In this document: piece by piece, positions 1 through 64,000 of the stretch
Numbering within the stretch: position 1 is the stretch's first letter
How the letters are laid out: each line of letters opens with the position of its first letter
From: PVC group bacterium
Lineage (GTDB): Bacteria; Omnitrophota; Gorgyraeia; B26-G9
Direction: 5' to 3'
Assembly: GCA_024231215.1 (NCBI GenBank)
Contig: JAAEQR010000072.1
Location: forward strand, 65,210 to 129,209
Length of the DNA: 64,000 nucleotides
The notes under the pieces: generated by a model
Seen by the model: only the letters and a program-made list of their open reading frames with translations
What the model was told of the DNA's origin: nothing
Databases searched by the model: none
Made by a program: the position numbers and the translations under genes

Positions 1-673
1 CGGGCAAACGGTTGAAGTTCAGCCAAAAGTAAAAATGAATGGTATGCCGATAACCGGTAATGTGGATTTAATTGATCGCGCTTGCATTGAATATGGAGAG
101 GGAGTGGAAATAAAGAAGGTATTAGAAGCAGTAGGTATTGATACGAATATACTTGAAGACCGGGAAATTGTGGTTCGGGTTAACAGAGAACCAAAGATTT
201 TGTCCCAGAGCAATTATCATCTGTTAGTGGACGGGCAGAGGACTGTTTTGACCACTAAGGTTTGTAATGCAAGTAATATTGAATTTCGGGCAGATAATCC
301 TCAGTTTTATCGTATAAAAGATGTGATTTCCATTCCTGCGGTGGGAAAGAGTATAACGGTACGATTAAATGACAAAGAGTACGTGATTGATGGTAAGCCG
401 GGTAGGATTTCTATGAATGGACACCTTGTTGAGCCGGAGGAGTTTTTGATTGATCGTGCGGAAATTATTACCAGTCCCGGAGAGGATGCATTTCCGATAG
501 TCTCACATATATTAAAGCATTTTCCGGTTAATCCGGAAGACCATAAAGGCGAAATTCTTAAAATTTCAGTTAATGGTAAGCCGGGAGGCTTTACTACGCA
601 ACTGTCTGAGGGGTCAGAAGTTAGGATGCATTTTACACACAGATCCAGCTCTAATATAAAGGAGTTTAGCTAA
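1..673 (+). CDS. hypothetical protein, 5'-partial (reading frame is open to window start); possibly beta-strand-repeat FapA/DUF342-like
   Basis: ORF 35..673 is in-frame open back to nt 2, so the N-terminus lies upstream of the window. No recognisable catalytic motif; repeated G-x-V/I-rich segments. Confidence 0.35.
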   Translation, partial: GQTVEVQPKVKMNGMPITGNVDLIDRACIEYGEGVEIKKVLEAVGIDTNILEDREIVVRVNREPKILSQSNYHLLVDGQRTVLTTKVCNASNIEFRADNPQFYRIKDVISIPAVGKSITVRLNDKEYVIDGKPGRISMNGHLVEPEEFLIDRAEIITSPGEDAFPIVSHILKHFPVNPEDHKGEILKISVNGKPGGFTTQLSEGSEVRMHFTHRSSSNIKEFS

Positions 674-825
674 ATGCCCATCTATGGCGTTATTTTTTCA
701 CTCCCTTGTGCGGCATACTAAAATGTATGCCTCCGCGTTCGTTCAAAAATGCCTTATATCTGAACATCTTCCAACACTCCAGTAGTATATTTACCTTTCT
801 TTAAAGGTTTCTTTGTCCAAAAGTA

Positions 826-854
826 TTGACTATCTCTCTTAAATACGCTATTAT
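826..854 (+). promoter_or_regulatory. sigma70-like promoter upstream of topA (TTGACT-17nt-TATTAT)
   Basis: -35 TTGACT at 826-831, 17-nt spacer, -10 TATTAT at 849-854. Sits ~100 nt upstream of the topA start. Confidence 0.5.
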
Positions 855-950
855 ATCAGCAATTATGGGACTGTTACAAAAAGCACATCTGCCCATTTTG
901 CAGCAGTCCCAATTATGGTATTGTTGTATTATTAATAAGGATAGGTAAGT

Positions 951-2969
951 ATGAAAAAATTAGTTATTGTTGAGTCTCCGACAAAAGCGAGAACAATCGG
1001 CCGGATTTTAGGCAAGGATTTTGTCGTATATTCTTCTATGGGGCATGTTATTGATCTCCCGCGTCGTAAAATAGGCGTGGATGTAGATAATGATTTTGCG
1101 CCAACCTATTCTATTATTCCGGGAAAGAAGAAAGTCTTATCCCAGCTAAAGAAAGAATTAAAGAATTCGGATATTATTTACTTAGCGACTGACCCTGATC
1201 GTGAGGGAGAGGCTATTAGCTGGCACTTAAAGGAATATTTGCAGAATAAGAAGAAAAAAGAAAGCCGTGAGTTTCTGAGAGTTGTATTTCATGAAATTAC
1301 TCCTCAGGCAATAAAGGACTCATTTTTGCATCCAAGGACGGTGGACCAGAGCAAGGTAAATGCTCAGCAGGCAAGAAGAATTCTGGATAGAATTGTCGGC
1401 TATGTTTTGAGTCCGTTGCTTTGGAAGAAGGTAGCTAAAGGCTTAAGTGCAGGAAGAGTACAGTCGGTGGCGTTGAAACTCATTGTTATTCGGGAGCGTC
1501 AGATCCTGAGCTTTAATCCGGAAGAATACTGGAAAATTGAAGCAGAGCTAAAGCGCAGAGAACAAGGGCTTGAAGTTTTTAAAGCAGAGTTGTCCAAGTG
1601 TGACGGAGAAAAGATCAAGATAGAAGATCAGAAAAATGCGGAGAATATACTTACAGAGCTTAAAGAACAGGAATATAATGTTGCATCTGTTAAGAAGAGA
1701 GAGAAAAAACGCAATCCTTACCCCCCGTTTATAACCAGTACTTTGCAGCAGGATGCGTTTAATAAATTAAAATTTACGGCTAGAAAGACAATGCTTATTG
1801 CCCAGCAGTTATATGAAGGGATAGAGCTTGGGGAAGAAGGCCCGATTGGTCTTATTACCTATATGAGAACTGACTCAGTGAAAATCGCAGCAACGGCAGT
1901 GGGTAACCTTAGAGAATTTATTGGCAAAGAATATGGGAAGCAGTATTTACCTGCTAAACCTAATTCTTATAAATCAAAGAGATCTGCCCAAGAGGCACAT
2001 GAGGCGATTCGTACTACTTCGGTTGTTCGTACGCCAGATCAGATAAAGGAATATTTGAGTGAAGATCAGTATAAGTTGTATGAACTTATCTGGCAAAGGA
2101 CAGTTGCAAGTCAGATGAAACCAGCGATATACTCTGCGGTTAGCATTGAAATTGGTGCGGGCAGGTATACACTTGTAACTAGCGGGTCAGTACTTATATT
2201 TGACGGATTTTTGAAGATTTATAACCGGGAAGAAGGACAGGAAAAAGGGACGATTCTCCCGGATCTTAAGAAAGGTGAAGGTCTTGATCTACTTGAACTT
2301 ATTCCATCACAGCATTTTACCCGGCCTCCAGCCAGATATTCTGAAGCGTCTTTGGTAAAAGCATTGGAAGAAAAAGGAATTGGCAGACCAAGTACCTACG
2401 CGCCGATTATTCATACATTGATCTTGCGTAATTATGTGCGAAGAGAAAAAGGATATTTGGTTTGCACAGAGTTAGGGATGAAGATAAGTGATATTTTAGT
2501 CGAGTATTTTCCGAAAATCATAAACATAACTTTTACGGCGACCATGGAAACAGAGCTTGATAAAGTTGAAGAAGGTGAGCTTGAGTGGGTTACTGTATTG
2601 AGGGATTTCTATGTACCGTTTAAAAAAAGGTTAGCTTTTGCTCAGGAAAATTTAAAAAAAGAAGTTATTGAAACAGATGAAGTTTGCGAACAATGCGGCC
2701 GGCCGATGGTGATAAAATGGTCGCGTCGGGGCAAGTTTTTAAGTTGTTCAGGATTTCCGGAATGTCGTAATGCTAAATCAATATCAAGTGGAGTTAAATG
2801 TCCTAACGAAGGGTGCGAGGGAGAGCTAATTCAACGTCGTTCAAAACGCGGCATGCGTTTTTATGGCTGCAGTAAGTACCCGGAATGTCGTTACGTATCA
2901 AGATACCTGCCTAAAGAAGGAAAAGAACAGGACGATAATCCTGAGAACCCAGAATCCAGCAACCAGTAG
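951..2969 (+). CDS. topA: DNA topoisomerase I
   Basis: N-terminal TOPRIM (MKKLVIVESPTKARTIGRILG...DPDREGEAISWH). Conserved topo IA core. C-terminal tandem C4 zinc ribbons (CEQCGRPM...CSGFPEC; CPNEGC...CSKYPEC). Confidence 0.95.
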   Translation: MKKLVIVESPTKARTIGRILGKDFVVYSSMGHVIDLPRRKIGVDVDNDFAPTYSIIPGKKKVLSQLKKELKNSDIIYLATDPDREGEAISWHLKEYLQNKKKKESREFLRVVFHEITPQAIKDSFLHPRTVDQSKVNAQQARRILDRIVGYVLSPLLWKKVAKGLSAGRVQSVALKLIVIRERQILSFNPEEYWKIEAELKRREQGLEVFKAELSKCDGEKIKIEDQKNAENILTELKEQEYNVASVKKREKKRNPYPPFITSTLQQDAFNKLKFTARKTMLIAQQLYEGIELGEEGPIGLITYMRTDSVKIAATAVGNLREFIGKEYGKQYLPAKPNSYKSKRSAQEAHEAIRTTSVVRTPDQIKEYLSEDQYKLYELIWQRTVASQMKPAIYSAVSIEIGAGRYTLVTSGSVLIFDGFLKIYNREEGQEKGTILPDLKKGEGLDLLELIPSQHFTRPPARYSEASLVKALEEKGIGRPSTYAPIIHTLILRNYVRREKGYLVCTELGMKISDILVEYFPKIINITFTATMETELDKVEEGELEWVTVLRDFYVPFKKRLAFAQENLKKEVIETDEVCEQCGRPMVIKWSRRGKFLSCSGFPECRNAKSISSGVKCPNEGCEGELIQRRSKRGMRFYGCSKYPECRYVSRYLPKEGKEQDDNPENPESSNQ

Positions 2970-3032
2970 GGACACAGTATTCTGTGTTCCTAGGTAATAA
3001 AAATCCTGTAGGGGCGGGCCTAGCGTCCGCCC
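2969..3032 (+). terminator. two consecutive GC-rich hairpins after topA (GGGACACAG/CTGTGTTCC; GGGCGG/CCGCCC), no clear U-tract
   Basis: Inverted repeats read directly at 2969-2990 and 3012-3032. Confidence 0.35.
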
Positions 3033-3064
3033 GTAATAGAAAACAGTAAAAATCGGGTTTAAAA

Positions 3065-3937
3065 ATGGAACGTTATATCGATAAATTTTTAAATTATCTG
3101 AAAGTTGAGAAAGATTCGTCTGTTCATACTTTAGTAAATTATAGTGTGGATTTAAAAGAACTTTCTTCTTTTGTAGATCACAAAGAAATTAATGATGTTG
3201 ATGTATTGGATATTCGTAAATTTTTAGTATCCTTAAGACAAAAAGGTTTTAAGAAGGTAAGTATTGCTCGTAAAATGGCCTGTTTGAGGTCATTTTTTAA
3301 ATTTTTATGTCGAGAAGGACATTGTAAGAATAATCCGATGATTGGTTTGGTAGGTCCAAAATTAGATAAGAAATTACCAATTTTTCTGGGTGAAGATGAT
3401 ATGAGCAAACTGCTTGAATCTCCTGAGGAGAAAGATCTTGCAGGATTAAGAGACAAGGCGATATTAGAGACGTTATATAGTACCGGAGTACGTGTAAGTG
3501 AGCTGGTAGGACTTAATATCGAAGCTGTTGATTTTATCGGAGGAGTAATTAAGGTTTTTGGTAAGGGGAAAAAAGAACGGTTGGCTCCGATTGGAGATAA
3601 AGCATTGCGGGCTATAAAGAATTATTTGGATAAACGGGCTCGAGCGGGAATAGCTACTATTCGTGCTTTATTTTTAAATAAAAATAAACGCAGACTTACG
3701 GATAGGGGAGTGCGTAATATTATTGAAAAATATATAAAAGTGGCAAGTGTTCGAAACGATATATCTCCGCATAGTCTTAGGCATTCATTTGCTACTCATC
3801 TTTTGAATCGTGGAGCAGATTTGCGTTCAGTCCAGGAGCTGCTTGGGCATGCCAATCTTTCCACGACGCAGATATACACCCATTTATCCACGGAAAAATT
3901 AAAAAATGTTTATGAAAAAACACATCCGAGAGCTTAA
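3065..3937 (+). CDS. xerC: tyrosine recombinase XerC/XerD family
   Basis: C-terminal catalytic region HSLRHSFATHLLNRGADLRSVQELLGHANLSTTQIYTHL (R-H-R-Y signature). Chromosomal context next to topA, not flanked by IS features. Confidence 0.85.
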   Translation: MERYIDKFLNYLKVEKDSSVHTLVNYSVDLKELSSFVDHKEINDVDVLDIRKFLVSLRQKGFKKVSIARKMACLRSFFKFLCREGHCKNNPMIGLVGPKLDKKLPIFLGEDDMSKLLESPEEKDLAGLRDKAILETLYSTGVRVSELVGLNIEAVDFIGGVIKVFGKGKKERLAPIGDKALRAIKNYLDKRARAGIATIRALFLNKNKRRLTDRGVRNIIEKYIKVASVRNDISPHSLRHSFATHLLNRGADLRSVQELLGHANLSTTQIYTHLSTEKLKNVYEKTHPRA

Positions 3938-3949
3938 AAAGGATGAGGG

Positions 3950-5233
3950 ATGAGATTAATTTTAGACTTAATATATATTGTGCTGGCTGTTTTTTATTTG
4001 CCGGCATTGATCTTTCAGGGTAAGCATAAAACTGGATTCCGGGAACGCTGTGGGATATATTCGGAAAAAGTGAAAGCATGGCTGGCGGATGAAAAACCGG
4101 TTATCTGGGTGCATGCTGTGAGTGTGGGTGAGATAAGAGCAGCAGCTCCACTGATTAAGGTGCTTCGGGAACGTTTTCCGGCTATGAAAATCTTGTTATC
4201 TACAATTACGCCTACCGGCAACGCAGTTGCACATCAGTTAGCAACAGCAAAAGAGTTAGTTATTTTCTTCCCGTTTGACTTAAGCCAGATTGTAGCCAAA
4301 ACAATTAATCTATTTAAGCCGCGTTTCTTTTTGGTCATGGAGACTGAAATCTGGCCGAATATGATTTCATGTGTTTCGACGAAAAAAATACCGTTGGCGA
4401 TCGTTAATGGCCGGATATCAGACAAAGCATTTTCCAAATATAAACTTGGAGCATGGTTTTTTAAATTGATCCTAAAAAAAATTGATTTATTTTGCATGCA
4501 GACAGAACTTGATGCGCAAAGGATAACTCGGATTGGAGCAGACAAGACCAAAGTGCATATAACTGGTAACTTGAAATTTGATCAGATAGTCGAAACATCG
4601 AAGCATAACGATATATCTATAGGTCTAAAAAAAGAAGAAAAGCTTATTGTCGCCGGTAGTACGCATGATCATGAAGAAGAAATTATTGCGAGAGTCTATA
4701 TCAAGCTGAAGAAAACAATTCCGGATATAAGACTTCTGATTGCCCCAAGACATCCCCAGAGGACGGCGGATATTGAGCGTACATTAAAAAATTATAATTT
4801 ACGATGTGTCTATATAAGCACAATTGAGGAACACTTAAAAGACATGAAGGGGGATGAAATATTTATTTTAGATACCATGGGTGTGTTGAATGAATTTTAT
4901 GCTTTAGCAGATATTGTCTTTGTGGGAGGAAGTTTAATTCCGCATGGAGGGCATAATCCTATAGAACCAGCGTTATATGCGAAGCCGGTTATTTTTGGCA
5001 AACATATGTTTAACTTTTTAGATATCACCCGCATATTTTTAAAGCATAATGCAGCAATACAAGTAGAAGATGAAGCGTGTTTAATAGATACATTTACGGA
5101 ATTGCTTACCAATAACCAAAAGTGCCAGATTCTTGCCGAACGAGCTCAGGAGCTTGTTCTGAAAAATAAAGGAACCAGTCAACGCATTATGGGATGTTTA
5201 GAGAAGATAATCAGTAATTTGAGACTTGGCTAA
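3950..5233 (+). CDS. waaA: 3-deoxy-D-manno-octulosonic acid (Kdo) transferase
   Basis: N-terminal membrane anchor plus WVHAVSVGEIRAAAPLIKVL motif typical of KdtA/WaaA. GT30 length. Confidence 0.85.
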   Translation: MRLILDLIYIVLAVFYLPALIFQGKHKTGFRERCGIYSEKVKAWLADEKPVIWVHAVSVGEIRAAAPLIKVLRERFPAMKILLSTITPTGNAVAHQLATAKELVIFFPFDLSQIVAKTINLFKPRFFLVMETEIWPNMISCVSTKKIPLAIVNGRISDKAFSKYKLGAWFFKLILKKIDLFCMQTELDAQRITRIGADKTKVHITGNLKFDQIVETSKHNDISIGLKKEEKLIVAGSTHDHEEEIIARVYIKLKKTIPDIRLLIAPRHPQRTADIERTLKNYNLRCVYISTIEEHLKDMKGDEIFILDTMGVLNEFYALADIVFVGGSLIPHGGHNPIEPALYAKPVIFGKHMFNFLDITRIFLKHNAAIQVEDEACLIDTFTELLTNNQKCQILAERAQELVLKNKGTSQRIMGCLEKIISNLRLG

Positions 5234-5236
5234 AAA

Positions 5237-5265
5237 TTGACGGTAATAATTTTTTTTGTTAAAAT
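5237..5265 (+). promoter_or_regulatory. sigma70-like promoter of bio operon (TTGACG-17nt-TAAAAT)
   Basis: -35 at 5237-5242, -10 at 5260-5265, directly upstream of the bioB RBS GGAGGAG. Confidence 0.5.
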
Positions 5266-5294
5266 GTTAACCAAGTCTAATTTTATGGTTGACA
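5265..5294 (+). promoter_or_regulatory. BirA-operator-like inverted repeat TGTTAACC-N14-GGTTGACA overlapping the bioB promoter/5'UTR
   Basis: Half-sites at 5265-5272 and 5287-5294 (7/8 palindromic). Resembles Firmicute-type BirA bioO half-sites TGTTAACC. Sits between the -10 and the RBS. Confidence 0.4.
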
Positions 5295-5312
5295 ATGGAG
5301 GAGATAAATAAT

Positions 5313-6239
5313 ATGGGATGGGCTGGCAAAGAAGAATGGCAAGCTTTGATTGATATTTCCTTACCTGAATTAATTGCACAGGCGGATAAGGTGAGGAAGC
5401 AATATATAAGTTCGAAGATGGAGCTGTGCAGTATTATTAATGCTAAGTCTGGTGTGTGTGGTGAGGACTGTAAATTTTGCGCGCAATCTTCACATTATAG
5501 TACGGATATTTCTACGTTTTCCCTGGAAAAAGAAGATAAAATTATACAGGAAGCTCAAAAGGCTAAAGATATCGGAGCGGGAAGATTTGGCATTGTAACT
5601 AGTGGGAATAGGTTAAGTGATCAGGAAATATGTCAGCTGAGCACAGTAATTAAAAGGATAAGAAGCGAGATTGGCATTGATGTGTGTGCTTCCTTAGGTG
5701 CGCTTAAAAGAAGTGATTTTGAAACATTAAAAAAAGCCGGGCTTTCCCGCTATCATCATAATATCGAGACTTCGCGGCGGTTTTATCCTCAAGTTGTTTC
5801 AACTCATAATTATGAGGAACGAATTAATACGGTTAAGGCCGCGAAGGAAACAGGCTTGGATATTTGTAGTGGTGGAATTATCGGGATGGGAGAGAGTTGG
5901 CAGGATCGCATTGAAATGGCTTGTACTCTAAAAGAACTGGATGTAGATTCTGTGCCTTTGAATATTCTGGTGCCGATAAAAGGTACGCCTTTTGAGACTG
6001 TTTCGCCTATTTCTTGCAGTGATGTTATTCGGACAATATGTATTTTTCGTATTATTCTTAAAGACAAAACTATAAAGATTGCCGCGGGCAGAGAAGCAAT
6101 ATTAAAGGATTTTCAAGCTGCGGGTTTTATGGCGGGAGCAAATGGTATGCTTATCGGTGGTTATTTAACGATAAAAGGACGCGATGTGCAGGCAGATCAA
6201 CAGCTTTGCCGGGAAATAGAAACATTATGGAAAACATAG
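5313..6239 (+). CDS. bioB: biotin synthase (radical SAM)
   Basis: CGEDCKFCAQSS radical-SAM cysteine triad, and BioB-type auxiliary cluster region. ATG at 5313 is preceded by GGAGGAG at 5297-5303. The ORF track start at 5289 is TTG. Confidence 0.9.
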   Translation: MGWAGKEEWQALIDISLPELIAQADKVRKQYISSKMELCSIINAKSGVCGEDCKFCAQSSHYSTDISTFSLEKEDKIIQEAQKAKDIGAGRFGIVTSGNRLSDQEICQLSTVIKRIRSEIGIDVCASLGALKRSDFETLKKAGLSRYHHNIETSRRFYPQVVSTHNYEERINTVKAAKETGLDICSGGIIGMGESWQDRIEMACTLKELDVDSVPLNILVPIKGTPFETVSPISCSDVIRTICIFRIILKDKTIKIAAGREAILKDFQAAGFMAGANGMLIGGYLTIKGRDVQADQQLCREIETLWKT

Positions 6240-7381
6240 ATAAACTTTTACAATTTAAAAAAGAACAAAATCTTTTGCGGACTTTATATCCCGCTGATAT
6301 GAGAAAGCAGGGGCGGATAGGTTTTGGTACTCAAGATGCTGTTGATTTTTCTTCAAATGATTATTTAGGATTGTCTTCTCATCCGGCGCTTAAGGCAGCA
6401 TTTCAGGCCGCAGGTAATAAATTCGGGGTTGGCACCGCAGGGTCACGGCTTTTAAGCGGAGACCTGAAAATCCATCACCAATTAGAAGAAAGAATTGCGG
6501 TATTTAAAGGCAAGGAAAGAGCATTAGTTTATAATTCCGGATACCAGGCTAATATAAGTATCATTAGTGCTCTTGTTACTAAGCAGGATGTAGTATTTAT
6601 GGATAAGTTATCTCATGCCAGTATCATTGACGGTATAAAGTTATCTGGAGCGAGATTTTTTCGTTTTCAACATAATGATGTGGAACATTTAGAACGGCTT
6701 TTAAAAAAAGAAAGAAACAAATTTAAAGACGCTTTTATTATTACTGAAACTATTTTTAGTATGGATGGTGACCGGTGTCCTTTGCAAGATCTTGTTAGTC
6801 TAAAAAAACAATATAATTGCCGTTTATATATAGATGAAGCGCATGCTACCGGGATTTTTGGAGAAAGAGGTAGTGGTTTAGCTGAGTTAGAAGGAGTGTC
6901 CGCAGATGTGGATTTTATCATGGGAACTTTCAGTAAGGCGCTGGGGAGTTTTGGTGCTTACATTGCAGCTTCATCTAAAGTGATTGAGTATTTAATTAAT
7001 GCTTCCCGTGGGTTTATTTATACTACAGCTCTTCCAGCTGCGGTTATGTCGGCAAATTTAGCGGCTTTAGACCTTGTAGAACAAGAATCCTTCAGGCGTA
7101 AAGTTTTATTGGAAAATGCAGTGTATTTTCGAGAAGAGTTGAAAAAAAGAGGATTTCAGATAAAGGGTGATTCTCAGATTGTTCCCTGGGTGGTGGGAGA
7201 CTCTGAGCGTGCAATGAGTTTGAGCCGGGATTTGAGATCAAGAGGATATTGGGTGCTGCCGATACGGCCTCCAACTGTACCTGCCGGAGAGGCTCGTCTA
7301 AGATTTTCTTTAAATTATGACCATGATAAAGAAACACTGAAGAAATTGATTAATGAGATTGCAGAGATTAAAAATGTATAA
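6227..7381 (+). CDS. bioF: 8-amino-7-oxononanoate synthase
   Basis: PLP-dependent class II aminotransferase fold. SHASIIDG and FSKALGSFGAYIAAS motifs (PLP-lysine region). ATG at 6227 overlaps the bioB stop; the track ORF begins at TTG 6206. Confidence 0.85.
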   Translation: MENIDKLLQFKKEQNLLRTLYPADMRKQGRIGFGTQDAVDFSSNDYLGLSSHPALKAAFQAAGNKFGVGTAGSRLLSGDLKIHHQLEERIAVFKGKERALVYNSGYQANISIISALVTKQDVVFMDKLSHASIIDGIKLSGARFFRFQHNDVEHLERLLKKERNKFKDAFIITETIFSMDGDRCPLQDLVSLKKQYNCRLYIDEAHATGIFGERGSGLAELEGVSADVDFIMGTFSKALGSFGAYIAASSKVIEYLINASRGFIYTTALPAAVMSANLAALDLVEQESFRRKVLLENAVYFREELKKRGFQIKGDSQIVPWVVGDSERAMSLSRDLRSRGYWVLPIRPPTVPAGEARLRFSLNYDHDKETLKKLINEIAEIKNV

Positions 7382-8066
7382 TACAAAATTTGAGCATATT
7401 GATCGAAACTATAAAGATAGTCTGGTTTTGATTCCCGGCTGGGCTACAGATTACCGTATTTTTGAATTGTTTGACTTACCATATAATTATCTTATTCCGA
7501 CGGCGTTTTGGCCGCTTGATTTTGAACAAGAGCTTCTTTTAGTACTGGCGGAAAGAAAGATAGAAGAAATTTCTTTGTTTGGGTATTCATTAGGGGGATT
7601 TTTAGCGGCAGAACTTGCTGTGCGTAATCCTGACTTAATCAGCAAGGTTGTATTAGCCGGAATAAGAACACATTATCCAAAAAAAGAAATTGGACTGGTA
7701 AAAAGACTTTTAAAAAAAGATAAAGTTGGATACCTGGATAAGTTTTATGAACAGTGTTTTTTAGATAATCAGGAATTTTTGCGTTTTAAAGAGAAGCTAA
7801 GCAAAAATTATGTTCAGGAGTTTTCATTAGAGTATTTGCTGAAAACACTAGATTATCTTGAGCAGACATCAATCGACGTAGAATCATTAAATAAGCTTAA
7901 AACAAAGGTGACATTGATTCATGGGGAAGATGATCATATTGCTCCGATTCAAGGAGCCCAGACAATAAAAAATAAGTTGAATAATTGCGGGTTTTTGTTA
8001 CTTGAAGATGTTGGACATTTTCTTTTTTGGGATAAGAAATTTAACGGATTGAATGGATTGTTATGA
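7353..8066 (+). CDS. bioH: pimeloyl-ACP methyl ester esterase-like alpha/beta hydrolase (BioH/BioG-type)
   Basis: GYSLGGFLAAELA nucleophile elbow (GxSxG). Position between bioF and bioC in the operon. Alternative start ATG 7374 overlaps the bioF stop. Confidence 0.6.
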   Translation: MRLQRLKMYNTKFEHIDRNYKDSLVLIPGWATDYRIFELFDLPYNYLIPTAFWPLDFEQELLLVLAERKIEEISLFGYSLGGFLAAELAVRNPDLISKVVLAGIRTHYPKKEIGLVKRLLKKDKVGYLDKFYEQCFLDNQEFLRFKEKLSKNYVQEFSLEYLLKTLDYLEQTSIDVESLNKLKTKVTLIHGEDDHIAPIQGAQTIKNKLNNCGFLLLEDVGHFLFWDKKFNGLNGLL

Positions 8067-8830
8067 GCGTTAAAGAATTGATAAGAAACAATTTTTCTAA
8101 AAGCGCGTCTTCTTATGATGCATATGCACAGGTTCAAAATTTGTGTGCTCGAGAATTGGCTCAAAGGATTAATATTCAGTATCCGGGGACAATTCTCGAT
8201 GTGGGCTGCGGAACCGGTAACTTTAGCCAGCTTTTAAGAACAAAATTTGCTCAGGCAAAAATTACCGGAGTTGATATTTCCGAAGAAATGATTCAACACG
8301 CGAAAATCAGATGTAAGCAGGATGATATTAAGTTTATTGTTGCAGACGCAGAAAGAATGGATTGTTGCGAGCGCTTTGATTTAATTACTTCAAACGCAAC
8401 TATGCAATGGTTTGAAGACCTCCCCGAGGTTTTAAATAAATATAAAAATATGCTTGAAGATCAGGGAATGATAATCATTTCTTTGTTTGGGCCGCAGACA
8501 TTTAGAGAGCTAAATGTCTGCTTGCAGTCTCTATGGGGGACCGAAGATGTTATTTATTCTCAACGATTTCTGGATCAGTATGCGATTGAAGTAATATTTA
8601 AAAAGTTTTTTCAAGAAGTTTTGGTTGAAAAAATAGTGCATAAAGAATGTTTTGATAATGTATGGGATATGTTGTGCAGGATAAAATATACAGGAGTACG
8701 CGGTAATTCTTTTGCCGGGGGAAGCCTTTGGACCCCAAATAGGATTAAGCAGTTGGAGGATATTTATCGGGATAAATTCAAGCGGATAGAAGTAACGTAT
8801 GAGATGTTTTTTTGTCGGGGGGGAAAATGA
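8063..8830 (+). CDS. bioC: malonyl-ACP O-methyltransferase
   Basis: Class I SAM MTase motif ILDVGCGTGNFSQLL. Bio operon context. Start overlaps the bioH stop (ATGA). Confidence 0.8.
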   Translation: MSVKELIRNNFSKSASSYDAYAQVQNLCARELAQRINIQYPGTILDVGCGTGNFSQLLRTKFAQAKITGVDISEEMIQHAKIRCKQDDIKFIVADAERMDCCERFDLITSNATMQWFEDLPEVLNKYKNMLEDQGMIIISLFGPQTFRELNVCLQSLWGTEDVIYSQRFLDQYAIEVIFKKFFQEVLVEKIVHKECFDNVWDMLCRIKYTGVRGNSFAGGSLWTPNRIKQLEDIYRDKFKRIEVTYEMFFCRGGK

Positions 8831-9528
8831 CGGCAATTTTTGTAACCGGAACAGATACCGGAGTAGGAAAAACTATTGTTTGTGGGTTGTTAGGGCGATT
8901 TGCGCAGGATCAGGGGCAGCGGGTGGTTACACAAAAATGGATACAAACCGGAAGTAAGCGTTTTCCTGAGGATATTAGTCGCCATTTACAAATAATGAAA
9001 AGGCATAGACAAGATGTTCGTAAGGAGATTTCTTTTATTTGTCCCTATGTTTTTCCTTTTGCGGCATCACCGCATCTGGCTGCGACGAAGGCTTTAAAAC
9101 GCATTGATAAGAATAAAATAAAACAGGCATTTTGCCGGCTACAGCAGCAGTATGATTGTGTTGTTGTTGAGGGGATTGGCGGTGCGTTAGTTCCTTATAA
9201 TAAAAAAAGATTGGTGATTGATATTGCTAGGGAGTTAAAACTACCGGTATTGATTGTAGTGCAGAATAAACTGGGAGCGATAAATCACACTTTATTAACA
9301 ATTGAAGCTATAAAAAAAAGAAACATGAATCTAATCGGCGTGGTATTTAATACACCAGCCGGGAATGCTCAAAAAATAATTAGAGAGGATAATCGGAAGA
9401 TTATTAATGCTTTAACCGGTATAAAAGTTTTTGGGGAGTTACCATATTCCCAAAATGATGAAGTATTGTATAGTGAGTTTAGGAAATGGGGCAGGAGTAT
9501 TATCAGGAGAAGTAACGATAATGGATAA
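8827..9528 (+). CDS. bioD: dethiobiotin synthetase
   Basis: P-loop MTAIFVTGTDTGVGKT. ATG 8827 overlaps the bioC stop and follows GGGGGGGAAA. The track ORF extends to 8812. Confidence 0.85.
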   Translation: MTAIFVTGTDTGVGKTIVCGLLGRFAQDQGQRVVTQKWIQTGSKRFPEDISRHLQIMKRHRQDVRKEISFICPYVFPFAASPHLAATKALKRIDKNKIKQAFCRLQQQYDCVVVEGIGGALVPYNKKRLVIDIARELKLPVLIVVQNKLGAINHTLLTIEAIKKRNMNLIGVVFNTPAGNAQKIIREDNRKIINALTGIKVFGELPYSQNDEVLYSEFRKWGRSIIRRSNDNG

Positions 9529-10858
9529 GTGGATTAAAAAAGACTTACAATACGTTTGGCATCCTTATACACAGATGAAAGACTGTGAAACATTTCCGCC
9601 GGTTTTAATTGAAAAAGCCAAAGGAATAAAGTTGTTTGATAGTAAAGGAAAGGTGTATTTTGATACCATATCCAGTTGGTGGTGTAATGTTCATGGACAC
9701 AATCATCCACGTATAAAAAAAGCGCTTAAACAGCAGATTGAAAAATTGGACCATGTTCTTTTTGCCGGATTTACGCATAAACCGGCGATTTGTTTAGCGG
9801 AAAAACTGTTGGAGATTAGCCCCCGGAACTTGCGGCGTGTATTTTTTTCAGATAATGGTTCTACAGCCGTGGAATCTGCCCTGAAAATATCATTTCAGTA
9901 TTGGCTGAATAAAGGAAAGAAAGGGAAGAAAAAATTTGTATCCTTAGATCATGCTTATCATGGTGATACGATTGGAGCCATGAACGTTAGCGGTATGAGT
10001 TTATTTAATGAAATGTTTTCCCCGTTATTTTTCTCCTCTTATAAAGTGCCTTCTCCTTATTGTTACCGTTGCCCAGTGAAAAAAAAATACTCTTCTTGCG
10101 GTATTGATTGCATTAGGCCTCTGGAAAAACTACTGGATAAGAAACACCGGGAAATCGCTGCAATTATTCTGGAGCCTTTAGTCATGGCTGCCGGTGGAAT
10201 GATTATTTATCCTAAAGAATATTTAAGAAAAATATCACAGTTGGCTAAAAAGTACGGTACTCATCTGATCTTAGATGAAGTGGCGACTGGTTTTGGGCGT
10301 ACGGGGAAAATGTTTGCTTGTGAACATGCGAATATTAAGCCTGATTTCATGTGTCTTTCTAAAGGAATTACGTCTGGGACGATGCCATTAGCTGCGACGC
10401 TTACTACAGAAAGAATATTCAAGGCGTTTTACGATGATTATCATAAAGGTAAAACATTTTTTCATGGACATACTTATACGGCTAATCCATTAGCTTGTGC
10501 GGCGGCATTAGCCAGCCTGGATATTTTTAAGGAGGAGAAAACGCTGCTTATTATGCAGGATAATATAAGGTTCTTTCATGACGAATTGAAAAAGTTTTCT
10601 GAATTATCTATTGTCGGAGATGTTCGGCAAATTGGTTTTATCGGAGCGCTTGAGCTGGTACAGGATAAAGCAGATAAAACTCCTTTTAAAGCCAGGATCG
10701 GTATGCATATTTATCAGCAAGGGCTTAAACAGGGATTAATTTTACGGCCATTGGGAAATATTGTTTATTTATTTTTACCATTATGTATTAAGAAGAAAGA
10801 GATGGCTGAAGTTTTGCAAAAGACATATAATATTATAAAGGCCTGTAAATGTGTATGA
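9521..10858 (+). CDS. bioA: adenosylmethionine-8-amino-7-oxononanoate aminotransferase
   Basis: Class III aminotransferase (HGHTYTANPLA, DEVATGFGRTG, PLP Lys region CLSKG). Chosen start MDKWIKKDLQYVWHPYTQM at 9521. The track ORF 9431 overlaps bioD in the same frame. Confidence 0.85.
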   Translation: MDKWIKKDLQYVWHPYTQMKDCETFPPVLIEKAKGIKLFDSKGKVYFDTISSWWCNVHGHNHPRIKKALKQQIEKLDHVLFAGFTHKPAICLAEKLLEISPRNLRRVFFSDNGSTAVESALKISFQYWLNKGKKGKKKFVSLDHAYHGDTIGAMNVSGMSLFNEMFSPLFFSSYKVPSPYCYRCPVKKKYSSCGIDCIRPLEKLLDKKHREIAAIILEPLVMAAGGMIIYPKEYLRKISQLAKKYGTHLILDEVATGFGRTGKMFACEHANIKPDFMCLSKGITSGTMPLAATLTTERIFKAFYDDYHKGKTFFHGHTYTANPLACAAALASLDIFKEEKTLLIMQDNIRFFHDELKKFSELSIVGDVRQIGFIGALELVQDKADKTPFKARIGMHIYQQGLKQGLILRPLGNIVYLFLPLCIKKKEMAEVLQKTYNIIKACKCV

Positions 10859-11892
10859 AGAAAAAACATGTTATATCCGGATTATTTCCGGACGAATTAC
10901 AAAAACTACTTAAAGATTTTGTTTCGCAAGCATATCGAGGCAGACAAATTCTTGATTGGATATATGAAAAAAATATTTTATCATTTTCCAAGATGAGTAA
11001 TTTGCCGGATAAGTTGAGAGATGAATTAAAGCTTGTTTTTGAACCGGTAAGTTTGATAGAGGTTGATAAGCAGATAAGCTCTGATAAAACTACAAAGTAT
11101 GTTTTTAAGACTTATGATGATGAATACATAGAATCTGTATTTATACCTACGCGTAAACGTGCGACTATATGTATTTCGACACAGGCAGGCTGTGCATTTG
11201 GTTGTATGTTTTGTGCCAGTGGGAAAAACGGTTTAAAACGCAATCTTTCGGTAGGAGAAATCGTAAGCCAGGTTTTACTTATCCGAAAAGATAACCCGGA
11301 AAATCCAATTACCAATATTGTGATCATGGGAATGGGGGAGCCTTTGGCGAATTATGAAAACACACTAAAGGCAGTAAGAATTTTGAATCATCCGGAATGT
11401 TTAAGATTAGCGGCTCGGCGTATTACGATTTCTACTTGTGGTTTACCTGAACAGATACTTCGGCTGGCAAAGGAAGGGTTACAGATAGAATTGTCGATTT
11501 CTTTACATGCAGCTAATAATGTTCTTAGAAACCGTATTGTCCCGGTAAATAAGAAGTATCCGTTGGAGCATTTAATGCAGACAGCACGGGATTATATAAG
11601 AATTACAAATAGAGTTATTACTTTTGAATATGTGATTATAGATGGGGTAAATGATACTAAAAGAGATGCAGAGCAGCTGATTTCATTGTTAAACGGAATT
11701 AAATGTAAAGTTAATATTATTCCGTTTAATCCAGTGGATGGTACAGATTTTAGACCGCCAAAAGCGTTTAAATTAGAAGAGTTTCAAGAGACACTTCAGG
11801 CTAGTGGTGTGAATGTAACAGTGCGTCGTTCCCGGGGTACAGATATTAAAGGTGCTTGTGGACAATTAGCAGCTCACAGCAATAACGCTTAA
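10849..11892 (+). CDS. rlmN: 23S rRNA/tRNA (adenine-C2)-methyltransferase, radical SAM
   Basis: CAFGCMFCASG radical SAM motif. RlmN/Cfr family length and C-terminal Cys (GACGQL). Confidence 0.85.
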   Translation: MCMKKKHVISGLFPDELQKLLKDFVSQAYRGRQILDWIYEKNILSFSKMSNLPDKLRDELKLVFEPVSLIEVDKQISSDKTTKYVFKTYDDEYIESVFIPTRKRATICISTQAGCAFGCMFCASGKNGLKRNLSVGEIVSQVLLIRKDNPENPITNIVIMGMGEPLANYENTLKAVRILNHPECLRLAARRITISTCGLPEQILRLAKEGLQIELSISLHAANNVLRNRIVPVNKKYPLEHLMQTARDYIRITNRVITFEYVIIDGVNDTKRDAEQLISLLNGIKCKVNIIPFNPVDGTDFRPPKAFKLEEFQETLQASGVNVTVRRSRGTDIKGACGQLAAHSNNA

Positions 11893-11897
11893 AAAAT

Positions 11898-12392
11898 ATG
11901 TCTTTACATTATATAATAGATGGTTATAACGTTATAAAACAGGTGACTTTTTTTACCGGTAAAAAGTTAAGAGCTGGCAGGGATAGTTTGGTGCATTTTA
12001 TCGAACAACATCGGCCTCAAGGCAGTAGTAAAAATGAAGTAACTGTGGTTTTTGATGGGAAAGCGGAGTTTGATAATCCACAGATAAAAAGTGCAACAGA
12101 GGTTATTTTTAGTAAGAATGAAACTGCGGATGATAAGATTAAACGCATGGTTGAGCATTCCCGGAATCCAAAGAGGATTGTTGTAGTTAGTGATGATAAG
12201 GCAATTGTTTTTTATTGCCGTTCTTTAGGAGCTAGGATAAAAACAGTAAAAGAATTTTTAAATGACTCTCGTATCCCTGAAAAAGTTAAGCCGGATTTTG
12301 AGGGAGCAGATAAACCGGATTTAAGTAGTAATGCAGCACAAGAGATTACAGAGCAGTTAAAAGATATTTGGCTTAAAAGTGAAGAAGAGTAA
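11898..12392 (+). CDS. NYN/YacP-like (PIN-fold) RNA-binding/ribonuclease domain protein
   Basis: N-terminal IIDGYNVI motif and ~160 aa size typical of YacP/Rae1-like NYN domain proteins. Confidence 0.5.
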   Translation: MSLHYIIDGYNVIKQVTFFTGKKLRAGRDSLVHFIEQHRPQGSSKNEVTVVFDGKAEFDNPQIKSATEVIFSKNETADDKIKRMVEHSRNPKRIVVVSDDKAIVFYCRSLGARIKTVKEFLNDSRIPEKVKPDFEGADKPDLSSNAAQEITEQLKDIWLKSEEE

Positions 12393-12397
12393 TAACT

Positions 12398-12691
12398 ATG
12401 AAAAATAAATTAGATTCGTTAATGGTCATTGGTAAGATAACACATTTTCTTGGTACATTGTTACTGTTCAATTTCTTTTTCGGGTTGATTCTTTTTGGTT
12501 TTTTTCGTTGGCTTTTATTTGGGAGTGTTTTATTGTTTTTGTTGTTTTTATCTCTTTTAGCCGGTAAAACAGTTATTTTTAAACCAGGTAAACCGCAGGC
12601 AGAAAGCCAATCGGAACAGCCTCATTATCATAGGCGTAATAAAACAAACAGTGATATTATCGATGTAGAAGCAGAAGTTGTTGATGAGTAG
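12398..12691 (+). CDS. small membrane protein, hypothetical (2 predicted TM, acidic C-terminus)
   Basis: Strongly hydrophobic N-terminal 60 aa. No assignable family. Confidence 0.4.
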   Translation: MKNKLDSLMVIGKITHFLGTLLLFNFFFGLILFGFFRWLLFGSVLLFLLFLSLLAGKTVIFKPGKPQAESQSEQPHYHRRNKTNSDIIDVEAEVVDE

Positions 12692-12752
12692 TAAGTTTGA
12701 CAAATATTAAGATTCGATATAATATATAGAAAAATAGAGGAACTTTTCTTCC

Positions 12753-13436
12753 ATGGATAGGAAAATTTTTTGTTTTATCGCAATTCTATGTTTCTTCTGT
12801 AAAGGTGCTTTTGCTATTCCTGCCGAAGGAGAATCCCGGCCAAGTTTACACAAAAGTATTTGGGGTGTGCAGTTTAACCACATATTTTCCAGGGACTTTA
12901 ACAAAGTCGAAGCGAAGGCAAGTACAACTCAGTATTTTATCAAGGCTAGTTACGGTTTAACTGAAAAATTTTTTCTTGATGGTAAGGTAGGCTGGGGAAA
13001 TGTATCTTTTGATCGGGAAGGGCAGGAAAAGCTTAATTTCCCGAATAATTTTGCCGGCGGATATGGGTTTCGTTACTTATTCTATGAAGATGACAGTCAG
13101 GGGTTAAAAGCTATAGCGGGATTTCAGCATATTAGCTGTCATCCGTTTAAAGATGTAGTAAACAATATCGATCATCGGATTATCTGGGATGAGTGGCAGG
13201 GAACATTATTATTGATCAAAAAGTGGAATAGAGTCGGAATATATTTTGGTCCGCAGTATAGTGAGGCACAGCTAAAGTATAAAGAAGGTGATTTGCGACG
13301 CAGGGTAAAGGGCGAAGATATCTGGGGAGCAGTTATCGGTGCGGATTATTATATAAATGAAAAGACCGGAATTAATATGGAAGCGCGGCTTTTTAACGAG
13401 TGGGCATTAAATATCGGAATGAATTATAAATTCTGA
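12753..13436 (+). CDS. putative outer-membrane beta-barrel protein, hypothetical
   Basis: Signal peptide (MDRKIFCFIAILCFFCKGAFA). Alternating amphipathic strands. C-terminal ...NIGMNYKF with terminal Phe, typical of OMP beta-barrels. Confidence 0.45.
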   Translation: MDRKIFCFIAILCFFCKGAFAIPAEGESRPSLHKSIWGVQFNHIFSRDFNKVEAKASTTQYFIKASYGLTEKFFLDGKVGWGNVSFDREGQEKLNFPNNFAGGYGFRYLFYEDDSQGLKAIAGFQHISCHPFKDVVNNIDHRIIWDEWQGTLLLIKKWNRVGIYFGPQYSEAQLKYKEGDLRRRVKGEDIWGAVIGADYYINEKTGINMEARLFNEWALNIGMNYKF

Positions 13437-13461
13437 AAAGTTAAATGAATAGAGGTGCTTT

Positions 13462-14112
13462 GTGAGCGGAATATTTAGATTTAAGAAATTACGGTTATAT
13501 GTGGCATATCCATTTGCCGCAGTATATTTTTTTCTTGCATATTACACAGGTATAGATTTTAGTATCGGAATTTGGAGTGTATTTTTAGGTTTAATTATTC
13601 GTTTCTGGGCGGCAGGTTTTATTCGTAAAAAACGAGAATTAGCTGTGGCCGGGCCTTATGCGCTTGTGCGTAACCCTTTATATCTAGGTAATTTTTTAGT
13701 TGGATTTGGTTTTTCCTGCTTTGTTAACAATATTTTTATTATTTTGGCTTATTGTGTTTTATTTGCGATTTTCTATATTGGGACAATAAGGGAAGAAGAG
13801 ATATTATTGACCGAGCTTTTTGGACAGCAGTATTTGGATTACAAAAAGAGTGTTCCTTCTATTTTTCCGTTATTTAAGACATATAAAACAGACCAGAAAC
13901 CAGAATATAGTTTGCAGCAGGCTAATCGTAATGGTGAATTTATTCGTGTTGCAGTTACGGCAGTTTTGTTATCTATTTTGTACTGTTTTCAAGGGTTTAT
14001 TTTACAAGGAAGTGTGAATCTGGTAGATATTTTGATTTTTGCCGGACTTTTTATAATGCTTATTTTTACCATAATATCTCGAAGAAGATTTTTAAAACGA
14101 GATATTAATTAA
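13462..14112 (+). CDS. isoprenylcysteine carboxyl methyltransferase (ICMT/PEMT) family membrane methyltransferase
   Basis: Multi-TM protein with GPYALVRNPLYLGNFLVGFG and C-terminal EE..L...FG..Y..Y motif typical of the ICMT family. Confidence 0.6.
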   Translation: MSGIFRFKKLRLYVAYPFAAVYFFLAYYTGIDFSIGIWSVFLGLIIRFWAAGFIRKKRELAVAGPYALVRNPLYLGNFLVGFGFSCFVNNIFIILAYCVLFAIFYIGTIREEEILLTELFGQQYLDYKKSVPSIFPLFKTYKTDQKPEYSLQQANRNGEFIRVAVTAVLLSILYCFQGFILQGSVNLVDILIFAGLFIMLIFTIISRRRFLKRDIN

Positions 14113-14127
14113 CCTGAGAATTAAATC

Positions 14128-15810
14128 ATGCAGAAAATTTGGAAATTTAGAGAATTAGATGGTCATAAACATAAAGCATTTGCCGCAGAACTTGGAGTTT
14201 CTCCGATTTTGGCTCAGATATTATTGAATCGTGGTATTTCGGATCCGGATCAAGCCCGGACTTTTCTTAGATGTGATATGAAAGATTGTCATGATCCTTT
14301 TTTACTTAAGGATATGTCTAAGTCAGTTTCTCGCGTTCAGAAAGCAATTAAGTATAAGGAAAAAATAGTTATTTACGGTGATTATGATGTAGACGGAGTG
14401 ACTAGTTGTGCAGTATTGTTTTATGTTCTTTCGGACTTGGGAGCTGATGTATCCTGTTATATCCCGCATAGAATAGAGCAAGGGTATGGACTTAATCTGG
14501 AGTCTTGTCAAACTTTAAAAGAACAAGGTGTATCCTTGGTAATAACTGTAGATTGCGGAGTTAGTGGGTTCCAAGAGATAGAGTATTTAAAGGAGGCTGG
14601 AGTTGATGTTATTATCACAGATCATCATCAGCCTTTAGAGAGGGGAGTGCCTGATGCGTTATGTGTAATAAATCCTTGGCAGAAAAAATGTTCGTATCCC
14701 TATAAAGAATTAGCAGGGGTGGGATTAGCGTACAAACTTGCCCTGGGGGTTTCTGCGGGAACTTTAGATATATCTGAGCACCTAGATCTTGTAGCTTTAG
14801 GAACGATTTGTGATGTTGCGCCGCTAACCGGAGAAAACAGAATTTTGGTTAAGCATGGTCTAGAGAGACTTTCTAATACTAAAAAAGAGGGATTGAGAGC
14901 CTTAAAAGATATAGCTAAAATCAGGGCAAAGAAGCTTTCTACCCATCATGTAGGATTTATGTTTGGCCCTAGACTAAATGCTATGGGAAGAATGGGCTCA
15001 GCTGAGAAATCACTGGAGCTTTTATTAAGTACAGATTATGCTCAAGCATATAAACTGGCCCAAATACTTGATCAGGAAAACCGGACCCGGCAGAAAACAG
15101 AACAAAAAATTTTGAAAGAAGCTCTGTCGATGGTGGAAAGTCAGATAAATTTTAAACATCATCGTACGGTAGTTTTGCATAATGATGCCTGGCATCCGGG
15201 TGTTATCGGCATTGTTGCCTCTCGCATAGCGGAAAGATTTTATCGGCCTACAATCCTGATTTCGACACAAGAAGGTATTGGCAAAGGTTCCGGACGTTCA
15301 ATCAGAGATTTTCATCTATTTGATAATTTATCAAAATGCAATCATCTTTTGGAAGGATTCGGAGGCCATGCGAATGCTGCGGGTATATCTATTTTAGAAG
15401 AAAATCTGGCTGATTTTAAACAGGCATTTAATGATTTAGCCAGTCATGATCTTACCCCGGAAAAATTACAGCCGATAGTGGATGTAGATATGGAAGTTAC
15501 GCTGAGCGCGCTTTCTGAAAAACTGATTAATGATTTGGAAAAATGTGCTCCTTTTGGCATTGGTAATTCACGTCCAGTATTTGCTTCCCAGGATTTAAAA
15601 CTTAAGCAGAGGCCAAAGATTTTGCGCGGAGAAACCTTTAAGTTATGGCTTACCGATGAAAAGATTACGTGTGAGGCGATTGGTAGGCTTAACGGAGTTG
15701 CCCCAACGTCTCTTAATGAGGGATTTTCTATAGTCTATTCGCCGTCTATCAATGACTGGCAGGGGATCTCCACAATACAACTGCAGTTAAAAGACATCAG
15801 ACTCGCCTGA
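14128..15810 (+). CDS. recJ: single-stranded-DNA-specific exonuclease RecJ
   Basis: DHH motifs (YGDYDVDGVTS, ITDHH), DHHA1 region (GGHANAAG), C-terminal OB fold. Confidence 0.9.
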   Translation: MQKIWKFRELDGHKHKAFAAELGVSPILAQILLNRGISDPDQARTFLRCDMKDCHDPFLLKDMSKSVSRVQKAIKYKEKIVIYGDYDVDGVTSCAVLFYVLSDLGADVSCYIPHRIEQGYGLNLESCQTLKEQGVSLVITVDCGVSGFQEIEYLKEAGVDVIITDHHQPLERGVPDALCVINPWQKKCSYPYKELAGVGLAYKLALGVSAGTLDISEHLDLVALGTICDVAPLTGENRILVKHGLERLSNTKKEGLRALKDIAKIRAKKLSTHHVGFMFGPRLNAMGRMGSAEKSLELLLSTDYAQAYKLAQILDQENRTRQKTEQKILKEALSMVESQINFKHHRTVVLHNDAWHPGVIGIVASRIAERFYRPTILISTQEGIGKGSGRSIRDFHLFDNLSKCNHLLEGFGGHANAAGISILEENLADFKQAFNDLASHDLTPEKLQPIVDVDMEVTLSALSEKLINDLEKCAPFGIGNSRPVFASQDLKLKQRPKILRGETFKLWLTDEKITCEAIGRLNGVAPTSLNEGFSIVYSPSINDWQGISTIQLQLKDIRLA

Positions 15811-15883
15811 AATATTTTCAGTCAATAGCCATAACATGTTACCTTGAAAGCACTTAAAGTTTTCAAAAAAGTTGCTTTCGTCC

Positions 15884-15912
15884 TTGCGGGAATTGAAAAC
15901 ATATGGTATACT
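15884..15912 (+). promoter_or_regulatory. promoter of giant gene: TTGCGG-17nt-TATACT with extended -10 (TGGTATACT)
   Basis: -35 at 15884-15889, TGn extended -10 at 15904-15912. Followed by the very strong RBS AAAGGAGG 8 nt before ATG 16007. Confidence 0.45.
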
Positions 15913-16006
15913 TTAAAGAATTTTTTGAACTTTTTCAATCTGCTTTTTAAAGATAATAATAAAAGTTTAGTAATTCAATATATGTGATTTAAAAAGGAGG
16001 ATTATT

Positions 16007-19000
16007 ATGTTTAAGGCTCCACCTAATATGTTTTTGAGGATTACCTCACTAGCAATCATCCAAATATTTTTAATTACTAATGTCTCTTTTGCCGGAGGCA
16101 ATTTTTTTGCCCAAAATCAGGGGGAGGACTGTCTTTCGCCTGCCTTAGAGATCAATGCCGGAGCATTAAAGCAGGGAATATTAGCTGTTATTGAGGGAGA
16201 TAGTATTCCCAATGATGTTTCCAGCTTGGAAATGACCACATTATTGGAAACGGCACTGAGTAATCTTAGTGATATTGAAAATAATTCAGAGGACTTAAAT
16301 CTTGAAGTCTTGGAACAGTCAATAGATCAAGTAAGACAAATTAATGCGCAAATTAATTATCTTACGGGGGGTAGTGACGAGGGAGTAAATGATCTTTATT
16401 CAAGATTTCTTAGTAGACGTTCAGATTTAGCAAAAAAAATATCCGCAATAGTAATAAATGATGTTGCTAAGTATGCAGGTGTTTTAGAAAAGCTAGTTAG
16501 TCAATCAAAAGAGGATATGCATAAGCATATAGCTATGATGGTTGAGAATGAGAAGATAACTGCTACACAGGGAGATGCAACATTAAAAACAGCTATAAAG
16601 TTTCTTGAAGAATGGTTAGCTCCAGGAAATAACATTCCTCAATATATTATTCAGGGTATATATAAGGGGATGTTAGAAGGTCGTTCAGGAGATCTCTTAT
16701 ATGCGTATGGATTTGGCTGGCGTCAGTTTGGTACAGCTGGAATCAGGAATCAGGCGGTGCAAAGTGAATTCCCAGTTTTACTTCAGAAAGAAGTTGATGA
16801 ATTTGCTGAAGATGTGCATGCTCCAATATTAACTGGTCCAAATATGATTAATACAGTTACTTTATTGCAGCAGGTGGCAGCTTTGGTTGGATTGGTCAAA
16901 GATATTAGAACCAAATTGCAGCAAAAACTCAATAAAGGTATGAGTTTGGCAAATGCGGCTGAGGAATGTGGAATAGCTGAAGAATTTGCACAAAACATGT
17001 TGGATAACACGATTACCGTTACCTATGATAGTCGGTTGAATGGGGAATATTTTGCTCAGTTGCTTGGTGCCGCATTTTTGCAGAAAGATATAAAAGTAAA
17101 CCTTATGGATAGTCCATCCGGAGTACCGGCTGGAGTTTCTATTGCAAAAGGTGCTTCTTTTTTTGGTGAATTGGTTAAAGATTCTCGTTTTGCTGAGTTT
17201 GAACAGATAACAGGATCTATTTTTGGAATTCTTATTTCTGCCAGTCATAGTGAAGCAGAATATAATGGGTTTAAAGCATTTTTGGCGTATCAAAAATCAC
17301 AAGTAGATGCTGATAGTAAAAATATGATAATGGATGCCAGGGGAAATGTTAACTATAGCGATATAAACATGCGATTAGATACAGGATCTAAAGAAGATTT
17401 AAGATTGATATTTAGAAAATATAAGAATAATTTAATCTGGCTGGGTGGGGAGAAGAAAGTAGATGGCAAAGATTATTGTGGTGCCAAATTCGTACCTTTT
17501 TATCCGCTTTATTTTGAATATTTACGTAAAAGATCACCGATTCCTTATGCTGAATTGTCAAGTGATGATATTGAATCGATTAATGCAGCGAAAAAAGATC
17601 TAGGCATCTTATATACTGCTTTTTATGGTGGCGGATCTGTTTCTGCTGCTAATCTACCGGGATTTTTCCAGGAAATGGGATATGATAATGTAGCTATTGT
17701 AGATAAACAAACTAAAGTTATGGATGGGAAATTTCCAGGGCATATAATGCCTGATCCGGGTGTTGTAGAAGGATGGATGAGTAATTTGTATCATTTTCTT
17801 CAGCAGATAGCCGGAGAGGATTTGTCGGATATAGAAAAAGCCGTAGAAATGCTTAATAATAGACAGACGGGTGCTGCTACAGACCCGGATGTTGACCGGG
17901 CAGGTATGATGTTGGATTTAGAACCAGGGCAGCAAGGCAATGTGCGGGATGCTTTTATTGACTGGATAAGTCGGAATTTACAATACAGAGATGATATTTT
18001 GCCTGAAAAAAAACAACATATTATTAATGTTTTAACAAATAATTTAAAAGATAAATTGTTATTAACGGCAAATGATTCCTGGACATTTATGGCATATTAT
18101 AAGCTGCAGATCAGGGAAAAATATGGGTTGCTGGATAAAAACAAGCTTTACATCATTGAAAAATCCCATGTTACTACAGACGGGCTTGAAAATGTTGCCG
18201 CATATTATCGCAAGAAAGGTTATCGTGTGTATGTTGTGGATACATATGTAGGATTTACAGAATTGGCTAAAAAAAGCCGGGATTTGTTTGCTATAGCAAA
18301 AAAGGCATGGAAGATCAAAAAAATGTTAGATAAGTTAGATGAGCCAAATGAGCAAGAACTAAGGTGGGGTGAACTAGAAGAATTGCTGATAGAACTTAAA
18401 CAAGAGAATAAGATTTTAAAGACTAATGTTCCGTATGCTACCGCTGGATTACCCATAGTTGATGAGGCTATAGAGGCATTTGAAAATAGTAATTTTCAAA
18501 AAGCGGAAGAACTCTGGAATAGTATTGCCCATATGGAGAATATTTTGGCTTGTGAGGAAAGTAACGGTTATGGAGAGCTGGGGGAATATATTCCGGAAGA
18601 AGATAAAGTAGTGAATGCCCACATATCTGAAAAGGATGGAGGGTTAGCTTTGTTTGAGTTTTTTGAAATACTCTCTTATGGAAAAGCTGTTTTGGGAAAA
18701 TCGGAATATTCGATGTTTTTAGATATGCTTAGCGAAATAGGGTATTGTACAACAGATAACCAGTTTTTAAAATATCCGGGGCTTAGCGGGGTTCAGGAAA
18801 AAGTGGATGCGATTGAGAGTTTTGAAAAGGTATTTGCAGCTTTAATTCAAAAGGCTATTGATCAGGGCCAGGTAGTTACTTTATTTAATGGAAAGTATAC
18901 AGTAGAAGAAGTTATCGTTTACAGAGATAAAAAATATGATATTACTTATAATGGGTTTCCTGAGGAAGGAATCCGTTTAGTTTTGCGTACACAGAAGGGG

Positions 19001-22000
19001 AGCAAAGCGATAACAACATTTAGACCTTCCGGCACCGGTGATAATAACCGGGATTATAACTGGATAGTGGGTTTGATTCCTGAGACTGGGACTGATATGG
19101 AAGTTTATAGGAGAGAAAAAGTACAGGAATTAGAAGAACTCAGGGCTGATTTTTTTGGTGAATTTGGAGTTTCTGTTGGTTATGCAGATTTGCCTAAAGG
19201 TGAATTTTATGGATTGTTGACTGCAATGTGGGAATCAGGCAGTAATAGTCATTTAGCAATATTCAACAAAGCTTTAGACATAGAAGTTAACTTTACTTCA
19301 GCTGAAAACAAGTTACTTGATGCTGTAAAAATGTTTACCTTTGCGACAAGAGATAGAAAACGGGAATATATGAAAATGACTCCGGATCAAATGTGCGAAG
19401 AATTGCGTAAGACTCTTTTGTCCGCAAGGCGAAATCGAGCTGCATGGAATAAATATCTTTCTGCGAAGGAAGCAACAGAGTATAAAGATGTATTTAAGGT
19501 ATATGTTAATGGTGAAGTATTTGCTGAAGTCCCGAAAGTTTTTGTTAAACCGTGGATGATCGGGTTTGCCGGATATATTGCTGAAGAGTTGATCGTAAAC
19601 AGATTGGATTTAACAAGTGCTTGGGTTGATACGGATGATTTGGAAGTGACAGATGAGATACGTTTTCAGATAGATAAATTACAGCAAATAAGGCAGGAAT
19701 TGAATGAAATGCATAGAGCCGAACGTGAAGCAGCAGAAACTCTTTCTGGAAAACTGCATACACCTTTGGAAACAGAAAATCCTGATATGGCGGCACGATA
19801 TCTCAAGGGTGGATATCAGCAAGATGGATATGGTGTTCCATCGGGAGCGGTCATCGACGGCTCCTTTGCGGTGGGTGTTGCAGGGACTCAGGGATACTAT
19901 GTGTATGGAGGCAAAGAGATATTTCAAGGGATTGTTGCAAGTATGAAGAAGTTTTTCAAAAAACGAGCTAAAAGGTTAGGCAAGCCGATAAAATTGGTTA
20001 TAAAGATAGGTATTGGCGGACAGCATACTCCATTTCAAGCGATTGCTGAGGGATTTCAGGTGGTGGATTCTGAAACAGGAATTATTGTCGGGGAGTATGA
20101 GTTAGGGAAGGATTATGAGACATCTCTTTCGGAAATTGTAGAAAAGATGGGTATTGATTGGGATCAGATAGCTGTTATACCGAGCTCTAAATCCGGTTCT
20201 ACGGATGAGACGATGATGATCTTTGATGATGTTTTAGCTGTACTGCTTAAATATATTGCTTCTATGAAATATAACATTGACGGAGAAAAATTTACAGATA
20301 CTGTTTTTCAGGTATTGCATGAAGTGAATTTTGTTGATGGTAAAGAGCGTTCTGGGAAAGATCTTTTTAAGATAAATAAAGAGCGTTTTGGCACGGATAG
20401 TTTGGTAGAAGTGCTCTATGAACGGTTACAAGATAAAAGGATGCAAATAAGTAAAAGCGGAATAAAAGATATATTTGCGATAGTTCTCGGTAATATGTTT
20501 TTTGAGACTACCGATAGAGTAGAAGCAAGCAGATTGTCAGCATTTATCAGAAACTCCGGACTAGATAAGGAGCTTGGTGAAGATGCTCCAGGGTTTGGTG
20601 CAATGTTTGATAATGTCGGTGGCAGATGGACCAGTGATTTGCATATGATGACATTTCTTGCTTTCCATGATTTAAATGAGGAGCTGTATTATAAGAAAAG
20701 GATGGAAGAAATATTTAGGGTTCTTGCCGGTTCACCTTCAGTGAGGCTGTATCAGGATATAAAAGAAAAAATAGATGATGATGGCACACATAAGGGGTAT
20801 ATGTTAGGCAATCGTATTGCTGAGGAAACGATAACGGATATTGCTCTAGTGTTGCCGGATTATTTATTCTGGTTTGGAAAATCAATAGAACAGAATTTTA
20901 ACGAAAGTACTTGGCAGAAAGGCTTTGTAAATCTTGTTGCGATTAAACAAAGCCAATGGGGTGTTCAGAAAAAAAATTATGTGGACAGGTCTGAAAGACT
21001 GGTAATTAACCTGTCTAACTTAGATATTGATGAAAATAGTTTTAATGTGTATACCCGAAATTTCCCTGATTTTACTAAGTTGCAAAAACAGGATATCTCT
21101 GGTCAGTACGCATCTTTATTTAGCATGTTCTATGGAATTACTCATAATTTGGGTAACCGGCTGATTATCAGAGCACTTACAGCTGCCGGATATAATGTAG
21201 AAGATGTTAACTTAAATGATTTAGATAATCCTGCGACTAAAATTGTTCAGCAAAATCTTTATGTATTACAGCCTTTTGTAGAATTAGGGAAGAAACTATT
21301 GGAAAATAGATTAAAAATGCTGCAATCAGCAGAGGTAAAAAGCCCGGGAGTTATTGCTCAGGCTGAAGATGAGATTAAAAGGCTGGCAAGGGAAGGTACC
21401 ATAGAATCAAATATTCCAAGCATGGATATGCCAGATAGTGTGCAGGATATGGGAACACTGGCTAAGGTTATTAAGCAAGCAATTGAACATGCAAGGCAAG
21501 CTAATCGTAAATTTGCGCCGTTTATTTATTTAGAAGGTGGTAAATTTATGGATATGAGGGATTACCTGACAGAGTTGGGTATAGAGTGGGTTATGCAGGG
21601 TACGGGGGATCAGCATATTAGTTATCAGCAGGTATTAGCTCAGCCGCAGAAATATTCTATATTTATTATTTCATTTGTTCCTGAACAATTTATTCCGGGT
21701 AAGCCGGCAATTGGTTTTGCAAAAGGGTATTTGCATAATATTAGTCCTAATATGGTGAGAGATTATTTTGCGGAAGCTTCTTATCGGGCGCTTACTCAGT
21801 TAAGAGTTGAACAGGGTGGGAGAGGGATCTTCCTGCGTTTAATCGACTCACAGGAAAATATATCTATGATAAAAAAGGCAATGGTGGCAGCTCTGAATGA
21901 TGAAGTTCAAAATGAGATGGTAGCTGATTCACCGGCTGTTGCTGAGAATGATTCTGTAAAAACAGAAGAAGTGATAACTGTTATCCAGAGCGCAATTTAA
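16007..22000 (+). CDS. giant (1,997 aa) exported multidomain protein: Sec signal peptide + unknown N-domain + PGM1-like alpha-D-phosphohexomutase (4 domains) + coiled-coil linker + phosphoglucose-isomerase-like SIS module
   Basis: Signal peptide aa 1-30 (h-region ...SLAIIQIFLITNV, SFA-GG). Phosphohexomutase signatures: FGTAGIRN (nt ~16730), catalytic SASHSE-x3-NGFK (nt ~17237), DGKFPGHIMPDP (nt ~17723), Mg loop DPDVDR (nt ~17882), sugar loop CEESNGYGE plus EKDGGLALFEFF (nt ~18551), phosphate loop RPSGTGD (nt ~19022). PGI signatures: IGIGGQ (nt ~20006), SKSGSTDET (nt ~20186), GGRWTS (nt ~20618), GTGDQHISYQQ catalytic-His region (nt ~21599). Confidence 0.8.
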   Translation: MFKAPPNMFLRITSLAIIQIFLITNVSFAGGNFFAQNQGEDCLSPALEINAGALKQGILAVIEGDSIPNDVSSLEMTTLLETALSNLSDIENNSEDLNLEVLEQSIDQVRQINAQINYLTGGSDEGVNDLYSRFLSRRSDLAKKISAIVINDVAKYAGVLEKLVSQSKEDMHKHIAMMVENEKITATQGDATLKTAIKFLEEWLAPGNNIPQYIIQGIYKGMLEGRSGDLLYAYGFGWRQFGTAGIRNQAVQSEFPVLLQKEVDEFAEDVHAPILTGPNMINTVTLLQQVAALVGLVKDIRTKLQQKLNKGMSLANAAEECGIAEEFAQNMLDNTITVTYDSRLNGEYFAQLLGAAFLQKDIKVNLMDSPSGVPAGVSIAKGASFFGELVKDSRFAEFEQITGSIFGILISASHSEAEYNGFKAFLAYQKSQVDADSKNMIMDARGNVNYSDINMRLDTGSKEDLRLIFRKYKNNLIWLGGEKKVDGKDYCGAKFVPFYPLYFEYLRKRSPIPYAELSSDDIESINAAKKDLGILYTAFYGGGSVSAANLPGFFQEMGYDNVAIVDKQTKVMDGKFPGHIMPDPGVVEGWMSNLYHFLQQIAGEDLSDIEKAVEMLNNRQTGAATDPDVDRAGMMLDLEPGQQGNVRDAFIDWISRNLQYRDDILPEKKQHIINVLTNNLKDKLLLTANDSWTFMAYYKLQIREKYGLLDKNKLYIIEKSHVTTDGLENVAAYYRKKGYRVYVVDTYVGFTELAKKSRDLFAIAKKAWKIKKMLDKLDEPNEQELRWGELEELLIELKQENKILKTNVPYATAGLPIVDEAIEAFENSNFQKAEELWNSIAHMENILACEESNGYGELGEYIPEEDKVVNAHISEKDGGLALFEFFEILSYGKAVLGKSEYSMFLDMLSEIGYCTTDNQFLKYPGLSGVQEKVDAIESFEKVFAALIQKAIDQGQVVTLFNGKYTVEEVIVYRDKKYDITYNGFPEEGIRLVLRTQKGSKAITTFRPSGTGDNNRDYNWIVGLIPETGTDMEVYRREKVQELEELRADFFGEFGVSVGYADLPKGEFYGLLTAMWESGSNSHLAIFNKALDIEVNFTSAENKLLDAVKMFTFATRDRKREYMKMTPDQMCEELRKTLLSARRNRAAWNKYLSAKEATEYKDVFKVYVNGEVFAEVPKVFVKPWMIGFAGYIAEELIVNRLDLTSAWVDTDDLEVTDEIRFQIDKLQQIRQELNEMHRAEREAAETLSGKLHTPLETENPDMAARYLKGGYQQDGYGVPSGAVIDGSFAVGVAGTQGYYVYGGKEIFQGIVASMKKFFKKRAKRLGKPIKLVIKIGIGGQHTPFQAIAEGFQVVDSETGIIVGEYELGKDYETSLSEIVEKMGIDWDQIAVIPSSKSGSTDETMMIFDDVLAVLLKYIASMKYNIDGEKFTDTVFQVLHEVNFVDGKERSGKDLFKINKERFGTDSLVEVLYERLQDKRMQISKSGIKDIFAIVLGNMFFETTDRVEASRLSAFIRNSGLDKELGEDAPGFGAMFDNVGGRWTSDLHMMTFLAFHDLNEELYYKKRMEEIFRVLAGSPSVRLYQDIKEKIDDDGTHKGYMLGNRIAEETITDIALVLPDYLFWFGKSIEQNFNESTWQKGFVNLVAIKQSQWGVQKKNYVDRSERLVINLSNLDIDENSFNVYTRNFPDFTKLQKQDISGQYASLFSMFYGITHNLGNRLIIRALTAAGYNVEDVNLNDLDNPATKIVQQNLYVLQPFVELGKKLLENRLKMLQSAEVKSPGVIAQAEDEIKRLAREGTIESNIPSMDMPDSVQDMGTLAKVIKQAIEHARQANRKFAPFIYLEGGKFMDMRDYLTELGIEWVMQGTGDQHISYQQVLAQPQKYSIFIISFVPEQFIPGKPAIGFAKGYLHNISPNMVRDYFAEASYRALTQLRVEQGGRGIFLRLIDSQENISMIKKAMVAALNDEVQNEMVADSPAVAENDSVKTEEVITVIQSAI

Positions 22001-22008
22001 ACAATAAT

Positions 22009-22072
22009 TTAGCTGCAAATACCGACATGCCCCGTCAGGGTTTTTCTGACGGGGTTTTGTTATATAATAAGG
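22009..22072 (+). repeat. ~65-bp intergenic repeat copy A (TTAGCTGCAAATACCGACATG-[hairpin]-TTTTGTTAT-ATAAGG)
   Basis: ~85% identical to the copy at 24712-24777, same orientation. Confidence 0.8.
22030..22060 (+). terminator. rho-independent terminator after giant gene (CCCCGTCAG-loop-CTGACGGGG + TTTTGTTAT)
   Basis: 9-bp GC-rich stem at 22030-22038/22046-22054 followed by a T-tract. Lies inside repeat copy A. Confidence 0.7.
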
Positions 22073-22088
22073 TTAGAGGAGGAAAGGT

Positions 22089-24434
22089 TTAAATTGACTG
22101 TTCATAGATAAAATGATTATTTATTTCATCTTGAATTTTATGATTATTTTTTGAAGACATATTGATATCCTTGTCCCATGAATTTTGTTTTTCTTCTATT
22201 AAGTCTACTATCCGTTTTCCATAGCCGTTGATTCCATCTTCATTTTCAATTGCTTCTAAAGACATCCAAAGCCAATCAATAGCATTTTGCACAGTATCAA
22301 CATCGTCTTTCACATTAGCTCTAGCATTAGCGCTTACTGATTCATACAATTTCTTATTAGTAAATAAGCTGTACAATCTATTCGCTACTTTTAACTCCTG
22401 AGCCCCATTGCGACTAACTATAAATGTCGAACCGGTTATTTTTCCTGCTTTTTTTCTAACAGGCACTGCCTGATCAACCGGTCCCGGGAGATCAGTAATA
22501 ATAGTTGGTATTTCTAGTGAGCCAAGTTCAGAAATTTTTATTTCGTAACCTTCTGCTGTAGATAACTGTGTCCCAACCCAATCATTAGCAGCAAGAACAC
22601 CTAAGATCTGGTCATTATGGCCTATTCGTGCTATTTTGATATCACTGAATAACTCTTTATATTCTAAATATGCTTCTAAGAGATATTTATTATACAAAGG
22701 CATCCCCTCAGGATCATCTATTGCGCCATGCCCGGCAATAACCAACTGTGGTATTTTTGCCTTTGGATAGGTCTCTCCCAATTTATCACGAAAGACTTTA
22801 TAAGCTTTCAAAAGATCAAGGATACCCTTTGCAGGGTCAAAGCGACAAATCTGTAATATATAAGGTCTGGTAAAATCTAATGGCTCCTGTTGAAATTTTG
22901 CTAAAAAGTCTCTTAATTTTTGATCTTCTCGGTCTTTAATATTTACTCGATTGTCATTCTCTAATAAATTTAACAGGTTTTCCTGCTGTTTAGACAATTC
23001 ATTTTTATCTGCTATTTGTAATATTCTTTTATTACTTAGGTTCAGTACTGTATTAAACATATTCATATAATATGATTTGTCGCTTTTACTAAAATAATTA
23101 AATTTGTTAAGTCCGTCAAGACCGCCTAAACCTTGTTTTGAAATATCGGAAGCTGCTCCTTTTTTGATTATTATTTTTTTGTGACGGCGAATATCGTTTG
23201 GGATAAAAGCATCAACTGGATGCGTCACAAAAGCTTCAATGTGAAATTTATTTTTGCGTGCATCCCAAAGATTTTCGAAAATATACTTCCAATTAGTCTT
23301 AGTTGAATTAGAATCATCTAAAGGTAAATCAGTCAAGTTGCTTCTTATCTGGATATGTGATCTATAAAGAATTTTTATATGTGGATATTTTTCTTTAATT
23401 AAAGGTATTAACCCGGATGGTTGATAATCATCAATTATAACTACAGTTGCTCTTTTTATTTTTGGCTCCATTAATTTAAAATTATAATTAGTCCACGCTT
23501 TAAGTCTCTGTTTGTCATGCTCTGTAAGCCTATGATCAAAATTAGCAGCATTTGTATTTTGCAATGCATTATGCATCTTCTTTTTTGTTATGTTCGGAAT
23601 ATCCTCAAACTCTTTACCATCTAGATCCATTGCAAGCCAGTGGGCATCGATACCTAAAAGTTTATAAAGACGAATAAGCGCATGACGCATAAGAGCGACT
23701 CCTCCGCCTTGAGCAGTAGAATTAACAAATACCATATTTAATTTTCTTTTTTTTGCAAGCTTAACAAGATGTAAAAGTGTGTGCCATTTTTTAGGCGGAG
23801 TAATCTTTTTATATTCATCAAGAGTTACTAACGGATTTACTTGGATTTCTCTATTTTTATCGATCATAACTTTGCGTATTACAAGACCAACTTCGTCTAC
23901 TTCAAAGCTATTTGCGGCAAGACTCGCAGCATTCTGAGATATTTGCTCTGATGTGCCATTTGGAAGATTCTCAAATATTTTCACAGGAACAATATCGTTA
24001 TTAAGCCAAAGATTGCTGCCCAGCTTTGCTTTTTCGTTGGCAGATAATCCTTTTCCTTCAATTGCTACGCCATGTACTTTTAAAGGGTTACCCTTCTTGC
24101 GCATGCCCTCAACATCCTCTCTTATAGCTTCAATTATATCCTTATTAGTTCTTAAGAAAGTTTTAGTTTGACCATTCTTACCATTGGAATTAATTGTTAA
24201 GCTAAAGCTATCTTTAGTTATACATATGCCAGCAAAGGCGGGCTCTAAAGATAGCTTATCCAGATAGGCATTCATAACTGTTGACTTGTTTATACTTATG
24301 GAGGGGGATAGCGTGGACATTATGGTGCTATTGGCGGCAAAAGACAAATCCAGATATAAAAATGCCTGGATAATGATAAATGATATTACCTTTAAAAATA
24401 GTCTATTTTTTGATTCGTACTTATACATATACAC
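22089..24434 (-). CDS. TreT-like GT4 retaining glycosyltransferase with signal peptide and ~200-aa N-terminal extension
   Basis: aa 236-300 VNSTAQGGGVALMRHALIRLYKLLGIDAHWLAM...FEDIP...MHNALQN closely matches the N-terminal motif of trehalose glycosyltransferring synthase (TreT). FDPAKGILDLLKAY. E628-x7-E636 (STAEGYEIKISELGSL...ITDLPG) GT4 motif. N-terminal signal peptide MYMYKYESKNRLFLKVISFIIIQAFLYLDLSFA-AN. Confidence 0.75.
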   Translation of the reverse strand: MYMYKYESKNRLFLKVISFIIIQAFLYLDLSFAANSTIMSTLSPSISINKSTVMNAYLDKLSLEPAFAGICITKDSFSLTINSNGKNGQTKTFLRTNKDIIEAIREDVEGMRKKGNPLKVHGVAIEGKGLSANEKAKLGSNLWLNNDIVPVKIFENLPNGTSEQISQNAASLAANSFEVDEVGLVIRKVMIDKNREIQVNPLVTLDEYKKITPPKKWHTLLHLVKLAKKRKLNMVFVNSTAQGGGVALMRHALIRLYKLLGIDAHWLAMDLDGKEFEDIPNITKKKMHNALQNTNAANFDHRLTEHDKQRLKAWTNYNFKLMEPKIKRATVVIIDDYQPSGLIPLIKEKYPHIKILYRSHIQIRSNLTDLPLDDSNSTKTNWKYIFENLWDARKNKFHIEAFVTHPVDAFIPNDIRRHKKIIIKKGAASDISKQGLGGLDGLNKFNYFSKSDKSYYMNMFNTVLNLSNKRILQIADKNELSKQQENLLNLLENDNRVNIKDREDQKLRDFLAKFQQEPLDFTRPYILQICRFDPAKGILDLLKAYKVFRDKLGETYPKAKIPQLVIAGHGAIDDPEGMPLYNKYLLEAYLEYKELFSDIKIARIGHNDQILGVLAANDWVGTQLSTAEGYEIKISELGSLEIPTIITDLPGPVDQAVPVRKKAGKITGSTFIVSRNGAQELKVANRLYSLFTNKKLYESVSANARANVKDDVDTVQNAIDWLWMSLEAIENEDGINGYGKRIVDLIEEKQNSWDKDINMSSKNNHKIQDEINNHFIYEQSI

Positions 24435-24711
24435 CTGCTTTATTATAAAAAAGTGTTAAAAACATATAATATCTCAGAGGGATTCTAAGTACTTTTTAAA
24501 AAAGATAATAAAGTATATCATAAAAGATTTTATTTTGCAAATAAAATACGGTTTGTAGCTATTTAAAGATAAAATAGGTTAGGAAACAGTATTTTGTTAA
24601 AGCTATGGAATTAATTGATTCTTGCCATATTTTTGACTATTTTTCATTTCAACAGAGTATCAATTGTATGTGAAACAAGCTATATAAATATTAATAAAGA
24701 TAAGTAACCGG

Positions 24712-24777
24712 TTAGTTGCAAATACCGATATGCCCCGTCAGGTTTTTTTTGACGGGATTTTGTTATTTTCAATAAGG
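24712..24777 (+). repeat. ~65-bp intergenic repeat copy B with terminator-like hairpin (CCCGTCA-GGTTTTTTT-TGACGGG)
   Basis: Direct repeat of 22009-22072. Located in the divergent promoter region between the GT4 gene (-) and mscS (+). Confidence 0.8.
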
Positions 24778-24852
24778 GGGAATAACCGTAGAAAATCATT
24801 GATTTTTAGATGAATAATGGATATACTAAAAATGTTATTTTAGGAGGAATAT

Positions 24853-25878
24853 ATGAGTGATCTTATAAGATCAGCTATTGGAATTGGTATTATTGTGCTT
24901 TTTGGATTTTCCGGGCTGTATTTGCGTAAAAAGATATTTGGTTTATTGCATAAAATTGCTTCCCGGACTTCCTGGAAAGGTGATGATTTAGTGATTTCTG
25001 CACTTAAATCACCTTTTGTGCTGTGGTGTATTCTCTTGGGTGTGTATGTTGCCATAGTTTATGTACAGATACCCAGCAACATTTCTATAATTGCGAATAA
25101 GGTTTTGTTTTCCACTTTGATCATATCTATTACTGCTGTTATCGCAAAAATTTGTGTTAGTTTCAGTACTTTATATGCGGAGAAGTTGGGGACAAATACT
25201 GATATTGTACGCAGTGTTATTTATGCGATGGTATTTGCGATTGGCTTGATGTTTTTATTTAATGCTTTAGGCATTTCTATTGCACCTTTATTAACAACTC
25301 TGGGTATTGGGGGATTAGCTGTAGCTTTGGGGCTGCAGGATACTCTGGCTAACTTATTCTCCGGATTATATATTACTGCGGCAAAACAGGTGCGCATAGG
25401 TGATTATATAAAGTTAGATAGCGGAGAAGAAGGTTATGTCGTAGATATTAGCTGGCGCACGACAAAAATAAAACCTTTGCATAATAACCTTATTCTCGTT
25501 CCCAATTTCAAATTAGGAGAGGCAATAATAACTAATTATTATCTTCCGGAAAAAGAATTGGCTGTGAAATTAGAAGTAGGGGTGCATTATGACAGTGATC
25601 TGGAGAGGGTAGAAAAGGTGACGGTGGAGACCGCAGAAGAGCTGATGCAGAAAATAAATGGTGCAGTAGCAGGCTTTAAGCCGTTTATTCGCTATCATAC
25701 TTTTGATAGCTCTAGTATTAATTTTACAGTGTTTTTAAGGGCTAAAGAGTTTGTTGATCACTATTTAATTACACATGAGTTTATAAAGGAATTGCATAAA
25801 CGTTATGCCCAGGAAGACATAGTTATTCCTTATCCGATCCGGGCAATTAATTATTCACAAGAGAAGGTAGAAGTTTAA
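24853..25878 (+). CDS. mscS: small-conductance mechanosensitive channel, MscS family
   Basis: TM helices plus the conserved pore-helix region LTTLGIGGLAVALGLQDTLANLFSGLYI. C-terminal beta domain. Confidence 0.85.
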   Translation: MSDLIRSAIGIGIIVLFGFSGLYLRKKIFGLLHKIASRTSWKGDDLVISALKSPFVLWCILLGVYVAIVYVQIPSNISIIANKVLFSTLIISITAVIAKICVSFSTLYAEKLGTNTDIVRSVIYAMVFAIGLMFLFNALGISIAPLLTTLGIGGLAVALGLQDTLANLFSGLYITAAKQVRIGDYIKLDSGEEGYVVDISWRTTKIKPLHNNLILVPNFKLGEAIITNYYLPEKELAVKLEVGVHYDSDLERVEKVTVETAEELMQKINGAVAGFKPFIRYHTFDSSSINFTVFLRAKEFVDHYLITHEFIKELHKRYAQEDIVIPYPIRAINYSQEKVEV

Positions 25879-25900
25879 ACGTAGGGGAGTATTCAGTATT

Positions 25901-26206
25901 ATGTTTGTTTTAGGTTTTATTCTCGATGGCTTAGCAGCAGTAATTAGTATGATATTGACTATATTGTATTGGCTTATTTTAGCACGGGCTTTGATTTCAT
26001 GGGTGAGTCCGGATCCTTATAATCCGATTGTTCGTTTTTTGCGGCAGGCTACGGATCCGATTCTTGAGCCGATACGTAGAGTATTAATGCCGTTGACGTA
26101 TAAAATTCACATTGATTTGTCTACCATAGTTGCTTTTTTTCTTATTGTTTTTTTACAGCGTTCTGTGGTCGGTATACTTTTTACTTTGGCGCGTCAGCTT
26201 AAATAA
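25901..26206 (+). CDS. yggT: YggT family membrane protein
   Basis: ~100 aa, two TM helices, LILARALISWV...TDPILEPIRR motif typical of YggT/Ycf19. Confidence 0.75.
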   Translation: MFVLGFILDGLAAVISMILTILYWLILARALISWVSPDPYNPIVRFLRQATDPILEPIRRVLMPLTYKIHIDLSTIVAFFLIVFLQRSVVGILFTLARQLK

Positions 26207-26215
26207 GAAATATAA

Positions 26216-27928
26216 ATGAAAAATATATTTAATAGATTTTTGGATATCTTAATGAGCGTAACTGCTCTAGTATCTTTTTTGCTTTTACTTATGCAGTGGG
26301 GTGGGGTAGACTTTTCTCAAATAACATCTCAGATAGCTGATGCCGATAAATTATGTGAGACTATTGATGGAATAGTTTTATATATATTTTTGGCGATTGT
26401 TGTCCTTCGATTTTTATTTTCTGGTTCTAAAAAAGAATATTTTAAAAAATACTGGCTTGATTTGCTGGTATTTATACCTATTGCTCAATTTTTCTTGCAA
26501 GGAGTAAGAACGGCAAGATTATTTATTGTAATTAGGCAGGGATTTGTTATCTTTTACAAATTGTTCCGGAGTAATTTGTTAAAAAAGATTATTAGCTTAT
26601 TAGGGCTTAAGCCGGCACAGCTATTGGTAGTCAGTTTCATGATGGCTATTCTGATCGGAGCTTTTTTGCTGACGCTACCCATAGCGACTACAGATGGAAG
26701 AGGCGCTGATTTTATTGATGCCTTATTTACCGCTACTTCAGCTACTTGTGTTACCGGATTAATTGTTAAAGATACCGGTACGTTTTTCTCTCTTTTTGGC
26801 CAGCTGATCATTCTTCTTTTGATTCAGGTTGGAGCGTTGGGAATAATGACTTTTTCTATAACTTTGTTTGTTGCGGTAGGCAAAAAGATATCTAATAAAG
26901 AAGCTATGGCTATGCAGGAAGTTTTAGACCAGGATAGTGTTGCCGATATTTTGGGAGTAGTTAAATTTATTGCGACTATGACAGTTTTTGTGGAATTTTT
27001 AGGTGCAGCTTTTTTGTTTTTTTCCTTTGAGCCGTATATTTCTGATCCGATTCAAAGGTGGTATATATCTGTTTTTCACTCAATTTCTGCGTTTTGTAAT
27101 GCCGGCTTTTCTTTGTTTTCAGATAACTTAACGGGGTTTGCCCTGGATGTTAATATCAATTTATGCATTTCGTTTTTAATAATTTTTGGTGGTATAGGTT
27201 TTATCGTAGTTAAAGACATTTGGGATAAATATATATTGCGTAAACGAGCCAGAAGTATCGGGGTGCGTTTGCATACAAAGCTGGTACTTACCGTTACTTT
27301 GTCTTTGCTTGTAATCGGGACGGTTTTGATCTTCTTCGCTGAGAATAATGTGGGGTTAAACGGGTTAGCCTTAAAAGATAAAATATTAATGAGTTTCTTT
27401 CAGTCGGTTACGACCCGGACAGCAGGATTTAATACAATGGATATTGGCCGTCTTACTAATGCCAGTATTTTTTCGATGATAATTTTAATGTTTATTGGAG
27501 CATCTGCCGGTTCTACTGGTGGAGGGATTAAAACCACGACGTTTTGGATTATTTTAAAAGCATTTACCAGACATATGCAGAACAAAGAGGATATAAGCGC
27601 ATTCAAACGTAAAATTCCGGATGTGCTTTTAGGTAAAGCATTGACAATATTTGTACTTTCTGCTGGTTTGGTTGTTTTATTTACATATTTGCTTTCGATT
27701 TTTGAGTCTTTTTCTTTTCGGGATATAGTGTTTGAAGTAGTATCAGCCTTTGGTACGGTTGGGTTATCTTGTGGGATAACCCCGGATTTTCATATGGGTG
27801 GAAAGATTTTGATTACAATATTAATGTTTTTAGGAAGGCTTGGTCCATTGACAATGGTTCTTGCTTTTGCTGCATATAAGCGAAAGATAAATTATACTTA
27901 TGCCGAAGAGAAGATAATGGTGGGATAA
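26216..27928 (+). CDS. trkH: TrkH/KtrB family cation (K+) transporter with ~100-aa N-terminal extension
   Basis: Four MPM repeats with selectivity-filter glycines (SATCVTG, FCNAGFS, TRTAGFNT, GSTGGGIKTTTF; GTVGLSCG). Confidence 0.8.
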   Translation: MKNIFNRFLDILMSVTALVSFLLLLMQWGGVDFSQITSQIADADKLCETIDGIVLYIFLAIVVLRFLFSGSKKEYFKKYWLDLLVFIPIAQFFLQGVRTARLFIVIRQGFVIFYKLFRSNLLKKIISLLGLKPAQLLVVSFMMAILIGAFLLTLPIATTDGRGADFIDALFTATSATCVTGLIVKDTGTFFSLFGQLIILLLIQVGALGIMTFSITLFVAVGKKISNKEAMAMQEVLDQDSVADILGVVKFIATMTVFVEFLGAAFLFFSFEPYISDPIQRWYISVFHSISAFCNAGFSLFSDNLTGFALDVNINLCISFLIIFGGIGFIVVKDIWDKYILRKRARSIGVRLHTKLVLTVTLSLLVIGTVLIFFAENNVGLNGLALKDKILMSFFQSVTTRTAGFNTMDIGRLTNASIFSMIILMFIGASAGSTGGGIKTTTFWIILKAFTRHMQNKEDISAFKRKIPDVLLGKALTIFVLSAGLVVLFTYLLSIFESFSFRDIVFEVVSAFGTVGLSCGITPDFHMGGKILITILMFLGRLGPLTMVLAFAAYKRKINYTYAEEKIMVG

Positions 27929-27970
27929 CCACAAATTATTATTTTATAGATTTAGTAAGGGAGGCAGATA

Positions 27971-29026
27971 ATGTATTATCCGGTTACAAGATTGAGAAGG
28001 CTTCGTAAAAGTCAAATTCTGAGAGATATGATTCAGGAAACAGATTTAAATGTGCGTTCTTTGATTTATCCGGTTTTTGTTGTCGAAGGGGAGAGTGTAA
28101 AAAAACCGATAAAGTCTATGCCTGGGCATTACAGGGTTTCGACAGACGTTCTGTTGAAAGAACTTAAAGAAATTACGGAATTACATGTTCCGGCTATAAT
28201 GTTGTTTGGAATTCCGGAACGTAAAGATGAACGTGCTACAGCGGCATATGCTAAGAACGGAATTGTACAGACCGCGGTTAAAGCTATAAAAGACAAATAT
28301 CCGAAACTTGTGGTAATTACTGATGTCTGTCTTTGTGCGTATACATCTTCTGGTCATTGTGGGATTGTGAAGAACTGGGCTGCACCAAATAAAGAAGAGA
28401 CAACTGATGAATTACAGAAAACTGAAAGCAGTCAAGCACAGGATATAGTTATTTATAATGACGCCTCTTGTGAATTGCTGGCTAAAATGGCTATTTCCCA
28501 TGCTGAGGCCGGTGCGGATATGGTTGCACCCAGTAGTATGATGGACGGACAGGTAGCGGCGATTAGAGGGGGATTAGATGCGAATAATTTTAAGCATATA
28601 CCAATTTTAGCTTACAGCGCTAAATATTCTTCAGCATTCTATGGACCGTTTCGAGAAGCAGCAAATTCTGCTCCCGGGGCTGGGGATCGCAAGACTTATC
28701 AGATGAATCCGGCGAATGCGGCTGAAGCAATGAGGGAAATGGAATTGGATATCCAGGAAGGTGCGGATATTCTTATGGTTAAACCAGCGCTGGCTTATTT
28801 AGATATAATAGCTAAAGCAAAACAGCGTTTTAATATCCCTTTGGTTGCGTATAGTGTAAGTGGTGAGTTTTCAATGATCAAAGCGGCTGTGGCTAACGGT
28901 TGGGTGGATGAAAAAGAGATTGTATTGGAAACATTGACCAGCATGAAACGAGCCGGAGCGGATTTGATAATTACCTATTATGCCAAAGATGTAGCGCGTT
29001 GGCTGAGCGGAAAGTTTTTACTCTAA
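27971..29026 (+). CDS. hemB: porphobilinogen synthase (delta-aminolevulinic acid dehydratase)
   Basis: Active-site lysine regions (MVAPSSMMDGQV; ILMVKPA) and YSAKYSSAFYGPFREA. Contains a ~35-aa acidic insertion (NWAAPNKEETTDELQKTESSQAQD). Confidence 0.9.
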   Translation: MYYPVTRLRRLRKSQILRDMIQETDLNVRSLIYPVFVVEGESVKKPIKSMPGHYRVSTDVLLKELKEITELHVPAIMLFGIPERKDERATAAYAKNGIVQTAVKAIKDKYPKLVVITDVCLCAYTSSGHCGIVKNWAAPNKEETTDELQKTESSQAQDIVIYNDASCELLAKMAISHAEAGADMVAPSSMMDGQVAAIRGGLDANNFKHIPILAYSAKYSSAFYGPFREAANSAPGAGDRKTYQMNPANAAEAMREMELDIQEGADILMVKPALAYLDIIAKAKQRFNIPLVAYSVSGEFSMIKAAVANGWVDEKEIVLETLTSMKRAGADLIITYYAKDVARWLSGKFLL

Positions 29027-30043
29027 ATGTTGATTTCTTGGAATATTACCAAAGCTTGTAATTTAAAGTGTGAACATTGTTATCGTGATGCCGGAAATTC
29101 TCAGAATAATGAATTAAGTTTGGAAGAGGGGAAGACCTTACTTTCGGATTTAAAGTCACTGGGGTTCCGGCTGATTATTTTTTCCGGCGGAGAGCCTTTG
29201 CTGCGGGATGATTTATATGAGCTGATTAGCTTTTCCCGTAGTTTGGGGTTGATTAGTGTATTAGGAACTAATGGGACATTAATTGATGATAATATTGCGC
29301 AGAAATTAAAGCAGGTGGGGCTTAAGCGTGTGGGTATAAGTCTTGATTCTGTTATTCCCCAGCGGCATGATCGGTTTCGCGGTATTGATAAGTCTTGGGA
29401 GAAAGCGGTCGGTGGTATGAAAAGCTGTAAGAAGGTCGGCCTCGAATTTCAGGTTCATACTACGGTTACGACTAAAAATATAAATGAGGTTTTAAATATA
29501 ACTGATTTTGCTCAAAAGATCGGAGCACAAGCCCATCATATATTTTTTCTTGTTCCTACCGGAAGAGGTAAAAATATCGATACAGTTATTCCTAGTGCTG
29601 CAGAGTACGAATCATTACTTACCAATATCCTAGAGAAACAAAGCAAAGTATCTATAGAATTAAAGCCGGTATGTGCCCCGCAATTTACACGTATTGCAAG
29701 GACTAGGCATATTGATACCCGTTTTGAAAAAGGATGTTTAGCGGGTGTAAGTTATGCCTGTATCTTGCCGGATGGAACAGTTCATCCTTGTCCTTATTTA
29801 CCGATTGATTTAGGGAATGTGCGGGAGCAGGGAATTATTGATATCTGGCAAAAAAATGAAACATTAAAGAAATTACGTGACGCCGAATGGGGAGGTAAAT
29901 GCGGAATATGCGAATTTAAAGATATTTGTTCCGGATGTCGCGCAGCCGCGTTCTATCAATCACAAGGTGACTATTTAGCTGAGGATATAAATTGTTCTTA
30001 TGAACCCAAAAGAAAAAAAATTATTGAAGATCCTGCAATCTGA
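29027..30043 (+). CDS. radical SAM/SPASM enzyme of the AhbC/AhbD/NirJ family (alternative heme biosynthesis)
   Basis: CNLKCEHCY radical SAM motif plus C-terminal SPASM cysteines (CGKCGICEFKDICSGCRAAAF). Sits between hemB and the ahbA/B-like genes. Confidence 0.7.
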   Translation: MLISWNITKACNLKCEHCYRDAGNSQNNELSLEEGKTLLSDLKSLGFRLIIFSGGEPLLRDDLYELISFSRSLGLISVLGTNGTLIDDNIAQKLKQVGLKRVGISLDSVIPQRHDRFRGIDKSWEKAVGGMKSCKKVGLEFQVHTTVTTKNINEVLNITDFAQKIGAQAHHIFFLVPTGRGKNIDTVIPSAAEYESLLTNILEKQSKVSIELKPVCAPQFTRIARTRHIDTRFEKGCLAGVSYACILPDGTVHPCPYLPIDLGNVREQGIIDIWQKNETLKKLRDAEWGGKCGICEFKDICSGCRAAAFYQSQGDYLAEDINCSYEPKRKKIIEDPAI

Positions 30044-30446
30044 GTTTCCTGTAACTATTAATCCGTATAGAGAGATAGCCAGGAAATTGAAGCTTAGTGA
30101 AGATGAGTTGATTAAAAAAATAAAATCATTCAAACTCAGAGGGATTATTCGTAGGGTTGGGGGTAGTGTTAATGCTAAGCAGTTGGGGTTTAAGAGTGTT
30201 TTAGTTGCAGTTCAAGTGAGAGAAGATAACGTAACTAAAGTCGCAGAATTTATTAGTGATTCAGACAATGTTTCGCATAATTATTTGCGTAAAGACGAAT
30301 ATAATGTTTGGTTTACTTTTAGTGCCCGGACAATAAAACAGATGAACGATTTTTTAAGTAAACTAAAACGTAAACGAGGAGTGGTTGATGTCCTGGTGTT
30401 ACCACAGAAAAAGGAATTTAAGATAAACGCAGAGTTTGTATTATGA
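30000..30446 (+). CDS. siroheme decarboxylase subunit (AhbA/AhbB, NirD/L/G/H family, AsnC-like fold)
   Basis: ~150 aa. N-terminal HTH-like KKLLKILQSEFPVTINPYREIARKLKLSEDELIKKIKSFKLRGIIRRVGGSVN pattern typical of NirDLGH/AhbAB. Confidence 0.7.
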   Translation: MNPKEKKLLKILQSEFPVTINPYREIARKLKLSEDELIKKIKSFKLRGIIRRVGGSVNAKQLGFKSVLVAVQVREDNVTKVAEFISDSDNVSHNYLRKDEYNVWFTFSARTIKQMNDFLSKLKRKRGVVDVLVLPQKKEFKINAEFVL

Positions 30447-30922
30447 AAAACAAAATACTAAACGATTTTCAAAAAGAAATTTTGCGGTTTTTACAAAAAG
30501 ATCTGCCGTTAGAGATGTCACCTTATGCGGCATTAGCTGAAAAACTCAATACGGATGAAACTGCTATTATAAGAGAAATTAAGAGACTAAAGGCGCAGGG
30601 ATATATTAGGCGTTTTGGAGCAATATTAAATCATCGCAAAGTAGGACTGAATGCAAACTGTATGTGTGTGTGGAATGTTCCTGAGCAAAAGATAAGTAAA
30701 GTAGCAAAGCTGGCTATAGGTAAGAATCAAATAAGTCATTGTTATTTAAGAAAGATATCTAAAAAATGGTCGTATAATTTTTATACTATGATTCATGGTC
30801 GTTCTAAACAGGAATGTTTTGATGTTGTGGCAGATCTATTGGCTAAGACCGGAGTTGATGATTATAAGATGTTGTTTACAAAGAAACAATTTAAAAAAAC
30901 TAGTCCTGAATATAGATTATAG
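30443..30922 (+). CDS. siroheme decarboxylase subunit (AhbA/AhbB paralog)
   Basis: Paralog of the previous gene (QKEILRFLQKDLPLEMSPYAALAEKLNTDETAIIREIKRLKAQGYIRRFGAILN). Tandem arrangement typical of the heterodimeric AhbA/AhbB. Confidence 0.7.
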   Translation: MKNKILNDFQKEILRFLQKDLPLEMSPYAALAEKLNTDETAIIREIKRLKAQGYIRRFGAILNHRKVGLNANCMCVWNVPEQKISKVAKLAIGKNQISHCYLRKISKKWSYNFYTMIHGRSKQECFDVVADLLAKTGVDDYKMLFTKKQFKKTSPEYRL

Positions 30923-30932
30923 GGGCGAAACT

Positions 30933-32246
30933 ATGTTTTCGCCCGTGACAAAGAAAATTATGAATACAAAAAAATCAGTAACATATTATAAGCAGGCAGT
31001 AAAGCTTATGCCTGGGGGAGTGAATAGTCCAGTGCGTGCTTTTGGTGCGGTTGGCGGTAATCCTATATTTATTGACCGGGCTAAAGGATCTAAGGTATAT
31101 GATGTTGACGGTAATAGTTACATAGATTATGTATTAAGCTGGGGCCCGCTTATTTTAGGCCATGCACAGAAACAAGTTATTAGTATAATTAAAAAGAGTT
31201 TGTCCAGAGGTACTAGTTTTGGTGCTCCGACTAAGGCTGAAGTTGAATTATCGAAGATGATTAATCAGGCATTTCCCAGTATGCAGATGATGCGGTTGGT
31301 TAATTCCGGGACAGAAGCGACAATGAGCGCTATTCGGTTGGCTCGTGGTTATACTAAAAAAGATAAAATTGTTAAGTTTTCGGGTTGTTATCATGGGCAT
31401 AATGACAGCCTTTTGGTCAAAGCGGGTAGCGGTGCTGCGACGTTTGGTGTTCCTTCAAGCCATGGGATCCCGCGTGATCTTACCCGGGGAACGATTGTTT
31501 TGCCCTATAATAATATTGATAAATTAAAGTCAGTGATAAAGTCTCGTTATAAAGAGATTGCTGCGGTGATTGTTGAGCCGATTTGCGGGAATATGGGAGT
31601 TGTTTTGCCGGATAAGGGTTTTTTATCAGAGATGCGCAAAATTACTCGCAAATACGGGGTTTTACTTATTTTTGATGAAATAATCACTGGGTTTCGTTTC
31701 TGTTTCGGAGGAGCTCAGAAGTTATTTAAAGTAAAGCCGGATATTACTTGTCTAGGCAAGATTATTGGCGGGGGAATGCCGATCGGTGCTTATGGAGCGA
31801 GTAAGAAGATTATGCAACATATTAGTCCTCTGGGAGGGGTGTATCAGGCGGGTACGCTTTCTGGGAATCCGATTGCGGTAGCGTGTGGATTAAAAACTTT
31901 ACAGATTTTGCGTGAAATGGATTATAATAAGCTTAATAAGTTATGTGCTTATTTATGTAGGGAAATAACTCAAGCTTGTAACCACCATAGTATGAATATG
32001 CGCATAAACCGTATTGGCTCAATGTTTACGCTATTTTTCAGTCAAGAGCAGGTAGTTGATTTCCGGACGGCTTACAAAGCAGATACGGGAAAATACGCGC
32101 AATATTTTAGACAGATGCTTAAGGCAGGGATATATTTGCCGCCTTCGCAGTTTGAGGCTAATTTTCTGTCATTTGCACATACAGAGAAAGATATAGCATT
32201 TACAATAGCGGCAGTTAAAAAAGTGTTGGAGAAATTGAGGAGATAA
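30933..32246 (+). CDS. hemL: glutamate-1-semialdehyde 2,1-aminomutase
   Basis: Class III aminotransferase: [13 protein letters not shown]-Lys region ([11 protein letters not shown]), AGTLSGNP. Start chosen at MFSPVTKK (ATG 30933); the track ORF 30795 overlaps the upstream gene. Confidence 0.9.
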
Positions 32247-32247
32247 C

Positions 32248-32496
32248 ATGTTTAGTGTTGGGATGCCGGAGCTTATTTTAGTGTTTGTGGTGGCTTTACT
32301 TGTTTTTGGGCCGCGTAAGCTGCCTGAAATTGGTCGTACCCTGGGAAAGGCTATGCGCGAATTTAAGCGTGCAGCCGATGATTTTAAAGAAGCAATAAAT
32401 CAGGAACCTCCAGAAGAATTGGTAAAAGAAGTAGAAGATAAGTTAAAGGCGAATGAAGAAGAGCTGAAAAAAGAAGGGAAGGAGCTTAGTGGTTAA
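32248..32496 (+). CDS. tatA: twin-arginine translocase subunit TatA/TatB family
   Basis: [42 protein letters not shown]: TM helix + hinge Gly-Pro + amphipathic helix. Confidence 0.85.
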
Positions 32497-33223
32497 GACA
32501 AAATCCCGTATGGATAACCCCCTGTCGATTATTCAGCATTTAGAGGAGATGCGTAACCGGATTCTTATTTCTTTGCTTTTAATTATCGTTTGTACTTCTT
32601 TAGGCTATAGTTTTATTCCTCAGATAATGAAGATTATTACGAAGCCTGTAGGTAAACTTTATTTCATGGGGCCGACTGAGGCTTTCTGGGTGCAATTAAA
32701 AGTAGCTTTGTTTGTCGGACTTTATTTTTCTCTGCCGTTTATTTTTTATCAAGTCTGGAAGTTTGTAGAGATTGGACTGAAGCAGAAAGAAAGATCTTTT
32801 CTTGGTCCGTTGAGTTTTTCTTCATTTTTTCTGTTTAGTGTAGGAGGGGCTTTTTGTTATCTGATAGTTATTCCGGTCGCAATGAAATTCCTGCTTTCTT
32901 ATGGATCGTCGATTTTACAGCCATTGATTTCGGTAAGTAAATATGTATCATTTATCGGATGTATGATTTTTGCTTTTGGTATTACTTTTCAGTTGCCGTT
33001 GGTTATGCTGTTTCTCGGTCGGCTGGGGATTGTTCAGGATCAGGCTTTGAGGAAGTTCCGGCGTTTTGCTATTGTCGGTAGTTTTATTATTGCTGCTGCG
33101 CTTACACCTACGCCGGATATGGTGAATCAGACACTTTTGGCTTTGCCGATTATTGTGTTGTATGAGTTGAGTATTTGGTTAGTGAAAATTTTCGGACGCA
33201 AGGAAAATGATAATTTGGAATAA
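32489..33223 (+). CDS. tatC: twin-arginine translocase subunit TatC
   Basis: Six TM helices. N-terminal [15 protein letters not shown]. Conserved TatC P/G-rich loops. Confidence 0.85.
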
Positions 33224-33311
33224 CCCGCCACAAAGATTGGCGAGGTCAATTCACGCGGATTATTTAGGTATATAAATTCCTAAATGATGCGTTCATTGAA
33301 AGGGGGACAAG

Positions 33312-33485
33312 ATGGGTAGATTTGGAGTTCCGGAGCTGGTTTTAATTCTAATTATTTTATTGCTTTTATTTGGGGCAAGTAAATTGCCGCAGATGGCTCG
33401 TGCGTTAGGTGAGAGTATAAAAGAATTTAAAAAGTCAGTTAATAATAAAGAAGAAAAACCACAGGAAAAAAAAGAAGATTCTTAA
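33312..33485 (+). CDS. tatA: second TatA/TatE-family paralog (57 aa), not in ORF track
   Basis: MGRFGVPELVLILIILLLLFGASKLPQMARALGESIKEFKKS..., same architecture as TatA. RBS AGGGGGA 6 nt upstream. Confidence 0.65.
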   Translation: MGRFGVPELVLILIILLLLFGASKLPQMARALGESIKEFKKSVNNKEEKPQEKKEDS

Positions 33486-33497
33486 TAGGATATATTT

Positions 33498-34676
33498 ATG
33501 GCCACAGTTATTCTTAAACCCGCACAGGATAGCCGTATTGCTACGGGTTATCCCCGTGTATTTAATTCACAGATAAGGAATATCCAGGGAAATTTTAAGC
33601 CGGGAGATATTGTTTCGATTAAAAACTCTCAAAGTAGATTTTTAGGACGAGGATATATTAATCCTGGATCTAATATTCCGGTAAGGATTCTAACTCGTGC
33701 GGATGAACCGATAGATAAGGAGTTTTTAACCCGTCGCATAAAACAGGCGATTGACTTTCGCAAGAAAATAATCACAGAAGACACTAACGTTTATAGACTT
33801 GTCTTTTCAGAATCAGATTTTTTGCCAGGGCTTATTGTTGATGTATACGGGAATTGTCTGGTAGTGCAAATTCTTACTTTAGGAATGGAGAGTCGCAAGG
33901 ATCTTATTATTGATATTCTCCAGGAATTCATGAAGCCTAAAGGTATATATTTACGTAATGATACTCCGGCTCGCATGATGGAAGGATTAGTGTTGGAGAA
34001 GAAGGGTATATCAGGGCGTTTTGGTACAAAGGTAGAAGTAAGAGAAAACGGTATTCCTTTTGTTGTAGATATTGAAAACGGGCAAAAGACAGGGTTTTAT
34101 ATTGACCGGCGTGACAATAGGTATTTTTTAAAACAGCTGGTTAAGGATAAGAGTGTGCTTGATTGTTTTTGTTATACAGGAGCGTTTTCGACATATGCTT
34201 GTAGTTATGGAGCTGCTAAGCTTGTGGGAGCGGACATTTCAGCGCATTCTTTAAAATACGCCAGGACAAACATGCGGCTTAATAAGATAAGCTCACGGCG
34301 TTATGATTTTAAGGAAGAAGATGCTTTTAATCTTTTAAGGTCTTTGGACAAGCGCAAGGAGACTTTTGATGTGGTGATTCTTGACCCGCCGAGCTTGGTT
34401 AGTTCTAAAAATAAGATAGCTGGAGGTCTGCGAGGGTACCGGGAATTAAACTTAAGAGCTTTGCGCATTTTAAACAGGGGAGGGACTTTGGTTACGATAA
34501 GCGGATCTTACCATGTCCAGGAGCATCTGTTTAAACAGCTAATTCAGGAAGTTGCGGAAAAAGAAGGGCGTATTGTTCGTGTAATAAATTGGGGGCAACA
34601 GGCATCGGATCATCCTAGTTTTCTGAATATAAAAGAGAATTCTTATTTAAAATGTCTTGTTGCAGAAATATTGTAG
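33498..34676 (+). CDS. rlmI: 23S rRNA m5C methyltransferase RlmI/RlmK-like (PUA + class I SAM MTase)
   Basis: N-terminal PUA-like region. GFYIDRRDNR, LDCFCYTGAFS (SAM-binding), VILDPPS motif. Confidence 0.75.
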   Translation: MATVILKPAQDSRIATGYPRVFNSQIRNIQGNFKPGDIVSIKNSQSRFLGRGYINPGSNIPVRILTRADEPIDKEFLTRRIKQAIDFRKKIITEDTNVYRLVFSESDFLPGLIVDVYGNCLVVQILTLGMESRKDLIIDILQEFMKPKGIYLRNDTPARMMEGLVLEKKGISGRFGTKVEVRENGIPFVVDIENGQKTGFYIDRRDNRYFLKQLVKDKSVLDCFCYTGAFSTYACSYGAAKLVGADISAHSLKYARTNMRLNKISSRRYDFKEEDAFNLLRSLDKRKETFDVVILDPPSLVSSKNKIAGGLRGYRELNLRALRILNRGGTLVTISGSYHVQEHLFKQLIQEVAEKEGRIVRVINWGQQASDHPSFLNIKENSYLKCLVAEIL

Positions 34677-34677
34677 T

Positions 34678-35205
34678 TTACCAGTCGAAATTATTATCGG
34701 AAGAGGTCTGATTGGATCGTATTTTTTTAGTAGGTTGCTTCTTTCGCTTTTTATTTATTTGATTTTTTGTATGGTTAAGTTCTATCTTCAGGGATTTTAA
34801 ATTTTGCTGTAATTTTAGAGTTTTTCCCTTAGCCTTAGTTAATTCGTTACCTAAAGCATCATTAGTTTTTTGGGATTTTTTCAATTCTTTTGCTATCTTA
34901 TTATGTGCATGCTCTGCTTTATTCAAGTCTTTTTTTAGGGATTTATTTTTTTCTCTTTCTTCGGTTAGTTTATTCTTTAGCGTAGTTGTGGATTTTTGCA
35001 GATCTCCGCATCTATTTTTTGTCCGTTTTAGATCATCAGTGATGACAGTATTAGCCTGGGTAAGCTCTTTTACCCGGGTATAAAGATCGCCGCTTTTTTC
35101 TAATTCGACTTTTTTCCTTGAATTTGCTCCTACAGCCCAGATGACGCAGATAACCGTAAGAATAACAAATAGGGTCAAGATGTTTCTTAATACAGAGTTA
35201 TTCAT
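34678..35205 (-). CDS. membrane-anchored coiled-coil protein, hypothetical
   Basis: One N-terminal TM helix followed by a K/E/L-rich heptad-like sequence. No enzymatic motif. Confidence 0.4.
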   Translation of the reverse strand: MNNSVLRNILTLFVILTVICVIWAVGANSRKKVELEKSGDLYTRVKELTQANTVITDDLKRTKNRCGDLQKSTTTLKNKLTEEREKNKSLKKDLNKAEHAHNKIAKELKKSQKTNDALGNELTKAKGKTLKLQQNLKSLKIELNHTKNQINKKRKKQPTKKIRSNQTSSDNNFDW

Positions 35206-35241
35206 ACTTTATAACGGACACAGGTTGTGACCTGTCCCTAC

Positions 35242-35907
35242 CTATTTCATCTCTCCGGGTTGTGGTGCGGATGGTTTTTGTGTACTAGTTTTTTTCTTGA
35301 TAATCTTTTGCGGGAGAATAGTTATTTCCACGCGTCTGTTTTGTTGGCGTCCACTTGTGACGCTGTTGGATGCTACCGGACGATATTCACCGTATCCTAC
35401 GGCAGATAGACGGGTAGGGGCAGTGTTCTTGTTATCGACTAGATAATGTAATACGCTTGTTGCTCTTGCTGTGGAAAGTTCCCAATTAGACTTCCAGGTT
35501 GAACGAACAATAGGCTGATTGTCGGTATGTCCTTCAATAGCAATATCACGGTCTAAAACCTGATTATTTAAAACAGCAGCTACTTTATCCAGGACTGAAT
35601 GCGCTGTTTTTCTGATTTTGGCTTTTCCAGAGTCGAATAAAATTTCAGCGACAAAGGTGATAACAAGTCCTTTATCGAGCATCTGTAAACGAATATTTTT
35701 TTCTTCAATTTCTTTTTTGAACTGTTCTTCAAGTTCTTTTTTTGCTAGTAACAATTCTTCACGGGCTTTTTGTTCTTCTGCCAGCCTGTCACTTAAAGTA
35801 TCAATTTGTTCTAAATCTTTAGGGCTTCTTTTTTGCAGAATAATAGAACATCCACAGAGCCCAACAATTACCGGAATAATAACTAAAAATTTTAATTTGC
35901 TGATCAT
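35242..35907 (-). CDS. OmpA-family peptidoglycan-binding lipoprotein (Pal/MotB-like) with coiled-coil spacer
   Basis: Lipobox (IVGLCGCSI). C-terminal OmpA domain: IEGHTDNQPI...WELSTARATSVLHYLV...RLSAVGYGEYRP...NRRVEI. Confidence 0.8.
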   Translation of the reverse strand: MISKLKFLVIIPVIVGLCGCSIILQKRSPKDLEQIDTLSDRLAEEQKAREELLLAKKELEEQFKKEIEEKNIRLQMLDKGLVITFVAEILFDSGKAKIRKTAHSVLDKVAAVLNNQVLDRDIAIEGHTDNQPIVRSTWKSNWELSTARATSVLHYLVDNKNTAPTRLSAVGYGEYRPVASNSVTSGRQQNRRVEITILPQKIIKKKTSTQKPSAPQPGEMK

Positions 35908-35921
35908 AATCTATCCCTCCT

Positions 35922-36383
35922 TTAAAGATACGTCTTTAATTTTTCCCAGGTTTTGGGGCCGACAACCCCATCTATAGTTAAATTATTTTCTCTCTGAAAT
36001 TCGCGGATTACTTTTTTTGTCTTAGGCCCCATTTGTCCGTCAATATGCCCAGGGTTAAATCCAGCTCCTTTTAACGCTTTTTGTATATCAGTGATGCGTA
36101 TTTTTTTCGCGATAGTCGAAGAGTCTTTTCCCACCGCGGGCAAAACTTCTGCCGGGGATACCGATACCGGATTTTGATAGTCTTGTCCTTGTTCAGAGAG
36201 CAACTTTATATTCATCTCCGGTCTACTAATTATCTGGATTTCCGGAGAAACACATTCTTCAGGCGCTGCTTTTTTAGCCGCCTTCGGGTGTTTTCCCATT
36301 GCCATGACCGGAAGAAGAAGGGATGTTTTCAGCATGAGAGCGACAATTAAAAGTGCTGTGAAAAACAAAAGCCTTCTTTTCAA
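35922..36383 (-). CDS. peptidoglycan-binding (PG_binding_1) domain protein, exported
   Basis: Signal peptide. C-terminal LKGAGFNPGHIDGQMGPKTKKVIREFQRENNLTIDGVVGPKTWEKL matches the PG_binding_1 repeat. Confidence 0.65.
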   Translation of the reverse strand: MKRRLLFFTALLIVALMLKTSLLLPVMAMGKHPKAAKKAAPEECVSPEIQIISRPEMNIKLLSEQGQDYQNPVSVSPAEVLPAVGKDSSTIAKKIRITDIQKALKGAGFNPGHIDGQMGPKTKKVIREFQRENNLTIDGVVGPKTWEKLKTYL

Positions 36384-36439
36384 AGGTGATTCTCCTATAA
36401 ATAATTAATGAGCAATGGAAAGCGATTCTAATGATGCAA

Positions 36440-36523
36440 CTAGCTGCCGCGACATGGTTTACTGCCGTGATTAGCTTTTTTAGACTTCCACTTTAATTTG
36501 CCTTTTCTGGATCTTTTAGCCAT
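36440..36523 (-). CDS. 27-aa highly basic small ORF (MAKRSRKGKLKWKSKKANHGSKPCRGS) with strong SD, not in ORF track
   Basis: AAGGAGG 8 nt upstream of the ATG. Located between tsaD and the downstream PG-binding gene on the same strand. Composition resembles small ribosome-associated basic proteins, but no family could be assigned. Confidence 0.4.
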   Translation of the reverse strand: MAKRSRKGKLKWKSKKANHGSKPCRGS

Positions 36524-36648
36524 TGGTTTTGTGCCTCCTTTAAAAAATCATCACCAAGAAACCATAGCTTAGAAGCACAGCCTCTTATATGATGTATATA
36601 CTATTGTGCCAAAAAAATCGATTTTGTCAATCAGAATTTATTTATTAC

Positions 36649-37641
36649 TTATCTGCTCGTTGCAGCAGCAGTTAACGTGTACTTTGAGCGTACCCCTTTT
36701 TTATAGAGCTGATAACCGAGCATAGCGATCATTGCTGCGTTATCAAGACAGAAATGGGGATCGGAAAATAAGACCTTTATATGCTTTTTTTTGCCGGTTT
36801 CTTGCAGCTTTTCACGTAACAAACTATTGCAGGCTACTCCGCCGCCTACGGATATAATGTTTGTTTTGAATTTTTCGCAGGCGTTTATGCTTTTAGAAAC
36901 AAGACTATCAATTACTTCTTTTTGGAAGGCATACACTATTTGTGTTTTGTGTTTTTTACTGGGATTTTTTAGTTTTTGTGATTGGTAAAGAACAGCTGTT
37001 TTTATTCCGCTAAAACTAAAATCCAGAGTGTTTTCTAACCGTGCACAATTGAACCGGAAAGGAGAGGTGTTTATAGTCTGCGATAATTTGTCAATTACCG
37101 GTCCGCCGGGATACCCTAAATCCAATATTTTAGCTACTTTATCAAAGGCTTCTCCTGCGGCATCATCTCTGGTGCGTCCGATGATTTTTATTTTATTAAA
37201 ATCACTTACATAGGCTAAGCTTGTGTGTCCTCCGGAAACTACAAGCCCAATAAACGGAAACTGAAATTTCTTTTGCTGTAGGAAAGGAGAAAATAGATGT
37301 GCATTAATATGATTTACTCCGATAAACGGAATTTCGGTTGCGAAACTTAATGCCTTAGCAAAAGATACTCCGACTAAAAGTGATCCAACCAGGCCGGGGG
37401 TATTAGTGACCGCGATAAGTTTTATTTTAGCCAGCGGTACGTTGGCTTTTTTCAAGGCTTTATTTACTACCGGGCTTATGTATTCAAGATGGAAACGCGA
37501 GGCTATTTCCGGAATAATACCGCCGAATTTACTGTGTAGATGTACGCTGGAGCTAACGCAGGAAGAAATTACGGTTTTACCGTTTTTTATTACAGCCGCA
37601 GCTGTTTCATCGCATGAGGTTTCAATGCCTAATGTTAACAT
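36649..37641 (-). CDS. tsaD: tRNA N6-adenosine threonylcarbamoyltransferase
   Basis: MLTLGIETSCDETAAAVI N-terminus, Kae1/YgjD metal-binding His pair region (GVNHINAHL), GGVACN motif. Confidence 0.9.
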   Translation of the reverse strand: MLTLGIETSCDETAAAVIKNGKTVISSCVSSSVHLHSKFGGIIPEIASRFHLEYISPVVNKALKKANVPLAKIKLIAVTNTPGLVGSLLVGVSFAKALSFATEIPFIGVNHINAHLFSPFLQQKKFQFPFIGLVVSGGHTSLAYVSDFNKIKIIGRTRDDAAGEAFDKVAKILDLGYPGGPVIDKLSQTINTSPFRFNCARLENTLDFSFSGIKTAVLYQSQKLKNPSKKHKTQIVYAFQKEVIDSLVSKSINACEKFKTNIISVGGGVACNSLLREKLQETGKKKHIKVLFSDPHFCLDNAAMIAMLGYQLYKKGVRSKYTLTAAATSR

Positions 37642-37642
37642 T

Positions 37643-38461
37643 TTAATCTAATAACTCCGATAGGTATACAAATGTAATGCCTTCTTTTTTAAACTCAGGG
37701 ATTGTTTTAGCCAGGACAGACATAGTTGTTGGTTTAGCATGGCCTATGGCAATGGCCTGGCCTTGTCCTAAAGCAATTATTTTGGCTTGTTCTAACTGTT
37801 GTCGGATTGATTCTGCGTCACCATTGTTATCAATGAACACATCGCGTTTTAAAAAGGAAATGTTTATTGCCTGGGCAACTTTTCTACCTACGGATTTTGA
37901 ATCAACGTAGCTGTCTAAGAAAAAAAGCCCGTTATTTTTTAGTTCTGTAAGAACGATGTTCATTATTGTTTCATCTGCGGTTGCCTTAGAACCCATGTGA
38001 TTATTAGCGCCTTTTAAATGCGGAATATTAGTGATAGCTTGTTGAATGATTTTAGTTATTTGTTGTGAGTTCATCGTAGTTAATATTGTATTTTTCTCCA
38101 TAGATATTTGATCAGCGTTATAAGGCTCCATGGGGAGGTGTAAGATAAATTCGTATTTAAGTTTATGCAGTCTATTTGCGATATCTGCTGAATAGGGCAA
38201 GTGAGGTAGAATAGAGCAGGTCATTGGTGTATTAAGGGCTAAAAAGTCTTTAAGAATAGCTTTATTGTATCCCCAATCATCAAGTACAATAGCTAATTTT
38301 GCCACTTTCACATCCAGGGTTTTTTCTTCTGAGACTAGTTCCTCTGGGATGCTTTCGTTTTCCGGTGTGGGAGGAGAATAGTCTTTTTTCTGGAAGATAA
38401 AAAAAGATGCGACCACAGTCGCAATGATAACTGTAATAATAATTATTTTTATTTTAGTCAT
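37643..38461 (-). CDS. divergent polysaccharide deacetylase family protein (YibQ-like), membrane-anchored
   Basis: N-terminal TM. LAIVLDDWGYN motif and overall ~270 aa size as in the YibQ/DUF610 family. Confidence 0.5.
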   Translation of the reverse strand: MTKIKIIIITVIIATVVASFFIFQKKDYSPPTPENESIPEELVSEEKTLDVKVAKLAIVLDDWGYNKAILKDFLALNTPMTCSILPHLPYSADIANRLHKLKYEFILHLPMEPYNADQISMEKNTILTTMNSQQITKIIQQAITNIPHLKGANNHMGSKATADETIMNIVLTELKNNGLFFLDSYVDSKSVGRKVAQAINISFLKRDVFIDNNGDAESIRQQLEQAKIIALGQGQAIAIGHAKPTTMSVLAKTIPEFKKEGITFVYLSELLD

Positions 38462-38494
38462 TATTTATCTTAAAGCTTTAACGGAAAAAGAGCT

Positions 38495-39802
38495 TTAGTT
38501 TGTTTTTTTCATTGAATCGTATATTTTTATGCCGTGCATTAGATTGATCGCTGCTCTGAGCTGGTTGTCATTTTCGATAAATTCTTTTTCTTTCTTTTCT
38601 TTTTCGTTTTGTTCTTTGTCTTTTTTCTCTTCTTTTTTCTCATCTATCTTGTCGAAAATGTTAGTATCTTTTTCATTGGTTTTTTTAGAAGGGACTTCTC
38701 TTTTAACAACAACGTCTGGAGTTACACCTTCCTCATTTATTGTTTTCCCCGAAGGGGTGTAATACTTAGCTGTGGTTAAGCGCAGGGCTGATCCGTCACG
38801 TAAAGGGATTACTGTTTGTACAGAGCCTTTGCCGAATGATTGCGAGCCGACAATAATTCCTCTTTTGTTATCCTGAATTGCTCCGGCAACTATTTCAGAA
38901 GCAGAGGCTGATCCGCCGTTAATCAAAACAATAAGGGGAATGTTTTTAAAAGGAGATTTTCCGGTGGAACGGTATTCAAGGTCCTGTTCTTTATAACGGC
39001 CTTTAGTATAGACAATAAGGTCTCCTGTGGGCAGAAATTTACTTGCTGTTTCAACCGAGGAGATAAGCAGACCACCGGGGTTGTTGCGCAAATCGAATAT
39101 TAAGCTGTCCATGCCTTTTTCTTCCAGTTCTTGCAATGCTGAGTCTAGATTTTCTTTAGTTTTTTCTGAAAAATCAACTAGTTTAATATATCCGATATTA
39201 TCTTCTAGAATTGAAGCTTTTCTTATGGCTTTAATCTCGATGATAGCCCGGGTGATTGTATAATCTTTTAATTCATCTTCACTTTCACGCATGATTGTTA
39301 ATGTAACGTTTGTGCCCGGTTTACCACGCATTTTTTTTACAGCTTCGGTGAGTGTAATATCTCTGGTTATTTCGCCTTCGATTTTTACAATTCGGTCCAT
39401 AGCATGGAGGCCTACTTGATCTGCCGGGGTGCCATCTAGCGGGGTAATGATTGTCAGGAGATTATCTTTGATCGTTATTTCAATTCCCAAGCCGCCGAAT
39501 TCACCTTCAGTTTCCACTCGTAATTCTTTATACATATCAGGATCCATGAATTGACTATACGGATCCAGGGTGGCAAGCATGCCTTTTAATGCTCCGTATA
39601 TAATATCTTTTGATTTTACGTCTTCCACATAATCATGCTGGATAGAAGCAATGACATCAGAAAATAATTCGATTTGAGTATACAGATCTTCTTTGGGGTC
39701 TGTATCTGTCTTAGCGATTACCGTATTATTTAGACATAGCGTTATACAGAAAATTAATATAAATAAAAGGGAAATCTTTTTTCTTAACATTTTTACCTCC
39801 AT
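38495..39802 (-). CDS. ctpA: carboxyl-terminal processing protease (S41, Ctp/Prc family)
   Basis: Signal peptide, PDZ region (GLHAMDRIVKIEG), S41 catalytic motifs LINGGSASASEIVAGAIQD and K in FGKGSVQT. C-terminal K/E-rich tail. Confidence 0.85.
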   Translation of the reverse strand: MEVKMLRKKISLLFILIFCITLCLNNTVIAKTDTDPKEDLYTQIELFSDVIASIQHDYVEDVKSKDIIYGALKGMLATLDPYSQFMDPDMYKELRVETEGEFGGLGIEITIKDNLLTIITPLDGTPADQVGLHAMDRIVKIEGEITRDITLTEAVKKMRGKPGTNVTLTIMRESEDELKDYTITRAIIEIKAIRKASILEDNIGYIKLVDFSEKTKENLDSALQELEEKGMDSLIFDLRNNPGGLLISSVETASKFLPTGDLIVYTKGRYKEQDLEYRSTGKSPFKNIPLIVLINGGSASASEIVAGAIQDNKRGIIVGSQSFGKGSVQTVIPLRDGSALRLTTAKYYTPSGKTINEEGVTPDVVVKREVPSKKTNEKDTNIFDKIDEKKEEKKDKEQNEKEKKEKEFIENDNQLRAAINLMHGIKIYDSMKKTN

Positions 39803-41239
39803 TTATGTTGTTCCTAATTTTTTCCTTAAAATATCGTTTACTATTTGCGGATTAGCTTTTCCGCGAGTCTTTTTCATTACCTGTCCAACCAGAAACATGA
39901 GGGCCTTATCTGTTCCATTTCTAAAATCTTCGGCAACTGAAGCATGTTCCTGAATAACTTCGTCTACGATTGTTTCGATCTGCGATGTATCTGAGATCTG
40001 TACTAGATTTTTTTCTGTAATGATCTGAGTAGCTGTATTTCCACTAGTAAACATATCCGGTAGAATCTTTTTGGCTATTTTACCGCTTATTGTATTATTA
40101 TCAATTAATTCCAGCATTTCAATTAGATATTTAACTGGTAATATTTCTGCTAATTTTTTTGATTCAAGCTGATTGTTGTGTATATAATTCATTATATCGC
40201 CCATGAGCCAATTAGCAATAGTTTTTGGAGATTTATATTCTTTTGCTGCTTCCTCAAAATAGAGAGCTATATATTTGTCGGCGCTGATTACGTTTGCGTC
40301 GTATTCGGTGATCTTGTATTCCGAGACAAGGCGTTCTTTTTTAACAGCGGGTAGTTCAGGAAGTTCTTTTCTTACTGTTTCAATTGTCTTATCTTCTATT
40401 GTAAAGGGAGGAAGGTCGGGTTCTGGAAAATACCGGTAGTCATGAGCTTCTTCTTTAGTACGCATGGTAAAAGTCTTTTGCTTGTTTTCATCCCATAACC
40501 TTGTTTCTTGGACGATCAATTCACCGGCATTAAGTGCTTTTTCCTGGCGGATAACTTCATATTCGAGTGCGTCACGTACGCCTTTAAATGAATTCATATT
40601 TTTAAGTTCTGTTTTAACGCCTAACTTGGTTTCTCCTACAGGCCTAAGTGAAATATTTGCATCACATCTTAAGCTTCCTTTTTCCATGTCGCAGTCGGAT
40701 ACTTCCAGGTATTCAAGGATGCTTTTAAGTCGTGTTAGATAATCGTATGCTTCATGGGCTGAGCTTATGTCCGGTTCGGTAACGATTTCTAATAGACACA
40801 TGCCTGTACGGTTATAATCAACCAGACTGGATTGTGAAGTATGTATAAGTTTTCCGGCATCTTCTTCCATATGTGCGCGTAGAACACGGATTTTTTTTGC
40901 TGTAGAATTTTCCGTTTCTATTTCCAGATAGCCGTGTTCAGCCAGTGGCATATCATATTGAGAAATCTGATAGTTTTTCGGCAGATCCGGATAATAATAA
41001 TGCTTGCGGTCGAATTTTAGATAGTTAGAAACTTTGCAGTTAAGTGCTAAAGCAACCTTGATTGCGTATTGTAGGAATTTTTCATTTAAAACAGGAAGTA
41101 CCCCAGGCAAGCCTAAACATACCGGGCAGGTTTGTGTGTTTGCCGGTTGTCCGAATAGGGTGGAGCAGCCGCAAAACGCTTTGCTTTGCGTATCCATCTG
41201 CACATGTACTTCTAATCCGATTACTGTTTCGTATTGCAT
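39803..41239 (-). CDS. gatB: aspartyl/glutamyl-tRNA(Asn/Gln) amidotransferase subunit B
   Basis: MQYETVIGLEVHVQ N-terminus. GatB/YqeY C-terminal domain. Confidence 0.9.
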   Translation of the reverse strand: MQYETVIGLEVHVQMDTQSKAFCGCSTLFGQPANTQTCPVCLGLPGVLPVLNEKFLQYAIKVALALNCKVSNYLKFDRKHYYYPDLPKNYQISQYDMPLAEHGYLEIETENSTAKKIRVLRAHMEEDAGKLIHTSQSSLVDYNRTGMCLLEIVTEPDISSAHEAYDYLTRLKSILEYLEVSDCDMEKGSLRCDANISLRPVGETKLGVKTELKNMNSFKGVRDALEYEVIRQEKALNAGELIVQETRLWDENKQKTFTMRTKEEAHDYRYFPEPDLPPFTIEDKTIETVRKELPELPAVKKERLVSEYKITEYDANVISADKYIALYFEEAAKEYKSPKTIANWLMGDIMNYIHNNQLESKKLAEILPVKYLIEMLELIDNNTISGKIAKKILPDMFTSGNTATQIITEKNLVQISDTSQIETIVDEVIQEHASVAEDFRNGTDKALMFLVGQVMKKTRGKANPQIVNDILRKKLGTT

Positions 41240-41245
41240 AATTTT

Positions 41246-42694
41246 TTAAATTTCAGCTTTCTTTTTATGCCAGTCTGTATTTTGCTGGTAAGCATAAGCT
41301 ACATTAAACAAAGTTTGTTCATCAAAAGATTTTCCCAGAACCTGCAAGCCGATTGGTAATTTTTCTGCAGTTAGTCCGCAGGGGATAGATAACGCTGGAA
41401 TTCCGGCTAAATTTGCCGATATTGTAAATATATCCGAAAGATACATAGCTAAAGGATCATTTATCCGTTCTCCGAGTTTAAATGCTCCGGTGGGAGATGT
41501 CGGGGTAATGATACAGTCAACGTTTTTAAATGCATCTTTAAAATCCTGAGATATTTTAGTTCTTACTTTAAGTGCTTTTAAATAGTAAGCGTCATAGTAC
41601 CCGCTGGAGAGAGCATAAGTGCCGAGGATAACTCTTCTTTTTGCTTCCGGTCCAAAACCTTCACCCCTGGTTTTTAAATACATATCAATAAGAGGACTTT
41701 CTTTATCCAGCTTATTGTCGGTGCGAAGGCCGTATTGTACTCCATCAAAACGGGCTAGGTTTGAGCTGGCTTCGCTGGGAGCAATAATATAATAGGTTGC
41801 CACAGCGTATTCTGTATGTGGCAGAGATATTTCTTTAAACTGTGCACCTAATGATTTTAGTATTTCGATAACCTGCTGAATACTTTGTTTTACTTCCGGA
41901 TTGCTGTCCACATCAAAATATTCTTTAGGCAGCCCGATTTTTAAGCCTTTTATGTTTTCGTTAAGATTAGCAAGATAATCAGGAGTTTCGATATTAACAC
42001 TGGTGGAGTCTTTTTTATCATAGCCGGCGATAATATTTAAAAGTAACGCTGCATCACGGACATCATGTGTTAGAGGTCCGATTTGATCTAAGCTTGAGGC
42101 AAACGCAATCAAGCCGTAGCGGGATACTCTGCCGTAAGTTGGTTTTAATCCTACAACTCCGCAAAGTGAAGCAGGTTGTCTGATGGAGCCGCCTGTATCT
42201 GAACCTAATGCCCAGGGAGTAAATTGTGCGGCTACTGAGGCTGCAGACCCACCGCTTGAACCTCCGGGAGCACATTCTGTATTCCAGGGGTTATGTGTGG
42301 GGCCGTAACAGGATGTCTCACATGATGAGCCAAAAGCAAATTCATCCATGTTTACTTTTCCGAGAACTAAAGCGCCGGCTTGTTCTAGTTTTTCGATAAC
42401 CGTAGCATCGTAGGGGGGTCTGAACCCGTTAAGTATTTTTGAAGCGCAGGTTGTGAGTTGATTTTTTACGCAAAGATTATCTTTAATTGCAATTGGTAAG
42501 CCTTTGAGTTTGCCCTCAGGTAAGGTCTTGATTTTTTTTAATACCTGTTCTGGGTCAAGATGGACAAAGGCGTTTATTTTTGCATCGGATGATTCTATCC
42601 TTTTTAGATATGCCGATGCGATTTCCCAGGATGTAATTTCGCCTTTTTCTAATAATTCCAATAATTCTATTGCGGTTTTATTAACAATATCCAT
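41246..42694 (-). CDS. gatA: aspartyl/glutamyl-tRNA(Asn/Gln) amidotransferase subunit A
   Basis: Amidase signature GGSSGGSAASVAA with the catalytic Ser-cisSer-Lys region. Confidence 0.9.
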   Translation of the reverse strand: MDIVNKTAIELLELLEKGEITSWEIASAYLKRIESSDAKINAFVHLDPEQVLKKIKTLPEGKLKGLPIAIKDNLCVKNQLTTCASKILNGFRPPYDATVIEKLEQAGALVLGKVNMDEFAFGSSCETSCYGPTHNPWNTECAPGGSSGGSAASVAAQFTPWALGSDTGGSIRQPASLCGVVGLKPTYGRVSRYGLIAFASSLDQIGPLTHDVRDAALLLNIIAGYDKKDSTSVNIETPDYLANLNENIKGLKIGLPKEYFDVDSNPEVKQSIQQVIEILKSLGAQFKEISLPHTEYAVATYYIIAPSEASSNLARFDGVQYGLRTDNKLDKESPLIDMYLKTRGEGFGPEAKRRVILGTYALSSGYYDAYYLKALKVRTKISQDFKDAFKNVDCIITPTSPTGAFKLGERINDPLAMYLSDIFTISANLAGIPALSIPCGLTAEKLPIGLQVLGKSFDEQTLFNVAYAYQQNTDWHKKKAEI

Positions 42695-42781
42695 GAATTT
42701 ATAAAATTGATAGTTTTTATGTTTTTTTATTTATTTTCGTAGTTTGTTTTGTTCTATTGACCATGGACCATGGACTATTAA

Positions 42782-43066
42782 CTATATTATTTTTGGTACT
42801 TCAAATTGTCCGGTTTCTTTTTTTGGAGCGTTTTGTAGTGCTTCTTCATTAGGAAGAGAAGTCTTATTTTCATCTTTTCGGAATACATTTTTCAATTCTA
42901 AAACATGGATAGAAGCAGAAGCCTCACTTGTATCAAGCTGGTTTAGCTTTTCCATATAATTCAGGATTTTATCCAGTTGAGAAGTAAAGTTGTCTAAGTT
43001 ATCCTCTGCAAGCTCGATTCTGGATAGTTTAGCTACGTATTTGACCTGTATTTTATCAAGTGCCAT
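42782..43066 (-). CDS. gatC: aspartyl/glutamyl-tRNA(Asn/Gln) amidotransferase subunit C
   Basis: MALDKIQVKYVAKLSRIELAEDNLDNFTSQLDKILNYMEKLN...HVLELKNVFRKDE aligns with GatC (~95 aa). The track ORF extends 36 codons upstream with no support. Confidence 0.8.
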   Translation of the reverse strand: MALDKIQVKYVAKLSRIELAEDNLDNFTSQLDKILNYMEKLNQLDTSEASASIHVLELKNVFRKDENKTSLPNEEALQNAPKKETGQFEVPKII

Positions 43067-43172
43067 GATTAGAGATTTCTCCTCGTTTAGATTATTTAGT
43101 ATAGCATGAAAAATATAAGGAGACAACGGTTTTTTCTTTCTTCTAGAGGTATTATTTGGTAGAATAAGGGAC

Positions 43173-43667
43173 ATGTATAAAAGGATAACTATTTCTACTG
43201 TTTTGATGCTGGCGTTTATCGTAAGTAGCGTTTTTGCCCAGGTAAATCCGAAATTGGTAAATAGTCTGAATGAAGTTTTGGTTTTGGAGATAAAAGCAAA
43301 GCGTCAGTGTGATTTGCATCGCAGAAAGTTTAAGCTTGCTATCCCATATCATCAAATTGTAGTGGATAAGGGGCAGACAATAGATCAGATTACGGATTTG
43401 ATTATAGATATTGCAGGAACAGTAGATAAGCAATGGCCAGAACCAGCAGGAGCTGCTTTAGTAACAGAGGCAATGAATAATGACGCTTATAATCAAATTG
43501 AGCTTGTGCAGAAGTATGATTATATTCTTAGCCGGTTTGGGCATGCTTCTGTGCAGAGAACCATAAGTGTAGCCAGAAATAACGCAATGTATCATTTTAT
43601 GCTGCTTACTAATACTGCTCAGAAAATCATTGATGAAAATAAAATTAATGAACGTCTCTCCAAATAA
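43173..43667 (+). CDS. exported hypothetical protein
   Basis: Signal peptide MYKRITISTVLMLAFIVSSVFAQ. No recognisable motifs. Confidence 0.4.
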   Translation: MYKRITISTVLMLAFIVSSVFAQVNPKLVNSLNEVLVLEIKAKRQCDLHRRKFKLAIPYHQIVVDKGQTIDQITDLIIDIAGTVDKQWPEPAGAALVTEAMNNDAYNQIELVQKYDYILSRFGHASVQRTISVARNNAMYHFMLLTNTAQKIIDENKINERLSK

Positions 43668-43784
43668 TTAAATGTAAATTTTTTAAACTTTATAATAGTT
43701 TATTTAAAAGAATTATTTTGTAATTATATTTGATTTATCATTGGAGATAGATCACTTATTATATTTAATACTTTTTAGTAAACT

Positions 43785-43814
43785 TGACATATTTATTTGT
43801 CCTAAGGTATAATA
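43785..43814 (+). promoter_or_regulatory. consensus sigma70 promoter TTGACA-18nt-TATAAT upstream of fabG
   Basis: Perfect hexamers at 43785-43790 and 43809-43814. Confidence 0.55.
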
Positions 43815-43844
43815 AATATTCAAGTTAAAATAGCATTGTGCAAA

Positions 43845-43870
43845 AATTGTACTGCACAATAATAATTTTA
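43845..43870 (+). promoter_or_regulatory. perfect 8-bp inverted repeat ATTGTGCA-N10-TGCACAAT (putative operator) between promoter and fabG
   Basis: Read directly. Positioned ~+30 relative to the predicted promoter. Resembles TetR-type (FabR/FadR-like) lipid regulators' palindromic operators in architecture. Confidence 0.4.
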
Positions 43871-43893
43871 TTTTCCAACCAAGGTACACGGTA

Positions 43894-44640
43894 GTGGCTA
43901 ATTTAAAAAATAAAACAGTCATAATCACCGGCGGTTCCAGAGGCATTGGCAAAGCTTGTTGTCTGGCGTTTGCACAGGCAGGTGCTAATGTAATTTTTAC
44001 CTTCAGTAAAAGTAAACAGGAAGCAGACTCTTTAGAAAAACAGATAAATGATATAAATGCAAACTGTTTAGCTATTCAATCCGATATAAAAGACTATGAG
44101 CAATGTCGTGAAGTAGTTGTAAAAAGTATAGAAAAGTTCGAAAAGATTGATATCCTAGTTAATAATGCCGGAATTACTAAAGATAAGGCATTAATGATGA
44201 TGTCTGTAGAAGACTGGAAAGATGTTATTGATACTAATCTGGGTGGAGTTTTTAATATGTCCCGTGCTGTAATTACTACCTTTTTAAAACAAAAAGAGGG
44301 GTGTATTCTTAATATGAGTTCGATTAGTGGAATGGTAGGCATGCCCAGACAGACTAACTATAGCGCGTCTAAAGCAGGTATAATTGGATTTTCTAAAGCA
44401 TTGGCTAAAGAGGTGGCACCTTATAATGTGAGAGTTAATACGGTTTGTCCGGGTTTCGTTGGGACGGACATGGTTGATAATTTGCAGGATAGCGTTAAGG
44501 ATAATATTGCAAAATCTATTCCGGTAAAGAGAATTGGAGATGCCGAAGAAATAGCGGATCTCTGTGTGTTTCTGGCATCGGAAAAAGCACGTTATATTAT
44601 CGGTGAGACGATAAAAATAGACGGTGGTTTGGCAATATGA
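43894..44640 (+). CDS. fabG: 3-oxoacyl-[ACP] reductase
   Basis: SDR: TGGSRGIGKA, NNAGIT, catalytic S-Y-x3-K (YSASKAG), PGFVGTDM. Strong similarity to E. coli FabG throughout. Confidence 0.85.
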   Translation: MANLKNKTVIITGGSRGIGKACCLAFAQAGANVIFTFSKSKQEADSLEKQINDINANCLAIQSDIKDYEQCREVVVKSIEKFEKIDILVNNAGITKDKALMMMSVEDWKDVIDTNLGGVFNMSRAVITTFLKQKEGCILNMSSISGMVGMPRQTNYSASKAGIIGFSKALAKEVAPYNVRVNTVCPGFVGTDMVDNLQDSVKDNIAKSIPVKRIGDAEEIADLCVFLASEKARYIIGETIKIDGGLAI

Positions 44641-44656
44641 AAAATAAAAAAGAGAG

Positions 44657-44920
44657 GTGAATATGGCTGAGACAATTAATTTTGAAGAGGTAAAGACAGA
44701 GGTAAGGAAAATTGTCGCGGAAATTATCGAAACTTCCGAGGAAGAATTGAAAGATGACGCAGAATTTGTGGAAGATCTGGGTGTGGATAGCATGATGGCC
44801 CTGGAGATTGTTGCGGTTATCGAGAAGAAGTTTAAGATAACTATTCCGGAAGAAGAAATCCCGAACATTGGTTCTTTACAGAAGATATATGATATTTTAA
44901 AAAAGAGAATGGCTAGTTGA
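44657..44920 (+). CDS. acyl carrier protein
   Basis: 87 aa, acidic. Phosphopantetheine-attachment site LGVDSMMALEI (DSL-type Ser). Confidence 0.8.
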   Translation: MNMAETINFEEVKTEVRKIVAEIIETSEEELKDDAEFVEDLGVDSMMALEIVAVIEKKFKITIPEEEIPNIGSLQKIYDILKKRMAS

Positions 44921-44931
44921 TCTAACTTGAT

Positions 44932-45528
44932 ATGGGATATTGGATAGTCAGAACGATTTTTGTTGTGATCATAAAGGGATTATTTCGTGTTAAAATAGAA
45001 GGAACTGAACATATCCCGAAAGAGAGCAATTATATCATTGTTGCGAATCACGCCAGCTGGCTTGATCCGATGGTTATGGTTGCGGTAATTCCGTATAAAA
45101 TCTATGGCGTTGCGTTACGTTCTTTATTTCGTATAAAGTGGCTGCAAAGAACGTTAAAAGCACTAGAAGCAATTCCGACTGGTAATTCCTCAGGGCAAGC
45201 ACTTTCTTTATTAATGAAAAACAAGACAGTTGGTTTATTTCCGGAAGCAGGATGTAGTCGCGATGGCAAACTGCGCCGATTTAAAAATGGTGCAGCAGTA
45301 TTGGCTTTAAGAAGCGGTCGGCCTGTTGTTCCCTGTGGGATTAGCGGCTCATATGAAGCTATGCCGCGACATTCTCGATTTCCGAAACTCTTTTCTCGGA
45401 TTACTGTAAAAATTGGCAAACCTTTATATTTTCTCAAAGAATTCGATGAGCTTATTGATCCATTTTTACTGGAAGAAAGTACAGATAAGATAAAGACAGC
45501 GATAGAAAGATTGTGTTATGAACGATGA
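44932..45528 (+). CDS. lysophospholipid/1-acylglycerol-3-phosphate acyltransferase family (PlsC-like)
   Basis: HX4D motif VANHASWLDP, FPEAGCSRDG motif III, PVVPCGISG motif IV. Confidence 0.75.
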   Translation: MGYWIVRTIFVVIIKGLFRVKIEGTEHIPKESNYIIVANHASWLDPMVMVAVIPYKIYGVALRSLFRIKWLQRTLKALEAIPTGNSSGQALSLLMKNKTVGLFPEAGCSRDGKLRRFKNGAAVLALRSGRPVVPCGISGSYEAMPRHSRFPKLFSRITVKIGKPLYFLKEFDELIDPFLLEESTDKIKTAIERLCYER

Positions 45529-47086
45529 TTCGCTAATCCAAATACAATTTAGCCGTGTTATTCACGCGAAGAAATGGAAAGTTATTCGTACACTTACCCG
45601 TGTCTGGGAATTACCCCGCCTTGTGCATAGTATCAAAGAAGTAACGGTACTACAAAGAAGCAAGCGTACTCTGAAGACTAAATGGCATATTGAGGTAAAC
45701 AATGTTCCTATTTCCTGGATTGAGGAGGAAACCTTGTGCTTACAAGAGAACCGGATTTGCTTTCGTGCTGTAGAAGGTGATCTAACTAATTTTTCCGGTG
45801 AGTGGAATTTTCAAGATCATCCGGAAGGGACGCAGGTGTCTCTTAGTGCGAAAGTTCGTTTTGATATTCCGGCAATAGGGCAAGTGAGCGGCCCTTTTAT
45901 TCAACAGCTGTTAACCCGAAACTTTGAAGCAATAATGGATGCTTTTGAACGGCGATTGGTTTCTCTTAGATATTCCGGGTATAAGAAAGGAGATACAAGT
46001 CAACTAGCTGGTTTTGGGGTAATTGGCCACTTATATAATTTTAATCATCTAGAAAAATGTTTGAAAATGTTACAGCCTGATTTTGTAATGCCTTCAAAAG
46101 AATTTTTAAGCCAGCTTTTTTATATCACTCCGTCTTTTAAACTATACGATATTCTGAATTTCAAATCAAAAACAGGCCAAAGCGTTAATGGTTGTTTTAT
46201 TGTGGCTACGTTTATCCCTGAAATGATAGACAAAGATATCTGGGCAGTCTATTCGAAAGTTATAAAAGCTTGTAAGGTTGCGGAAAAGCATGGGACGGGT
46301 ATTGTCGCTCTGGGTGGATTTACTTCGATTGTTGGGGAACGTGTTAGTCAGCAGATGAATGATGATGTTGATGTCCCGGTTACTACCGGCAATGCGTTTA
46401 CTGCAGCAATGACTATTGCCGGAATAGAAAAAGCGGTTTGTCGAATGGAAAAGAATTTGAATCAGATGACCTTAACGATTGTGGGAGGGACTGGAGATAT
46501 CGGTAGTGCCTGTGCTCGTGTTTTTGCTAGTCGTGTAAAAAAATTGATTTTAACGGGCCGGACCAAGGGGCATCTGCGTAATCTGCGCAATGAATTAACC
46601 AAAAATGGATCAGCTCGTGTCATAGAGACTACGGACAATCAATCTGCAGTTAAAGAAGCAGATGTTGTTATAGCTGCGGCAAGTGCTTCAGCGTCTATTC
46701 TTGATATTAACTGGTTTAAACCCGGGGCGATTATCTGTGATGTGGGTTATCCTAAAAATGTTTCTTATAGGTTTAACTCCCGGGAGGATATCTTTGTTTT
46801 TTCCGGAGGGCTTACGAAATCCCCGACACAACTTCAATTACCGATCGATGTGGGATTGCCGAGTCCTGAAACTATTTACGGGTGCTTTGCCGAGGCGATT
46901 ATCCTGGCTTTGGAAAAAAGGTATGAACAGTTTAGCTTTGGCCGGGGCAATATCACAGCGGAAAAGATTGAAGAGATTAGGCTGCTAGGGGCAAAACATG
47001 GATTTGAAACAGCTGATTTTTTCTGGGGACACCAGGCAATTGATGAATCAATGATTGAAAGAATTAAAAAAGCGGCGTATGTTTAA
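45518..47086 (+). CDS. SRPBCC (polyketide cyclase/START-like) domain fused to acyl-ACP reductase (cyanobacterial AAR-like, fatty-aldehyde forming)
   Basis: aa 165-522 align motif-for-motif with cyanobacterial acyl-ACP reductase: FGVIGHL, ALGGFTSIVGE, TTGNAFTA, IVGGTGDIGSACARVF (Rossmann), LILTGRT, DVGYPKN, YGCFAEAIILALE, SFGRGNITAEKIEEIRLLGAKHGFE. aa 1-150 form a Bet v1/SRPBCC-like lipid-binding fold region. Confidence 0.75.
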   Translation: MNDDSLIQIQFSRVIHAKKWKVIRTLTRVWELPRLVHSIKEVTVLQRSKRTLKTKWHIEVNNVPISWIEEETLCLQENRICFRAVEGDLTNFSGEWNFQDHPEGTQVSLSAKVRFDIPAIGQVSGPFIQQLLTRNFEAIMDAFERRLVSLRYSGYKKGDTSQLAGFGVIGHLYNFNHLEKCLKMLQPDFVMPSKEFLSQLFYITPSFKLYDILNFKSKTGQSVNGCFIVATFIPEMIDKDIWAVYSKVIKACKVAEKHGTGIVALGGFTSIVGERVSQQMNDDVDVPVTTGNAFTAAMTIAGIEKAVCRMEKNLNQMTLTIVGGTGDIGSACARVFASRVKKLILTGRTKGHLRNLRNELTKNGSARVIETTDNQSAVKEADVVIAAASASASILDINWFKPGAIICDVGYPKNVSYRFNSREDIFVFSGGLTKSPTQLQLPIDVGLPSPETIYGCFAEAIILALEKRYEQFSFGRGNITAEKIEEIRLLGAKHGFETADFFWGHQAIDESMIERIKKAAYV

Positions 47087-49268
47087 TCAATTATTCTCCT
47101 TATCCAATTATTATTTAAATCCGTTTGCAATGCCGGTATTTCTGGTAAGTATAACTATTTTTTTTATTGGATCGGTTGTATTATTCCAGAACAGGCGGTC
47201 GCTTATTAATATATCTTTCTTTTTAAAATGTTTTAGCGCTGGATTTTGGTTATTTACAGCTTCGATTGTGTATTGTTGTTTGAATGAGGCAGTAGCACAT
47301 ACATTGTATAAATATTTTACTTTTCTCGGTGTTGTTAGCATTGGTCCGAGTCTGTACTTTTTCTCCGTATGCTGGTCTAATGTTGCCAAGCGTCAGAAAT
47401 ATATGATCCCGTTGGTATACATAGCTTTTTATGTTCTTTATGGAGTAACTGTAACTACGGATGTATTTATCCTGCCGGGTATGCGGAAATATTTCTGGGG
47501 GTTGTATCCGATTTATGGGCAGGCAATGGGTGTATTCGTGATAATGTTTACGACTACATATTTACTTTCTTTCATGAATACATTTAATGCGTATCACAGG
47601 GAAACAATTCCGATTAAGAAAAGACAAAAAGGAATTATTGCGTTTGTTCTCGCCTTAGGATATCTGGGATCAATTGATTTTATTTCAAAGTTTTTTGATT
47701 ATACGGTTTTTCCTGTCGGATATCTCGCTATTTTTGTCTATATTTCTCTTGTTGCTTATTCAATTGTGCGCTATCGTGCTTTTGATATTGAAACAGTAAT
47801 ACATAAGACAGCTTTATGGGTTTTGTCTTTTTCTTTTGTTGTTATTCCGGTATTTTTTCTTTACGACTGGTTATTGTCGCATATTGAATTGAAGATTATT
47901 AAATTCGCTTTATGGACTGCGACTTTTCTGATTTTTGCTTTATATCTGCGTGTAGTTCAGCCAAAAATAGACCATATATTTCAACGTCGCAGAGCTGATT
48001 TAGAAATTATTTCCAGAATGTTTATCGAAGAACTGGTGCATTTAAAAGGCCTGAATAATCTTTTGCGTTTGATAAAAGATACGATTGCGGATGTTTTGTA
48101 TTCTCAACAGGTAGATATATTTATTTACAATCAGGAGCGAAAGATTTTTGATTTATTTAACCAGATAAGCGAGGCTAAGCAGAGAGCTTTTCTTAAGGAC
48201 GATGACCGGTTTTTAGAATGGCTGACTAAAAACAACAGAATAGCATATAAAGAGTTTATTTATTTAGATCCCCAATACGCGAAAATAAGACAAGCCGCGA
48301 AGAAATATTTTGCGCTTAATGATGCGGTTTTAGTTATTCCTTTAATTGCAGACGGAAAACTGCTTGGGGTGATTAATTTAGGAAAGAAGGCAAACTTAAA
48401 ACGTTACACGGCAATGGAGTTTAATTTTTTGAATACTTTAAAAAACGAATCAGCTATAGCTATTTCTAATTCTCTTTTATATGAGAATATGGAAGATCAA
48501 GTCAGGCAGCGTTCAAAAGAATTGTTGGAAATGCAGAAACAGCTGGTGCAGGCAGAAAAGTTAGCTACTGTCGGTACTTTAGCCGGTGGGGTAGCACATG
48601 AAATAAATAATCCGCTGGCGGCTATATTGACCAATGTGCAAATGCTTTTGCATTCGGCTGAGATTGCCGATCCATCGGATAAGGAGTCGCTTGAACTTAT
48701 TGAAGAGGCGACGCAACGCTGTCGGGTTATTGTGAAGAAACTAATGGTTTATGCCCGGAAGCCATTGCATTCTTCAGAAATCTCCCGGATAAACCTGTCT
48801 GCAGTGGTGAATAATGTTATTTCATTTCTTGAATATCAATTAACTCAGGAGAATATTGCTGTGGTTATTGATATTCAAGACCTTGGATGTGTTATAAAAG
48901 GTAATCAGAATGAACTAGAGCAGGTAGTTACGAATATGATCCTGAACGCAAAAGATGCTATTAAAAAGGTTAAAAGGGGTGGTACAATAGAAATGTCTTT
49001 AGTTACGAAAGGTAGATGGGTTTGCCTTGAGATTAAAGACGAAGGAGAGGGAATACCCCAGGAAATAAAATCAAAGATATTTGATCCATTTTTTACGACT
49101 AAAGATGTCGGGAAAGGGTTAGGGCTTGGGCTTTCTATTTGTCAGTCTATTATCGAACGTCACGATGGGGTGATTACGGTGGATTCAGAGCCGAACAAGG
49201 GGGCGGTTTTCACGATAAATCTGATTAGAGCAGAAGCAACAGATAAAATTACAAAAAATAAATCTTGA
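47055..49268 (+). CDS. sensor histidine kinase with N-terminal multi-TM (7-8 TM) sensor, GAF-like region, HisKA and HATPase_c
   Basis: H-box VAHEINNPLAAIL, N/G boxes (MILNAKDAI; DEGEGIP; GKGLGLGLSI). Paralog of the HK at 53875-56064. Confidence 0.8.
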   Translation: MKELKKRRMFNQLFSLSNYYLNPFAMPVFLVSITIFFIGSVVLFQNRRSLINISFFLKCFSAGFWLFTASIVYCCLNEAVAHTLYKYFTFLGVVSIGPSLYFFSVCWSNVAKRQKYMIPLVYIAFYVLYGVTVTTDVFILPGMRKYFWGLYPIYGQAMGVFVIMFTTTYLLSFMNTFNAYHRETIPIKKRQKGIIAFVLALGYLGSIDFISKFFDYTVFPVGYLAIFVYISLVAYSIVRYRAFDIETVIHKTALWVLSFSFVVIPVFFLYDWLLSHIELKIIKFALWTATFLIFALYLRVVQPKIDHIFQRRRADLEIISRMFIEELVHLKGLNNLLRLIKDTIADVLYSQQVDIFIYNQERKIFDLFNQISEAKQRAFLKDDDRFLEWLTKNNRIAYKEFIYLDPQYAKIRQAAKKYFALNDAVLVIPLIADGKLLGVINLGKKANLKRYTAMEFNFLNTLKNESAIAISNSLLYENMEDQVRQRSKELLEMQKQLVQAEKLATVGTLAGGVAHEINNPLAAILTNVQMLLHSAEIADPSDKESLELIEEATQRCRVIVKKLMVYARKPLHSSEISRINLSAVVNNVISFLEYQLTQENIAVVIDIQDLGCVIKGNQNELEQVVTNMILNAKDAIKKVKRGGTIEMSLVTKGRWVCLEIKDEGEGIPQEIKSKIFDPFFTTKDVGKGLGLGLSICQSIIERHDGVITVDSEPNKGAVFTINLIRAEATDKITKNKS

Positions 49269-49360
49269 GGGTCGATTTGTTCAGCCTGGATATTTCATGA
49301 ATTATTTAGGCTATGGAAAGGAACGGATTTTCACGGGGATGATGTAGGGAGGAACCTAAG

Positions 49361-49747
49361 ATGAAGGGCCGGATTTTAATTATTGATGATGAGGTGATTA
49401 TCACCAAAAGTCTGCAGAAACTTCTCTTAAAACAGAAGTTTGAAGTTATTGTTGCTAATAATGGGACAGAGGCGATGCAGGCAGTACAAAATGAAAAAAT
49501 TGATTTAATTGTCTGTGATGTGATGATTCCGGAAATGGACGGGATTGAGATCATAAAGCTAATAAGAGAATATCTTACCCAACAAGCAAAACCCCTGATC
49601 CCAGAAATATTGATTACCGGTTATGCGGATGAGGAAAAGTATAAGAGTGCGGTAGATTTAAAAGTTGCGGACTACCTGTATAAACCTTTTGATACGAGTG
49701 AATTCCTGGAGGTTATTGAAAAGAATTTAAATGGTGTTAAAAGATAA
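49361..49747 (+). CDS. stand-alone CheY-like response regulator receiver
   Basis: ILIIDDE...DLIVCDVMIPEMDG (phospho-acceptor Asp), conserved T/K positions. RBS GGGAGGAA. Confidence 0.8.
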   Translation: MKGRILIIDDEVIITKSLQKLLLKQKFEVIVANNGTEAMQAVQNEKIDLIVCDVMIPEMDGIEIIKLIREYLTQQAKPLIPEILITGYADEEKYKSAVDLKVADYLYKPFDTSEFLEVIEKNLNGVKR

Positions 49748-49759
49748 GGACAGATTGCA

Positions 49760-50992
49760 ATGGAGAAAAAGCGGGTAGTGATTACAGGAATCGGTGTTAT
49801 TGCGCCAAACGGGATGGGCAAAGATGCGTTTTGGCAGGCATTAAAAAAGGGCAAGTCCGGGATTAAAGAGCCAACGCTTATAGATGTAACTTATTTTAAA
49901 AATAAATTAGCTGGTGAATGCAGTGATTTTGATGCGGAAACATTTTTAGGTAAAAAAGGTTTGCGTAATTTAGACCGGAGTACAAAACTTGTTTGCTCTG
50001 CGGCAAAAATGGCTTTAGAGGATGCTTCTTTTGAAATGACTGATGATAATAGTGACGATGTTGGAGTGGTGACCGCAACGACTTTGTCTATCAGTGCGGA
50101 TATTGCTAAGTTCAGCAAAGAAATAGCAGATGAAGGATTTAAGTTTACTAATCCGGCGTTATTTCCTCCGACAACAATGAATTTCCCTTCCAGTCAGATT
50201 TCTATCAGGAATAAAATAAAAGGGTTTAATACCACGGTGGCCTCAGGATATACTGCAGGCTTAGATGCTCTTAAATACGCGGTAAATTTTATAAGCTTAG
50301 GAAGGACAAAAGCAGTATTGGTAGCCGGGGTAGAAAGCCTCGTCTTTTCTAATTACGTAGGGTTTTCTAAGGTTGGGTTTCTGGCCGGAGCAAAAGGTCC
50401 GGAACTATCCTGTCCTTTTGATAGCCGACATAACGGAATTATTCTTGGGGAAGGGACAGCGGCTTTATTAGTTGAATCTGAAGATAGTGCTTTAGAACGC
50501 AATGCGCGGATTTACGGAGAAGTGTTGGGGGTAAAGACATTTTTTGACGCGTATAAGCCGGCAAAATATGACCCTAAGGTTCGAGGTTTAAAACAGAGTA
50601 TGACTAAGGCTTTGGAGAGTTCTGGTTTGAGTGAAGAAGATATTGATTATATTTGTGCTTCGGCAAATTCTGTGGAAGAACAGGATAAATTAGAGACTCT
50701 AGCTATAAAAAATGTATTTGGTCTTTACGCAGAAAATATCCCCGTGAGTTCTATAAAGTCTATGATTGGAGAAAGCATTAGTGCTAATGGAGTACTGCAG
50801 ATCGCGGCAAGCCTAGGGGCAATCAACGAAAGTTTCATTCCTCCGACGATTAATTATGAGAATCCTGATCCGGAGTGTGATTTAGATTATGTGCCCAATA
50901 CTTTCCGAAAACAAACCGTAAATAATGTGTTAATTAATAATTTCGGTCCGGGAGGCAATAACGCAGCAGCAGTGATTGCTAAATATGATTAA
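49760..50992 (+). CDS. ketosynthase-like protein lacking the Cys-His-His triad (chain-length-factor-like KS partner)
   Basis: Thiolase/KAS fold throughout, but the active-site Cys position reads TTVASGYTAG and the His motifs read CASANS / GESISANG. Confidence 0.7.
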   Translation: MEKKRVVITGIGVIAPNGMGKDAFWQALKKGKSGIKEPTLIDVTYFKNKLAGECSDFDAETFLGKKGLRNLDRSTKLVCSAAKMALEDASFEMTDDNSDDVGVVTATTLSISADIAKFSKEIADEGFKFTNPALFPPTTMNFPSSQISIRNKIKGFNTTVASGYTAGLDALKYAVNFISLGRTKAVLVAGVESLVFSNYVGFSKVGFLAGAKGPELSCPFDSRHNGIILGEGTAALLVESEDSALERNARIYGEVLGVKTFFDAYKPAKYDPKVRGLKQSMTKALESSGLSEEDIDYICASANSVEEQDKLETLAIKNVFGLYAENIPVSSIKSMIGESISANGVLQIAASLGAINESFIPPTINYENPDPECDLDYVPNTFRKQTVNNVLINNFGPGGNNAAAVIAKYD

Positions 50993-51021
50993 TGAGAAAG
51001 GTTATTTGAGAAAGGTTATTA

Positions 51022-52230
51022 ATGAATAAAAAACGCAGGGTGGTTGCAACAGGACTTGGAGTGATATCCTCGGTTGGCATTGGCAAAGACGCGTTTTGGA
51101 AAAGTGTAACCAGCGGGACTTCCGGAATTACGGAAATTACTTCAGTTGACACCACAGAGTTTAACTGCCATTACGGTGGAGAAGTTAAAAAATTTAACCC
51201 TGAAGAATTTATTCCCAAAAGAAAAGTTCCTTTTTTAGGTAAAACTTCGCAATTAGCATTATCTGCGGCATCACTTGCATTAAAAGATGCTGGATTTTCT
51301 GAAAAGAAAGTTCCTTCTCAAAAGTTTGGGGTGATTATCGGGACTACTGTTGGCGAAAGACCTTTAGAAGAATTGGTGCAGGCTTGGGCCAGAGGCGGGT
51401 TAAAAGAGGTAGATCGAGGAAGGGTTTTTCAGGCTTCGGTGAATAATATTTCGGCTAATGTTGGGATTCATTTTAAAGCCATGGGGTTGAATCATGTGTT
51501 TCCGACAGCTTGTGCTGCCGGTAATTATTGTATTGGCTATGGGATGGATTTAATCCAGAGCGGTGATTTGAATTTTGTTCTAGTCGGAGGTGCGGAAGCA
51601 TTTTCACGGGTGGCTTATGTCGGATTCCAAAGGCTTTACGCAATGTCTCCGGATAAATGCCGGCCGTTTGATAAAAACAGAAAAGGGATGCAGTTAGGAG
51701 AAGGCTCGGGTGTTTTGCTTTTAGAATCAATGGAGTCTGCTATAAAACGAAAAGCACATATTTACGCGGAAGTTTTAGGCTACGGTCTTTCCTGTGATGC
51801 TTATCATGCTACAGCTCCGGATACACAAGGTATTGCTAAAGCCATGGGCAAGGCTTTAAAAGATGCGGATACATTACCCGAAGATATAGATTATATTTGC
51901 ACACATGGAACCGGTACTCCGATGAACGACAGAATAGAAACTGCGGCAATAAAAGAAGTGTTCAAAGATAAAAGTAAGGATCTTGTGATTAATTCTCTGA
52001 AATCCATGCTTGGGCATACCATGGGTGCGGCTTCGGCAATTGAAGCAGCGGCGTGTTGTATGGCATTGGAAGATGGGATAATTCCTCCGACAATCAACTA
52101 CGATGAATCCGATCCTGAATGTGATTTAGATTGTGTACCGAACAAAGCAAAAAAGAAGAAAATAAAAGTAGCTTTAAATAACGGGTTTGCCTTTGGCGGC
52201 AATAACTGTAGTGTGGTGTTTGGAAAATGA
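51022..52230 (+). CDS. beta-ketoacyl-[ACP] synthase (FabF/FabB-like), catalytically complete
   Basis: Active Cys in PTACAAGNY (codon at 51511-51513), His motifs CTHGTGTP and SMLGHTMGAAS, C-terminal NxFGFGGxN. Confidence 0.8.
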   Translation: MNKKRRVVATGLGVISSVGIGKDAFWKSVTSGTSGITEITSVDTTEFNCHYGGEVKKFNPEEFIPKRKVPFLGKTSQLALSAASLALKDAGFSEKKVPSQKFGVIIGTTVGERPLEELVQAWARGGLKEVDRGRVFQASVNNISANVGIHFKAMGLNHVFPTACAAGNYCIGYGMDLIQSGDLNFVLVGGAEAFSRVAYVGFQRLYAMSPDKCRPFDKNRKGMQLGEGSGVLLLESMESAIKRKAHIYAEVLGYGLSCDAYHATAPDTQGIAKAMGKALKDADTLPEDIDYICTHGTGTPMNDRIETAAIKEVFKDKSKDLVINSLKSMLGHTMGAASAIEAAACCMALEDGIIPPTINYDESDPECDLDCVPNKAKKKKIKVALNNGFAFGGNNCSVVFGK

Positions 52231-53270
52231 GTGAAATAGATCAGAAAATTAGTAGTTTGTTGAAAAAATACAAAGTTTCTGCAAAAGATAAAAAAGTGAT
52301 TGATTCTTTTGTTAAGCAAGCAATAGAGTATATTGCTTGCTTTCAGCAATTTGAGCAAAAAATAAAAGGCAAGCCCTATAAAAAATCACTCCAAAGAATA
52401 TTTGATAAAGAACAGAACAAATTAATTACCACGTTATATACGGTTGATCGAAAAATTAAATCTTCCGGCGTTAAATTTAAAATGAGGGCATTATTTAGAG
52501 AGATAGGAAAAAAATATATTTTCAAATCAGGAATAGCAAAACGCATTTATGATCGTCCCCAAGGTTATCCTGGGGATTTTTTAACATTCGAAATATTCTA
52601 TGACAACAAACCGATATCTAAAGGCGCAGGAGAATATTTAGATGTCTGGGCATTAAGACACGTGCTATCTTTAGCAGCTACGTATAGGAAAAACAACATG
52701 CAGGAGATATTGAAAAAGATCATTAGTGGAAAACGTAAAAAAATAAAGATATTAAACGTAGGTTGTGGTTCGTCCAGGGAAATTCGTGATTTATTGACCG
52801 AAAATATGAATCTTAGCAAAAAGCTTTCGATTATCTGTTTAGATCAGGATAAAGATGCATTAAATTATTCAAAAAAATGTATTAAAGCCTTGGGGAATGA
52901 TATAGATGTTAAGTTTTTGCAGGAGGATATTTTATCTCTAATTGGGGTAAGCAAGAAACAATTATTAATAGGTCGACAGGATATAATTTATAGTTTAGGG
53001 GTTGCAGATTACTTTTTAAAAACAGCTTTGGGTAATTTTATAAAATTTTGTTATAGTAGATTAAATCCAGGAGGAAAACTTATAATTGCTTTTTGTAGTT
53101 CGCATAATCCTAAATTATATGTTCATTTGCGATGGTTTTGCGAATGGAACTTTTTCATTAATGATGCGAAAAAAATACGTGATTTTATAGTTAAAGATTT
53201 GGGGATTAAGAAAACTAAGATTGTGTGGGAAAAGCCAAAACCTGTTTTTCTCGCATTAATGGAGAAGTAG
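52227..53270 (+). CDS. class I SAM-dependent methyltransferase with ~150-aa N-terminal extension
   Basis: ILNVGCGSSREIRDL (motif I), acidic motif II (LDQD), YSLGVADYF. Start overlaps the KS stop (ATGA). Confidence 0.65.
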   Translation: MSEIDQKISSLLKKYKVSAKDKKVIDSFVKQAIEYIACFQQFEQKIKGKPYKKSLQRIFDKEQNKLITTLYTVDRKIKSSGVKFKMRALFREIGKKYIFKSGIAKRIYDRPQGYPGDFLTFEIFYDNKPISKGAGEYLDVWALRHVLSLAATYRKNNMQEILKKIISGKRKKIKILNVGCGSSREIRDLLTENMNLSKKLSIICLDQDKDALNYSKKCIKALGNDIDVKFLQEDILSLIGVSKKQLLIGRQDIIYSLGVADYFLKTALGNFIKFCYSRLNPGGKLIIAFCSSHNPKLYVHLRWFCEWNFFINDAKKIRDFIVKDLGIKKTKIVWEKPKPVFLALMEK

Positions 53271-53271
53271 T

Positions 53272-53865
53272 ATGGATTTTTTATGTATGATAAAAAATAG
53301 AGCAGTTACAAGGAGATATGAGGATAAATCAGTTCCTGTTGAAATTGTTGAAAAGATTATTGATTCAGGTGTATGGTCTTCATCAATACACGGTTTTCAA
53401 CCATGGAAATTTATGGTTATAAATGGTAAGGATAAAATTAAAAAAATATCAGAGATTGTTTCTGATGTGCCAGTAGATATAGCTGGTGATAGTATGGGGA
53501 AATTGGTGAATTTTTCAGCAAGGGTTATTGCCGATGCGCCTTTATTGATTATGGTGTATAATACAAAAGCATTTACTAATGCTGCTGGTAAATTTTTTAA
53601 AATCAATCGGGAATATATAGAAATAGCACAAATGACAGAAATTGAAGGTATCTCCGGAGCGATTCAAAATATGATAATGATGGCGGAAAGCTTAGGAGTT
53701 GGGAGTTGTTGGTTAACTACTCCTTTGTTTTGCGAAAGCAAAATAAACGATTTTTTAAATATTACAGATAGGTTAGTTGCAGTAATAACATTTGGTTACT
53801 CGATGCAGAAAGAAGTTCGTTCTCCCCGAAAGAATGTTGAGACCAAAGTTAATTACGTGCGATAA
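53272..53865 (+). CDS. nitroreductase-family (FMN-dependent NAD(P)H oxidoreductase) protein
   Basis: RAVTRRYEDKSVP N-terminal motif. ~200 aa. Conserved GxxSCW-like region (GVGSCWLT). Confidence 0.6.
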   Translation: MDFLCMIKNRAVTRRYEDKSVPVEIVEKIIDSGVWSSSIHGFQPWKFMVINGKDKIKKISEIVSDVPVDIAGDSMGKLVNFSARVIADAPLLIMVYNTKAFTNAAGKFFKINREYIEIAQMTEIEGISGAIQNMIMMAESLGVGSCWLTTPLFCESKINDFLNITDRLVAVITFGYSMQKEVRSPRKNVETKVNYVR

Positions 53866-53874
53866 AATTTTATT

Positions 53875-56064
53875 ATGAATTTATTTACAATATCTTCGGT
53901 ATTAATATTTACTTTTACTTTATTAATAGGTATTATTGCTTATTGGAAAGGTACAGATAAGAAAATAACAAAGGTTTGGGCTTTGTTTTGTCTTTCTATA
54001 TCTATTTGGGGGATGGGCGGGTATATATTTTCATCAACAATATCCAAAGATGTAGCTCTTTTAGGATGGAGGATTACTAATATCGGTGTTATCCTTATCC
54101 CTGTGACTTTTTACCATTTTATCTATCTTTTTCTTCGGCTGCACAAGAAATCACATAGAAGAATTTTGATCGGATCATATGTTCTGGGTAGTCTGTTTTT
54201 AGTATTTAATTTTCTGCCACGGCAGTTTTTTGTAGGGGATGTTAGTTGGGTATTTGGTCAGTTTTATTATGGCGATTGGTGGATATGTAAAAGTCCATTA
54301 TATTTATTACTTTACATCCTTTTTTATTGGGTATTACTTTTATATGTATTTACATTGCTTATCACCCAGTATAATCATTTTAGCGGGAATAAAAGAGAGC
54401 AGTTGAAATATTTTATACTGGCTGCTATAGTTGGATGGGTTGGCCCGACTTTAATGTGGCCGATTTGTTTTAGGATATATATATATCCCTATTCAAATTT
54501 TCTCATAGCGTTCTTTCCTTTTATAATTGCTTATGCCATTATAAAACATCGTCTCATGGATATCAAAATTGCACTTACCCGTGGGGCGATATTATTGATT
54601 GTATACGCGTTTATTGTGGGCGTGCCGTTGTTATTTGTTGCTTCCGGGAGGACTTGGCTGACCGGATTATTTAATGATAAATGGTTTTATCCGCCACTGA
54701 TAATGTATACAGTATTGGCATTGCTGGCACCGTATATATATCTTCGTTTGCAGGCAAAGGCTGAGGCAAAAAGAATGCTTGAACAATATCATTTGCATCA
54801 GTCTCTTAAAGCTGCGTCAAAAACTACAATTGAAGTCCAGAGCGTTAAAAAACTATCCAAAATAATTCCTAGATATTTACTTCGTTTATACGGGAGGTTA
54901 AATAATAAAATAACTCACATTAGTTTGTTTCTTATGGATAAAAACAAAAAGATATATCGGTTGAAATCTTCTGTAGGGGATGAGAAACTGCCCAAGGATC
55001 TGAGCATCTCAGAAAACAGTATTTTAGTAGATTGGTTTACAAAAATAAGCCATGAGGTGGTAGAGCAGGGAGTATTAAAAGCCAAAGAAGTGGAAGTCTT
55101 AGTATATGAAGATATAGATTATTGGATGAACGAAGCTAATGTTTTACGTGCGCCATATCGCGGCTTAAAGAAAATCTTGAGAGACTTAAAAAAAACCATG
55201 GAAAGCTTAAACGCGCAGATAATCCTACCTTCTGTATATCAGCAGGAACTGTTAGGATTTTTGATCTTGGGGGAGAAGACTCCTGATTTATATACGAGAA
55301 ATGATATTGATACGTTTTCTATTCTGGCGAATGACAGTGCTATGGCGTTTAAAGCGGCGCGATTGTTTGAAGACTTGAAAATGACTCAAGCCCAGCTTAT
55401 TCAGTCTGAAAAATTAAACCTTTTAGGCCAGTTGGCATCATCCATGGCCCATGAAATTAATAATCCATTAGCGATCATTTCCGGAAATATCCAGCTTTTA
55501 CTTATGGATGTAAAAGACGAAGGGATTCGTGAATTACTTAAGAAAATAGATGAACAGACCGAAAGAGGGTATAAGATAATCCATAGGCTGCTGAATTTTT
55601 CAAAATTGCCGAAAGAAGATATTAAAGATATTGATATGCATGAGACCATAAATGAAACACTGGAATTGGTCAATCATAAAATTATCCATGGCAATATCAT
55701 GCTGGAAAGACACTTTGATGAGGTAAAGATAATAAAAGGCAATCCTATTCAGATACAAGAGGTTTTACTGAATTTGTTTGTTAATGCCATCCAGGCTATG
55801 CCCGAGGGCGGAGATCTAAAGATATATACCAAACAGCTGGATGGTTTTGTCCAGGTTGTGGTTGAGGATAATGGCAAAGGAATAGAAGCGGAAGATGTAG
55901 CTAATATCTTTGATCCTTTCTATACCAAAGGCAAAAAAGACGGAACCGGCCTTGGATTATTTGTCGCCGACCAGATAATGAAGCTTCATAAAGGTAGTAT
56001 TGAACTAAAAAGCAAGTTAGGCGAAGGTACTACATTTACCCTCAAATTCGCGGAGAAATTGTAA
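53875..56064 (+). CDS. sensor histidine kinase, paralog of 47055-49268 (multi-TM sensor + HisKA + HATPase_c)
   Basis: H-box MAHEINNPLAIIS, N box LLNLFVNAIQAM, G boxes DNGKGI / GTGLGL. Confidence 0.8.
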   Translation: MNLFTISSVLIFTFTLLIGIIAYWKGTDKKITKVWALFCLSISIWGMGGYIFSSTISKDVALLGWRITNIGVILIPVTFYHFIYLFLRLHKKSHRRILIGSYVLGSLFLVFNFLPRQFFVGDVSWVFGQFYYGDWWICKSPLYLLLYILFYWVLLLYVFTLLITQYNHFSGNKREQLKYFILAAIVGWVGPTLMWPICFRIYIYPYSNFLIAFFPFIIAYAIIKHRLMDIKIALTRGAILLIVYAFIVGVPLLFVASGRTWLTGLFNDKWFYPPLIMYTVLALLAPYIYLRLQAKAEAKRMLEQYHLHQSLKAASKTTIEVQSVKKLSKIIPRYLLRLYGRLNNKITHISLFLMDKNKKIYRLKSSVGDEKLPKDLSISENSILVDWFTKISHEVVEQGVLKAKEVEVLVYEDIDYWMNEANVLRAPYRGLKKILRDLKKTMESLNAQIILPSVYQQELLGFLILGEKTPDLYTRNDIDTFSILANDSAMAFKAARLFEDLKMTQAQLIQSEKLNLLGQLASSMAHEINNPLAIISGNIQLLLMDVKDEGIRELLKKIDEQTERGYKIIHRLLNFSKLPKEDIKDIDMHETINETLELVNHKIIHGNIMLERHFDEVKIIKGNPIQIQEVLLNLFVNAIQAMPEGGDLKIYTKQLDGFVQVVVEDNGKGIEAEDVANIFDPFYTKGKKDGTGLGLFVADQIMKLHKGSIELKSKLGEGTTFTLKFAEKL

Positions 56065-56172
56065 GTTCTTATTTAGCAATATGGATATTGTTTTTCTCTT
56101 GTAGAGGCTGAAATTATGCTATACTTGTAGTATAAGGGTAATAGCTCGATAAATGCCGGAGGAGGCCTGTAG

Positions 56173-56694
56173 ATGGGTAGAAGAAAGAATGTTCTACTTC
56201 TGAGTATGGTATTTGTACTTTTGTTAACTGTTTGTGCGTTTGCAGTTGATGGTGGGGGGATTCAATGGCGCATGTATTTTTCCGACCTGTTTAAAATCAA
56301 ATTTTATATTCCTGTAAATCTAAACTTAAGCAAAGTTACCAGTTCAGAATGGACCAGGCTGCAGGGGCGCACCAGCTCCGGGATTGAAGTTGAAGCGCAT
56401 TTTGATAATAAAAATCAATATCTGATTTTTATTAAAGAATATGCGGCGGAGACTCTGGGGATTAGCCATAAAGCATTTAGGATGATTAATAAAAGCAAGA
56501 AGAATGCGCTGGAGTATCGTGTCTATCTTGCGGATATGGAACGTAACGGTAAGAACTATAGGGTGGGGGTTATTGTTGCGAAGCATATAGATTATAAAAT
56601 CTCATATATGCTTTATTTATTAATGCCATATGATATGTGGGAAGATCGTCGTGAAGCTTTTACTTTTTGGTATGAAAACATAACTGGCCTTTAA
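56173..56694 (+). CDS. exported hypothetical protein
   Basis: Signal peptide (MGRRKNVLLLSMVFVLLLTVCAFA). No motifs recognised. Confidence 0.4.
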   Translation: MGRRKNVLLLSMVFVLLLTVCAFAVDGGGIQWRMYFSDLFKIKFYIPVNLNLSKVTSSEWTRLQGRTSSGIEVEAHFDNKNQYLIFIKEYAAETLGISHKAFRMINKSKKNALEYRVYLADMERNGKNYRVGVIVAKHIDYKISYMLYLLMPYDMWEDRREAFTFWYENITGL

Positions 56695-56836
56695 AACTAT
56701 TTAATCCTTCCAGTTTATTTTAACTTGCCTTAATTCTTTTTGTTTTATTATATTTTTTTGCTTGTCAAATAAAGTAAATCGTATTAAACTCTTCCTTTGC
56801 GTCTATTGAATTGCGTAAGTATTAACAGGGAGGTTA

Positions 56837-57733
56837 GTGATGGTTAAAAAGGATAATGATTATAATACAATTCTGCAAGAATGGAAAACCCTTCGTGGGG
56901 AAACTCTCCAATCTCAAAAACAAAGACTGAATACTTTCAGGACATCAATAATAATATTAGCGGTTATTTATATTGCGTATTTAATCCCGGGATTGAAGCT
57001 ATATAAACAGCCGTTATTTTTTCAGACATTCATTTTATTGTTTCTTACCCCGATTGTTCGTTTTGTTAGTTCTCTCAGGTTGCGGGATAGTTTTCATGCT
57101 TGCTATATTGAAAATTTCATCAAGATGCAATTACCGCAGGTGCGTTATATTGCCCGGTTCAGTGAATTTAAAAAGAATTTTCGCAATCAAATATCAGCCG
57201 CGGAAAGAATCAGATGTACTTATTTGCAAATAGGCATATCAACTATACCTTTTACAATCGGGTATTCGTTTTTTTTATTTGAGCCGGGGACTCTATGGTA
57301 TGTTCGTTTAGGTGCGTATACTCCTTATCATGACTTGTGGCTGCGGGTTGGTTTTTTCGTAAGCGCATTGATTTATTTTATTTGGACGATTTATGTTTGT
57401 CGTTATGATACGCAGAAAACAACTAAATTTTTTAATGAATTAAGGCAAATTCTGATCAAGGAATTGTTGACCGGAGAGATTGTTCCTTATGGCTTTAACA
57501 CTGGTTCGTTTCAGCATCCGGAAGCTTGGCATTCGCTTTTTGGGAAGGAAAATATTACGCAGAAGAAAGATATTTTATTGTCTCTAAAAAAGCTAGAAGA
57601 TGAATTCGCGGGAGTGAAATTTCTGATTAAATCTTTAAATAAAATGTGGTTTAAAAATCCAGTTAAAGATTTATTGTATTATGATCTAGAGAAAGAAGAG
57701 TATGGAGATAAAACGCGGTTGATATTAAATTGA
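56837..57733 (+). CDS. hypothetical integral membrane protein (4-5 TM)
   Basis: Hydrophobic segments. No motifs recognised. Confidence 0.4.
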   Translation: MMVKKDNDYNTILQEWKTLRGETLQSQKQRLNTFRTSIIILAVIYIAYLIPGLKLYKQPLFFQTFILLFLTPIVRFVSSLRLRDSFHACYIENFIKMQLPQVRYIARFSEFKKNFRNQISAAERIRCTYLQIGISTIPFTIGYSFFLFEPGTLWYVRLGAYTPYHDLWLRVGFFVSALIYFIWTIYVCRYDTQKTTKFFNELRQILIKELLTGEIVPYGFNTGSFQHPEAWHSLFGKENITQKKDILLSLKKLEDEFAGVKFLIKSLNKMWFKNPVKDLLYYDLEKEEYGDKTRLILN

Positions 57734-58912
57734 AGATCCAATAATATCTGTTTGCATCGGTAAATCGTGTCTTAGACTTTCGATGCTGAGAGAATTGGCG
57801 ATTGCTCTAATTGTTATTACGGGAGGAAAAGAGTTAAGCATTAGTAAAAGATGGTTATTAAAATCATTAAAAGAGGGGAAGAAAGGTTCTACTAGCCGGG
57901 GCGACAATTGATGTATAAGTGCAAACTTGTTAGAGTTTGCTATTATTCCTAATCTGACAGTTTCGGGCAGATCTTCTGTAGAAGATACAAATATCGATAA
58001 CAGGTCAATTAAATACGGAGCATATCGCGTTCCTCGATTGCTTATAAGGTCTATAAAAGTCGCGGCAATGCTTTTTTGAGCCTTGTGCAGTGCCATCTGA
58101 TATGGCCGGTAACCAGCCATGGCATCGCCGGAATCAACAATACTTAGTAGTTGAGCTTCGATGGTGGTATTTTCGCCTGTTTTTTTATGAGGGTATCCTG
58201 TCCCGTCAAAAGATTCATGATGTTCTTCCATTATTCGTTTTAGATTTTGGGTGAGTATTGAGTTTGGAAGAGGGAGTTGATAGGGGATTATAACGTGGCC
58301 TTGCATTATGGCGTATTCGTCGTCAGTTAGTGGCCCATCGGTTTTATTTATAATATGACTAGGTATTTCCGCTTTCCCGATATCGTGATAACGAGCTGCA
58401 AGGACTAAAAGTCCTAAATCTACAGCTGGAGGGATAGTAACAGCATTGAATCTTAGTCCATAGTGATAAGCCAGGATCATAACTCTTTTTTTATGATTAA
58501 CCGTCCATTCATCCAGGTTTTTATTATTTATTTCCTCTTTTTCTTTAGCTTCAAAAAAATCTATTAGATAATGTAAATCAGGTTTGGTGGCCTTAATTGA
58601 AGCCATAATTTTGTTTACTTTTAAATCAATATATTCTTGAGAGTTTCTCTCATAAAGAGCGTCTATGTCTTTTCGGATTTTTTGTGCTTGGTAATTTTCA
58701 ATTATTTTTAATCGTTCGGCTCTAGGCAAGTTTCTGTTTCCGGAGCTCTTTTTGAAGACAGATTTAAGCGATTTTTCCGAGATGGTTAAAGGAGCATTGA
58801 TATTATTGCGTGCATGTGGGCATAGTTGTGCGTTTGCAGCAGGAGCGGAAGTTAGCCAAACCGCGAGCAAAAGAATATAGACTGTAGTTTTTAGTAATAT
58901 TGAGTTCTTCAT
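57725..58912 (-). CDS. HD-GYP domain protein with N-terminal signal peptide/anchor and ~180-aa N-domain
   Basis: HD motif (LAARYHDIGKAEIP), GYP motif (HHESFDGTGYPH). N-terminal MKNSILLKTTVYILLLAVWLTSAPAANA. Confidence 0.75.
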   Translation of the reverse strand: MKNSILLKTTVYILLLAVWLTSAPAANAQLCPHARNNINAPLTISEKSLKSVFKKSSGNRNLPRAERLKIIENYQAQKIRKDIDALYERNSQEYIDLKVNKIMASIKATKPDLHYLIDFFEAKEKEEINNKNLDEWTVNHKKRVMILAYHYGLRFNAVTIPPAVDLGLLVLAARYHDIGKAEIPSHIINKTDGPLTDDEYAIMQGHVIIPYQLPLPNSILTQNLKRIMEEHHESFDGTGYPHKKTGENTTIEAQLLSIVDSGDAMAGYRPYQMALHKAQKSIAATFIDLISNRGTRYAPYLIDLLSIFVSSTEDLPETVRLGIIANSNKFALIHQLSPRLVEPFFPSFNDFNNHLLLMLNSFPPVITIRAIANSLSIESLRHDLPMQTDIIGSSI

Positions 58913-59083
58913 AAATGCCTAAGCAGTAACCTGATATATAAATACTTTTATAAAGTATATCATATAATGAGGTGTTTTTCAAGTTCAAGCTGGTTTTTAA
59001 TAATTGAAAAAGCCTGATATTTATGTTAAAATCAATATTTATAAAACTCGCAATTTAATAACTAAGTTACATGGAGGTTTACG

Positions 59084-60139
59084 ATGCTGGAAATTTTAAT
59101 AGTTGATGATGAACAGGAAATTTCAGGGGCGTTAAAGGATTTTTTTACAGCCAAGAGTTATAAGGTATTAGTTGCTAATAATGGGGAAGAAGCACTAAAT
59201 ACTGTACGTAAGCATCGACCGCATCTTGTGTTTTTGGATATTCGCATGCCGAAAATGGATGGCCTTTCAGTCCTACGCAATATTCGTGAATTGGATAAAT
59301 CGATTAAAGTAATTATGGTAACTGCTTTTGGCACAAGAGAGATTGTAAATGAAGCTATGCGTTTGGGTGCAGTTGATTTTATCCGGAAACCGTTTACACT
59401 TGAATATCTCGAACATGATGTTATGGAAAAGGTCAATGTTCAGTTATTTGAAGATCTTCGTAATGAAATAGATGGTAAGGACGAACTTATTGACCAGTTG
59501 CAAAAATTGAATAAAAGGGTTTCCCGTAATTTTTATCAAACAATGCTTTCTCTGGCAACGGCTTTAGAAGGCAGGGATCAGTATACACATGGACATTCAG
59601 AACGGGTTGATTTATATAGTAAGCTGATTGCGGAAGAATTAAAAGATAAAAAAACTACAGCGATAACTAATAAATTCTTAGATGATTTGCATATTGAGTC
59701 CCGGTTACATGATATCGGCAAAATTGCGGTTCCGGATGGTATTTTAAATAAACCTAATCGCTTAACTAACGAAGAATTTAATGAAATCAGAAGACACCCT
59801 GGAGAAAGTGCACGTATCTTAGCACCGCTAGAGGGTATTAAAGACCACATTGATGTTGTTTATAGTCATCATGAACGTGTAGACGGGACGGGTTATCCGG
59901 AGCGGAAAACTAAGGAATCAATACCTTTAAGGGCAAGGATTATTGCGGTTGCCGATGCTTTTGATGCAATGACTTCAGATAGACCGTATCGTAAAGCTAT
60001 GACTCGTAAAGCAGCATTTACGGAACTCGAGAAGAATAAAGACAAACAATTTGATGCAACGGTTGTAGATGCATTTTTCAACGCATATAACAAGAAAAAG
60101 GACAAAAGCAATAAAGAAGCAATGGAGTTAATACTCTAA
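59084..60139 (+). CDS. response regulator receiver + HD-GYP (RpfG-like c-di-GMP phosphodiesterase)
   Basis: Receiver (ILIVDDE...LVFLDIRMPKMDG). HD-GYP (HGHSERV, LHDIGKIAVPD, HHERVDGTGYP). Confidence 0.85.
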   Translation: MLEILIVDDEQEISGALKDFFTAKSYKVLVANNGEEALNTVRKHRPHLVFLDIRMPKMDGLSVLRNIRELDKSIKVIMVTAFGTREIVNEAMRLGAVDFIRKPFTLEYLEHDVMEKVNVQLFEDLRNEIDGKDELIDQLQKLNKRVSRNFYQTMLSLATALEGRDQYTHGHSERVDLYSKLIAEELKDKKTTAITNKFLDDLHIESRLHDIGKIAVPDGILNKPNRLTNEEFNEIRRHPGESARILAPLEGIKDHIDVVYSHHERVDGTGYPERKTKESIPLRARIIAVADAFDAMTSDRPYRKAMTRKAAFTELEKNKDKQFDATVVDAFFNAYNKKKDKSNKEAMELIL

Positions 60140-60157
60140 GGTGTCCGGAGGATTATT

Positions 60158-61207
60158 ATGTTGAAAATTCTAGTAGTGGATGATGAGCCGGAAATAACGC
60201 AGCTTTTGAAAAACTTTTTTCTGCGTAAAAATTATGATGTTTTAACTGCTAATAACGGTAGTACAGCGGTTGAGTTGGTAAAAACAGAAAGGCCGCATCT
60301 TGTGTTTTTAGATATACGTATGCCGCAAATGAACGGCTTGACTGCATTACGTCATATTCGGGCATTGGATAAATCGGTCAAAGTGATTATGGTAACGGCT
60401 TTAGAAGACGAGAAGATGGTGCAGGAAGCAGCGGAATTAGGTGCGGTTGATTATGTGCGAAAGCCATTTAATCTGGATTATTTAGAACGCGATGTTATTG
60501 AAAAAGTAAATGCAAAACTTTTTGTCGATCTGCGTTCTGAATTGGAAGAAAAAAGTAAATTAATTGATCAGCTGGCTAATCAGGTAGAGCAGATCAGTGA
60601 TTTGAATGAAAAATTAAAACGCAATTTTTATCAAACGATAGTATCTTTGGCAACCGCATTGGAAGCCCGGGACCGGTATACACATGGACATTCTGACCGG
60701 GTTGATTTATATTCAAAAGTTATTGCCGAGGAATTAAGGGATTCAAAGCAATGGGAAATAGACGATTTGTTTCTGGATGCTTTACATGTTGAATCGCGGT
60801 TGCATGATATTGGTAAGATTGCTATCCCGGATATGATATTAAACAAACCCGGGGTATTGACCGAAGATGAGTATGCACAGATTAAAAATCATCCGGTACA
60901 AAGTGCAAAGATTTTAACTCCCTTAGAAGATCTTAAGAAAAATATTGAAGTAATTAGACATCATCATGAGCGTGTTGACGGCAGGGGATATCCTGATGGG
61001 TTAAAGCATGACGAAATCCCGGCCAGAGCTAGGATTATTGCGATTGCTGATGCTTTTGATGCGATGACTTCGGATCGGCCGTATCGTAAAGCCATGTCGA
61101 TTGCAGAGGCCACAGATCAGCTGGAAAAAGGTAAAGGCGCTCAGTTTGATGCGGAAGTAGTGGATGCATTTAAGAATGCTATAGCACAGGGGAAAATACC
61201 AAACTAA
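60158..61207 (+). CDS. response regulator receiver + HD-GYP, tandem paralog of 59084-60139
   Basis: Same architecture and ~65-70% identical by eye (ILVVDDE...LVFLDIRMPQMNG; LHDIGKIAIPD; HHERVDGRGYP). Confidence 0.85.
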   Translation: MLKILVVDDEPEITQLLKNFFLRKNYDVLTANNGSTAVELVKTERPHLVFLDIRMPQMNGLTALRHIRALDKSVKVIMVTALEDEKMVQEAAELGAVDYVRKPFNLDYLERDVIEKVNAKLFVDLRSELEEKSKLIDQLANQVEQISDLNEKLKRNFYQTIVSLATALEARDRYTHGHSDRVDLYSKVIAEELRDSKQWEIDDLFLDALHVESRLHDIGKIAIPDMILNKPGVLTEDEYAQIKNHPVQSAKILTPLEDLKKNIEVIRHHHERVDGRGYPDGLKHDEIPARARIIAIADAFDAMTSDRPYRKAMSIAEATDQLEKGKGAQFDAEVVDAFKNAIAQGKIPN

Positions 61208-61267
61208 AGGCAAAAGTCAAAAATCAAAATGCAAAAATAAATAAAAAATTAAAAAGGGGATAAATAG

Positions 61268-62128
61268 GTGGAAAAAATTAAAATAGGAATTATCGGTGGG
61301 AGCGGGCTTTATGATATCGAAGGAGTAGACGATGTAGATACAGTAGCAGTAGATACTCCCTTTGGTGCTCCTTCAGATAAGATTATTTGCGGGACTTTAG
61401 AAGGTGTGAGGTTTGCTTTTTTACCTCGGCATGGTCGCGGTCATAAGATTTCGCCAACAGAGTTAAATTATCGGGCAAATATTTATGCTTTAAAGAGTTT
61501 AGGTGTGGAACAGATAATATCTATATCTGCGGTAGGCAGTCTTAAAGAGGAATTAAAACCACGTGATTTTGTGATTCCGGAACAGTTGTTTGACCGGACT
61601 AAAAGCAGAGTAAGTACTTTTTTTACAGAAGGTATAGTTGCTCATGTAGGGGTGGCTGACCCTTTTTGTCCGGATCTAAGTACTATGGCTTATGAGACAG
61701 CAAAAGAGATTGGAATTTCCGTGCACAAAGGGGGAACTTATGTTTGTATTGAAGGCCCTCAATTCTCAACGCGGGCTGAGTCTAATGTTTATCGTCAGCT
61801 GGGATTCTCAATTATCGGCATGACTAATATCCCGGAAGCAAAGCTGGCCAGAGAAGCAGAGATTTGTTATGTGACTGTTGCGTTGGTTACAGATTATGAT
61901 GTGTGGAAAGAAGATGAAGAGGTTAGTGTGGAAAAAATAATTGCAAATCTAACTGCAAATTCATCCAAGGCCAAAAAGTTCATTCGAGTTATATTGCCAA
62001 AACTTAAGCGTAGCCGCACTTGTGGCTGCCCCGATGCATTAGCTACGGCAATTGTTACGGCGCCGGATGCTATGCCGCAAAAGATCGTTAATAAGCTCAA
62101 GCTTTTGATTGGAAAGTATATTTCATGA
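61268..62128 (+). CDS. mtnP: S-methyl-5'-thioadenosine phosphorylase / purine nucleoside phosphorylase (PNP/MTAP family)
   Basis: IGIIGGSGL phosphate-binding N-terminus. MTAP-like core. C-terminal CGCPDALATAIV. Confidence 0.75.
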   Translation: MEKIKIGIIGGSGLYDIEGVDDVDTVAVDTPFGAPSDKIICGTLEGVRFAFLPRHGRGHKISPTELNYRANIYALKSLGVEQIISISAVGSLKEELKPRDFVIPEQLFDRTKSRVSTFFTEGIVAHVGVADPFCPDLSTMAYETAKEIGISVHKGGTYVCIEGPQFSTRAESNVYRQLGFSIIGMTNIPEAKLAREAEICYVTVALVTDYDVWKEDEEVSVEKIIANLTANSSKAKKFIRVILPKLKRSRTCGCPDALATAIVTAPDAMPQKIVNKLKLLIGKYIS

Positions 62129-63240
62129 AACGGATTTTACTTCTTTATATCTCCAACAATTCAGGTCATCATCGTGCTACTATGGCGATTGAAGAAGCAT
62201 TATATTCTTTGTCGCCTGAGATTAAGGTGATGAATATAAACTGTTTTAATTATACTAATCCAATGCTTGAAAAAGTAATAAACAGTGTGTATAACAAAGT
62301 AATTAAAATTAAGCCGGAAGTTTGGGAATATTTATATGATAATCCTAAGATTGTGCGTCGGTCCAAAAAATTACGCAGGCTTATTCACAAATTCAACTCT
62401 AAAAAACTTAAAAAATTAATTTACAATTTTAAACCAGAGGCAATTGCCTGTTCCCAGGCGTTTCCCTGCGGGATGGTGGCTGATTTTAAAAAAACATATG
62501 CTTTAGATATTCCACTAGTTGGTGTGCTCACAGACTATTATCCGCATTCTTATTGGATGTACGATAATATAAATGGGTATGTTGTCCCGAGTGAACAAGC
62601 TAAAAAACGTTTAGTAGATAACGGTGTGGAAAAAGATAAAGTGTTTGTGTATGGAATTCCGATCAGCCCGACGTTTTCCAATAATCATGACAAGGAATTT
62701 ATTCTTAAAAGCCTGCATTTAGAACCTGATGTGCCTACGATTTTAATTATGGGAGGTGGGCAGGGATTAGGTCCGATAGAAGATCTGGTTTTTGCGGTAA
62801 ATACAATTGAAAAACCATTTCAAATTATTATAATCTGCGGTACGAATAAAAAACTAAAAAAATGGCTGGAAAAGCGTAAAACCCTGTTTAAGAAAAAAAT
62901 GGCAATACTTGGTTATACAAAGCAGATAAACATACTTATGGATATTGCAGACTTGTTGGTAACTAAACCGGGCGGTCTTACTACTGCAGAAGCGCTTACA
63001 AAAAGTCTGCCTGTAGTGATTGTCAATCCTATCCCCGGACAGGAAGCAAAGAATACTGAGTTTCTTTTAAGTGAGGGGGTAGCTGTTAGAGCTAGAAATA
63101 CGCTGGATGCAGCGATTTTGATTGAAGATCTTTTGAATACAACCGGTAAATTAAATAAGATGAAAAAGGCGGCATTAAAACATGCAAAGCCGCAATCTGC
63201 GGTTGATACAGCAAAATTATTATTAAATCTTGTTCAGTAG
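62125..63240 (+). CDS. GT28 MGDG-synthase/UgtP-like diacylglycerol glycosyltransferase
   Basis: N-terminal LLLYISNNSGHHRATMAIEEAL (MGDG_synth domain). C-terminal GT-B half with LVTKPGGLTTAEAL. Confidence 0.65.
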   Translation: MKRILLLYISNNSGHHRATMAIEEALYSLSPEIKVMNINCFNYTNPMLEKVINSVYNKVIKIKPEVWEYLYDNPKIVRRSKKLRRLIHKFNSKKLKKLIYNFKPEAIACSQAFPCGMVADFKKTYALDIPLVGVLTDYYPHSYWMYDNINGYVVPSEQAKKRLVDNGVEKDKVFVYGIPISPTFSNNHDKEFILKSLHLEPDVPTILIMGGGQGLGPIEDLVFAVNTIEKPFQIIIICGTNKKLKKWLEKRKTLFKKKMAILGYTKQINILMDIADLLVTKPGGLTTAEALTKSLPVVIVNPIPGQEAKNTEFLLSEGVAVRARNTLDAAILIEDLLNTTGKLNKMKKAALKHAKPQSAVDTAKLLLNLVQ

Positions 63241-63254
63241 GGGTAATAAGATAG

Positions 63255-64000
63255 ATGTTAATCTATTTTTTATACAGAATAGCACAATGGCTTGCCTGGA
63301 ATCTTCCAATTCGTGTAGGATATCGTATCGCCGATTTTTTTACATGGATAAAGTTTTTTTTTGCAGGAAAAGAACGCACTTTTATAAATAATAATTTAAA
63401 GATAATTTTAGGGGAGAATAATCCTAAAATTAAAAAAGATGTTTGGTGTGTATACAGCAATTTTGGCAAATATTTAATTGATTTTTTCCGTTCCGGAAAA
63501 ATGAACAAGCAGTTCATTGACAGATTTGTAAAAGTTGATAAATTAGAATATATGGATGAAGCTTTAAGCCGGGGCAAAGGGGCAATCGGACTTACCGCAC
63601 ATCTTGGCAATTGGGAGCTTTGTGCACAAATCCTTGGGGTGCTGGGATATAAAATGAACGCAATTGCTTTGACTCACCAGAATGAAAAGATTAATGATTT
63701 TTTCAACTATCAAAGAGAGCTTAGCGGTATTAAAGTTGTTCCGGTAGGGATTAGTGTTCGCCGGTGTTTTGCTGCTTTAAAACGTAATGAGATTGTGGGG
63801 ATCCTGGGGGATCGTGATTTTTCCGGAGCTAATGGTATTTTTATGGATTTTTTGGGAAAGCAAATGCTTATACCACGTGGACCGGCAGTATTGAGTTTGA
63901 GGACAGGCGCTGCTATTGTTCCGGCATTTGTAGTTCGGGATGAGCAGGATGAGCGTTGTTTTAAATATATTTTTGAGAAACCTATTTATCCGCAGAAAAC
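63255..64000 (+). CDS. lipid A biosynthesis acyltransferase (LpxL/HtrB/MsbB family), 3'-partial at window end
   Basis: MLIYFLYRIAQWLAWNLPIRVGYRIADFF... N-terminus and TAHLGNWELCAQ (HX4E/D) motif. Runs off the window. The antisense ORF 63263-63610 is spurious. Confidence 0.7.
   Translation, partial: MLIYFLYRIAQWLAWNLPIRVGYRIADFFTWIKFFFAGKERTFINNNLKIILGENNPKIKKDVWCVYSNFGKYLIDFFRSGKMNKQFIDRFVKVDKLEYMDEALSRGKGAIGLTAHLGNWELCAQILGVLGYKMNAIALTHQNEKINDFFNYQRELSGIKVVPVGISVRRCFAALKRNEIVGILGDRDFSGANGIFMDFLGKQMLIPRGPAVLSLRTGAAIVPAFVVRDEQDERCFKYIFEKPIYPQK

Follow-up and report, generated by a model that had tools for sequence, protein, structure and literature searches.

The 64-kb stretch of DNA analysed here (the window), from an uncultured bacterium of the phylum Omnitrophota, carries on its minus strand an unbroken open reading frame for a leader-tagged glycosyltransferase-like enzyme of the GT4 type, hereafter GT. 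It is convergent with a plus-strand ORF for a much larger leader-tagged protein, hereafter the giant, an arrangement that an earlier note on this DNA had described correctly. Translation from a GTG codon would give 781 residues; the ATG at 24428 is the likelier start, and the resulting 779-residue product, whose numbering is used below unless stated, is 100% identical to P0001, an NCBI protein from a metagenome-assembled genome annotated 'PVC group bacterium'. A Shine-Dalgarno-like AGGTG stands ahead of the annotated start, and a promoter scan yielded no excess of sites over shuffled sequence. The AF2 model of GT has a pLDDT of 85.8 and a pTM of 0.86. Two full-length orthologues, P0002 and P0003, are 63-65% identical to GT over 99% coverage, and genome and metagenome scans found no other close orthologues.

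Table 1. Features of GT, of the giant and of the sequence around them (window positions; ↓, predicted cleavage site)
Feature	Position	Strand	Basis or remarks
GT, whole gene: leader-tagged TreT/trehalose-phosphorylase-like GT4 enzyme	22089..24428	-	ORF and translation, P0001 identity, AF2 model
GT, stop codon	22089-22091	-	
GT, alternative GTG start	24434	-	
GT, leader part 1, aa 1-31, MYKYESKNRLFLK-VISFIIIQAFLYLDL-SFA↓A	24336..24428	-	non-window HMM, logo, library match at residues 7-54
GT, leader part 2, 'LSP box' STLSPSISIN, aa 38-47	24288..24317	-	box consensus; low-pLDDT linker
GT, N-terminal folded domain, aa ~60-200, βββαβαβα	23829..24251	-	one ASKHA/ROK-kinase-like lobe
GT, GT-B catalytic core, aa ~205-735	22224..23816	-	D334, H358, R529/K534 (RxxxxK), E626/E634 (EX7E)
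GT, lineage-specific helical insertion, aa ~460-505	22914..23051	-	BLASTP gap versus P0004; AF2 helices
55-nt direct repeat, copy 1, contains terminator hairpin	22009..22063	+	between giant and GT
55-nt direct repeat, copy 2, 91% identical	24712..24766	+	upstream of GT promoter region
Giant, 1997-aa leader-tagged protein	16007..22000	+	leader HMM 61.6 bits; Pfam PGM_PMM_I/II; motifs
Giant, leader, aa 1-29 MFKAPPNMFLR-ITSLAIIQIFLITNV-SFA↓G, with box DCLSPALEIN at aa 41-50	16007..16156	+	

The catalytic core of GT adopts the two-Rossmann-lobe GT-B fold. Pfam TreT_GT1 (PF21269) matches residues 237-403 at 90.7 bits (gathering score 27; E 8.8e-26), and the PDB entry for TreT, 2x6q, matches at E 4e-20. 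Pfam Glycos_transf_1 (PF00534) stays just under its cutoff at 24.9 bits versus 26.4, and its match is faint or weak in the orthologues too. The motifs listed in that note, VNSTAQGGGVALMRHAL...GIDAHWLAM, HNALQN and an EX7E at E628/E636 in the 781-residue numbering, are all present, the last as E626-GYEIKIS-E634 with both glutamates invariant in a 49-sequence alignment. The note had also called the match to TreT close; the TreT-type GT4/GT-B core stands, but the word overstates an identity of about 24% and a score of 92.9 bits against the 775-bit cutoff of the TreT equivalog model (NCBIfam NF041139). Because it lies so far below that cutoff, GT is not a TreT equivalog.

The closest sequence family is instead one of proteins of ~600-700 residues with fungal members including P0118, in which some members carry JGI names, themselves automatic annotations, as configuration-retaining trehalose phosphorylases (GT4, EC 2.4.1.231). 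GT belongs to its ~600-residue group and is 32-38% identical to the bacterial members. All family-invariant columns are kept in GT (DDxQP, RSH, RFDPxK and EGxExKxxE), among them the RxxxxK site, R529-FDPA-K534. Throughout the family 24 residues separate the aspartate from the histidine and five the arginine from the lysine. In ScTP, Asp379 and His403, reportedly its catalytic pair (Goedl et al. 2006), have the same spacing as D334 and H358 of GT. The distance from histidine to arginine is 104 residues in P0118 and 171 in GT, the latter being longer because of an insertion. The arginine and lysine of the RXXXXK site in ScTP, the Schizophyllum enzyme, are the studied active-site residues Arg507 and Lys512 (PMC12018205). 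The phosphorylase-named family, the RxxxxK site and the shared residue spacing make a reaction dependent on phosphate and glucose 1-phosphate (G1P) at least as likely for GT, judged from its sequence, as one dependent on NDP-glucose.

The insertion, some 45 residues long, is modelled by AF2 as confident helices; it is absent from the ~600-residue family and present in P0002. Ahead of the core, the earlier note had seen a ~200-residue domain of unknown function. The region exists, but it is really a leader of about 58 residues followed by a family domain of about 140, which hundreds of leaderless homologues share and in which W141 and D145 are invariant across the bacterial members and fungal P0118. 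This N-terminal domain resembles one half of the ASKHA/ROK sugar-kinase fold, in a non-catalytic form, and searches with its sequence of Pfam and the PDB gave no match. A full ASKHA/ROK kinase was considered and rejected: there is a single lobe, and the DxGxT phosphate-1 loop is missing, its place being taken by FAGICITKDS. Only residues 1 to ~58 therefore set GT apart, and they form an apparently undescribed, highly conserved tag resembling a signal peptide.

Could this tag be an artefact of a mis-called start, GT being an ordinary cytoplasmic TreT or trehalose phosphorylase whose hydrophobic N-terminus is never translated? The ~600-residue homologues do begin about ten residues ahead of the conserved domain, and GT has internal methionines at M36 and M52 (M38 and M54 in the 781-residue numbering). 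Both P0002 and P0003, however, have the extension and keep the leader at the protein level, with no methionine between leader and domain, so the N-terminus of GT is not a mis-called start. The signal-peptide-like N-terminus that the earlier note had recognised is thus real and is supported by the profile described below, its export function being a prediction. With the AGGTG before the annotated start and the leader matching a family found, at library-wide significance, on about 60 unrelated proteins, a mis-called start is effectively refuted.

The giant was described previously as a phosphoglucomutase (PGM)-phosphoglucose isomerase (PGI) fusion. Its PGM-like core holds, with Pfam PGM_PMM_I/II and the motifs SASHSE at residue 411 and DPDVDR at 626; the PGI part comes down to two short motifs, SKSGSTDET at 1394 and GGRWT at 1538. 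We could not establish a PGI domain there by modelling (AF2 pLDDT 42 for the C-terminus), by a PDB profile search with the C-terminus, which gave no match, or by hhalign against PGI-bearing relatives, which reached 10.8% probability over the SKSG region. The protein belongs to a family of PGM-core fusions of 1.1-3.4 thousand residues with variable enzyme partners.

Giant and GT are separated by 88 bp that contain a strong hairpin terminator within the first of two direct repeats, the only two copies of this 55-nt sequence in the window, where none is expected by chance. No plus-strand gene ends at the second copy, and orthologous GT loci showed no flanking direct repeats. The giant occupies a conserved housekeeping neighbourhood (recJ...trkH, hemB). 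In two syntenic genomes its slot is filled and GT is missing, and no giant of the PGM family lies within 10 kb of either GT orthologue. GT is an insertion specific to its lineage, placed between the two direct repeats within a slot whose synteny is conserved. The idea that the two form a module exported as a unit does not survive: since the genes are convergent and are unpaired at orthologous and syntenic loci, they are neither an ancestral operon nor a conserved pair, and relatives do not keep them together. A link between them is nonetheless real: they share the leader, which is found on no other ORF of the window. The leader is also the best-conserved part of the slot protein; that of the giant is 52% identical over 44 residues to that of its syntenic counterpart P0156, and their enzyme parts can barely be aligned.

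The leader is the sole hydrophobic segment of GT. Its first part has a basic n-region (K3, K7, R9 and K13), a fixed 15-residue h-region in which S, Q, F-L and D are conserved, and a cleavage-site motif, S29-F30-A31↓A32. These are features of signal-peptidase-I type sequences: a basic n-region, an h-region of 7-15 residues and small residues at -3 and -1. Across the class the consensus reads K/R, the core hhShhhhQxFLxxD/Nh, [A/S/C][W/F/Y]A↓[G/A], a spacer of ~13 residues (range 8-17, mode 13) and the box [D/S][T/C]-L-S-P-x-h-Q-I-N, in which L is found in 100% and P in 95% of members. A lysine or arginine occupies -17 in 97%, A, S or C occupies -3 in 79% and alanine -1 in 95%. Part 1 is 25-34 residues long and carries a net charge of about +1.8 before the core and -0.2 after it. 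In GT the box lies in a disordered linker, with a pLDDT below 50 for residues 27-58. A lipoprotein signal was rejected, the c-region of GT having no cysteine and hence no lipobox L-[AS]-[GA]-C; where the LSP box has a cysteine it is preceded by D or S, and threonine replaces it in 57% of members, GT included. In hydrophobicity the h-region is on a par with the ordinary signal peptides encoded in the window. The leader is readily told apart from the ordinary signal peptides that proven exported proteins of the window carry, and the polar Q and D/N within it are unusual in a Sec h-region.

A profile built from 10 leaders retrieved 63 proteins at E≤1e-3 among 1.84 billion (1.84e9) representatives. 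The match fell within the first ~96 residues in 61 of the 63, nearly always within the first ~60, and every member with a source name comes from Omnitrophota. An independent HMM, built from the 56 new matches outside the window, scored GT at 56.7 bits (E 1e-17), starting at its N-terminus, and the giant at 61.6 bits; the other 125 ORFs of the window stayed at or below 5.8 bits, among them an S41 peptidase that is genuinely exported, an outer membrane protein and an OmpA lipoprotein. GT and the giant are the only leader carriers in the window. Neither Pfam-A nor NCBIfam release 20 contains a model that matches the leader, and a word-index search of 5.8 billion proteins with a six-leader alignment came back empty because only 13 candidates shared words with it. 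Three carriers picked by regular expression were dropped: a 602-residue protein (L001) and a 1089-residue one (L002), neither matched by the independent HMM at E≤1e-3, and a 153-residue PG_binding_1 protein in the window (35922-36383), whose box-like ECVSPEIQII goes with an HMM score of 0.9 bits and which consequently offers no evidence for a periplasmic location.

The cargo of the leader is rich in sugar-phosphate enzymes: fructose-bisphosphatase (FBPase) four times, PGM and PGI three times each, class II aldolase twice, and transaldolase and triose-phosphate isomerase (TPI). P0164 is a tagged FBPase-aldolase-TPI fusion, P0156 a tagged PGM-PGI fusion, and P0154 represents a separate TreT-like lineage that also carries this leader. 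Further carriers include AAA ATPases and methyltransferases, and the largest cargo reaches 3538 residues. On proteins with the same or a closely related leader, NTP- or SAM-dependent domains comprise AAA ATPases, methyltransferases, PPDK-like ATP-grasp, UDP-glucose pyrophosphorylase and phosphofructokinase. Leader genes cluster, five in a row in L008/L009, and in L009 adjoin a gene for a giant SecA-domain/glucan-synthase membrane protein with divergent SecA domains. Cysteine depletion was dropped as a marker of export: GT (0.26%) and the giant (0.30%) are poor in cysteine relative to the other ORFs of the window (1.43%), but this does not discriminate, because cysteine is just as scarce in relatives without a leader, at 0.43% in the GT4 family and 0.27% in those with a PGM core.

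With somewhat better than even confidence, we propose that GT combines this leader, an ASKHA/ROK-like half domain and a TreT/trehalose-phosphorylase-type GT4 core as a Sec-routed sugar-phosphate enzyme. The leader would route GT into the Sec pathway and be cleaved off after SFA31, leaving the enzyme outside the cytoplasm or close to the membrane, together with the tagged TPI, aldolase, FBPase, transaldolase, PGI and PGM; export is thus predicted from sequence features. There GT would reversibly transfer an alpha-glucosyl group between phosphate, as alpha-Glc-1-P, and an acceptor that is glucose or resembles it, by trehalose phosphorylase chemistry; NDP-glucose is a less likely donor. The G1P made or used would connect to glucose 6-phosphate and fructose 6-phosphate through the neighbouring PGM/PGI-like giant, none of these steps being ATP-requiring, and the LSP box, at the N-terminus of the mature protein, may be a further element for its sorting or docking. 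The charge layout agrees with export: a positive n-region and a neutral or acidic downstream flank predict an N-in/C-out orientation, with the enzyme outside.

The NTP-dependent cargo is in conflict with this reading, since such enzymes would make little sense outside the cytoplasm. It would be accommodated if the leader were a permanent, uncleaved membrane or assembly tag that docks GT, the giant and the other tagged enzymes into a metabolon facing the cytoplasm, a reading we consider possible though not probable. Here the enzymes would be held, through the LSP box and a hydrophobic helix with a conserved polar Q...D/N face, at the inner membrane or on the many-helix giant membrane proteins of Omnitrophota, giving a membrane-bound metabolon of upper glycolysis and gluconeogenesis with its catalytic domains where ATP, UTP and SAM are available. 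Polar residues that are strictly conserved within a helix typically mark helix-helix contacts inside the membrane, and the clustering of leader genes beside the SecA-domain/glucan-synthase protein would fit such docking. Among 176 complete Omnitrophota genomes, just 67 have a canonical PGI by KofamScan, and most lack a recognisable canonical PGI or hexokinase; the divergent tagged versions could therefore be housekeeping copies that need to face the cytoplasm, as the setting of the giant's slot would also suggest. Docking is at odds with the predicted orientation, and the 15-residue core with its near-perfect small-x-small motif points to a cleavable signal peptide.

The cytoplasmic type of the multi-domain cargo could also be reconciled with export if the leader were a divergent Tat-type signal and the enzymes folded, perhaps into oligomers, before crossing the membrane. 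The boundary x-R-x-F-(F/L)-K (KNRLFLK in GT, NRIFLK in P0167 and KRIFLK in P0187) resembles S/T-R-R-x-F-L-K; TatC is encoded in the window (32489-33223), and TatA/TatC in the syntenic loci. We nevertheless regard a Tat route as very unlikely. The K-N-R-L-F-L-K of GT lacks the defining twin arginine, which occurs in just one of 36 parsed leaders (the commonest pairs being NR, TN, KK, SR and KR), the h-region is as hydrophobic as those of ordinary signal peptides, and the largest cargo is far above known Tat substrates. More improbable still is that the tagged enzymes are effectors that the LSP box, after Sec export, passes on to the cell of a host or prey to rewire its sugar-phosphate metabolism. 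A predatory or parasitic lifestyle with Tad-like machinery has been inferred for Omnitrophota (PMC10066038), NTP-dependent cargo would work in a host cytoplasm, and a conserved motif at the start of the mature protein could plausibly signal that second step; but no secretion-system gene lies near GT in the window, GT has no host-interaction domains, the giant sits among housekeeping genes, and the idea is purely speculative.

A broader version of the export account, which we hold to be doubtful, would make leader and LSP box the address label of a dedicated and so far undescribed Omnitrophota sorting route. Divergent SecA-like modules, found in the giant proteins near which leader genes cluster, might serve this route, which would move a largely ATP-independent chain leading from triose phosphate to an alpha-glucoside (TPI, aldolase, FBPase, transaldolase, PGI, PGM and the TreT/trehalose-phosphorylase-type enzyme) out of the cytoplasm, onto a giant-protein scaffold or into prey. 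The upper half of glycolysis/gluconeogenesis would thereby be spatially apart from the canonical, leaderless lower half.

Glycolytic domains predicted to be extracellular have been an oddity in two Omnitrophota preprints, and the leader makes that oddity testable: it offers a library-wide significant profile, a predicted cleavage site, a second conserved box, and normal-sized, soluble, single-enzyme carriers such as GT that are amenable to expression, reporter fusion and assay. If it exports, sugar-phosphate interconversion and trehalose-type phosphorolysis would take place outside the cytoplasm in an ultra-small, putatively predatory phylum; if it tethers, it would be a new way to build a membrane metabolon. 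The tagged enzymes may also explain the apparently 'missing' canonical PGI and hexose-entry enzymes of most complete Omnitrophota genomes. The retaining GT4 trehalose phosphorylases have been characterised in fungi only, with no bacterial member and no structure for the family (PMC8950772, PMC7896129), so the present proteins would be the first bacterial candidates, with a confident predicted model, for a structurally uncharacterised family.

TreT of Thermococcales and Thermoproteales (PDB 2x6q, 6zj4; PF21269; NF041139), the enzyme to which GT was first likened and the source of the identity figure given above, is a single-module cytoplasmic protein of ~410 residues, with neither leader nor N-terminal domain, whereas GT has in addition the leader, the N-terminal domain, the insertion and a C-terminal tail. 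The trehalose phosphorylases have the same order of N-terminal extension domain and catalytic core, and the same RxxxxK site and spacing; the likeness is drawn from motif, spacing and P0118. Their reaction, trehalose + Pi ⇌ Glc + alpha-G1P, gives a direct link to PGM. The characterised fungal enzymes (from Schizophyllum commune, Grifola frondosa and Pleurotus), which have accessions such as BAA31350, AAF22230 and ABC84380, are, unlike GT, leaderless and cytoplasmic.

Glycolytic-type domains of Omnitrophota giant proteins have also been predicted to be extracellular (10.1101/2023.11.21.568195; 10.64898/2026.06.07.730766). The phylum and the paradox in these preprints, West-Roberts et al. 2023 and the 2026 complete-genome study, are the same as here: PGM, PGI, FBPase, aldolase, TPI and group 1 glycosyltransferase domains occur with predicted signal peptides or extracellular locations. 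Both rely on Pfam and topology predictors applied to proteins above 5-10 thousand residues, and neither describes a conserved leader sequence, an LSP box, stand-alone tagged enzymes or a trehalose-type enzyme.

The leader differs from known substrate-class signals in its motif, its phylum and its metabolic cargo of cytoplasmic type, and the analysis identified no dedicated translocase or peptidase for it. Those signals include KxYKxGKxW with the AST domain (accessory-Sec SecA2/Y2), YSIRK and the Tat motif SRRxFLK. Like the leader, each is a sequence-conserved signal peptide on functionally related cargo, and the LSP box at the start of the mature protein is analogous to the AST region that accessory-Sec substrates need for export.

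The glycosyltransferase gene that converges with the giant gene for a PGM/PGI-like protein encodes a known enzyme type in a new form; the class of N-terminal leaders that both proteins carry is the more interesting result. The open reading frame is present as first read from the sequence, single and unbroken, with 781 aa counted from a GTG and an ATG two codons inside (residue numbering below follows the ATG form unless noted). An 88-bp gap containing a strong hairpin terminator separates it from the giant ORF. The ATG form is identical to P0001, a hypothetical protein on a 708-kb contig of a ‘PVC group bacterium’ MAG. Its nearest relatives are two 802-aa proteins with 63-65% identity over 99% of the length, P0002 from Candidatus Omnitrophota and P0003 from a JGI metagenome, and genome and metagenome scans revealed no further close orthologues.

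Coordinates of the features discussed, in the window and at related Omnitrophota loci
Feature	Sequence	Position	Strand	Size
Glycosyltransferase ORF, from GTG	window	22089-24434	-	781 aa
Glycosyltransferase, from ATG	window	22089-24428	-	779 aa
Giant PGM/PGI-like protein	window	16007-22000	+	1997 aa
Direct repeat, first copy	window	22009-22063		55 nt
Direct repeat, second copy	window	24712-24766		55 nt
Syntenic block	window	10849-34676
Syntenic block	L011	1084-23672
Syntenic block	L012	4434-25488
PG_binding_1 protein	window	35922-36383	-	153 aa
HD/HD_5 phosphohydrolase	window	57725-58912	-	395 aa
Run of five leader genes (GCA_004196255.1)	L008/L009	6592-19441		626, 301, 757, 868, 1400 aa

Pfam places TreT_GT1 at aa 237-403 of the glycosyltransferase (781-aa numbering, E 8.8e-26), with a Glycos_transf_1 match slightly under cutoff, and among PDB sequences the TreT enzymes 2x6q (E 4e-20) and 6zj4 match it best. 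An AlphaFold2 model built from a 49-sequence alignment was confident (pLDDT 85.8, pTM 0.86). The earlier note had matched the protein closely to the TreT family; the TreT-like core is borne out by TreT_GT1 and 2x6q, but the protein is no TreT equivalog, its 92.9 bits falling short of the 775-bit cutoff. It belongs instead to a large family of ~600-700-aa proteins found in Patescibacteria, Ktedonobacteria, Elusimicrobia and fungi (32-38% identity across 76-91% of the query), several of which JGI names configuration-retaining trehalose phosphorylase. Because every invariant column of this family is retained (D333/D334-x-Q, R356-S-H358, R529-F-D-P-x-K534, E626-G-x-E-x-K-x-x-E634, G649 and Q653), the enzyme looks catalytically competent.

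According to reviews, the fungal trehalose phosphorylases are the only characterised GT4 phosphorylases, and this phosphorylase family has no solved structure (PMC8950772, PMC7896129). The Schizophyllum enzyme (ScTP) has an RXXXXK active-site motif, of which Arg507 and Lys512 were studied by mutagenesis (PMC12018205). This motif corresponds to R529...K534 in our enzyme. The Asp-to-His spacing is 24 across the whole family and the His-to-Arg spacing is 104 in P0118, a fungal member, in agreement with Asp379, His403 and Arg507 of ScTP, the first two residue numbers being those reported by Goedl et al. 2006. Given the RXXXXK site, these spacings and the family placement, chemistry with Pi/alpha-G1P seems somewhat more likely than chemistry with NDP-glucose.

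The ‘unknown 200-aa N-domain’ is shared by the family rather than confined to this gene, because a 624-aa homologue aligns over it by BLASTP (its residue 12 with our residue 64, 781-aa numbering) and W141 and D145 are invariant family-wide, in fungi too. The domain has neither a DxGxT loop nor a second lobe, and has no sequence match in Pfam or PDB. The three Omnitrophota orthologues stand apart from the ~600-aa family by residues 1-~58, a ~45-residue helical insertion at ~aa 460-505 and the C-terminal tail. Many ~600-aa homologues, but not these three leader-bearing proteins, carry a precomputed match to PF27036; this model was not in the Pfam copy searched and may be a recent N-terminal domain model. 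Outside the window, P0008 (1093 aa, Candidatus Omnitrophota) belongs to the same GT4 family at 35% identity. It has a different signal-like start, ~170 additional residues precede its ASKHA-like domain, and its C-terminus is extended by ~430 aa of unassigned function.

The leader comprises the N-terminal ~50-58 residues, with a signal-peptide-like core and a downstream ‘LSP box’. The glycosyltransferase begins with MYKYESKNRLFLKVISFIIIQAFLYLDLSFA followed by ANSTIMSTLSPSISIN, and the giant with MFKAPPNMFLRITSLAIIQIFLITNVSFA followed by GGNFFAQNQGEDCLSPALEIN, the predicted cleavage site lying in each case between the two stretches. P0002 and P0003 retain the pattern and have no Met able to start a leaderless form, so the signal-like N-terminus reported earlier is genuine. 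An exhaustive search of 1.84 billion representative proteins with a profile of ten N-termini returned 63 proteins at E ≤1e-3. The match lies inside the first ~96 residues in 61 of the 63, nearly always inside the first ~60, and proteins matched near the N-terminus are 55-3538 aa long; all source-named members are Candidatus Omnitrophota. In the logo, K/R stands at -17 (97%), and the core, fixed at 15 residues, has S/A at -14, Q at -9 (77%), F at -7 (93%), L at -6 (84%) and D/N at -3 (79%). There follow [A/S/C]-[W/F/Y]-A, the predicted cleavage point, [G/A], 8-17 spacer residues (mode 13) and the box itself, [D/S]-[T/C]-L(100%)-S(82%)-P(95%)-x-h-Q-I-N.

An independent HMM made from the 56 new hits only was scored on all 127 window ORFs. 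The giant reached 61.6 bits and the glycosyltransferase 56.7, and no other ORF exceeded 5.8, including an S41 peptidase, an OMP barrel and an OmpA lipoprotein with ordinary signal peptides; the link proposed between the two neighbours is real in this respect. No model in Pfam-A or NCBIfam release 20 matches the leader, and it is absent from three papers on Omnitrophota (10.1101/2023.11.21.568195, 10.64898/2026.06.07.730766, PMC10066038); the class appears to be undescribed. The top non-member score (5.8 bits) belongs to an HD-GYP-like phosphohydrolase with a signal-peptide-like N-terminus, MKNSILLKTTVYILLLAVWLTSAPAANA, and one Cys, a further case of a cytoplasmic-type domain following a hydrophobic N-terminus. 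The PG_binding_1 protein (E 4.7e-18) has an ordinary signal peptide and the sequence EECVSPEIQII; at 0.9 bits we rejected it as a carrier, its likeness to the LSP box being chance or a very distant variant.

Among the 56 new carriers, Pfam identified FBPase_glpX (×4), PGM, PGI and AAA_5 (×3 each), class II aldolase and GT group 1 (×2 each), together with transaldolase, TIM, FBPase_3, methyltransferases, HATPase_c and HEAT repeats; the 25 Pfam families listed include no classical periplasmic family. Domain orders include leader-FBPase-aldolase-TIM (P0164), leader-FBPase-aldolase (P0165) and leader-PGM-PGI with a canonical PF00342 match (P0156). P0154 joins the leader to an enzyme resembling TreT proper that lacks the N-domain, and since it shares 42% identity with our glycosyltransferase in the leader and only 24% in the core, two distinct TreT-like lineages have come to carry the same leader. 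The giant is part of a 1.1-3.4-kaa protein family of Omnitrophota (with P0122-P0145), most of whose members bear this type of leader or a related one. They share a divergent PGM-like core of ~1100 aa with interchangeable fusion partners: PGI, cupin-type GPI, hexokinase, UDP-glucose pyrophosphorylase (UDPGP), PFK, iPGM, aldo-keto reductase and methyltransferases. In the catalytic loop of this core SASHSE (aa 411 in the giant) replaces TASHNP, and the metal loop DPDxDR is retained (DPDVDR at aa 626 in the giant). The middle 600 aa of the giant (aa ~650-1250) fall into no recognisable family, and its assignment as a PGI is weak. Leader genes also tend to cluster. At L008/L009 five successive co-directional ones, two with HEAT repeats and one PPDK-like (PPDK_N and PEP-utilizers), lie directly 3' of a 5.8-6.9-kaa gene that encodes SecA_DEAD, SecA_PP_bind and Glucan_synthase domains; an MFS transporter and a GH2-like gene come after them.

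Gene order in the window is shared, at 52-78% amino-acid identity, with two further Omnitrophota contigs, L011 and L012, and runs rlmN-NYN-OMP-PEMT-recJ-[slot]-(mscS)-yggT-trkH-hemB-...-tatC. The slot always holds a leader-tagged sugar-phosphate multi-enzyme of differing content and length: the giant in the window, a 1277-aa PGM-PGI in L011 and a 2185-aa TAL-PGI in L012. The leader is the most conserved portion of these proteins, because BLAST between them detects it alone (52% over 44 aa). The glycosyltransferase is missing from both syntenic loci, and its gene and promoter region are flanked exactly by a 55-nt direct repeat (copies 91% identical; two per 64 kb against 0 expected). The 2.7-kb segment is therefore a lineage-specific single-gene insertion beside the slot, outside any ancestral operon. 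It contains no mobility gene, and each repeat copy holds a GC-rich terminator hairpin, the upstream one terminating no gene. The two orthologues P0002 and P0003 lie in unrelated neighbourhoods. GC skew in the window is strongly and almost uniformly positive (0.16-0.33) where genes lie on the plus strand and falls in minus-strand stretches, to -0.08 over the glycosyltransferase and near zero (0.02-0.13) over 34-44 kb; GC content reaches its minimum (0.337-0.340) in the segment from the glycosyltransferase gene to mscS. The earlier note had seen the convergent pair as a module that appears to be exported as a unit; the pair is neither an operon nor conserved. Taken as a whole, its reading holds for the TreT-like core, the signal-like N-terminus and the link between the neighbours, but the protein is no TreT equivalog, the N-domain is shared family-wide and the PGI call on the giant is weak.

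By standard rules the leader would be a cleavable Sec signal, with a positive n-region, a short core and small -3/-1 residues. The flank downstream of the core is neutral or acidic, and the leader is the sole hydrophobic segment in the glycosyltransferase; cysteine depletion had no discriminating power for export. We lean towards Sec-type export. Tat-like export or effector delivery takes up the little probability left beside this and tethering, and the Tat-like reading was rejected because just 1 of the 36 leaders parsed has a twin arginine. The core cargo (TPI, aldolase, FBPase, TAL, PGI, PGM and a phosphorylase-type glycosyltransferase) links triose phosphate to G1P/alpha-glucoside in an unbroken series of steps that runs without ATP, which makes an extracytoplasmic pathway chemically possible. 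Against such a pathway, carriers of this or a related leader include AAA ATPases, SAM methyltransferases, a PPDK-like ATP-grasp protein, UDPGP and PFK. Canonical PGI was detected in just 67 of 176 complete Omnitrophota genomes, so housekeeping may fall to the leader-tagged copies. The leader is also clearly unlike the ordinary signal peptides found in this genome, and its helix retains polar residues, Q and D/N. These points would suit a permanent membrane or scaffold tag, the main rival to export and in our judgement a rather unlikely one.

The leader class makes the puzzle of the ‘extracellular glycolytic enzymes of Omnitrophota’ experimentally tractable. An ATP-free extracytoplasmic chain would be reminiscent of the idea, raised in the West-Roberts preprint, that sugars might be pre-processed by extracellular domains of glycolytic type (10.1101/2023.11.21.568195).

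Follow-up and report, generated by a model that had tools for sequence, protein, structure and literature searches.

The locus described here lies in a window of 64,000 nucleotides (the whole stretch of DNA that was analysed) from a MAG of an uncultured Omnitrophota/PVC bacterium. Eleven tightly packed genes follow one another on the + strand between 43894 and 56064, each confirmed at the coordinates given in the first-pass annotation, which had read them as one contiguous cluster. Neighbouring genes are separated by -32 to +92 bp, as would suit a single operon. The features are these:

43784..43813, + strand: sigma-70-type promoter, TTGACA-N18-TATAAT (12/12 consensus positions)
43835..43860, no strand assigned: inverted repeat ATTGTGCA-N10-TGCACAAT in the leader, a possible operator
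43894..44640, + strand: FabG, 3-oxoacyl-ACP reductase (TIGR01830, Pfam adh_short_C2)
44657..44920, + strand: dedicated acyl carrier protein (ACP), amxACP type (PP-binding domain, DSM serine motif)
44932..45528, + strand: LPLAT/PlsC-family acyltransferase (PF01553, E = 1.5e-24)
45518..47086, + strand: fusion of an SRPBCC (START-like) domain with an acyl-ACP-reductase-like thioester reductase, SRPBCC-AAR (Pfam, NCBIfam)
47055..49268, + strand: sensor kinase 1 (HK1; about 8-9 TM segments, GAF-like region, HisKA, HATPase)
49361..49747, + strand: CheY-like single-domain response regulator (PF00072, E = 2.3e-25)
49760..50992, + strand: inactive ketosynthase (KS) partner, an amxFabFmut-type "chain length factor" (CLF; triad Cys to Tyr, His to Ser, His to Glu)
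51022..52230, + strand: active KS, amxFabF2-type (triad Cys164, His295, His332)
52227..53270, + strand: class I SAM methyltransferase extended N-terminally by helices, divergent within a family that recurs in the locus
53272..53865, + strand: nitroreductase-family flavoprotein (PF00881, E = 2e-26)
53875..56064, + strand: sensor kinase 2 (HK2; HisKA_7TM, HisKA, HATPase)
57725..58912, - strand: HD-GYP-domain protein without REC (PF13487, PF01966; HHE...GYP motif), its association with the locus uncertain
59084..61207, + strand: two tandem REC-HD-GYP proteins (Pfam), beyond the stretch first annotated

The promoter proposed for the start of the cluster is the sole perfect match to its consensus in 64 kb, where 0.09 would be expected; 8 of 100 shuffled windows held at least one. 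Two related loci, L042 and L059, also have a perfect consensus, about 230 bp 5' of their LPLAT gene. The inverted repeat had been called a palindromic operator. The palindrome itself is real, with perfect 8-bp arms (ATTGTGCA and TGCACAAT), a 10-nt spacer and one copy in the window; its role is another matter. The repeat is modest, occurs in none of 91 related loci, and folds as RNA with ordinary stability (z = -0.48). Thus, the label of operator is unverified. None of the operon genes encodes a dehydratase, an enoyl reductase or a thioesterase, as had been noted at the outset, and tblastn of the whole window agrees, finding no FabZ-like and no 4HBT homologue.

A constant core and exchangeable cassettes

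The two kinases had been seen as interleaved in a biosynthetic cluster. Comparison with 82 distinct related loci reverses this description. Here, the constant core is SRPBCC-AAR, followed by a multi-TM kinase of the HisKA_7TM type, a CheY-like REC, and a second such kinase, usually with LPLAT upstream and REC/HD-GYP downstream. Of the 47 loci whose upstream sequence is long enough, 31 have LPLAT directly 5' of SRPBCC-AAR; a kinase occurs within 6 kb 3' of SRPBCC-AAR in 40/41, and the first kinase is followed by a REC or a further kinase in 50/52. In the complete loci (n = 24), the two long kinases bracket a variable cassette, of which the FAS-like set is one exchangeable version among several:

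Related loci: a methyltransferase by itself
Related loci: FabG-CLF-KS-ACP-FabZ, with or without PDH-like and NTR genes
Related loci: thioesterase and ICMT
Related loci: KS-ACP-KS-ICMT
Related loci: methyltransferase, NMO and GDSL lipase

Look-ups anchored on the CLF fell within the same kind of locus in all five cases. The reading of a specialised cluster had been staked on gene order being conserved in relatives, and this is what L091 displays (FabG-ACP-LPLAT-SRPBCC/AAR-HK1-REC-CLF-KS...NTR...HK2), with L045 and L050 similar. No gene of the locus is more conserved than SRPBCC-AAR, which has more than 1300 homologues and is also found in loci without any KS. Its strong conservation is compatible with a core metabolic function as well.

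The closest relative is syntenic, with identities of 78% for GatA, 64% for SRPBCC-AAR, and 59-60% for HK1/HK2 (60% for HK2 against the second kinase). Its methyltransferase is only 23% identical, and its syntenic site has no fabG, ACP, KS, CLF-like gene or nitroreductase. Thus, the locus is not a housekeeping FAS, nor does it amount to a full ladderane cluster. Across loci, median pairwise identity is 61% for SRPBCC-AAR, 43% for HK1 and 35% for HK2; within HK1, it is 32% in the sensor region against 62% in the kinase core. The slow-evolving parts are the enzymes, and the fast-evolving parts are the kinases.

These comparisons bear on the view that FabG, ACP, KS and the PlsC-like LPLAT simply carry out housekeeping fatty-acid and phospholipid synthesis. 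FabG does pass its curated cut-off (300.8 bits against 297.75 for TIGR01830; adh_short_C2 E = 8.5e-67), the KS passes that of the KAS II subfamily, and no further FAS gene occurs within the 64-kb window. However, the operon has no FabH, FabD, FabZ or FabI, its ACP falls below all curated ACP cut-offs, the content of the cassette differs from locus to locus, and the closest relative dispenses with fabG, ACP, KS and CLF at this site. Anammox bacteria, for their part, have a canonical FAS alongside the comparable cluster discussed below. The window also encodes BioC, BioF, BioB and BioA. The BioC route requires a complete FAS II cycle, including dehydratase and enoyl reductase, so that both must be encoded elsewhere. 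A housekeeping role is highly improbable, and the original judgement that this is a specialised cluster rather than a self-sufficient FAS stands.

An anammox-like ketosynthase pair and its neighbours

The first-pass annotation held that one KS is active and that the other lacks the Cys/His/His triad. Alignment bears this out: in 120/120 homologues of the CLF-like protein, the triad columns read Y/F, then A/S, then E. The pair had been likened to the KS/CLF arrangement of type II PKS and aryl-polyene systems. A KS/CLF-like pair is indeed present. Ladderane had been among the comparisons suggested at the outset, and the closest characterised system is the proposed ladderane cluster of anammox bacteria, "Cluster I" (Kuenenia KustE3603-3608), with amxACP, amxFabZ, amxFabF2, amxFabFmut, a phytoene-dehydrogenase homologue and a B12 radical-SAM protein. 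Anammox proteins are the best solved relatives of the KS (9s5h_B, E = 2.4e-135), its partner (9s5h_C, E = 3e-107) and the ACP (7auf and 9s5i_E). Identities to the Brocadia cluster are 52% for the KS (amxFabF2), 45% for the partner (amxFabFmut, against 36% to amxFabF2) and 50% for the ACP, in a reciprocal best-match pattern.

These orthologies would also fit a strict cluster for an unusual membrane lipid (polyunsaturated, ether-linked or ladderane-like, in line with the proposal for Cluster I), with the two-component genes as neighbours or general envelope-stress sensors. Relatives of the locus carry an amxFabZ-like dehydratase, and phytoene-desaturase-like (PDH-like) and B12 radical-SAM proteins, each 34% identical to Brocadia proteins; LPLAT, a glycolipid synthase and an LpxL-like acyltransferase lie nearby; and antiSMASH-type "ladderane" clusters are reported from Omnitrophota MAGs (PMC9902471). 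The window, however, lacks the FabZ, PDH-like and radical-SAM genes, and 0 sampled loci pair KS/CLF with a radical-SAM gene. The Cys column of the partner is Tyr/Phe here and Val/Thr in anammox. To our knowledge, Omnitrophota include no ladderane makers, which also sets them apart from anammox bacteria. Conversely, the window adds FabG, LPLAT, SRPBCC-AAR, methyltransferase, nitroreductase, two kinases and a REC, and none of these is encoded within 10 kb of the Brocadia cluster. The kinase linkage (40/41, 50/52) is far too constant for an accident of neighbourhood, and the anammox enzymes prefer C6-C8 chains. For these reasons, a strict membrane-lipid cluster is unlikely.

Another reading is a pigment cluster of the type II PKS or aryl-polyene-like kind, with KS/CLF, a ketoreductase (KR), the SRPBCC domain as aromatase/cyclase, and reductive release. 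Among solved structures, the polyene-forming Iga11 ranks second for the KS (6kxd_A, E = 7e-103), and the ishigamide Iga11/Iga12 highly reducing type II PKS and the aryl-polyene clusters share with the window an active KS with an inactive partner, a discrete ACP and a KR. Further, FabZ in relatives matches ApeP/ApeI-like families, and aryl-polyene clusters also contain LPLAT and methyltransferase. Unlike those clusters, the window has no dehydratase, no LolA/MMPL exporter, and no starter-unit genes, CoA ligase, ammonia lyase or glycosyltransferase. Nor is its partner protein a PKS-type CLF: PKS CLFs have Gln at the active-site Cys column where this one has Tyr, and the bit score is 164 against the actinorhodin CLF and 362 against amxFabFmut. 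It comes instead from the FabF/amx lineage.

The SRPBCC-AAR protein bears on the same question. In its AF2 model (pLDDT 77), structural matches of the N-terminal domain are TTHA0849 and the ARO/CYC fold, with ZhuI, TcmN and WhiE ARO/CYC among its neighbours; identity is 25% to TTHA0849, however, against 14-16% to the ARO/CYC proteins, and the fusion occurs in KS-free loci too. A pigment cluster is very improbable. The reductase part has the fold of cyanobacterial AAR (TIGR04058) and the PigE N-terminal domain (TM 0.85, 30% identity; E = 1.5e-40 to the PDB AAR 6jzq), and keeps the catalytic Cys and NADPH motif: YGCFAEA aligns with FACFAEA, and GGTGDIGSA with GATGDIGSA, and these residues are invariant across 20 homologues. 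It differs from cyanobacterial AAR in its fused SRPBCC domain and in its score (187 bits against an equivalog cut-off of 449.7). The Pfam matches of the operon include no aldehyde-deformylating oxygenase.

Of the other enzymes, LPLAT shows the HX4D motif (NHASWLD) and FPEAG. Alignment of the methyltransferase with 20 counterparts from related loci spans its whole length, with Y125, D139, R154 and K155 invariant. Its two nearest homologues have an N-terminal PilZ domain, and PilZ-methyltransferase fusions are present in L009 and L049. Alternatively, this protein could be part of the signalling apparatus and not a lipid-tailoring enzyme, as its family weakly resembles CheR (E = 0.005 and 0.003). 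The nearest curated families of the nitroreductase are FbiB and the FbiB C-terminal domain; it recurs in L087, L089 and L091, just 5' of the second kinase or of the PDH-like gene.

The kinases and the direction of signalling

The two multi-TM kinases had been called paralogous, correctly so. An alignment of HK1 with HK2 spans both proteins from end to end (24% identity, E = 7e-50); each has about 8-9 hydrophobic segments within its first ~300 residues, and the two are distant paralogues of one architecture. Neither has a sizeable extracytoplasmic domain. The second kinase is heterogeneous, with no HisKA match in many relatives, an observation that counts against the circuit proposed below. Beyond the last kinase, HD-GYP follows in 7 and REC in 10 of 12 complete loci. 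The REC-HD-GYP pair of the window keeps the receiver segment LVFLDIRMP and the HD, HHE and GYP motifs, and is 72-73% identical to the proteins immediately 3' of HK2 in L002/L007. These proteins are probable phosphorylation targets, with c-di-GMP as the output.

Signal-controlled production was the role first suggested for the kinases: in response to a signal from outside or from the envelope, they would turn on production of a specialised membrane lipid encoded by the same operon. Enzymes and kinases are co-encoded, the strong promoter and adjacent inverted repeat could form a regulated site, and small HTH_17 proteins lie upstream in 26/47 relatives. Such a role implies transcriptional control, yet a DNA-binding domain is missing from every REC protein within the locus or adjacent to it; these receivers stand alone or are fused to HD-GYP. 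The REC proteins of the related loci have no such domain either. Moreover, the HTH_17 proteins lack a REC domain and none occurs in the window, the inverted repeat is unconserved, and the kinases lie inside the very operon that would need their control. This role is doubtful, and sensing of the lipid or membrane state is better supported.

We therefore favour, at about even confidence, a lineage variant of an Omnitrophota-wide operon in which a specialised acyl-chain pathway is coupled to its own intramembrane-sensing two-component/c-di-GMP circuit. Judged from the anammox orthologues, the KS that has the triad and the partner that lacks it would form a heterodimer, prime by decarboxylation of malonyl-ACP, and extend the chain on the dedicated ACP; the anammox heterodimer does decarboxylate malonyl-ACP and prefers C6-C8 (bioRxiv 10.64898/2026.05.19.726425). 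FabG would reduce the beta-keto group. With neither a dehydratase nor an enoyl reductase encoded in the operon, the chain would stay short or 3-hydroxylated, or housekeeping FabZ and FabI would be borrowed; the nitroreductase might, speculatively, serve as an ene-reductase. The conserved Cys and NADPH site suggest that SRPBCC-AAR would release the chain as an aldehyde, its START-like domain holding the hydrophobic product. LPLAT would acylate a lipid acceptor, and the methyltransferase would methylate the product. Glycolipid-synthase and LpxL-like genes adjoin the locus, in the window and in relatives, and suit an ordinary membrane-lipid role equally well.

HK1 and HK2 would sense the product, or the resulting membrane state, from within the bilayer, and phosphorylate the CheY-like REC and the two downstream REC-HD-GYP proteins, shifting c-di-GMP levels; where relatives have a PilZ-fused methyltransferase, c-di-GMP could act back on that enzyme. 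As no DNA-binding response regulator is present, the lipid is probably an input to the kinases rather than a product that they switch on transcriptionally. Co-location by itself leaves the direction of information flow undecided, and the HTH_17 protein upstream in relatives could give transcriptional control.

Known circuits offer analogies. The Rpf/DSF (RpfC, the HD-GYP protein RpfG), Phc (PhcB methyltransferase, PhcS, PhcR/PhcQ; PMC8578825) and Cqs/Lqs systems likewise co-encode fatty-acid-derived chemistry with multi-TM kinases that lack large periplasmic domains, with REC-only and REC-HD-GYP partners and a methyltransferase in the operon. This likeness is one of architecture only, and no RpfF homology was seen. 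DesK/DesR also links intramembrane sensing by a kinase to lipid-modifying enzymes. DesR, however, is a DNA-binding regulator, which has no counterpart here, where there are two kinases and the output would be c-di-GMP. The recurrence of this layout across the phylum, with exchangeable enzymes, suggests a specialised lipid that is both made and sensed by the cell.

The operon and housekeeping synthesis

Eleven genes stand in a row at positions 43894-56064. All of those named in the first-pass annotation are present, all on the + strand, in the ORF listing and in Pfam and NCBIfam scans. Here, HK1 and HK2 are the two multi-TM sensor kinases, and SRPBCC-AAR is a START-like domain fused to an acyl-ACP-reductase-like domain.

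Genes of the operon (position, strand, description)
43894-44640, +, FabG, above the curated TIGR01830 cut-off
44657-44920, +, divergent ACP (Pfam/NCBIfam scan)
44932-45528, +, LPLAT acyltransferase, HX4D motif intact
45518-47086, +, SRPBCC domain fused to acyl-ACP-reductase-like domain
47055-49268, +, HK1
49361-49747, +, stand-alone REC
49760-50992, +, KS-like protein
51022-52230, +, KS
52227-53270, +, class I methyltransferase
53272-53865, +, nitroreductase
53875-56064, +, HK2

The spacing of these genes, which runs from a 32-bp overlap up to 92 bp, is the layout of a single operon. The consensus promoter proposed for it is indeed there: TTGACA-N18-TATAAT lies at 43784-43813, the sole perfect match in 64 kb against an expectation of 0.09. 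Two related loci have the same perfect arrangement approximately 230 bp 5' of LPLAT. As for the palindromic operator that had been proposed with it, the palindrome exists (two inverted 8-bp arms separated by 10 nt, at 43835-43860, occurring once within the window), but its role as an operator is only putative. The exact palindrome is missing from 91 related loci, an RNA hairpin at this place gave no significant fold, and an Rfam scan of the window returned no matches.

Between gatC and the operon (43173-43667) lies the gene for a secreted 164-aa protein that belongs to no Pfam family. This protein is found at the same position, with 44-49% identity, in L059 and in L002/L007, the closest relative in the comparison set; it is detected in L091 as well. 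The SRPBCC-AAR and KS-like proteins themselves match MCP4649056.1 and MCP4649059.1 at 100%, which are encoded on a 708-kb contig in a MAG labelled "PVC group bacterium". Nearly all of the named close homologues come from Candidatus Omnitrophota.

An operon with FabG, ACP and KS might, of course, simply belong to the housekeeping fatty acid synthase, a view that the first-pass annotation had set aside. The operon has no FabH, FabD, FabZ or FabI. Of FabH/FabD initiation and the full KR-DH-ER cycle, the operon and window give FabG and KS only. Dehydratase, enoyl reductase and thioesterase are, as had been noticed, absent from the operon, and tblastn across the window found no FabZ-like or 4HBT homologue. 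Further, the nearest relative lacks the FAS-like genes at the syntenic site. Housekeeping synthesis is rejected as the leading reading on this comparative evidence; that the operon does not serve it is a strong inference, not proof.

Biotin genes are found at 5289-10858: bioB, bioF, an alpha/beta hydrolase (BioH-like), bioC and then, after a gap, bioA. The bioB, bioF, bioC and bioA matches are above curated cut-offs. The BioC route requires a complete FAS II cycle. This, in turn, implies that a dehydratase and an enoyl reductase, at the minimum, are encoded elsewhere in the genome. Two other genes, distant from the operon, are a 1997-aa ORF (16007-22000, +) with an N-terminal hydrophobic segment and one weak Pfam match (PGM_PMM_I) and, convergent with it, a 781-aa TreT/GT1-type glycosyltransferase (22089-24434, -).

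The ketosynthase pair and anammox Cluster I

The first-pass annotation described an active KS beside a paralogue without the Cys/His/His triad, and assigned the two to the KS/CLF arrangement of type II PKS and aryl-polyene-like systems. The description holds. The KS has a complete triad (Cys164, His295, His332), whereas its adjacent partner has Tyr, Ser and Glu at the triad columns. This triad-less pattern is kept among 120 homologues of the partner, with Tyr or Phe at the Cys column in 119 of them.

The assignment must be changed. The chain-length factors of PKSs have Gln at the active-site Cys position, where the partner has Tyr. Further, the partner scores 164 bits with the actinorhodin CLF (1tqy_B) versus 362 bits with amxFabFmut, from anammox Cluster I, the proposed ladderane cluster. 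For these reasons, a type II PKS chain-length factor was rejected. An aryl-polyene cluster is not supported either; its ApeI/ApeP dehydratases, two ACPs, thioesterase, glycosyltransferase and LolA/MMPL export module are not found in the operon. The second-best solved match of the KS is the polyene-forming Iga11.

The comparison with known KS/CLF clusters that had been suggested gives Cluster I ("ladderane") as the source of the nearest characterised relatives of the pair. Among solved structures, the top match of the KS is 9s5h_B (E = 2.4e-135) and that of the inactive partner is 9s5h_C (E = 3e-107), with its next match at just 260 bits. The ACP has 7auf, 9s5i_E and 7qv0_D as its top matches. 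These structures are the amxFabF2, amxFabFmut and amxACP of Cluster I. Identity to the Brocadia locus is 52% for the KS, 45% for the CLF-like partner and 50% for the ACP. Cross-pairs reach only 33-36%, which argues that the duplication separating KS from CLF-like protein is older than the split of the two lineages. A May 2026 preprint reports that the amxFabF homologues form a KS/CLF-like heterodimer, decarboxylate malonyl-ACP and favour C6-C8 substrates (bioRxiv 10.64898/2026.05.19.726425).

Thus, the window shares with Cluster I orthologues of amxFabF2 and amxFabFmut and an amxACP-type carrier. Unlike Cluster I, which has the dehydratase amxFabZ, the window contains no FabZ-like sequence; relatives of the window do have a FabZ, whose best match is amxFabZ (7qv0_A, E = 4.5e-42). 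A B12 radical-SAM query had no significant match in the window, and the Pfam-scanned window ORFs include no phytoene-dehydrogenase/amine-oxidase homologue. With three of six components missing, a complete ladderane cluster in the window was rejected. In other Omnitrophota loci, phytoene-desaturase-like (PDH-like) and radical-SAM proteins are found with 34% identity to Brocadia Cluster I proteins, and in the sampled loci a radical-SAM gene never shares a locus with KS/CLF. Conversely, no gene for a kinase, AAR, LPLAT or FabG lies within 10 kb of Brocadia Cluster I.

"Ladderane"-type clusters have been flagged, without explanation, in Omnitrophota MAGs (PMC9902471), and the preprint calls Cluster I unique to ladderane-producing bacteria (bioRxiv 10.64898/2026.05.19.726425). 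Here, orthologues of four of the six Cluster I genes (ACP, FabZ, KS and CLF-like) are common in another PVC phylum, and more distant homologues of the remaining two are likewise present in Omnitrophota. This distribution argues for a short or unsaturated acyl precursor of a more general kind as the product of the toolkit. The Omnitrophota enzymes also offer a new, possibly more tractable, means to test ladderane hypotheses. What is new here is the occurrence, in a new phylum, of an FAS-like cluster of amx type that forms part of a signalling operon. A genome-mining label of "ladderane" alone, as in calls of the PMC9902471 type, would overlook what is conserved, namely the signalling core.

Core and cassettes in related loci

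The comparison set holds 92 loci, 82 of them distinct by the SRPBCC-AAR gene, with a metagenome scan with alignment among its sources; loci were scored with window proteins and Pfam-typed neighbours. A multi-TM kinase lies within 6 kb downstream of SRPBCC-AAR in 40 of the 41 loci with enough sequence, directly adjacent in 20. In 50/52 loci, what follows the first kinase is a REC or a further kinase. Upstream, LPLAT directly precedes SRPBCC-AAR in 31/47 loci, with a small HTH_17 protein in 26/47 and a stand-alone AAR-like paralogue in 13/47. After the last kinase comes a REC in 10/12 loci and an HD-GYP protein in 7/12. Of the loci that extend more than 6.5 kb beyond SRPBCC-AAR, only L055 has no kinase; in its subgroup (L055-L058), an M23 peptidase lies upstream and three other conserved genes follow downstream.

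Two intervals vary. Between SRPBCC-AAR and the first kinase, the alternatives are an NAD-dependent epimerase/reductase, a GMC oxidoreductase, a B12 radical-SAM enzyme or an SRPBCC-LuxD-like acyltransferase. In the other interval, from REC to the second kinase (present in 24 complete loci), the cassette is a methyltransferase alone in 13/24. Other cassettes are FabG-CLF-KS-ACP-FabZ (with or without a phytoene-desaturase-like gene, nitroreductase or third KS); KS-ACP-KS-ICMT; two thioesterases with ICMT; and methyltransferase with a FabK-like NMO and a GDSL lipase. Look-ups anchored on the CLF-like protein fell inside the same locus type in 5/5 cases. The gene order in the window is kept in L091, whose CLF-like protein is 70% identical and which reads FabG-ACP-LPLAT-SRPBCC/AAR-HK1-REC-CLF-KS...NTR-PDH-like-HK2, NTR being the nitroreductase.

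The closest relative, L002/L007, has the flanks of the window: upstream an S41 peptidase, gatBAC and the secreted 164-aa protein, downstream two REC-HD-GYP genes, a PNP-family gene and a glycolipid synthase. At the locus itself, fabG, ACP, the CLF-like gene, KS and the nitroreductase are all missing. Identity is 78% for GatA, 73% for GatB, 64% for SRPBCC-AAR, 59% for HK1 and 60% for HK2, and falls to 23% for the methyltransferase. Across 13 complete loci, median pairwise identity is 61% for SRPBCC-AAR, 56% for LPLAT, 48% for REC, 47% for the methyltransferase, 43% for HK1 and 35% for HK2. Within HK1, the sensor region is far more variable than the kinase core (32% versus 62%).

Insertions of toxin-antitoxin and mobile genes (MNT/HepT, AbiEi/AbiEii, Y1 transposase, AAA_14/DUF4143) recur in related loci, at L012 3245-3655, L026 2659-3078, L018 16292-16972, L036 20647-21243, L090 12529-13203 and L091 12616-14688. 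Such insertions may drive cassette exchange.

Enzymes, kinases and a candidate circuit

The reductase-like domain has the features of AAR: a catalytic-Cys segment (YGCFAEA versus FACFAEA in AAR) and a Rossmann NADPH motif, both invariant in 20 homologues, and the AAR fold, since the AF2 model of SRPBCC-AAR (pLDDT 77) gives a TM of 0.85 on AAR. Its TIGR04058 score, 187 bits, is below the equivalog cut-off of 449.7. It is therefore a relative within the AAR family rather than an equivalog. The N-terminal domain of the model has a START/SRPBCC fold, nearest to TTHA0849 and then to type II PKS aromatase/cyclases. A second SRPBCC fusion, with a LuxD-type acyltransferase (PF02273), occurs in L012 (8089-9669), with homologues in L009 and L036. 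START-like domains reused as acyl-chain handlers at this locus type are what these fusions suggest.

The curated families nearest to the nitroreductase are FbiB and the FbiB C-terminal domain. This domain reduces an activated C=C bond, which makes an ene-reductase role conceivable, although speculative. The methyltransferase aligns over its full length with those of related loci, with N-terminal invariant residues in common, and is a divergent member of the family that recurs there. Sequence and profile searches against the PDB returned generic class I methyltransferases only, the single-sequence AF2 model has pLDDT 41, and no mention of PF12147 was found in the literature. In the two homologues nearest to the window's methyltransferase (L009 15398-16747; L049 5105-6469), a PilZ domain with the motifs RxxxR and DxSxxG is fused at the N-terminus, which links the methyltransferase to c-di-GMP.

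HK1 and HK2 are, as had been claimed, paralogues of the same architecture, if distant: some 8-9 hydrophobic segments, then GAF-like, HisKA and HATPase regions, with 24% identity over full length. In many relatives (L003, L005, L087, L088, L089), the second kinase has the form 7TM + GAF + HATPase and gives no HisKA match; the window and L002 have HisKA-containing forms. Median identity of the kinase core is 34% for "HK2" against 62% for HK1. This implies that the second kinase is a heterogeneous class. Two hypothetical proteins lie between HK2 and the HD-GYP genes (56173-57733), one of 173 aa with a signal peptide, the other of 298 aa with three TM segments; neither has a Pfam match or a counterpart in related loci. 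The REC-HD-GYP pair (59084-61207) has its motifs intact.

With Rpf/DSF systems the locus shares a multi-TM sensor kinase and a REC-HD-GYP regulator. It differs in the synthase, which in Rpf/DSF is the crotonase-family RpfF; Pfam shows no enoyl-CoA hydratase domain in the operon genes. The parallel with Rpf/DSF and Phc signalling is one of architecture only.

How might the parts work together? A dedicated module of KS/CLF, ACP and FabG would make a specialised acyl-ACP, probably short or partly reduced. SRPBCC-AAR would release the acyl chain reductively, LPLAT would esterify the product, and the methyltransferase and nitroreductase would tailor it. The product itself, or the state of the membrane that results from it, would then be what the two intramembrane kinases react to, and their signal would reach c-di-GMP by way of the CheY-like REC and the two REC-HD-GYP proteins. 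That the lipid is the input of the kinases is suggested by the lack of a DNA-binding response regulator, by the location of the kinases inside the operon and by the PilZ-methyltransferase fusions in relatives.

It is possible, if on balance unlikely, that the locus is an Omnitrophota-typical, self-contained circuit for both making and perceiving a lipid signal, in which a core and an exchanged cassette yield lineage-specific ligands for cognate multi-TM kinases that speak to c-di-GMP. Here, the conserved core would be the reductase and acyltransferase, the tailoring cassette would be rapidly exchanged, the kinases would be fast-evolving and of HisKA_7TM type, and the PilZ-methyltransferase would provide feedback in some lineages. 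The signal might serve quorum sensing, host sensing or lipid homeostasis.

After the locus (61268-64000) come a PNP_UDP_1 gene, a diglucosyl-diacylglycerol-synthase-like glycosyltransferase and an LpxL-like acyltransferase; the same neighbours in L002 and L087 place the locus within a conserved lipid neighbourhood. The literature on Omnitrophota kinases and fatty acids, on HisKA_7TM, and on acyl-ACP reductase and ether lipids yielded no description of this locus, and no published description was found of the SRPBCC-AAR/multi-TM kinase/REC/HD-GYP linkage or of the cassette structure.

If the self-contained circuit is real, the anammox KS/CLF-ACP-FabZ toolkit would be a general short/unsaturated acyl module of the PVC group, not a ladderane-specific invention. 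For the uncultured Omnitrophota, the locus offers a connection, open to testing, of lipid chemistry with two orphan HisKA_7TM-type kinases and c-di-GMP.

Follow-up and report, generated by a model that had tools for sequence, protein, structure and literature searches.

The closest described relatives of the enzyme analyzed here are the cyanobacterial acyl-ACP reductase (AAR; 6JZQ/6JZU, TIGR04058) and the AAR-like domain of PigE and KecF (prodigiosin MAP, koreenceine; 4PPM). In the latter proteins, this domain follows type II FAS/PKS-like KS pairs in the pathway (PMC8341465, PMC6498172) and is fused to the acceptor of the aldehyde, a class III aminotransferase converting the aldehyde into an amine. 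Members of the superfamily generally pass the aldehyde on to a partner bound to them, as in AAR-ADO, GluTR-GSAM and PigE (PMC8341465) and in KecF (PMC6498172). Some members, such as the carmabin TAD, are proposed to use the shared Cys/NAD site for a different chemistry (bioRxiv 10.1101/2024.10.28.620694). In the myxobacterial ElbD/elb system, acyl activation and ACP, aldehyde-forming reduction, a PlsC-type acyltransferase and NAD-epimerase-family proteins are brought together in one locus (PMC9131029).

Here, we analyze a window of 64,000 nucleotides from a PVC group bacterium, in which an AAR-like reductase is fused to an SRPBCC/START domain. A literature search retrieved no papers on a START/SRPBCC::acyl-ACP reductase fusion or its link to a kinase. 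The close relatives of the fusion are named Omnitrophota/PVC. Omnitrophota occur widely, are for the most part ultra-small and have hardly been cultured, and to our knowledge their lipids and signalling have not been approached experimentally.

The fusion shares with cyanobacterial AAR the fold, 35% identity, the CFAEA cysteine, the TTGN and DxGYPKN loops and the GxTGDIGS motif, but is not cyanobacterial, adds a START domain, has no aldehyde-deformylating oxygenase (ADO) partner, lies in a two-component/c-di-GMP locus and scores 187.3 bits against a cut-off of 449.7. As in PigE/KecF, an AAR-like domain is fused to a putative aldehyde-taking partner, yet here this is a non-enzymatic-looking START domain and the locus has no aminotransferase. 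ACP, reductase and acyltransferase are co-encoded at 44657-47086 with functions as in ElbD. However, ElbD is one multidomain polypeptide that combines a FAR/NAD_binding_4 reductase with an acyl-CoA/AMP ligase, an ACP and an AGPAT-type acyltransferase, whereas here the genes are separate and the reductase is of the AAR type; compared with the elb operon, no ElbB (HAD) was seen and the acyltransferase is not universal. The wax-ester route of Acinetobacter/Marinobacter combines an Acr1-type reductase with an aldehyde reductase and WS/DGAT. It resembles the SDR and HxxxDG acyltransferase found 3' of the fusion in 9-14 related loci, but this acyltransferase is similar at the fold level only. Finally, lipid-signal synthases and receptors are paired in RpfF-RpfC-RpfG (DSF), CqsA-CqsS and PhcB-PhcS. 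With these pairs the locus shares a lipid-metabolizing enzyme gene beside that of a kinase whose sensor lies entirely within the membrane (58/60 loci, 7-8 TM), with RpfG the HD-GYP response regulators as output and with PhcB a SAM methyltransferase in the block; on the other hand, there is no sequence relationship to their synthases or sensors, and release and sensing of a product would be by analogy only.

Domain architecture and active site of the fusion

The ORF reported in the first-pass annotation is present, and its SRPBCC::AAR-like architecture is borne out by Pfam, NCBIfam and PDB matches as well as by the folds seen with AF2 (pLDDT 86.6, pTM 0.85) and Foldseek (Table 1). The N-terminal domain, which had been described as Bet v1/START-like, exceeds the gathering thresholds of both Pfam models, i.e., Polyketide_cyc PF03364 (residues 26-138; 49.4 bits vs. 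GA 23.4) and Polyketide_cyc2 PF10604 (residues 8-147; 39.6 bits vs. threshold 27.4), and is modelled with a helix-grip fold. It matches TTHA0849 (2d4r) both in a sequence search of the PDB (E 6.6e-11) and in a Foldseek search with the AF2 model (TMt 0.94, 24% identity), while Foldseek matches to the ARO/CYCs ZhuI, TcmN and WhiE (E 1e-10 to 1e-9) reach a TMt of 0.71-0.84 at 14-18% identity, at which the alignment is unreliable. TTHA0849 and the ARO/CYCs ZhuI/TcmN share the helix-grip fold, but the START domain here, with its putative lipid ligand, is fused to a reductase via a 35-residue helix (residues 121-156 by DSSP on the AF2 model).

The C-terminal domain aligns end-to-end with the NCBIfam model TIGR04058 (AcACP_reductase; E 4.7e-55), residues 166-498 covering model positions 2-336 of 339. 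The earlier assignment to the AAR family holds with respect to this full-length match and the shared fold, but not at the equivalog level, as 187.3 bits fall below the cut-off of 449.7 and the PigE N-domain model (NF053554; E 1.8e-51, 175 bits) fits equally well; a true AAR orthologue was rejected on this score. A PDB search with the fusion retrieved AAR (6jzq, E 1.5e-40), PigE (4ppm, E 5e-29) and TAD (3e-06), with 35% identity to Synechococcus AAR 6jzq over 321 aligned positions, a similarity well above chance level. Foldseek ranks AAR before TAD, the AF2 model having the two-lobed fold in common with AAR (TMt 0.82-0.85, 31-32% identity). From sequence and model, the reductase is assigned to the AAR/PigE-N/TAD superfamily (COG5322-type Cys-dependent thioester enzymes), and the 522-aa fusion is predicted to be a soluble two-domain enzyme with START packed rigidly against the C-terminal thioester reductase.

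The motifs FGVIGHL, ALGGFTSI, VGGTGDIGSA, DVGYPKN and CFAEA, which had been quoted as FGxIGHL, ALGGFTSI, VGGTGDIGSA, DxGYPKN and CFAEA, are all found in the window protein. The last motif quoted was wrong: the window has SFGRGNITAEKIEEI, whereas the cyanobacterial sequence is SWGRNQITIEKMEAI. Cys456 is the equivalent of Cys294 of S. elongatus AAR, for which an acyl-accepting role is described (bioRxiv 10.1101/2024.10.28.620694; PMC8341465). Conservation of this cysteine and of the NADP motif is confirmed among the orthologues (83/84 and, for GxxGDIG, 82-84/84, respectively); Arg348 is kept in 81/84, eight more residues are kept in 84/84, and the VTTGN loop is conserved alongside Cys456. The near-invariance of about 12 active-site residues in 84 fusions argues for turnover. 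Because the cysteine, the loops, the NADP motif and the fold are common to AAR, a ping-pong acyl-enzyme mechanism is the default expectation.

Table 1. Features of the START::AAR locus (positions counted from the first letter of the window).
Feature	Position	Strand	Evidence or remark
Promoter-like site TTGACA-18-TATAAT, 12/12	43784..43813	+	Consensus match, 80 nt upstream of fabG
FabG-type 3-oxoacyl-ACP reductase	43894..44640	+	TIGR01830 300.8 bits (cut-off 297.75), adh_short_C2
Acyl carrier protein, DSM phosphopantetheine-attachment motif	44657..44920	+	PP-binding 53.4 bits
Small PlsC/Aas-type acyltransferase, 198 aa	44932..45528	+	PF01553 86.8 bits
SRPBCC/START::AAR-superfamily thioester reductase fusion	45518..47086	+	ATG start, 522 aa
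START/SRPBCC lipid-binding domain and long linker helix, aa 1-156	45518..45985	+	PF03364/PF10604, PDB 2d4r, Foldseek, DSSP
AAR-like reductase domain, aa 166-522	46013..47086	+	TIGR04058, PigE N-domain, 6jzq, Foldseek
GGTGDIGS dinucleotide-binding motif, aa 323-330	46484..46507	+	NADP-type Rossmann; kept in 82-84/84 orthologues
Cys456 codon	46883..46885	+	Equivalent of acyl-accepting Cys294 of AAR
7TM histidine kinase 1 (GAF-like, HisKA, HATPase)	47055..49268	+	7-8 TM helices predicted
Single-domain CheY-like response regulator	49361..49747	+	Syntenic in most loci
KS-beta/chain-length-factor-like ketosynthase	49760..50992	+	Active-site Cys replaced, VASGYTAG
KS-alpha, FabF-like, active-site Cys (TACAAG)	51022..52230	+	TIGR03150 433 bits, below 493.75
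SAM-dependent methyltransferase with uncharacterised 150-aa N-terminal part	52227..53270	+	Kept in both Omnitrophota clades
Nitroreductase-family flavoprotein	53272..53865	+	Matched only in the window among compared loci
7TM histidine kinase 2	53875..56064	+	HisKA_7TM 41 bits
Two tandem response regulator::HD-GYP proteins (c-di-GMP phosphodiesterase type)	59084..61207	+	NF053512 197 bits
PNP_UDP_1 phosphorylase and MGDG-synthase-like glycosyltransferase	61268..63240	+	Syntenic end of block

Genomic context and distribution

The gene order fabG, ACP, PF01553 acyltransferase and fusion had been annotated correctly (43894-47086). Of the start and stop codon overlaps claimed for these genes, only the one between acyltransferase and fusion (11 nt) is found, while gaps of 16 and 11 nt separate fabG from ACP and ACP from the acyltransferase, respectively. 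The promoter-like site upstream of fabG is likely the operon start in this genome, judging from its consensus match; overall, the region contains no more such sites than shuffles do. ACP models of NCBIfam reach 59 bits with the ACP, which is under cut-off. The acyltransferase contains NHASWLD as HX4D motif and FPEAG, and its best NCBIfam match is the N-domain of acyl-ACP--phospholipid O-acyltransferase (85 bits), with 78 bits for TIGR00530 (cut-off 102.95). A housekeeping PlsC was rejected as the simplest reading, given the length of 198 aa, the score below TIGR00530, the Aas-type best match and the restriction to one clade. The fusion has a coupled PlsC-like acyltransferase in 35/78 loci, all of one clade, and no PlsC-type gene adjoins the fusion in the clade with 39-48% identity. 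An ACP is seen in only about seven of the compared loci, and the window and locus L037 are the only ones with fabG-ACP directly 5' of the fusion. The proposal that fabG-ACP-PlsC-AAR forms a functional unit was abandoned, as the arrangement occurs in these two loci only. In 33 related loci the acyltransferase comes after a small HTH_17 gene, which was not found at 43400-45000 of the window.

On the 3' side, the 7TM histidine kinase system is translationally coupled to the fusion and represents its one invariant partner, overlooked in the first-pass annotation. Kinase 1 probably starts at ATG 47079, so that it overlaps the fusion by 8 nt at the stop codon (ATGTTTAA); with TTG 47055 as start, the overlap is 32 nt. 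A 7TM kinase follows within 3.2 kb 3' of the fusion in 58/60 loci, 34 of these within 300 nt; the number of copies per locus varies from one to five, an upstream kinase is present in only 2/62, and the fusion stop overlaps the kinase start in many loci (-1 to -32 nt). The receiver::HD-GYP genes are syntenic in L001, L014, L015, L061 and others, and no DNA-binding response regulator is found at the locus. PDB sequence searches gave no informative match for the 7TM sensor region and no relative of the SAM methyltransferase, and no ligand for Pfam HisKA_7TM was described in the literature found. The conserved unit is the reductase, followed by the coupled 7TM kinase(s) and by CheY-like/HD-GYP regulators with the SAM methyltransferase. 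This points to a lipid-linked signalling or envelope-control system rather than a plain lipid operon. From operon linkage, a kinase that senses the product looks the same as one that only controls a membrane-lipid pathway or is expressed together with it.

The remaining neighbourhood is variable. The PNP_UDP_1/MGDG-synthase-like order is repeated in L001, and the MGDG-synthase-like gene is also present in L014 and L019. About ten loci have a KS/ACP/KR(/FabA-ApeI-like DH) set at a distance of no more than 10 kb; KS genes are missing from most loci within +/-10 kb. The reported absence of an ADO was corroborated with a validated probe (507 bits vs. PDB 4quw), which retrieved no match from either the window or the 89 related loci. 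Elsewhere, receiver::aldehyde dehydrogenase fusions occur in L008 and L083 and a receiver with an aldehyde dehydrogenase (ALDH) in L042, a GMC oxidoreductase is found in seven loci and also adjoins P0140, and an HpnA/OleD-like SDR is found in 14 loci. The HxxxDG acyltransferase domain (u511) that is fused or adjacent to this SDR does not occur in the window and is not covered by any Pfam model; a PDB sequence search was uninformative, and its model matches the carnitine-AT/BAHD/NRPS-C/WS-DGAT superfamily at a TM of 0.35-0.55, a fold-level similarity only, by which it is predicted to be a new HxxxDG acyltransferase domain. In L024, an ElbD-like FAAL-ACP-AT protein (ElbD minus the reductase) comes right after the fusion; it is the only one of its kind among the loci, and no AMP-binding gene was found among the window ORFs scanned against Pfam. 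In 20 loci an AcrB-type RND pump is encoded upstream, and seven loci have a FadL-like protein, which is suggestive of export or uptake of a product. The earlier idea of a fatty aldehyde/alcohol-derived lipid gains support from the PlsC-type acyltransferase, the SDR with HxxxDG acyltransferase and the GMC, ALDH and FAAL-ACP-AT neighbours. The further step towards ether lipids by way of ElbD amounts to an analogy, since the fold of the ElbD reductase differs and no ether-forming enzyme was found beside the fusion.

Relatives of the fusion were found in 555 species genomes, with more than 120 clusters of close relatives at 58-66% identity. The START::AAR fusion marks Candidatus Omnitrophota, and its gene is among the most conserved lineage-specific enzymes of this phylum. 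Distant relatives bear HTH_17 and PilZ domains at their N-terminus; for instance, L090 is a PilZ-START-AAR relative (34% identical) that overlaps a 7TM kinase by 4 nt. The 7TM kinase link extends to L007, in which the protein is split, and to L008 (38% identical). Catalytically dead AAR-like paralogues also occur in these loci. Note that neighbourhood labels stem from phmmer searches with the window proteins and a greedy ORF caller, and that some loci duplicate one genome region (L002/L003 and L004/L005).

Proposed function and alternative explanations

By analogy with its relatives, the START::AAR fusion probably makes fatty aldehydes. Our tentative main reading, to which we assign a probability of roughly 45%, is a reductase that converts acyl-ACP to an aldehyde, has its own built-in aldehyde acceptor and feeds a specialised lipid, which is sensed or controlled by two-component/c-di-GMP signalling. 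Both the product and the substrate, with its chain type and its carrier (acyl-ACP or acyl-CoA), are inferred solely from relatives with 30-35% identity. As in AAR and PigE, the acyl chain would move from acyl-ACP onto Cys456, the supply here probably being the operon's own ACP/FabG/KS-alpha-KS-beta set, and NADPH would reduce the acyl-enzyme to the fatty aldehyde. The aldehyde may then enter the fused START pocket, which would stand in for the ADO or the aminotransferase domain of relatives, before lineage-specific neighbours convert it to an alcohol- or ester-type lipid: here the PlsC/Aas-type acyltransferase, elsewhere the SDR with HxxxDG acyltransferase, a GMC oxidoreductase or an ALDH. The membrane-embedded kinase would most likely monitor the aldehyde-derived lipid or its membrane effect, with output via c-di-GMP and directly regulated enzymes rather than via transcription, resulting in a self-produced lipid cue or a feedback circuit. 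Two receiver::HD-GYP genes in the window and PilZ fused to distant relatives provide the c-di-GMP link. A bolder version, which we consider unlikely, is that START::AAR is the synthase of a new class of lipid cue (a fatty aldehyde or an alcohol, ester or acyloin derivative) sensed in the membrane by the tandem 7TM kinases. CheY-like and HD-GYP regulators would relay this signal to c-di-GMP, and in relatives the loop might close on the enzyme via PilZ or on aldehyde removal via receiver::aldehyde dehydrogenase.

PmrAB and DesKR are two-component regulators of envelope remodelling elsewhere. Analogously, reductase, ACP and acyltransferase may make bulk ether- or wax-ester-type envelope lipids, in an ElbD-like or an Acr1/aldehyde-reductase/WS-DGAT-like manner, while the two-component system merely regulates. 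We regard this as improbable, to much the same degree as the lipid cue. The single operon of ACP, PlsC-type acyltransferase and reductase in the window, the translational coupling of the acyltransferase (35/78 loci), the FAAL-ACP-AT protein of L024, the NAD-epimerase-family SDRs (cf. ElbA/ElbE) with HxxxDG acyltransferase 3' of the fusion (14 loci) and the MGDG-synthase-like gene closing the syntenic block all fit such a role. Moreover, the very wide distribution and high conservation of the fusion in the phylum suit a core envelope function better than a patchy quorum-sensing synthase. In myxobacteria, an i15:0 aldehyde is ElbD-dependent, and ElbD homologues without a reductase domain exist outside this group (PMC9131029); 93/267 Omnitrophota MAGs contain ElbD matches (bioRxiv 10.1101/2024.06.25.600576). 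Nonetheless, neither type of acyltransferase is universal, the 39-48% clade being without a PlsC-type neighbour; no AGPS, Ger/PlsAR or HAD (ElbB) gene adjoins the fusion, and the ElbD reductase belongs to another fold family (FAR/NAD_binding_4). A lipid operon under simple transcriptional control would not usually lack a DNA-binding response regulator, as this locus does, and the one to five tandem 7TM kinases and the stop/start overlap of the reductase are left unexplained.

Two further explanations appear less probable still. START::AAR might mainly serve the kinase as a cytoplasmic co-sensor, conveying acyl-ACP, NADPH or lipid status through binding, and catalyse hardly any net reaction, if any. 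The kinase overlap in many loci suggests stoichiometric co-production, HTH_17 and PilZ occupy the N-terminus of distant relatives, START serves as ligand sensor in the PYR/PYL receptors (which are among the Foldseek matches), and dead paralogues share the loci. An inactive sensor domain was nevertheless down-weighted because the active site is conserved, with the catalytic cysteine, NADP motif and about 12 active-site residues essentially invariant in 84 fusions; in addition, aldehyde/alcohol tailoring enzymes recur beside the fusion. The least probable is a type II polyketide pathway, in which the SRPBCC domain would act as aromatase/cyclase on a KS-alpha/KS-beta poly-beta-keto chain and the AAR-like domain would release a polyketide aldehyde as secondary metabolite. 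The KS-alpha/CLF-like pair, ACP and KR of the window, the similar sets near about ten loci, the ARO/CYC Foldseek matches and the release of type II PKS/FAS products by the AAR-like domains of KecF and PigE (PMC6498172, PMC8341465) are in line with this pathway, but most loci have no KS genes within +/-10 kb, the N-domain is far closer to non-enzymatic TTHA0849 (TMt 0.94) than to ARO/CYCs (0.71-0.84), and aromatic-polyketide tailoring genes were not seen.

Implications

The fusion gives the AAR/PigE superfamily a new architecture, in which START would replace the enzyme partner that receives the aldehyde. As soluble, cofactor-simple enzymes, the fusions are candidate sources of fatty aldehydes and alcohols. 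Their coupling to kinases offers a candidate ligand or pathway for the orphan HisKA_7TM sensors and possibly a new lipid/c-di-GMP circuit. If START::AAR were indeed to produce a lipid cue, Omnitrophota would possess, throughout the phylum, a circuit of the quorum-sensing-like or envelope-feedback kind.

Domain Architecture, Fold and Active Site of the Fusion

The reading frame proposed in the first-pass annotation proved real in strand, start codon and length (see the table below). Its N-terminal part (residues 8–147) matches SRPBCC/START families of Pfam above their GA (Polyketide_cyc, 49.4 bits against 23.4; Polyketide_cyc2, 39.6 bits against 27.4) and matches the START protein TTHA0849 in PDB sequence searches (2d4r, 6.6e-11), in agreement with the lipid-binding domain previously suggested here. 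Residues 312–428 form a Shikimate_DH-type Rossmann domain (Pfam), and residues 166–498 align to positions 2–336 of the 339 positions of NCBIfam model TIGR04058 (E = 4.7e-55). As for the proposed relationship to the cyanobacterial acyl-ACP reductase (AAR), the end-to-end match to this profile and the top rank of AAR by sequence and fold stand, but the score of 187.3 bits stays below the curated cut-off of 449.7 and is near that of the PigE thioester-reductase domain model (175.5 bits). The top PDB sequence matches of the C-terminal domain are Synechococcus elongatus AAR (6jzq, E = 1.5e-40; 35% identity over 321 aligned positions) and PigE (4ppm, 5e-29). Five of the six motifs quoted as shared with AAR are present as quoted; the sixth reads SFGRGNITAEKIEEI in the window, its SWGRN form being the cyanobacterial sequence.

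A confident AF2 model, made from 48 orthologues (pLDDT 86.6, pTM 0.85), predicts a single rigid body. Foldseek ranked AAR chains at the top (TMt 0.82–0.85), followed by the carmabin terminal amidation domain (TAD); for the N-terminal domain, it returned TTHA0849 (TMt 0.94), then type II PKS aromatase/cyclases and other START proteins. Sequence and fold tests place the fusion in the AAR/PigE-N/TAD superfamily as well as in SRPBCC/START.

Of 84 fusion proteins, 83 have Cys456, 82–84 have GxxGDIG and 81 have Arg348, a candidate 2'-phosphate ligand; H171, T289, G291, C407, D408, P412, N414 and E459 are invariant. Extra stand-alone AAR-like paralogues encoded directly 5' of the acyltransferase have lost the Cys (A, S or T instead) as well as the glycine-rich NADP motif; they could be pseudoenzymes that partner the active fusion. 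As the active-site residues are kept in the fusion and lost in the extra paralogues, the fusion appears to be under selection for catalysis.

Distribution and Relatives

An identical protein has been annotated in a MAG named 'PVC group bacterium'. Orthologues (517–544 aa, 58–66% identity) fall into more than 120 clusters, nearly all labelled Candidatus Omnitrophota. For some of these orthologues the source annotation already reads 'fatty aldehyde-generating acyl-ACP reductase' or 'SRPBCC family protein'; in itself, the domain similarity is therefore no novelty. With each GTDB species represented by one genome, 555 genomes had a relative, and the best 80 loci are essentially all from Omnitrophota, with a few differently labelled bins as exceptions. 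The reductase domain family comprises 370 representatives at E <= 1e-30 in an all-against-library search; most are stand-alone proteins of ~360 aa, and cyanobacterial AAR is a rather distant member. Some relatives at 28–34% identity carry an additional N-terminal PilZ domain, or HTH_17 plus PilZ, and P0148 is a further distant relative with extra N-terminal domains. Split versions, with a separate START gene directly 5' of the reductase gene, occur in the related loci L007, L085, L087 and L092 (L007, L008 and L089–L093 are metagenomic contigs).

Operon Structure and Surrounding Genes

A perfect sigma-70 consensus (43784–43813, a consensus match only) is followed by fabG, an ACP gene, a PF01553 acyltransferase gene (198 aa) and the fusion, and ORF calls and profile searches matched the gene order described earlier. 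FabG scores just over the cut-off of TIGR01830 (300.8 bits); the acyltransferase has HX4D and FPEAG motifs, with an Aas-type acyl-ACP acyltransferase domain as top NCBIfam match. The reported overlap of start and stop codons holds for two junctions, acyltransferase/fusion (11 nt) and fusion/kinase (8 nt, given ATG 47079 as kinase start), but for no other.

Directly 3' of the fusion lies a gene that the first-pass annotation left unmentioned. It encodes a histidine kinase with HisKA, HATPase and a GAF-like region, for which 7–8 TM helices are predicted. It is followed by genes for a CheY-like response regulator, a ketosynthase pair, a SAM methyltransferase, a nitroreductase-family protein and a second 7TM kinase, and then by two response regulator::HD-GYP proteins, a PNP_UDP_1 phosphorylase and an MGDG-synthase-like glycosyltransferase. 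Lacking its active-site Cys, the first ketosynthase is chain-length-factor-like. The pair implies that the two-component block contains a dedicated elongation system of the type II FAS/PKS-like kind, and ~10 related loci have similar KS/ACP/KR/DH sets. The first ~150 residues of the methyltransferase gave no match.

Outside this block, the window carries ordinary chromosomal genes, among them topA, xerC, kdtA, a bio operon, recJ and gatCAB. The biotin operon (5289–10858) looks complete, with BioB, BioF, a BioH-like hydrolase, a BioC-like methyltransferase, BioD and BioA; from the BioC/BioH route it follows that the host has a functional type II fatty acid synthase. The gene set at 27971–32246 fits a siroheme-dependent alternative haem pathway: it encodes HemB, a radical SAM/SPASM protein, two NirDL/AhbAB-like siroheme decarboxylase subunits and, as probable HemL, a class III aminotransferase. 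A 1997-aa ORF (16007–22000) has a single weak Pfam match (PGM_PMM_I, 32 bits), and very large proteins are also found in related loci, e.g., an 8849-aa product in L007. Three small membrane/secreted proteins (173, 298 and 164 aa; 56173–57733 and 43173–43667) have no family match; homologues of the 164-aa protein lie 5' of the locus in L001 and L037.

Conserved and Variable Neighbours

We called ORFs in 89 related loci (±10 kb around each gene) and labelled them by phmmer with the window proteins; the set includes redundant loci (L002/L003 and L004/L005 share identical proteins). A 7TM histidine kinase occurs within 3.2 kb 3' of the fusion in 58 of the 60 loci whose downstream sequence extends to 3.3 kb or more, and 5' of it in only 2 of 62. 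The distance is below 300 nt in 34 loci, stop/start overlaps of −1 to −32 nt are frequent, and each locus has one to five such kinases in tandem. This link is kept in distant relatives, i.e., the PilZ-fused protein of L090, the split L007 and the 38%-identical L008.

The fabG–ACP–acyltransferase context noted at first holds for the window, but fabG–ACP lies directly 5' of the fusion elsewhere only in L037. Coupling of the acyltransferase to the fusion was seen in 35 of 78 loci, each belonging to the clade with at least ~51% identity to the query. The clade with 39–48% identity instead has genes for an AcrB-type RND pump and for two small envelope proteins 5' of the fusion; in the clade without the acyltransferase, this gene order occurs in L057 and ~20 other loci. 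FadL-like outer-membrane channels occur in 7 loci. In both clades one again finds genes for the 340-aa methyltransferase, a second 7TM kinase and receiver::HD-GYP proteins.

Variable genes between the fusion and the kinase, or nearby, point to aldehyde, alcohol and ester chemistry. They encode an HpnA/OleD-like SDR (14 loci; TIGR03466, 321–332 bits), a GMC oxidoreductase (7 loci, plus the one adjoining P0140), a B12-radical SAM enzyme (5 loci), a formyltransferase-like protein (3 loci), extra AAR-like paralogues and, in L024, a 903-aa FAAL-ACP-acyltransferase resembling the myxobacterial ether-lipid synthase ElbD without its reductase. Next to the SDR, or fused to its C-terminal end, comes a 500-aa domain that is confined to Omnitrophota, carries a conserved xHxxxDG motif and has no Pfam or NCBIfam model. 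Compared across 66 proteins, this domain stands alone or is fused to an HpnA-like SDR or an alpha/beta hydrolase. Matches of its AF2 model (pLDDT 86.6, pTM 0.87) are carnitine/choline acyltransferases, BAHD enzymes, NRPS condensation domains and WS/DGAT (E 1e-10 to 1e-7), which makes the domain a new branch of CoA-dependent O-/N-acyltransferases.

Receiver::aldehyde dehydrogenase fusions and the corresponding gene pair of L042 tie two-component output directly to aldehyde oxidation, and would constitute a phosphorylation-controlled aldehyde-oxidising output. In a Planctomycetota-labelled clade and L007, START and AAR-like proteins are accompanied by an acetolactate-synthase-like ThDP enzyme, a triad that resembles the PigD/PigE pair and by this analogy would fit acyloin-type products. 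The L092 triad is followed by a BcrAD_BadFG activase and a 1049-aa protein without a Pfam match.

Aldehyde-deformylating oxygenase (ADO) had been reported as absent, and a probe sequence, validated against the PDB (507 bits to 4quw), indeed gave zero matches in the window and the 89 related loci. A soluble acyl-ACP-desaturase-family gene (FA_desaturase_2, di-iron), of the same ferritin-like superfamily as ADO, lies directly 5' of the fusion in L008 (6962–7960) and in L082; the L008 gene was not detected by the probe.

Features of the window and of related loci (L numbers)
Feature	Position	Remarks
START::AAR fusion ORF	45518-47086	+ strand; ATG start; 522 aa
GGTGDIGS dinucleotide motif of the fusion	46484-46507	
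Cys456 codon	46883-46885	counterpart of AAR acyl-accepting Cys294
Ketosynthase pair	49760-52230	first VASGYTAG (no active-site Cys), second TACAAG (Cys present)
SAM methyltransferase	52227-53270	347 aa; between kinases; both Omnitrophota clades
AcrB-type RND pump, 200-aa two-TM protein, 202-aa secreted CBM_11-like protein	L057:5063-9683	5' of fusion; conserved order
Cys-less AAR-like paralogues	L004:6114-7124; L017:8276-9394; L019:3-974; L022:7504-8532; L025:8355-9398; L028:8377-9414	
xHxxxDG domain	L002:10570-12105; L047:11651-14389; L060; L064; L070	~500 aa; C-terminal ~500-550 aa in L047, L060, L064, L070
Receiver::aldehyde dehydrogenase fusions	L008:13464-15428; L083:17158-19167	3' of fusion and kinases
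Receiver gene, then aldehyde dehydrogenase gene	L042:16875-18819	3' of fusion and kinases
START/AAR-like/ThDP triad	L007:7512-10901; L092:6552-9873; L085; L086; L087	conserved
HTH_17-PilZ-START-AAR protein P0140	L089:1083-3251	GMC oxidoreductase next
PilZ-START-AAR protein P0131	L090:715-3060	overlaps HisKA_7TM-GAF kinase by 4 nt

Proposed Mechanism and Role of the Kinase

In this superfamily, the acyl moiety moves from a carrier thioester to the active-site Cys and the acyl-enzyme is reduced by NAD(P)H (PMC8341465; bioRxiv 10.1101/2024.10.28.620694). The aldehyde then leaves by a separate exit to a bound partner (PMC8341465; bioRxiv 10.1101/2024.10.28.620694; PMC6498172 for KecF), i.e., ADO for AAR, GSAM for GluTR and a fused aminotransferase for PigE (PMC8341465). 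Beside the folds, active-site residues, operon structure and synteny statistics established here, we infer the substrate, the product and the START role by analogy: the Omnitrophota fusion would reduce acyl-ACP to a fatty aldehyde, for which the fused START pocket would be a built-in acceptor, and neighbouring enzymes would convert the aldehyde to alcohol- or ester-type lipids. The fusion may work like parts of both the AAR and the ElbD systems. It is not the cyanobacterial AAR equivalog, given its score below the cut-off and the lack of ADO, nor is it ElbD, which has a reductase of another fold family and unites all functions on a single polypeptide.

Most distinctive is the strict, directional and often translationally coupled association of fusion and kinase, along with a sensor that lies entirely within the membrane, HD-GYP outputs, PilZ-fused relatives, receiver::aldehyde dehydrogenase fusions and the lack of a DNA-binding regulator in the block. 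AAR or ElbD biology accounts for none of these features. We favour, with a probability of about 0.45 overall, an enzyme-plus-circuit arrangement with an inferred kinase interaction, in which the kinase would monitor an aldehyde-derived lipid or the effect of that lipid on the membrane; within this arrangement, sensing of the product itself is rather doubtful. A core envelope role is favoured by how conserved and widespread the fusion gene is; a molecule that is sensed or exported is favoured by the tandem kinases and by the RND and FadL-like neighbours. That the locus serves bulk synthesis of ether- or wax-type envelope lipids, merely regulated by the two-component system, is an unlikely alternative to the enzyme-plus-circuit arrangement. 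A co-sensor role of the fusion seems considerably less probable again, and we give least credence to a type II PKS cyclase-reductase.

A limited search of the open-access literature found no description of the phylum-wide START fusion, of HisKA_7TM kinases and c-di-GMP components as its invariantly coupled partners, or of the new HxxxDG acyltransferase domain. Should the product turn out to be the ligand of the kinases, bacterial lipid signalling would gain a system of a new type.
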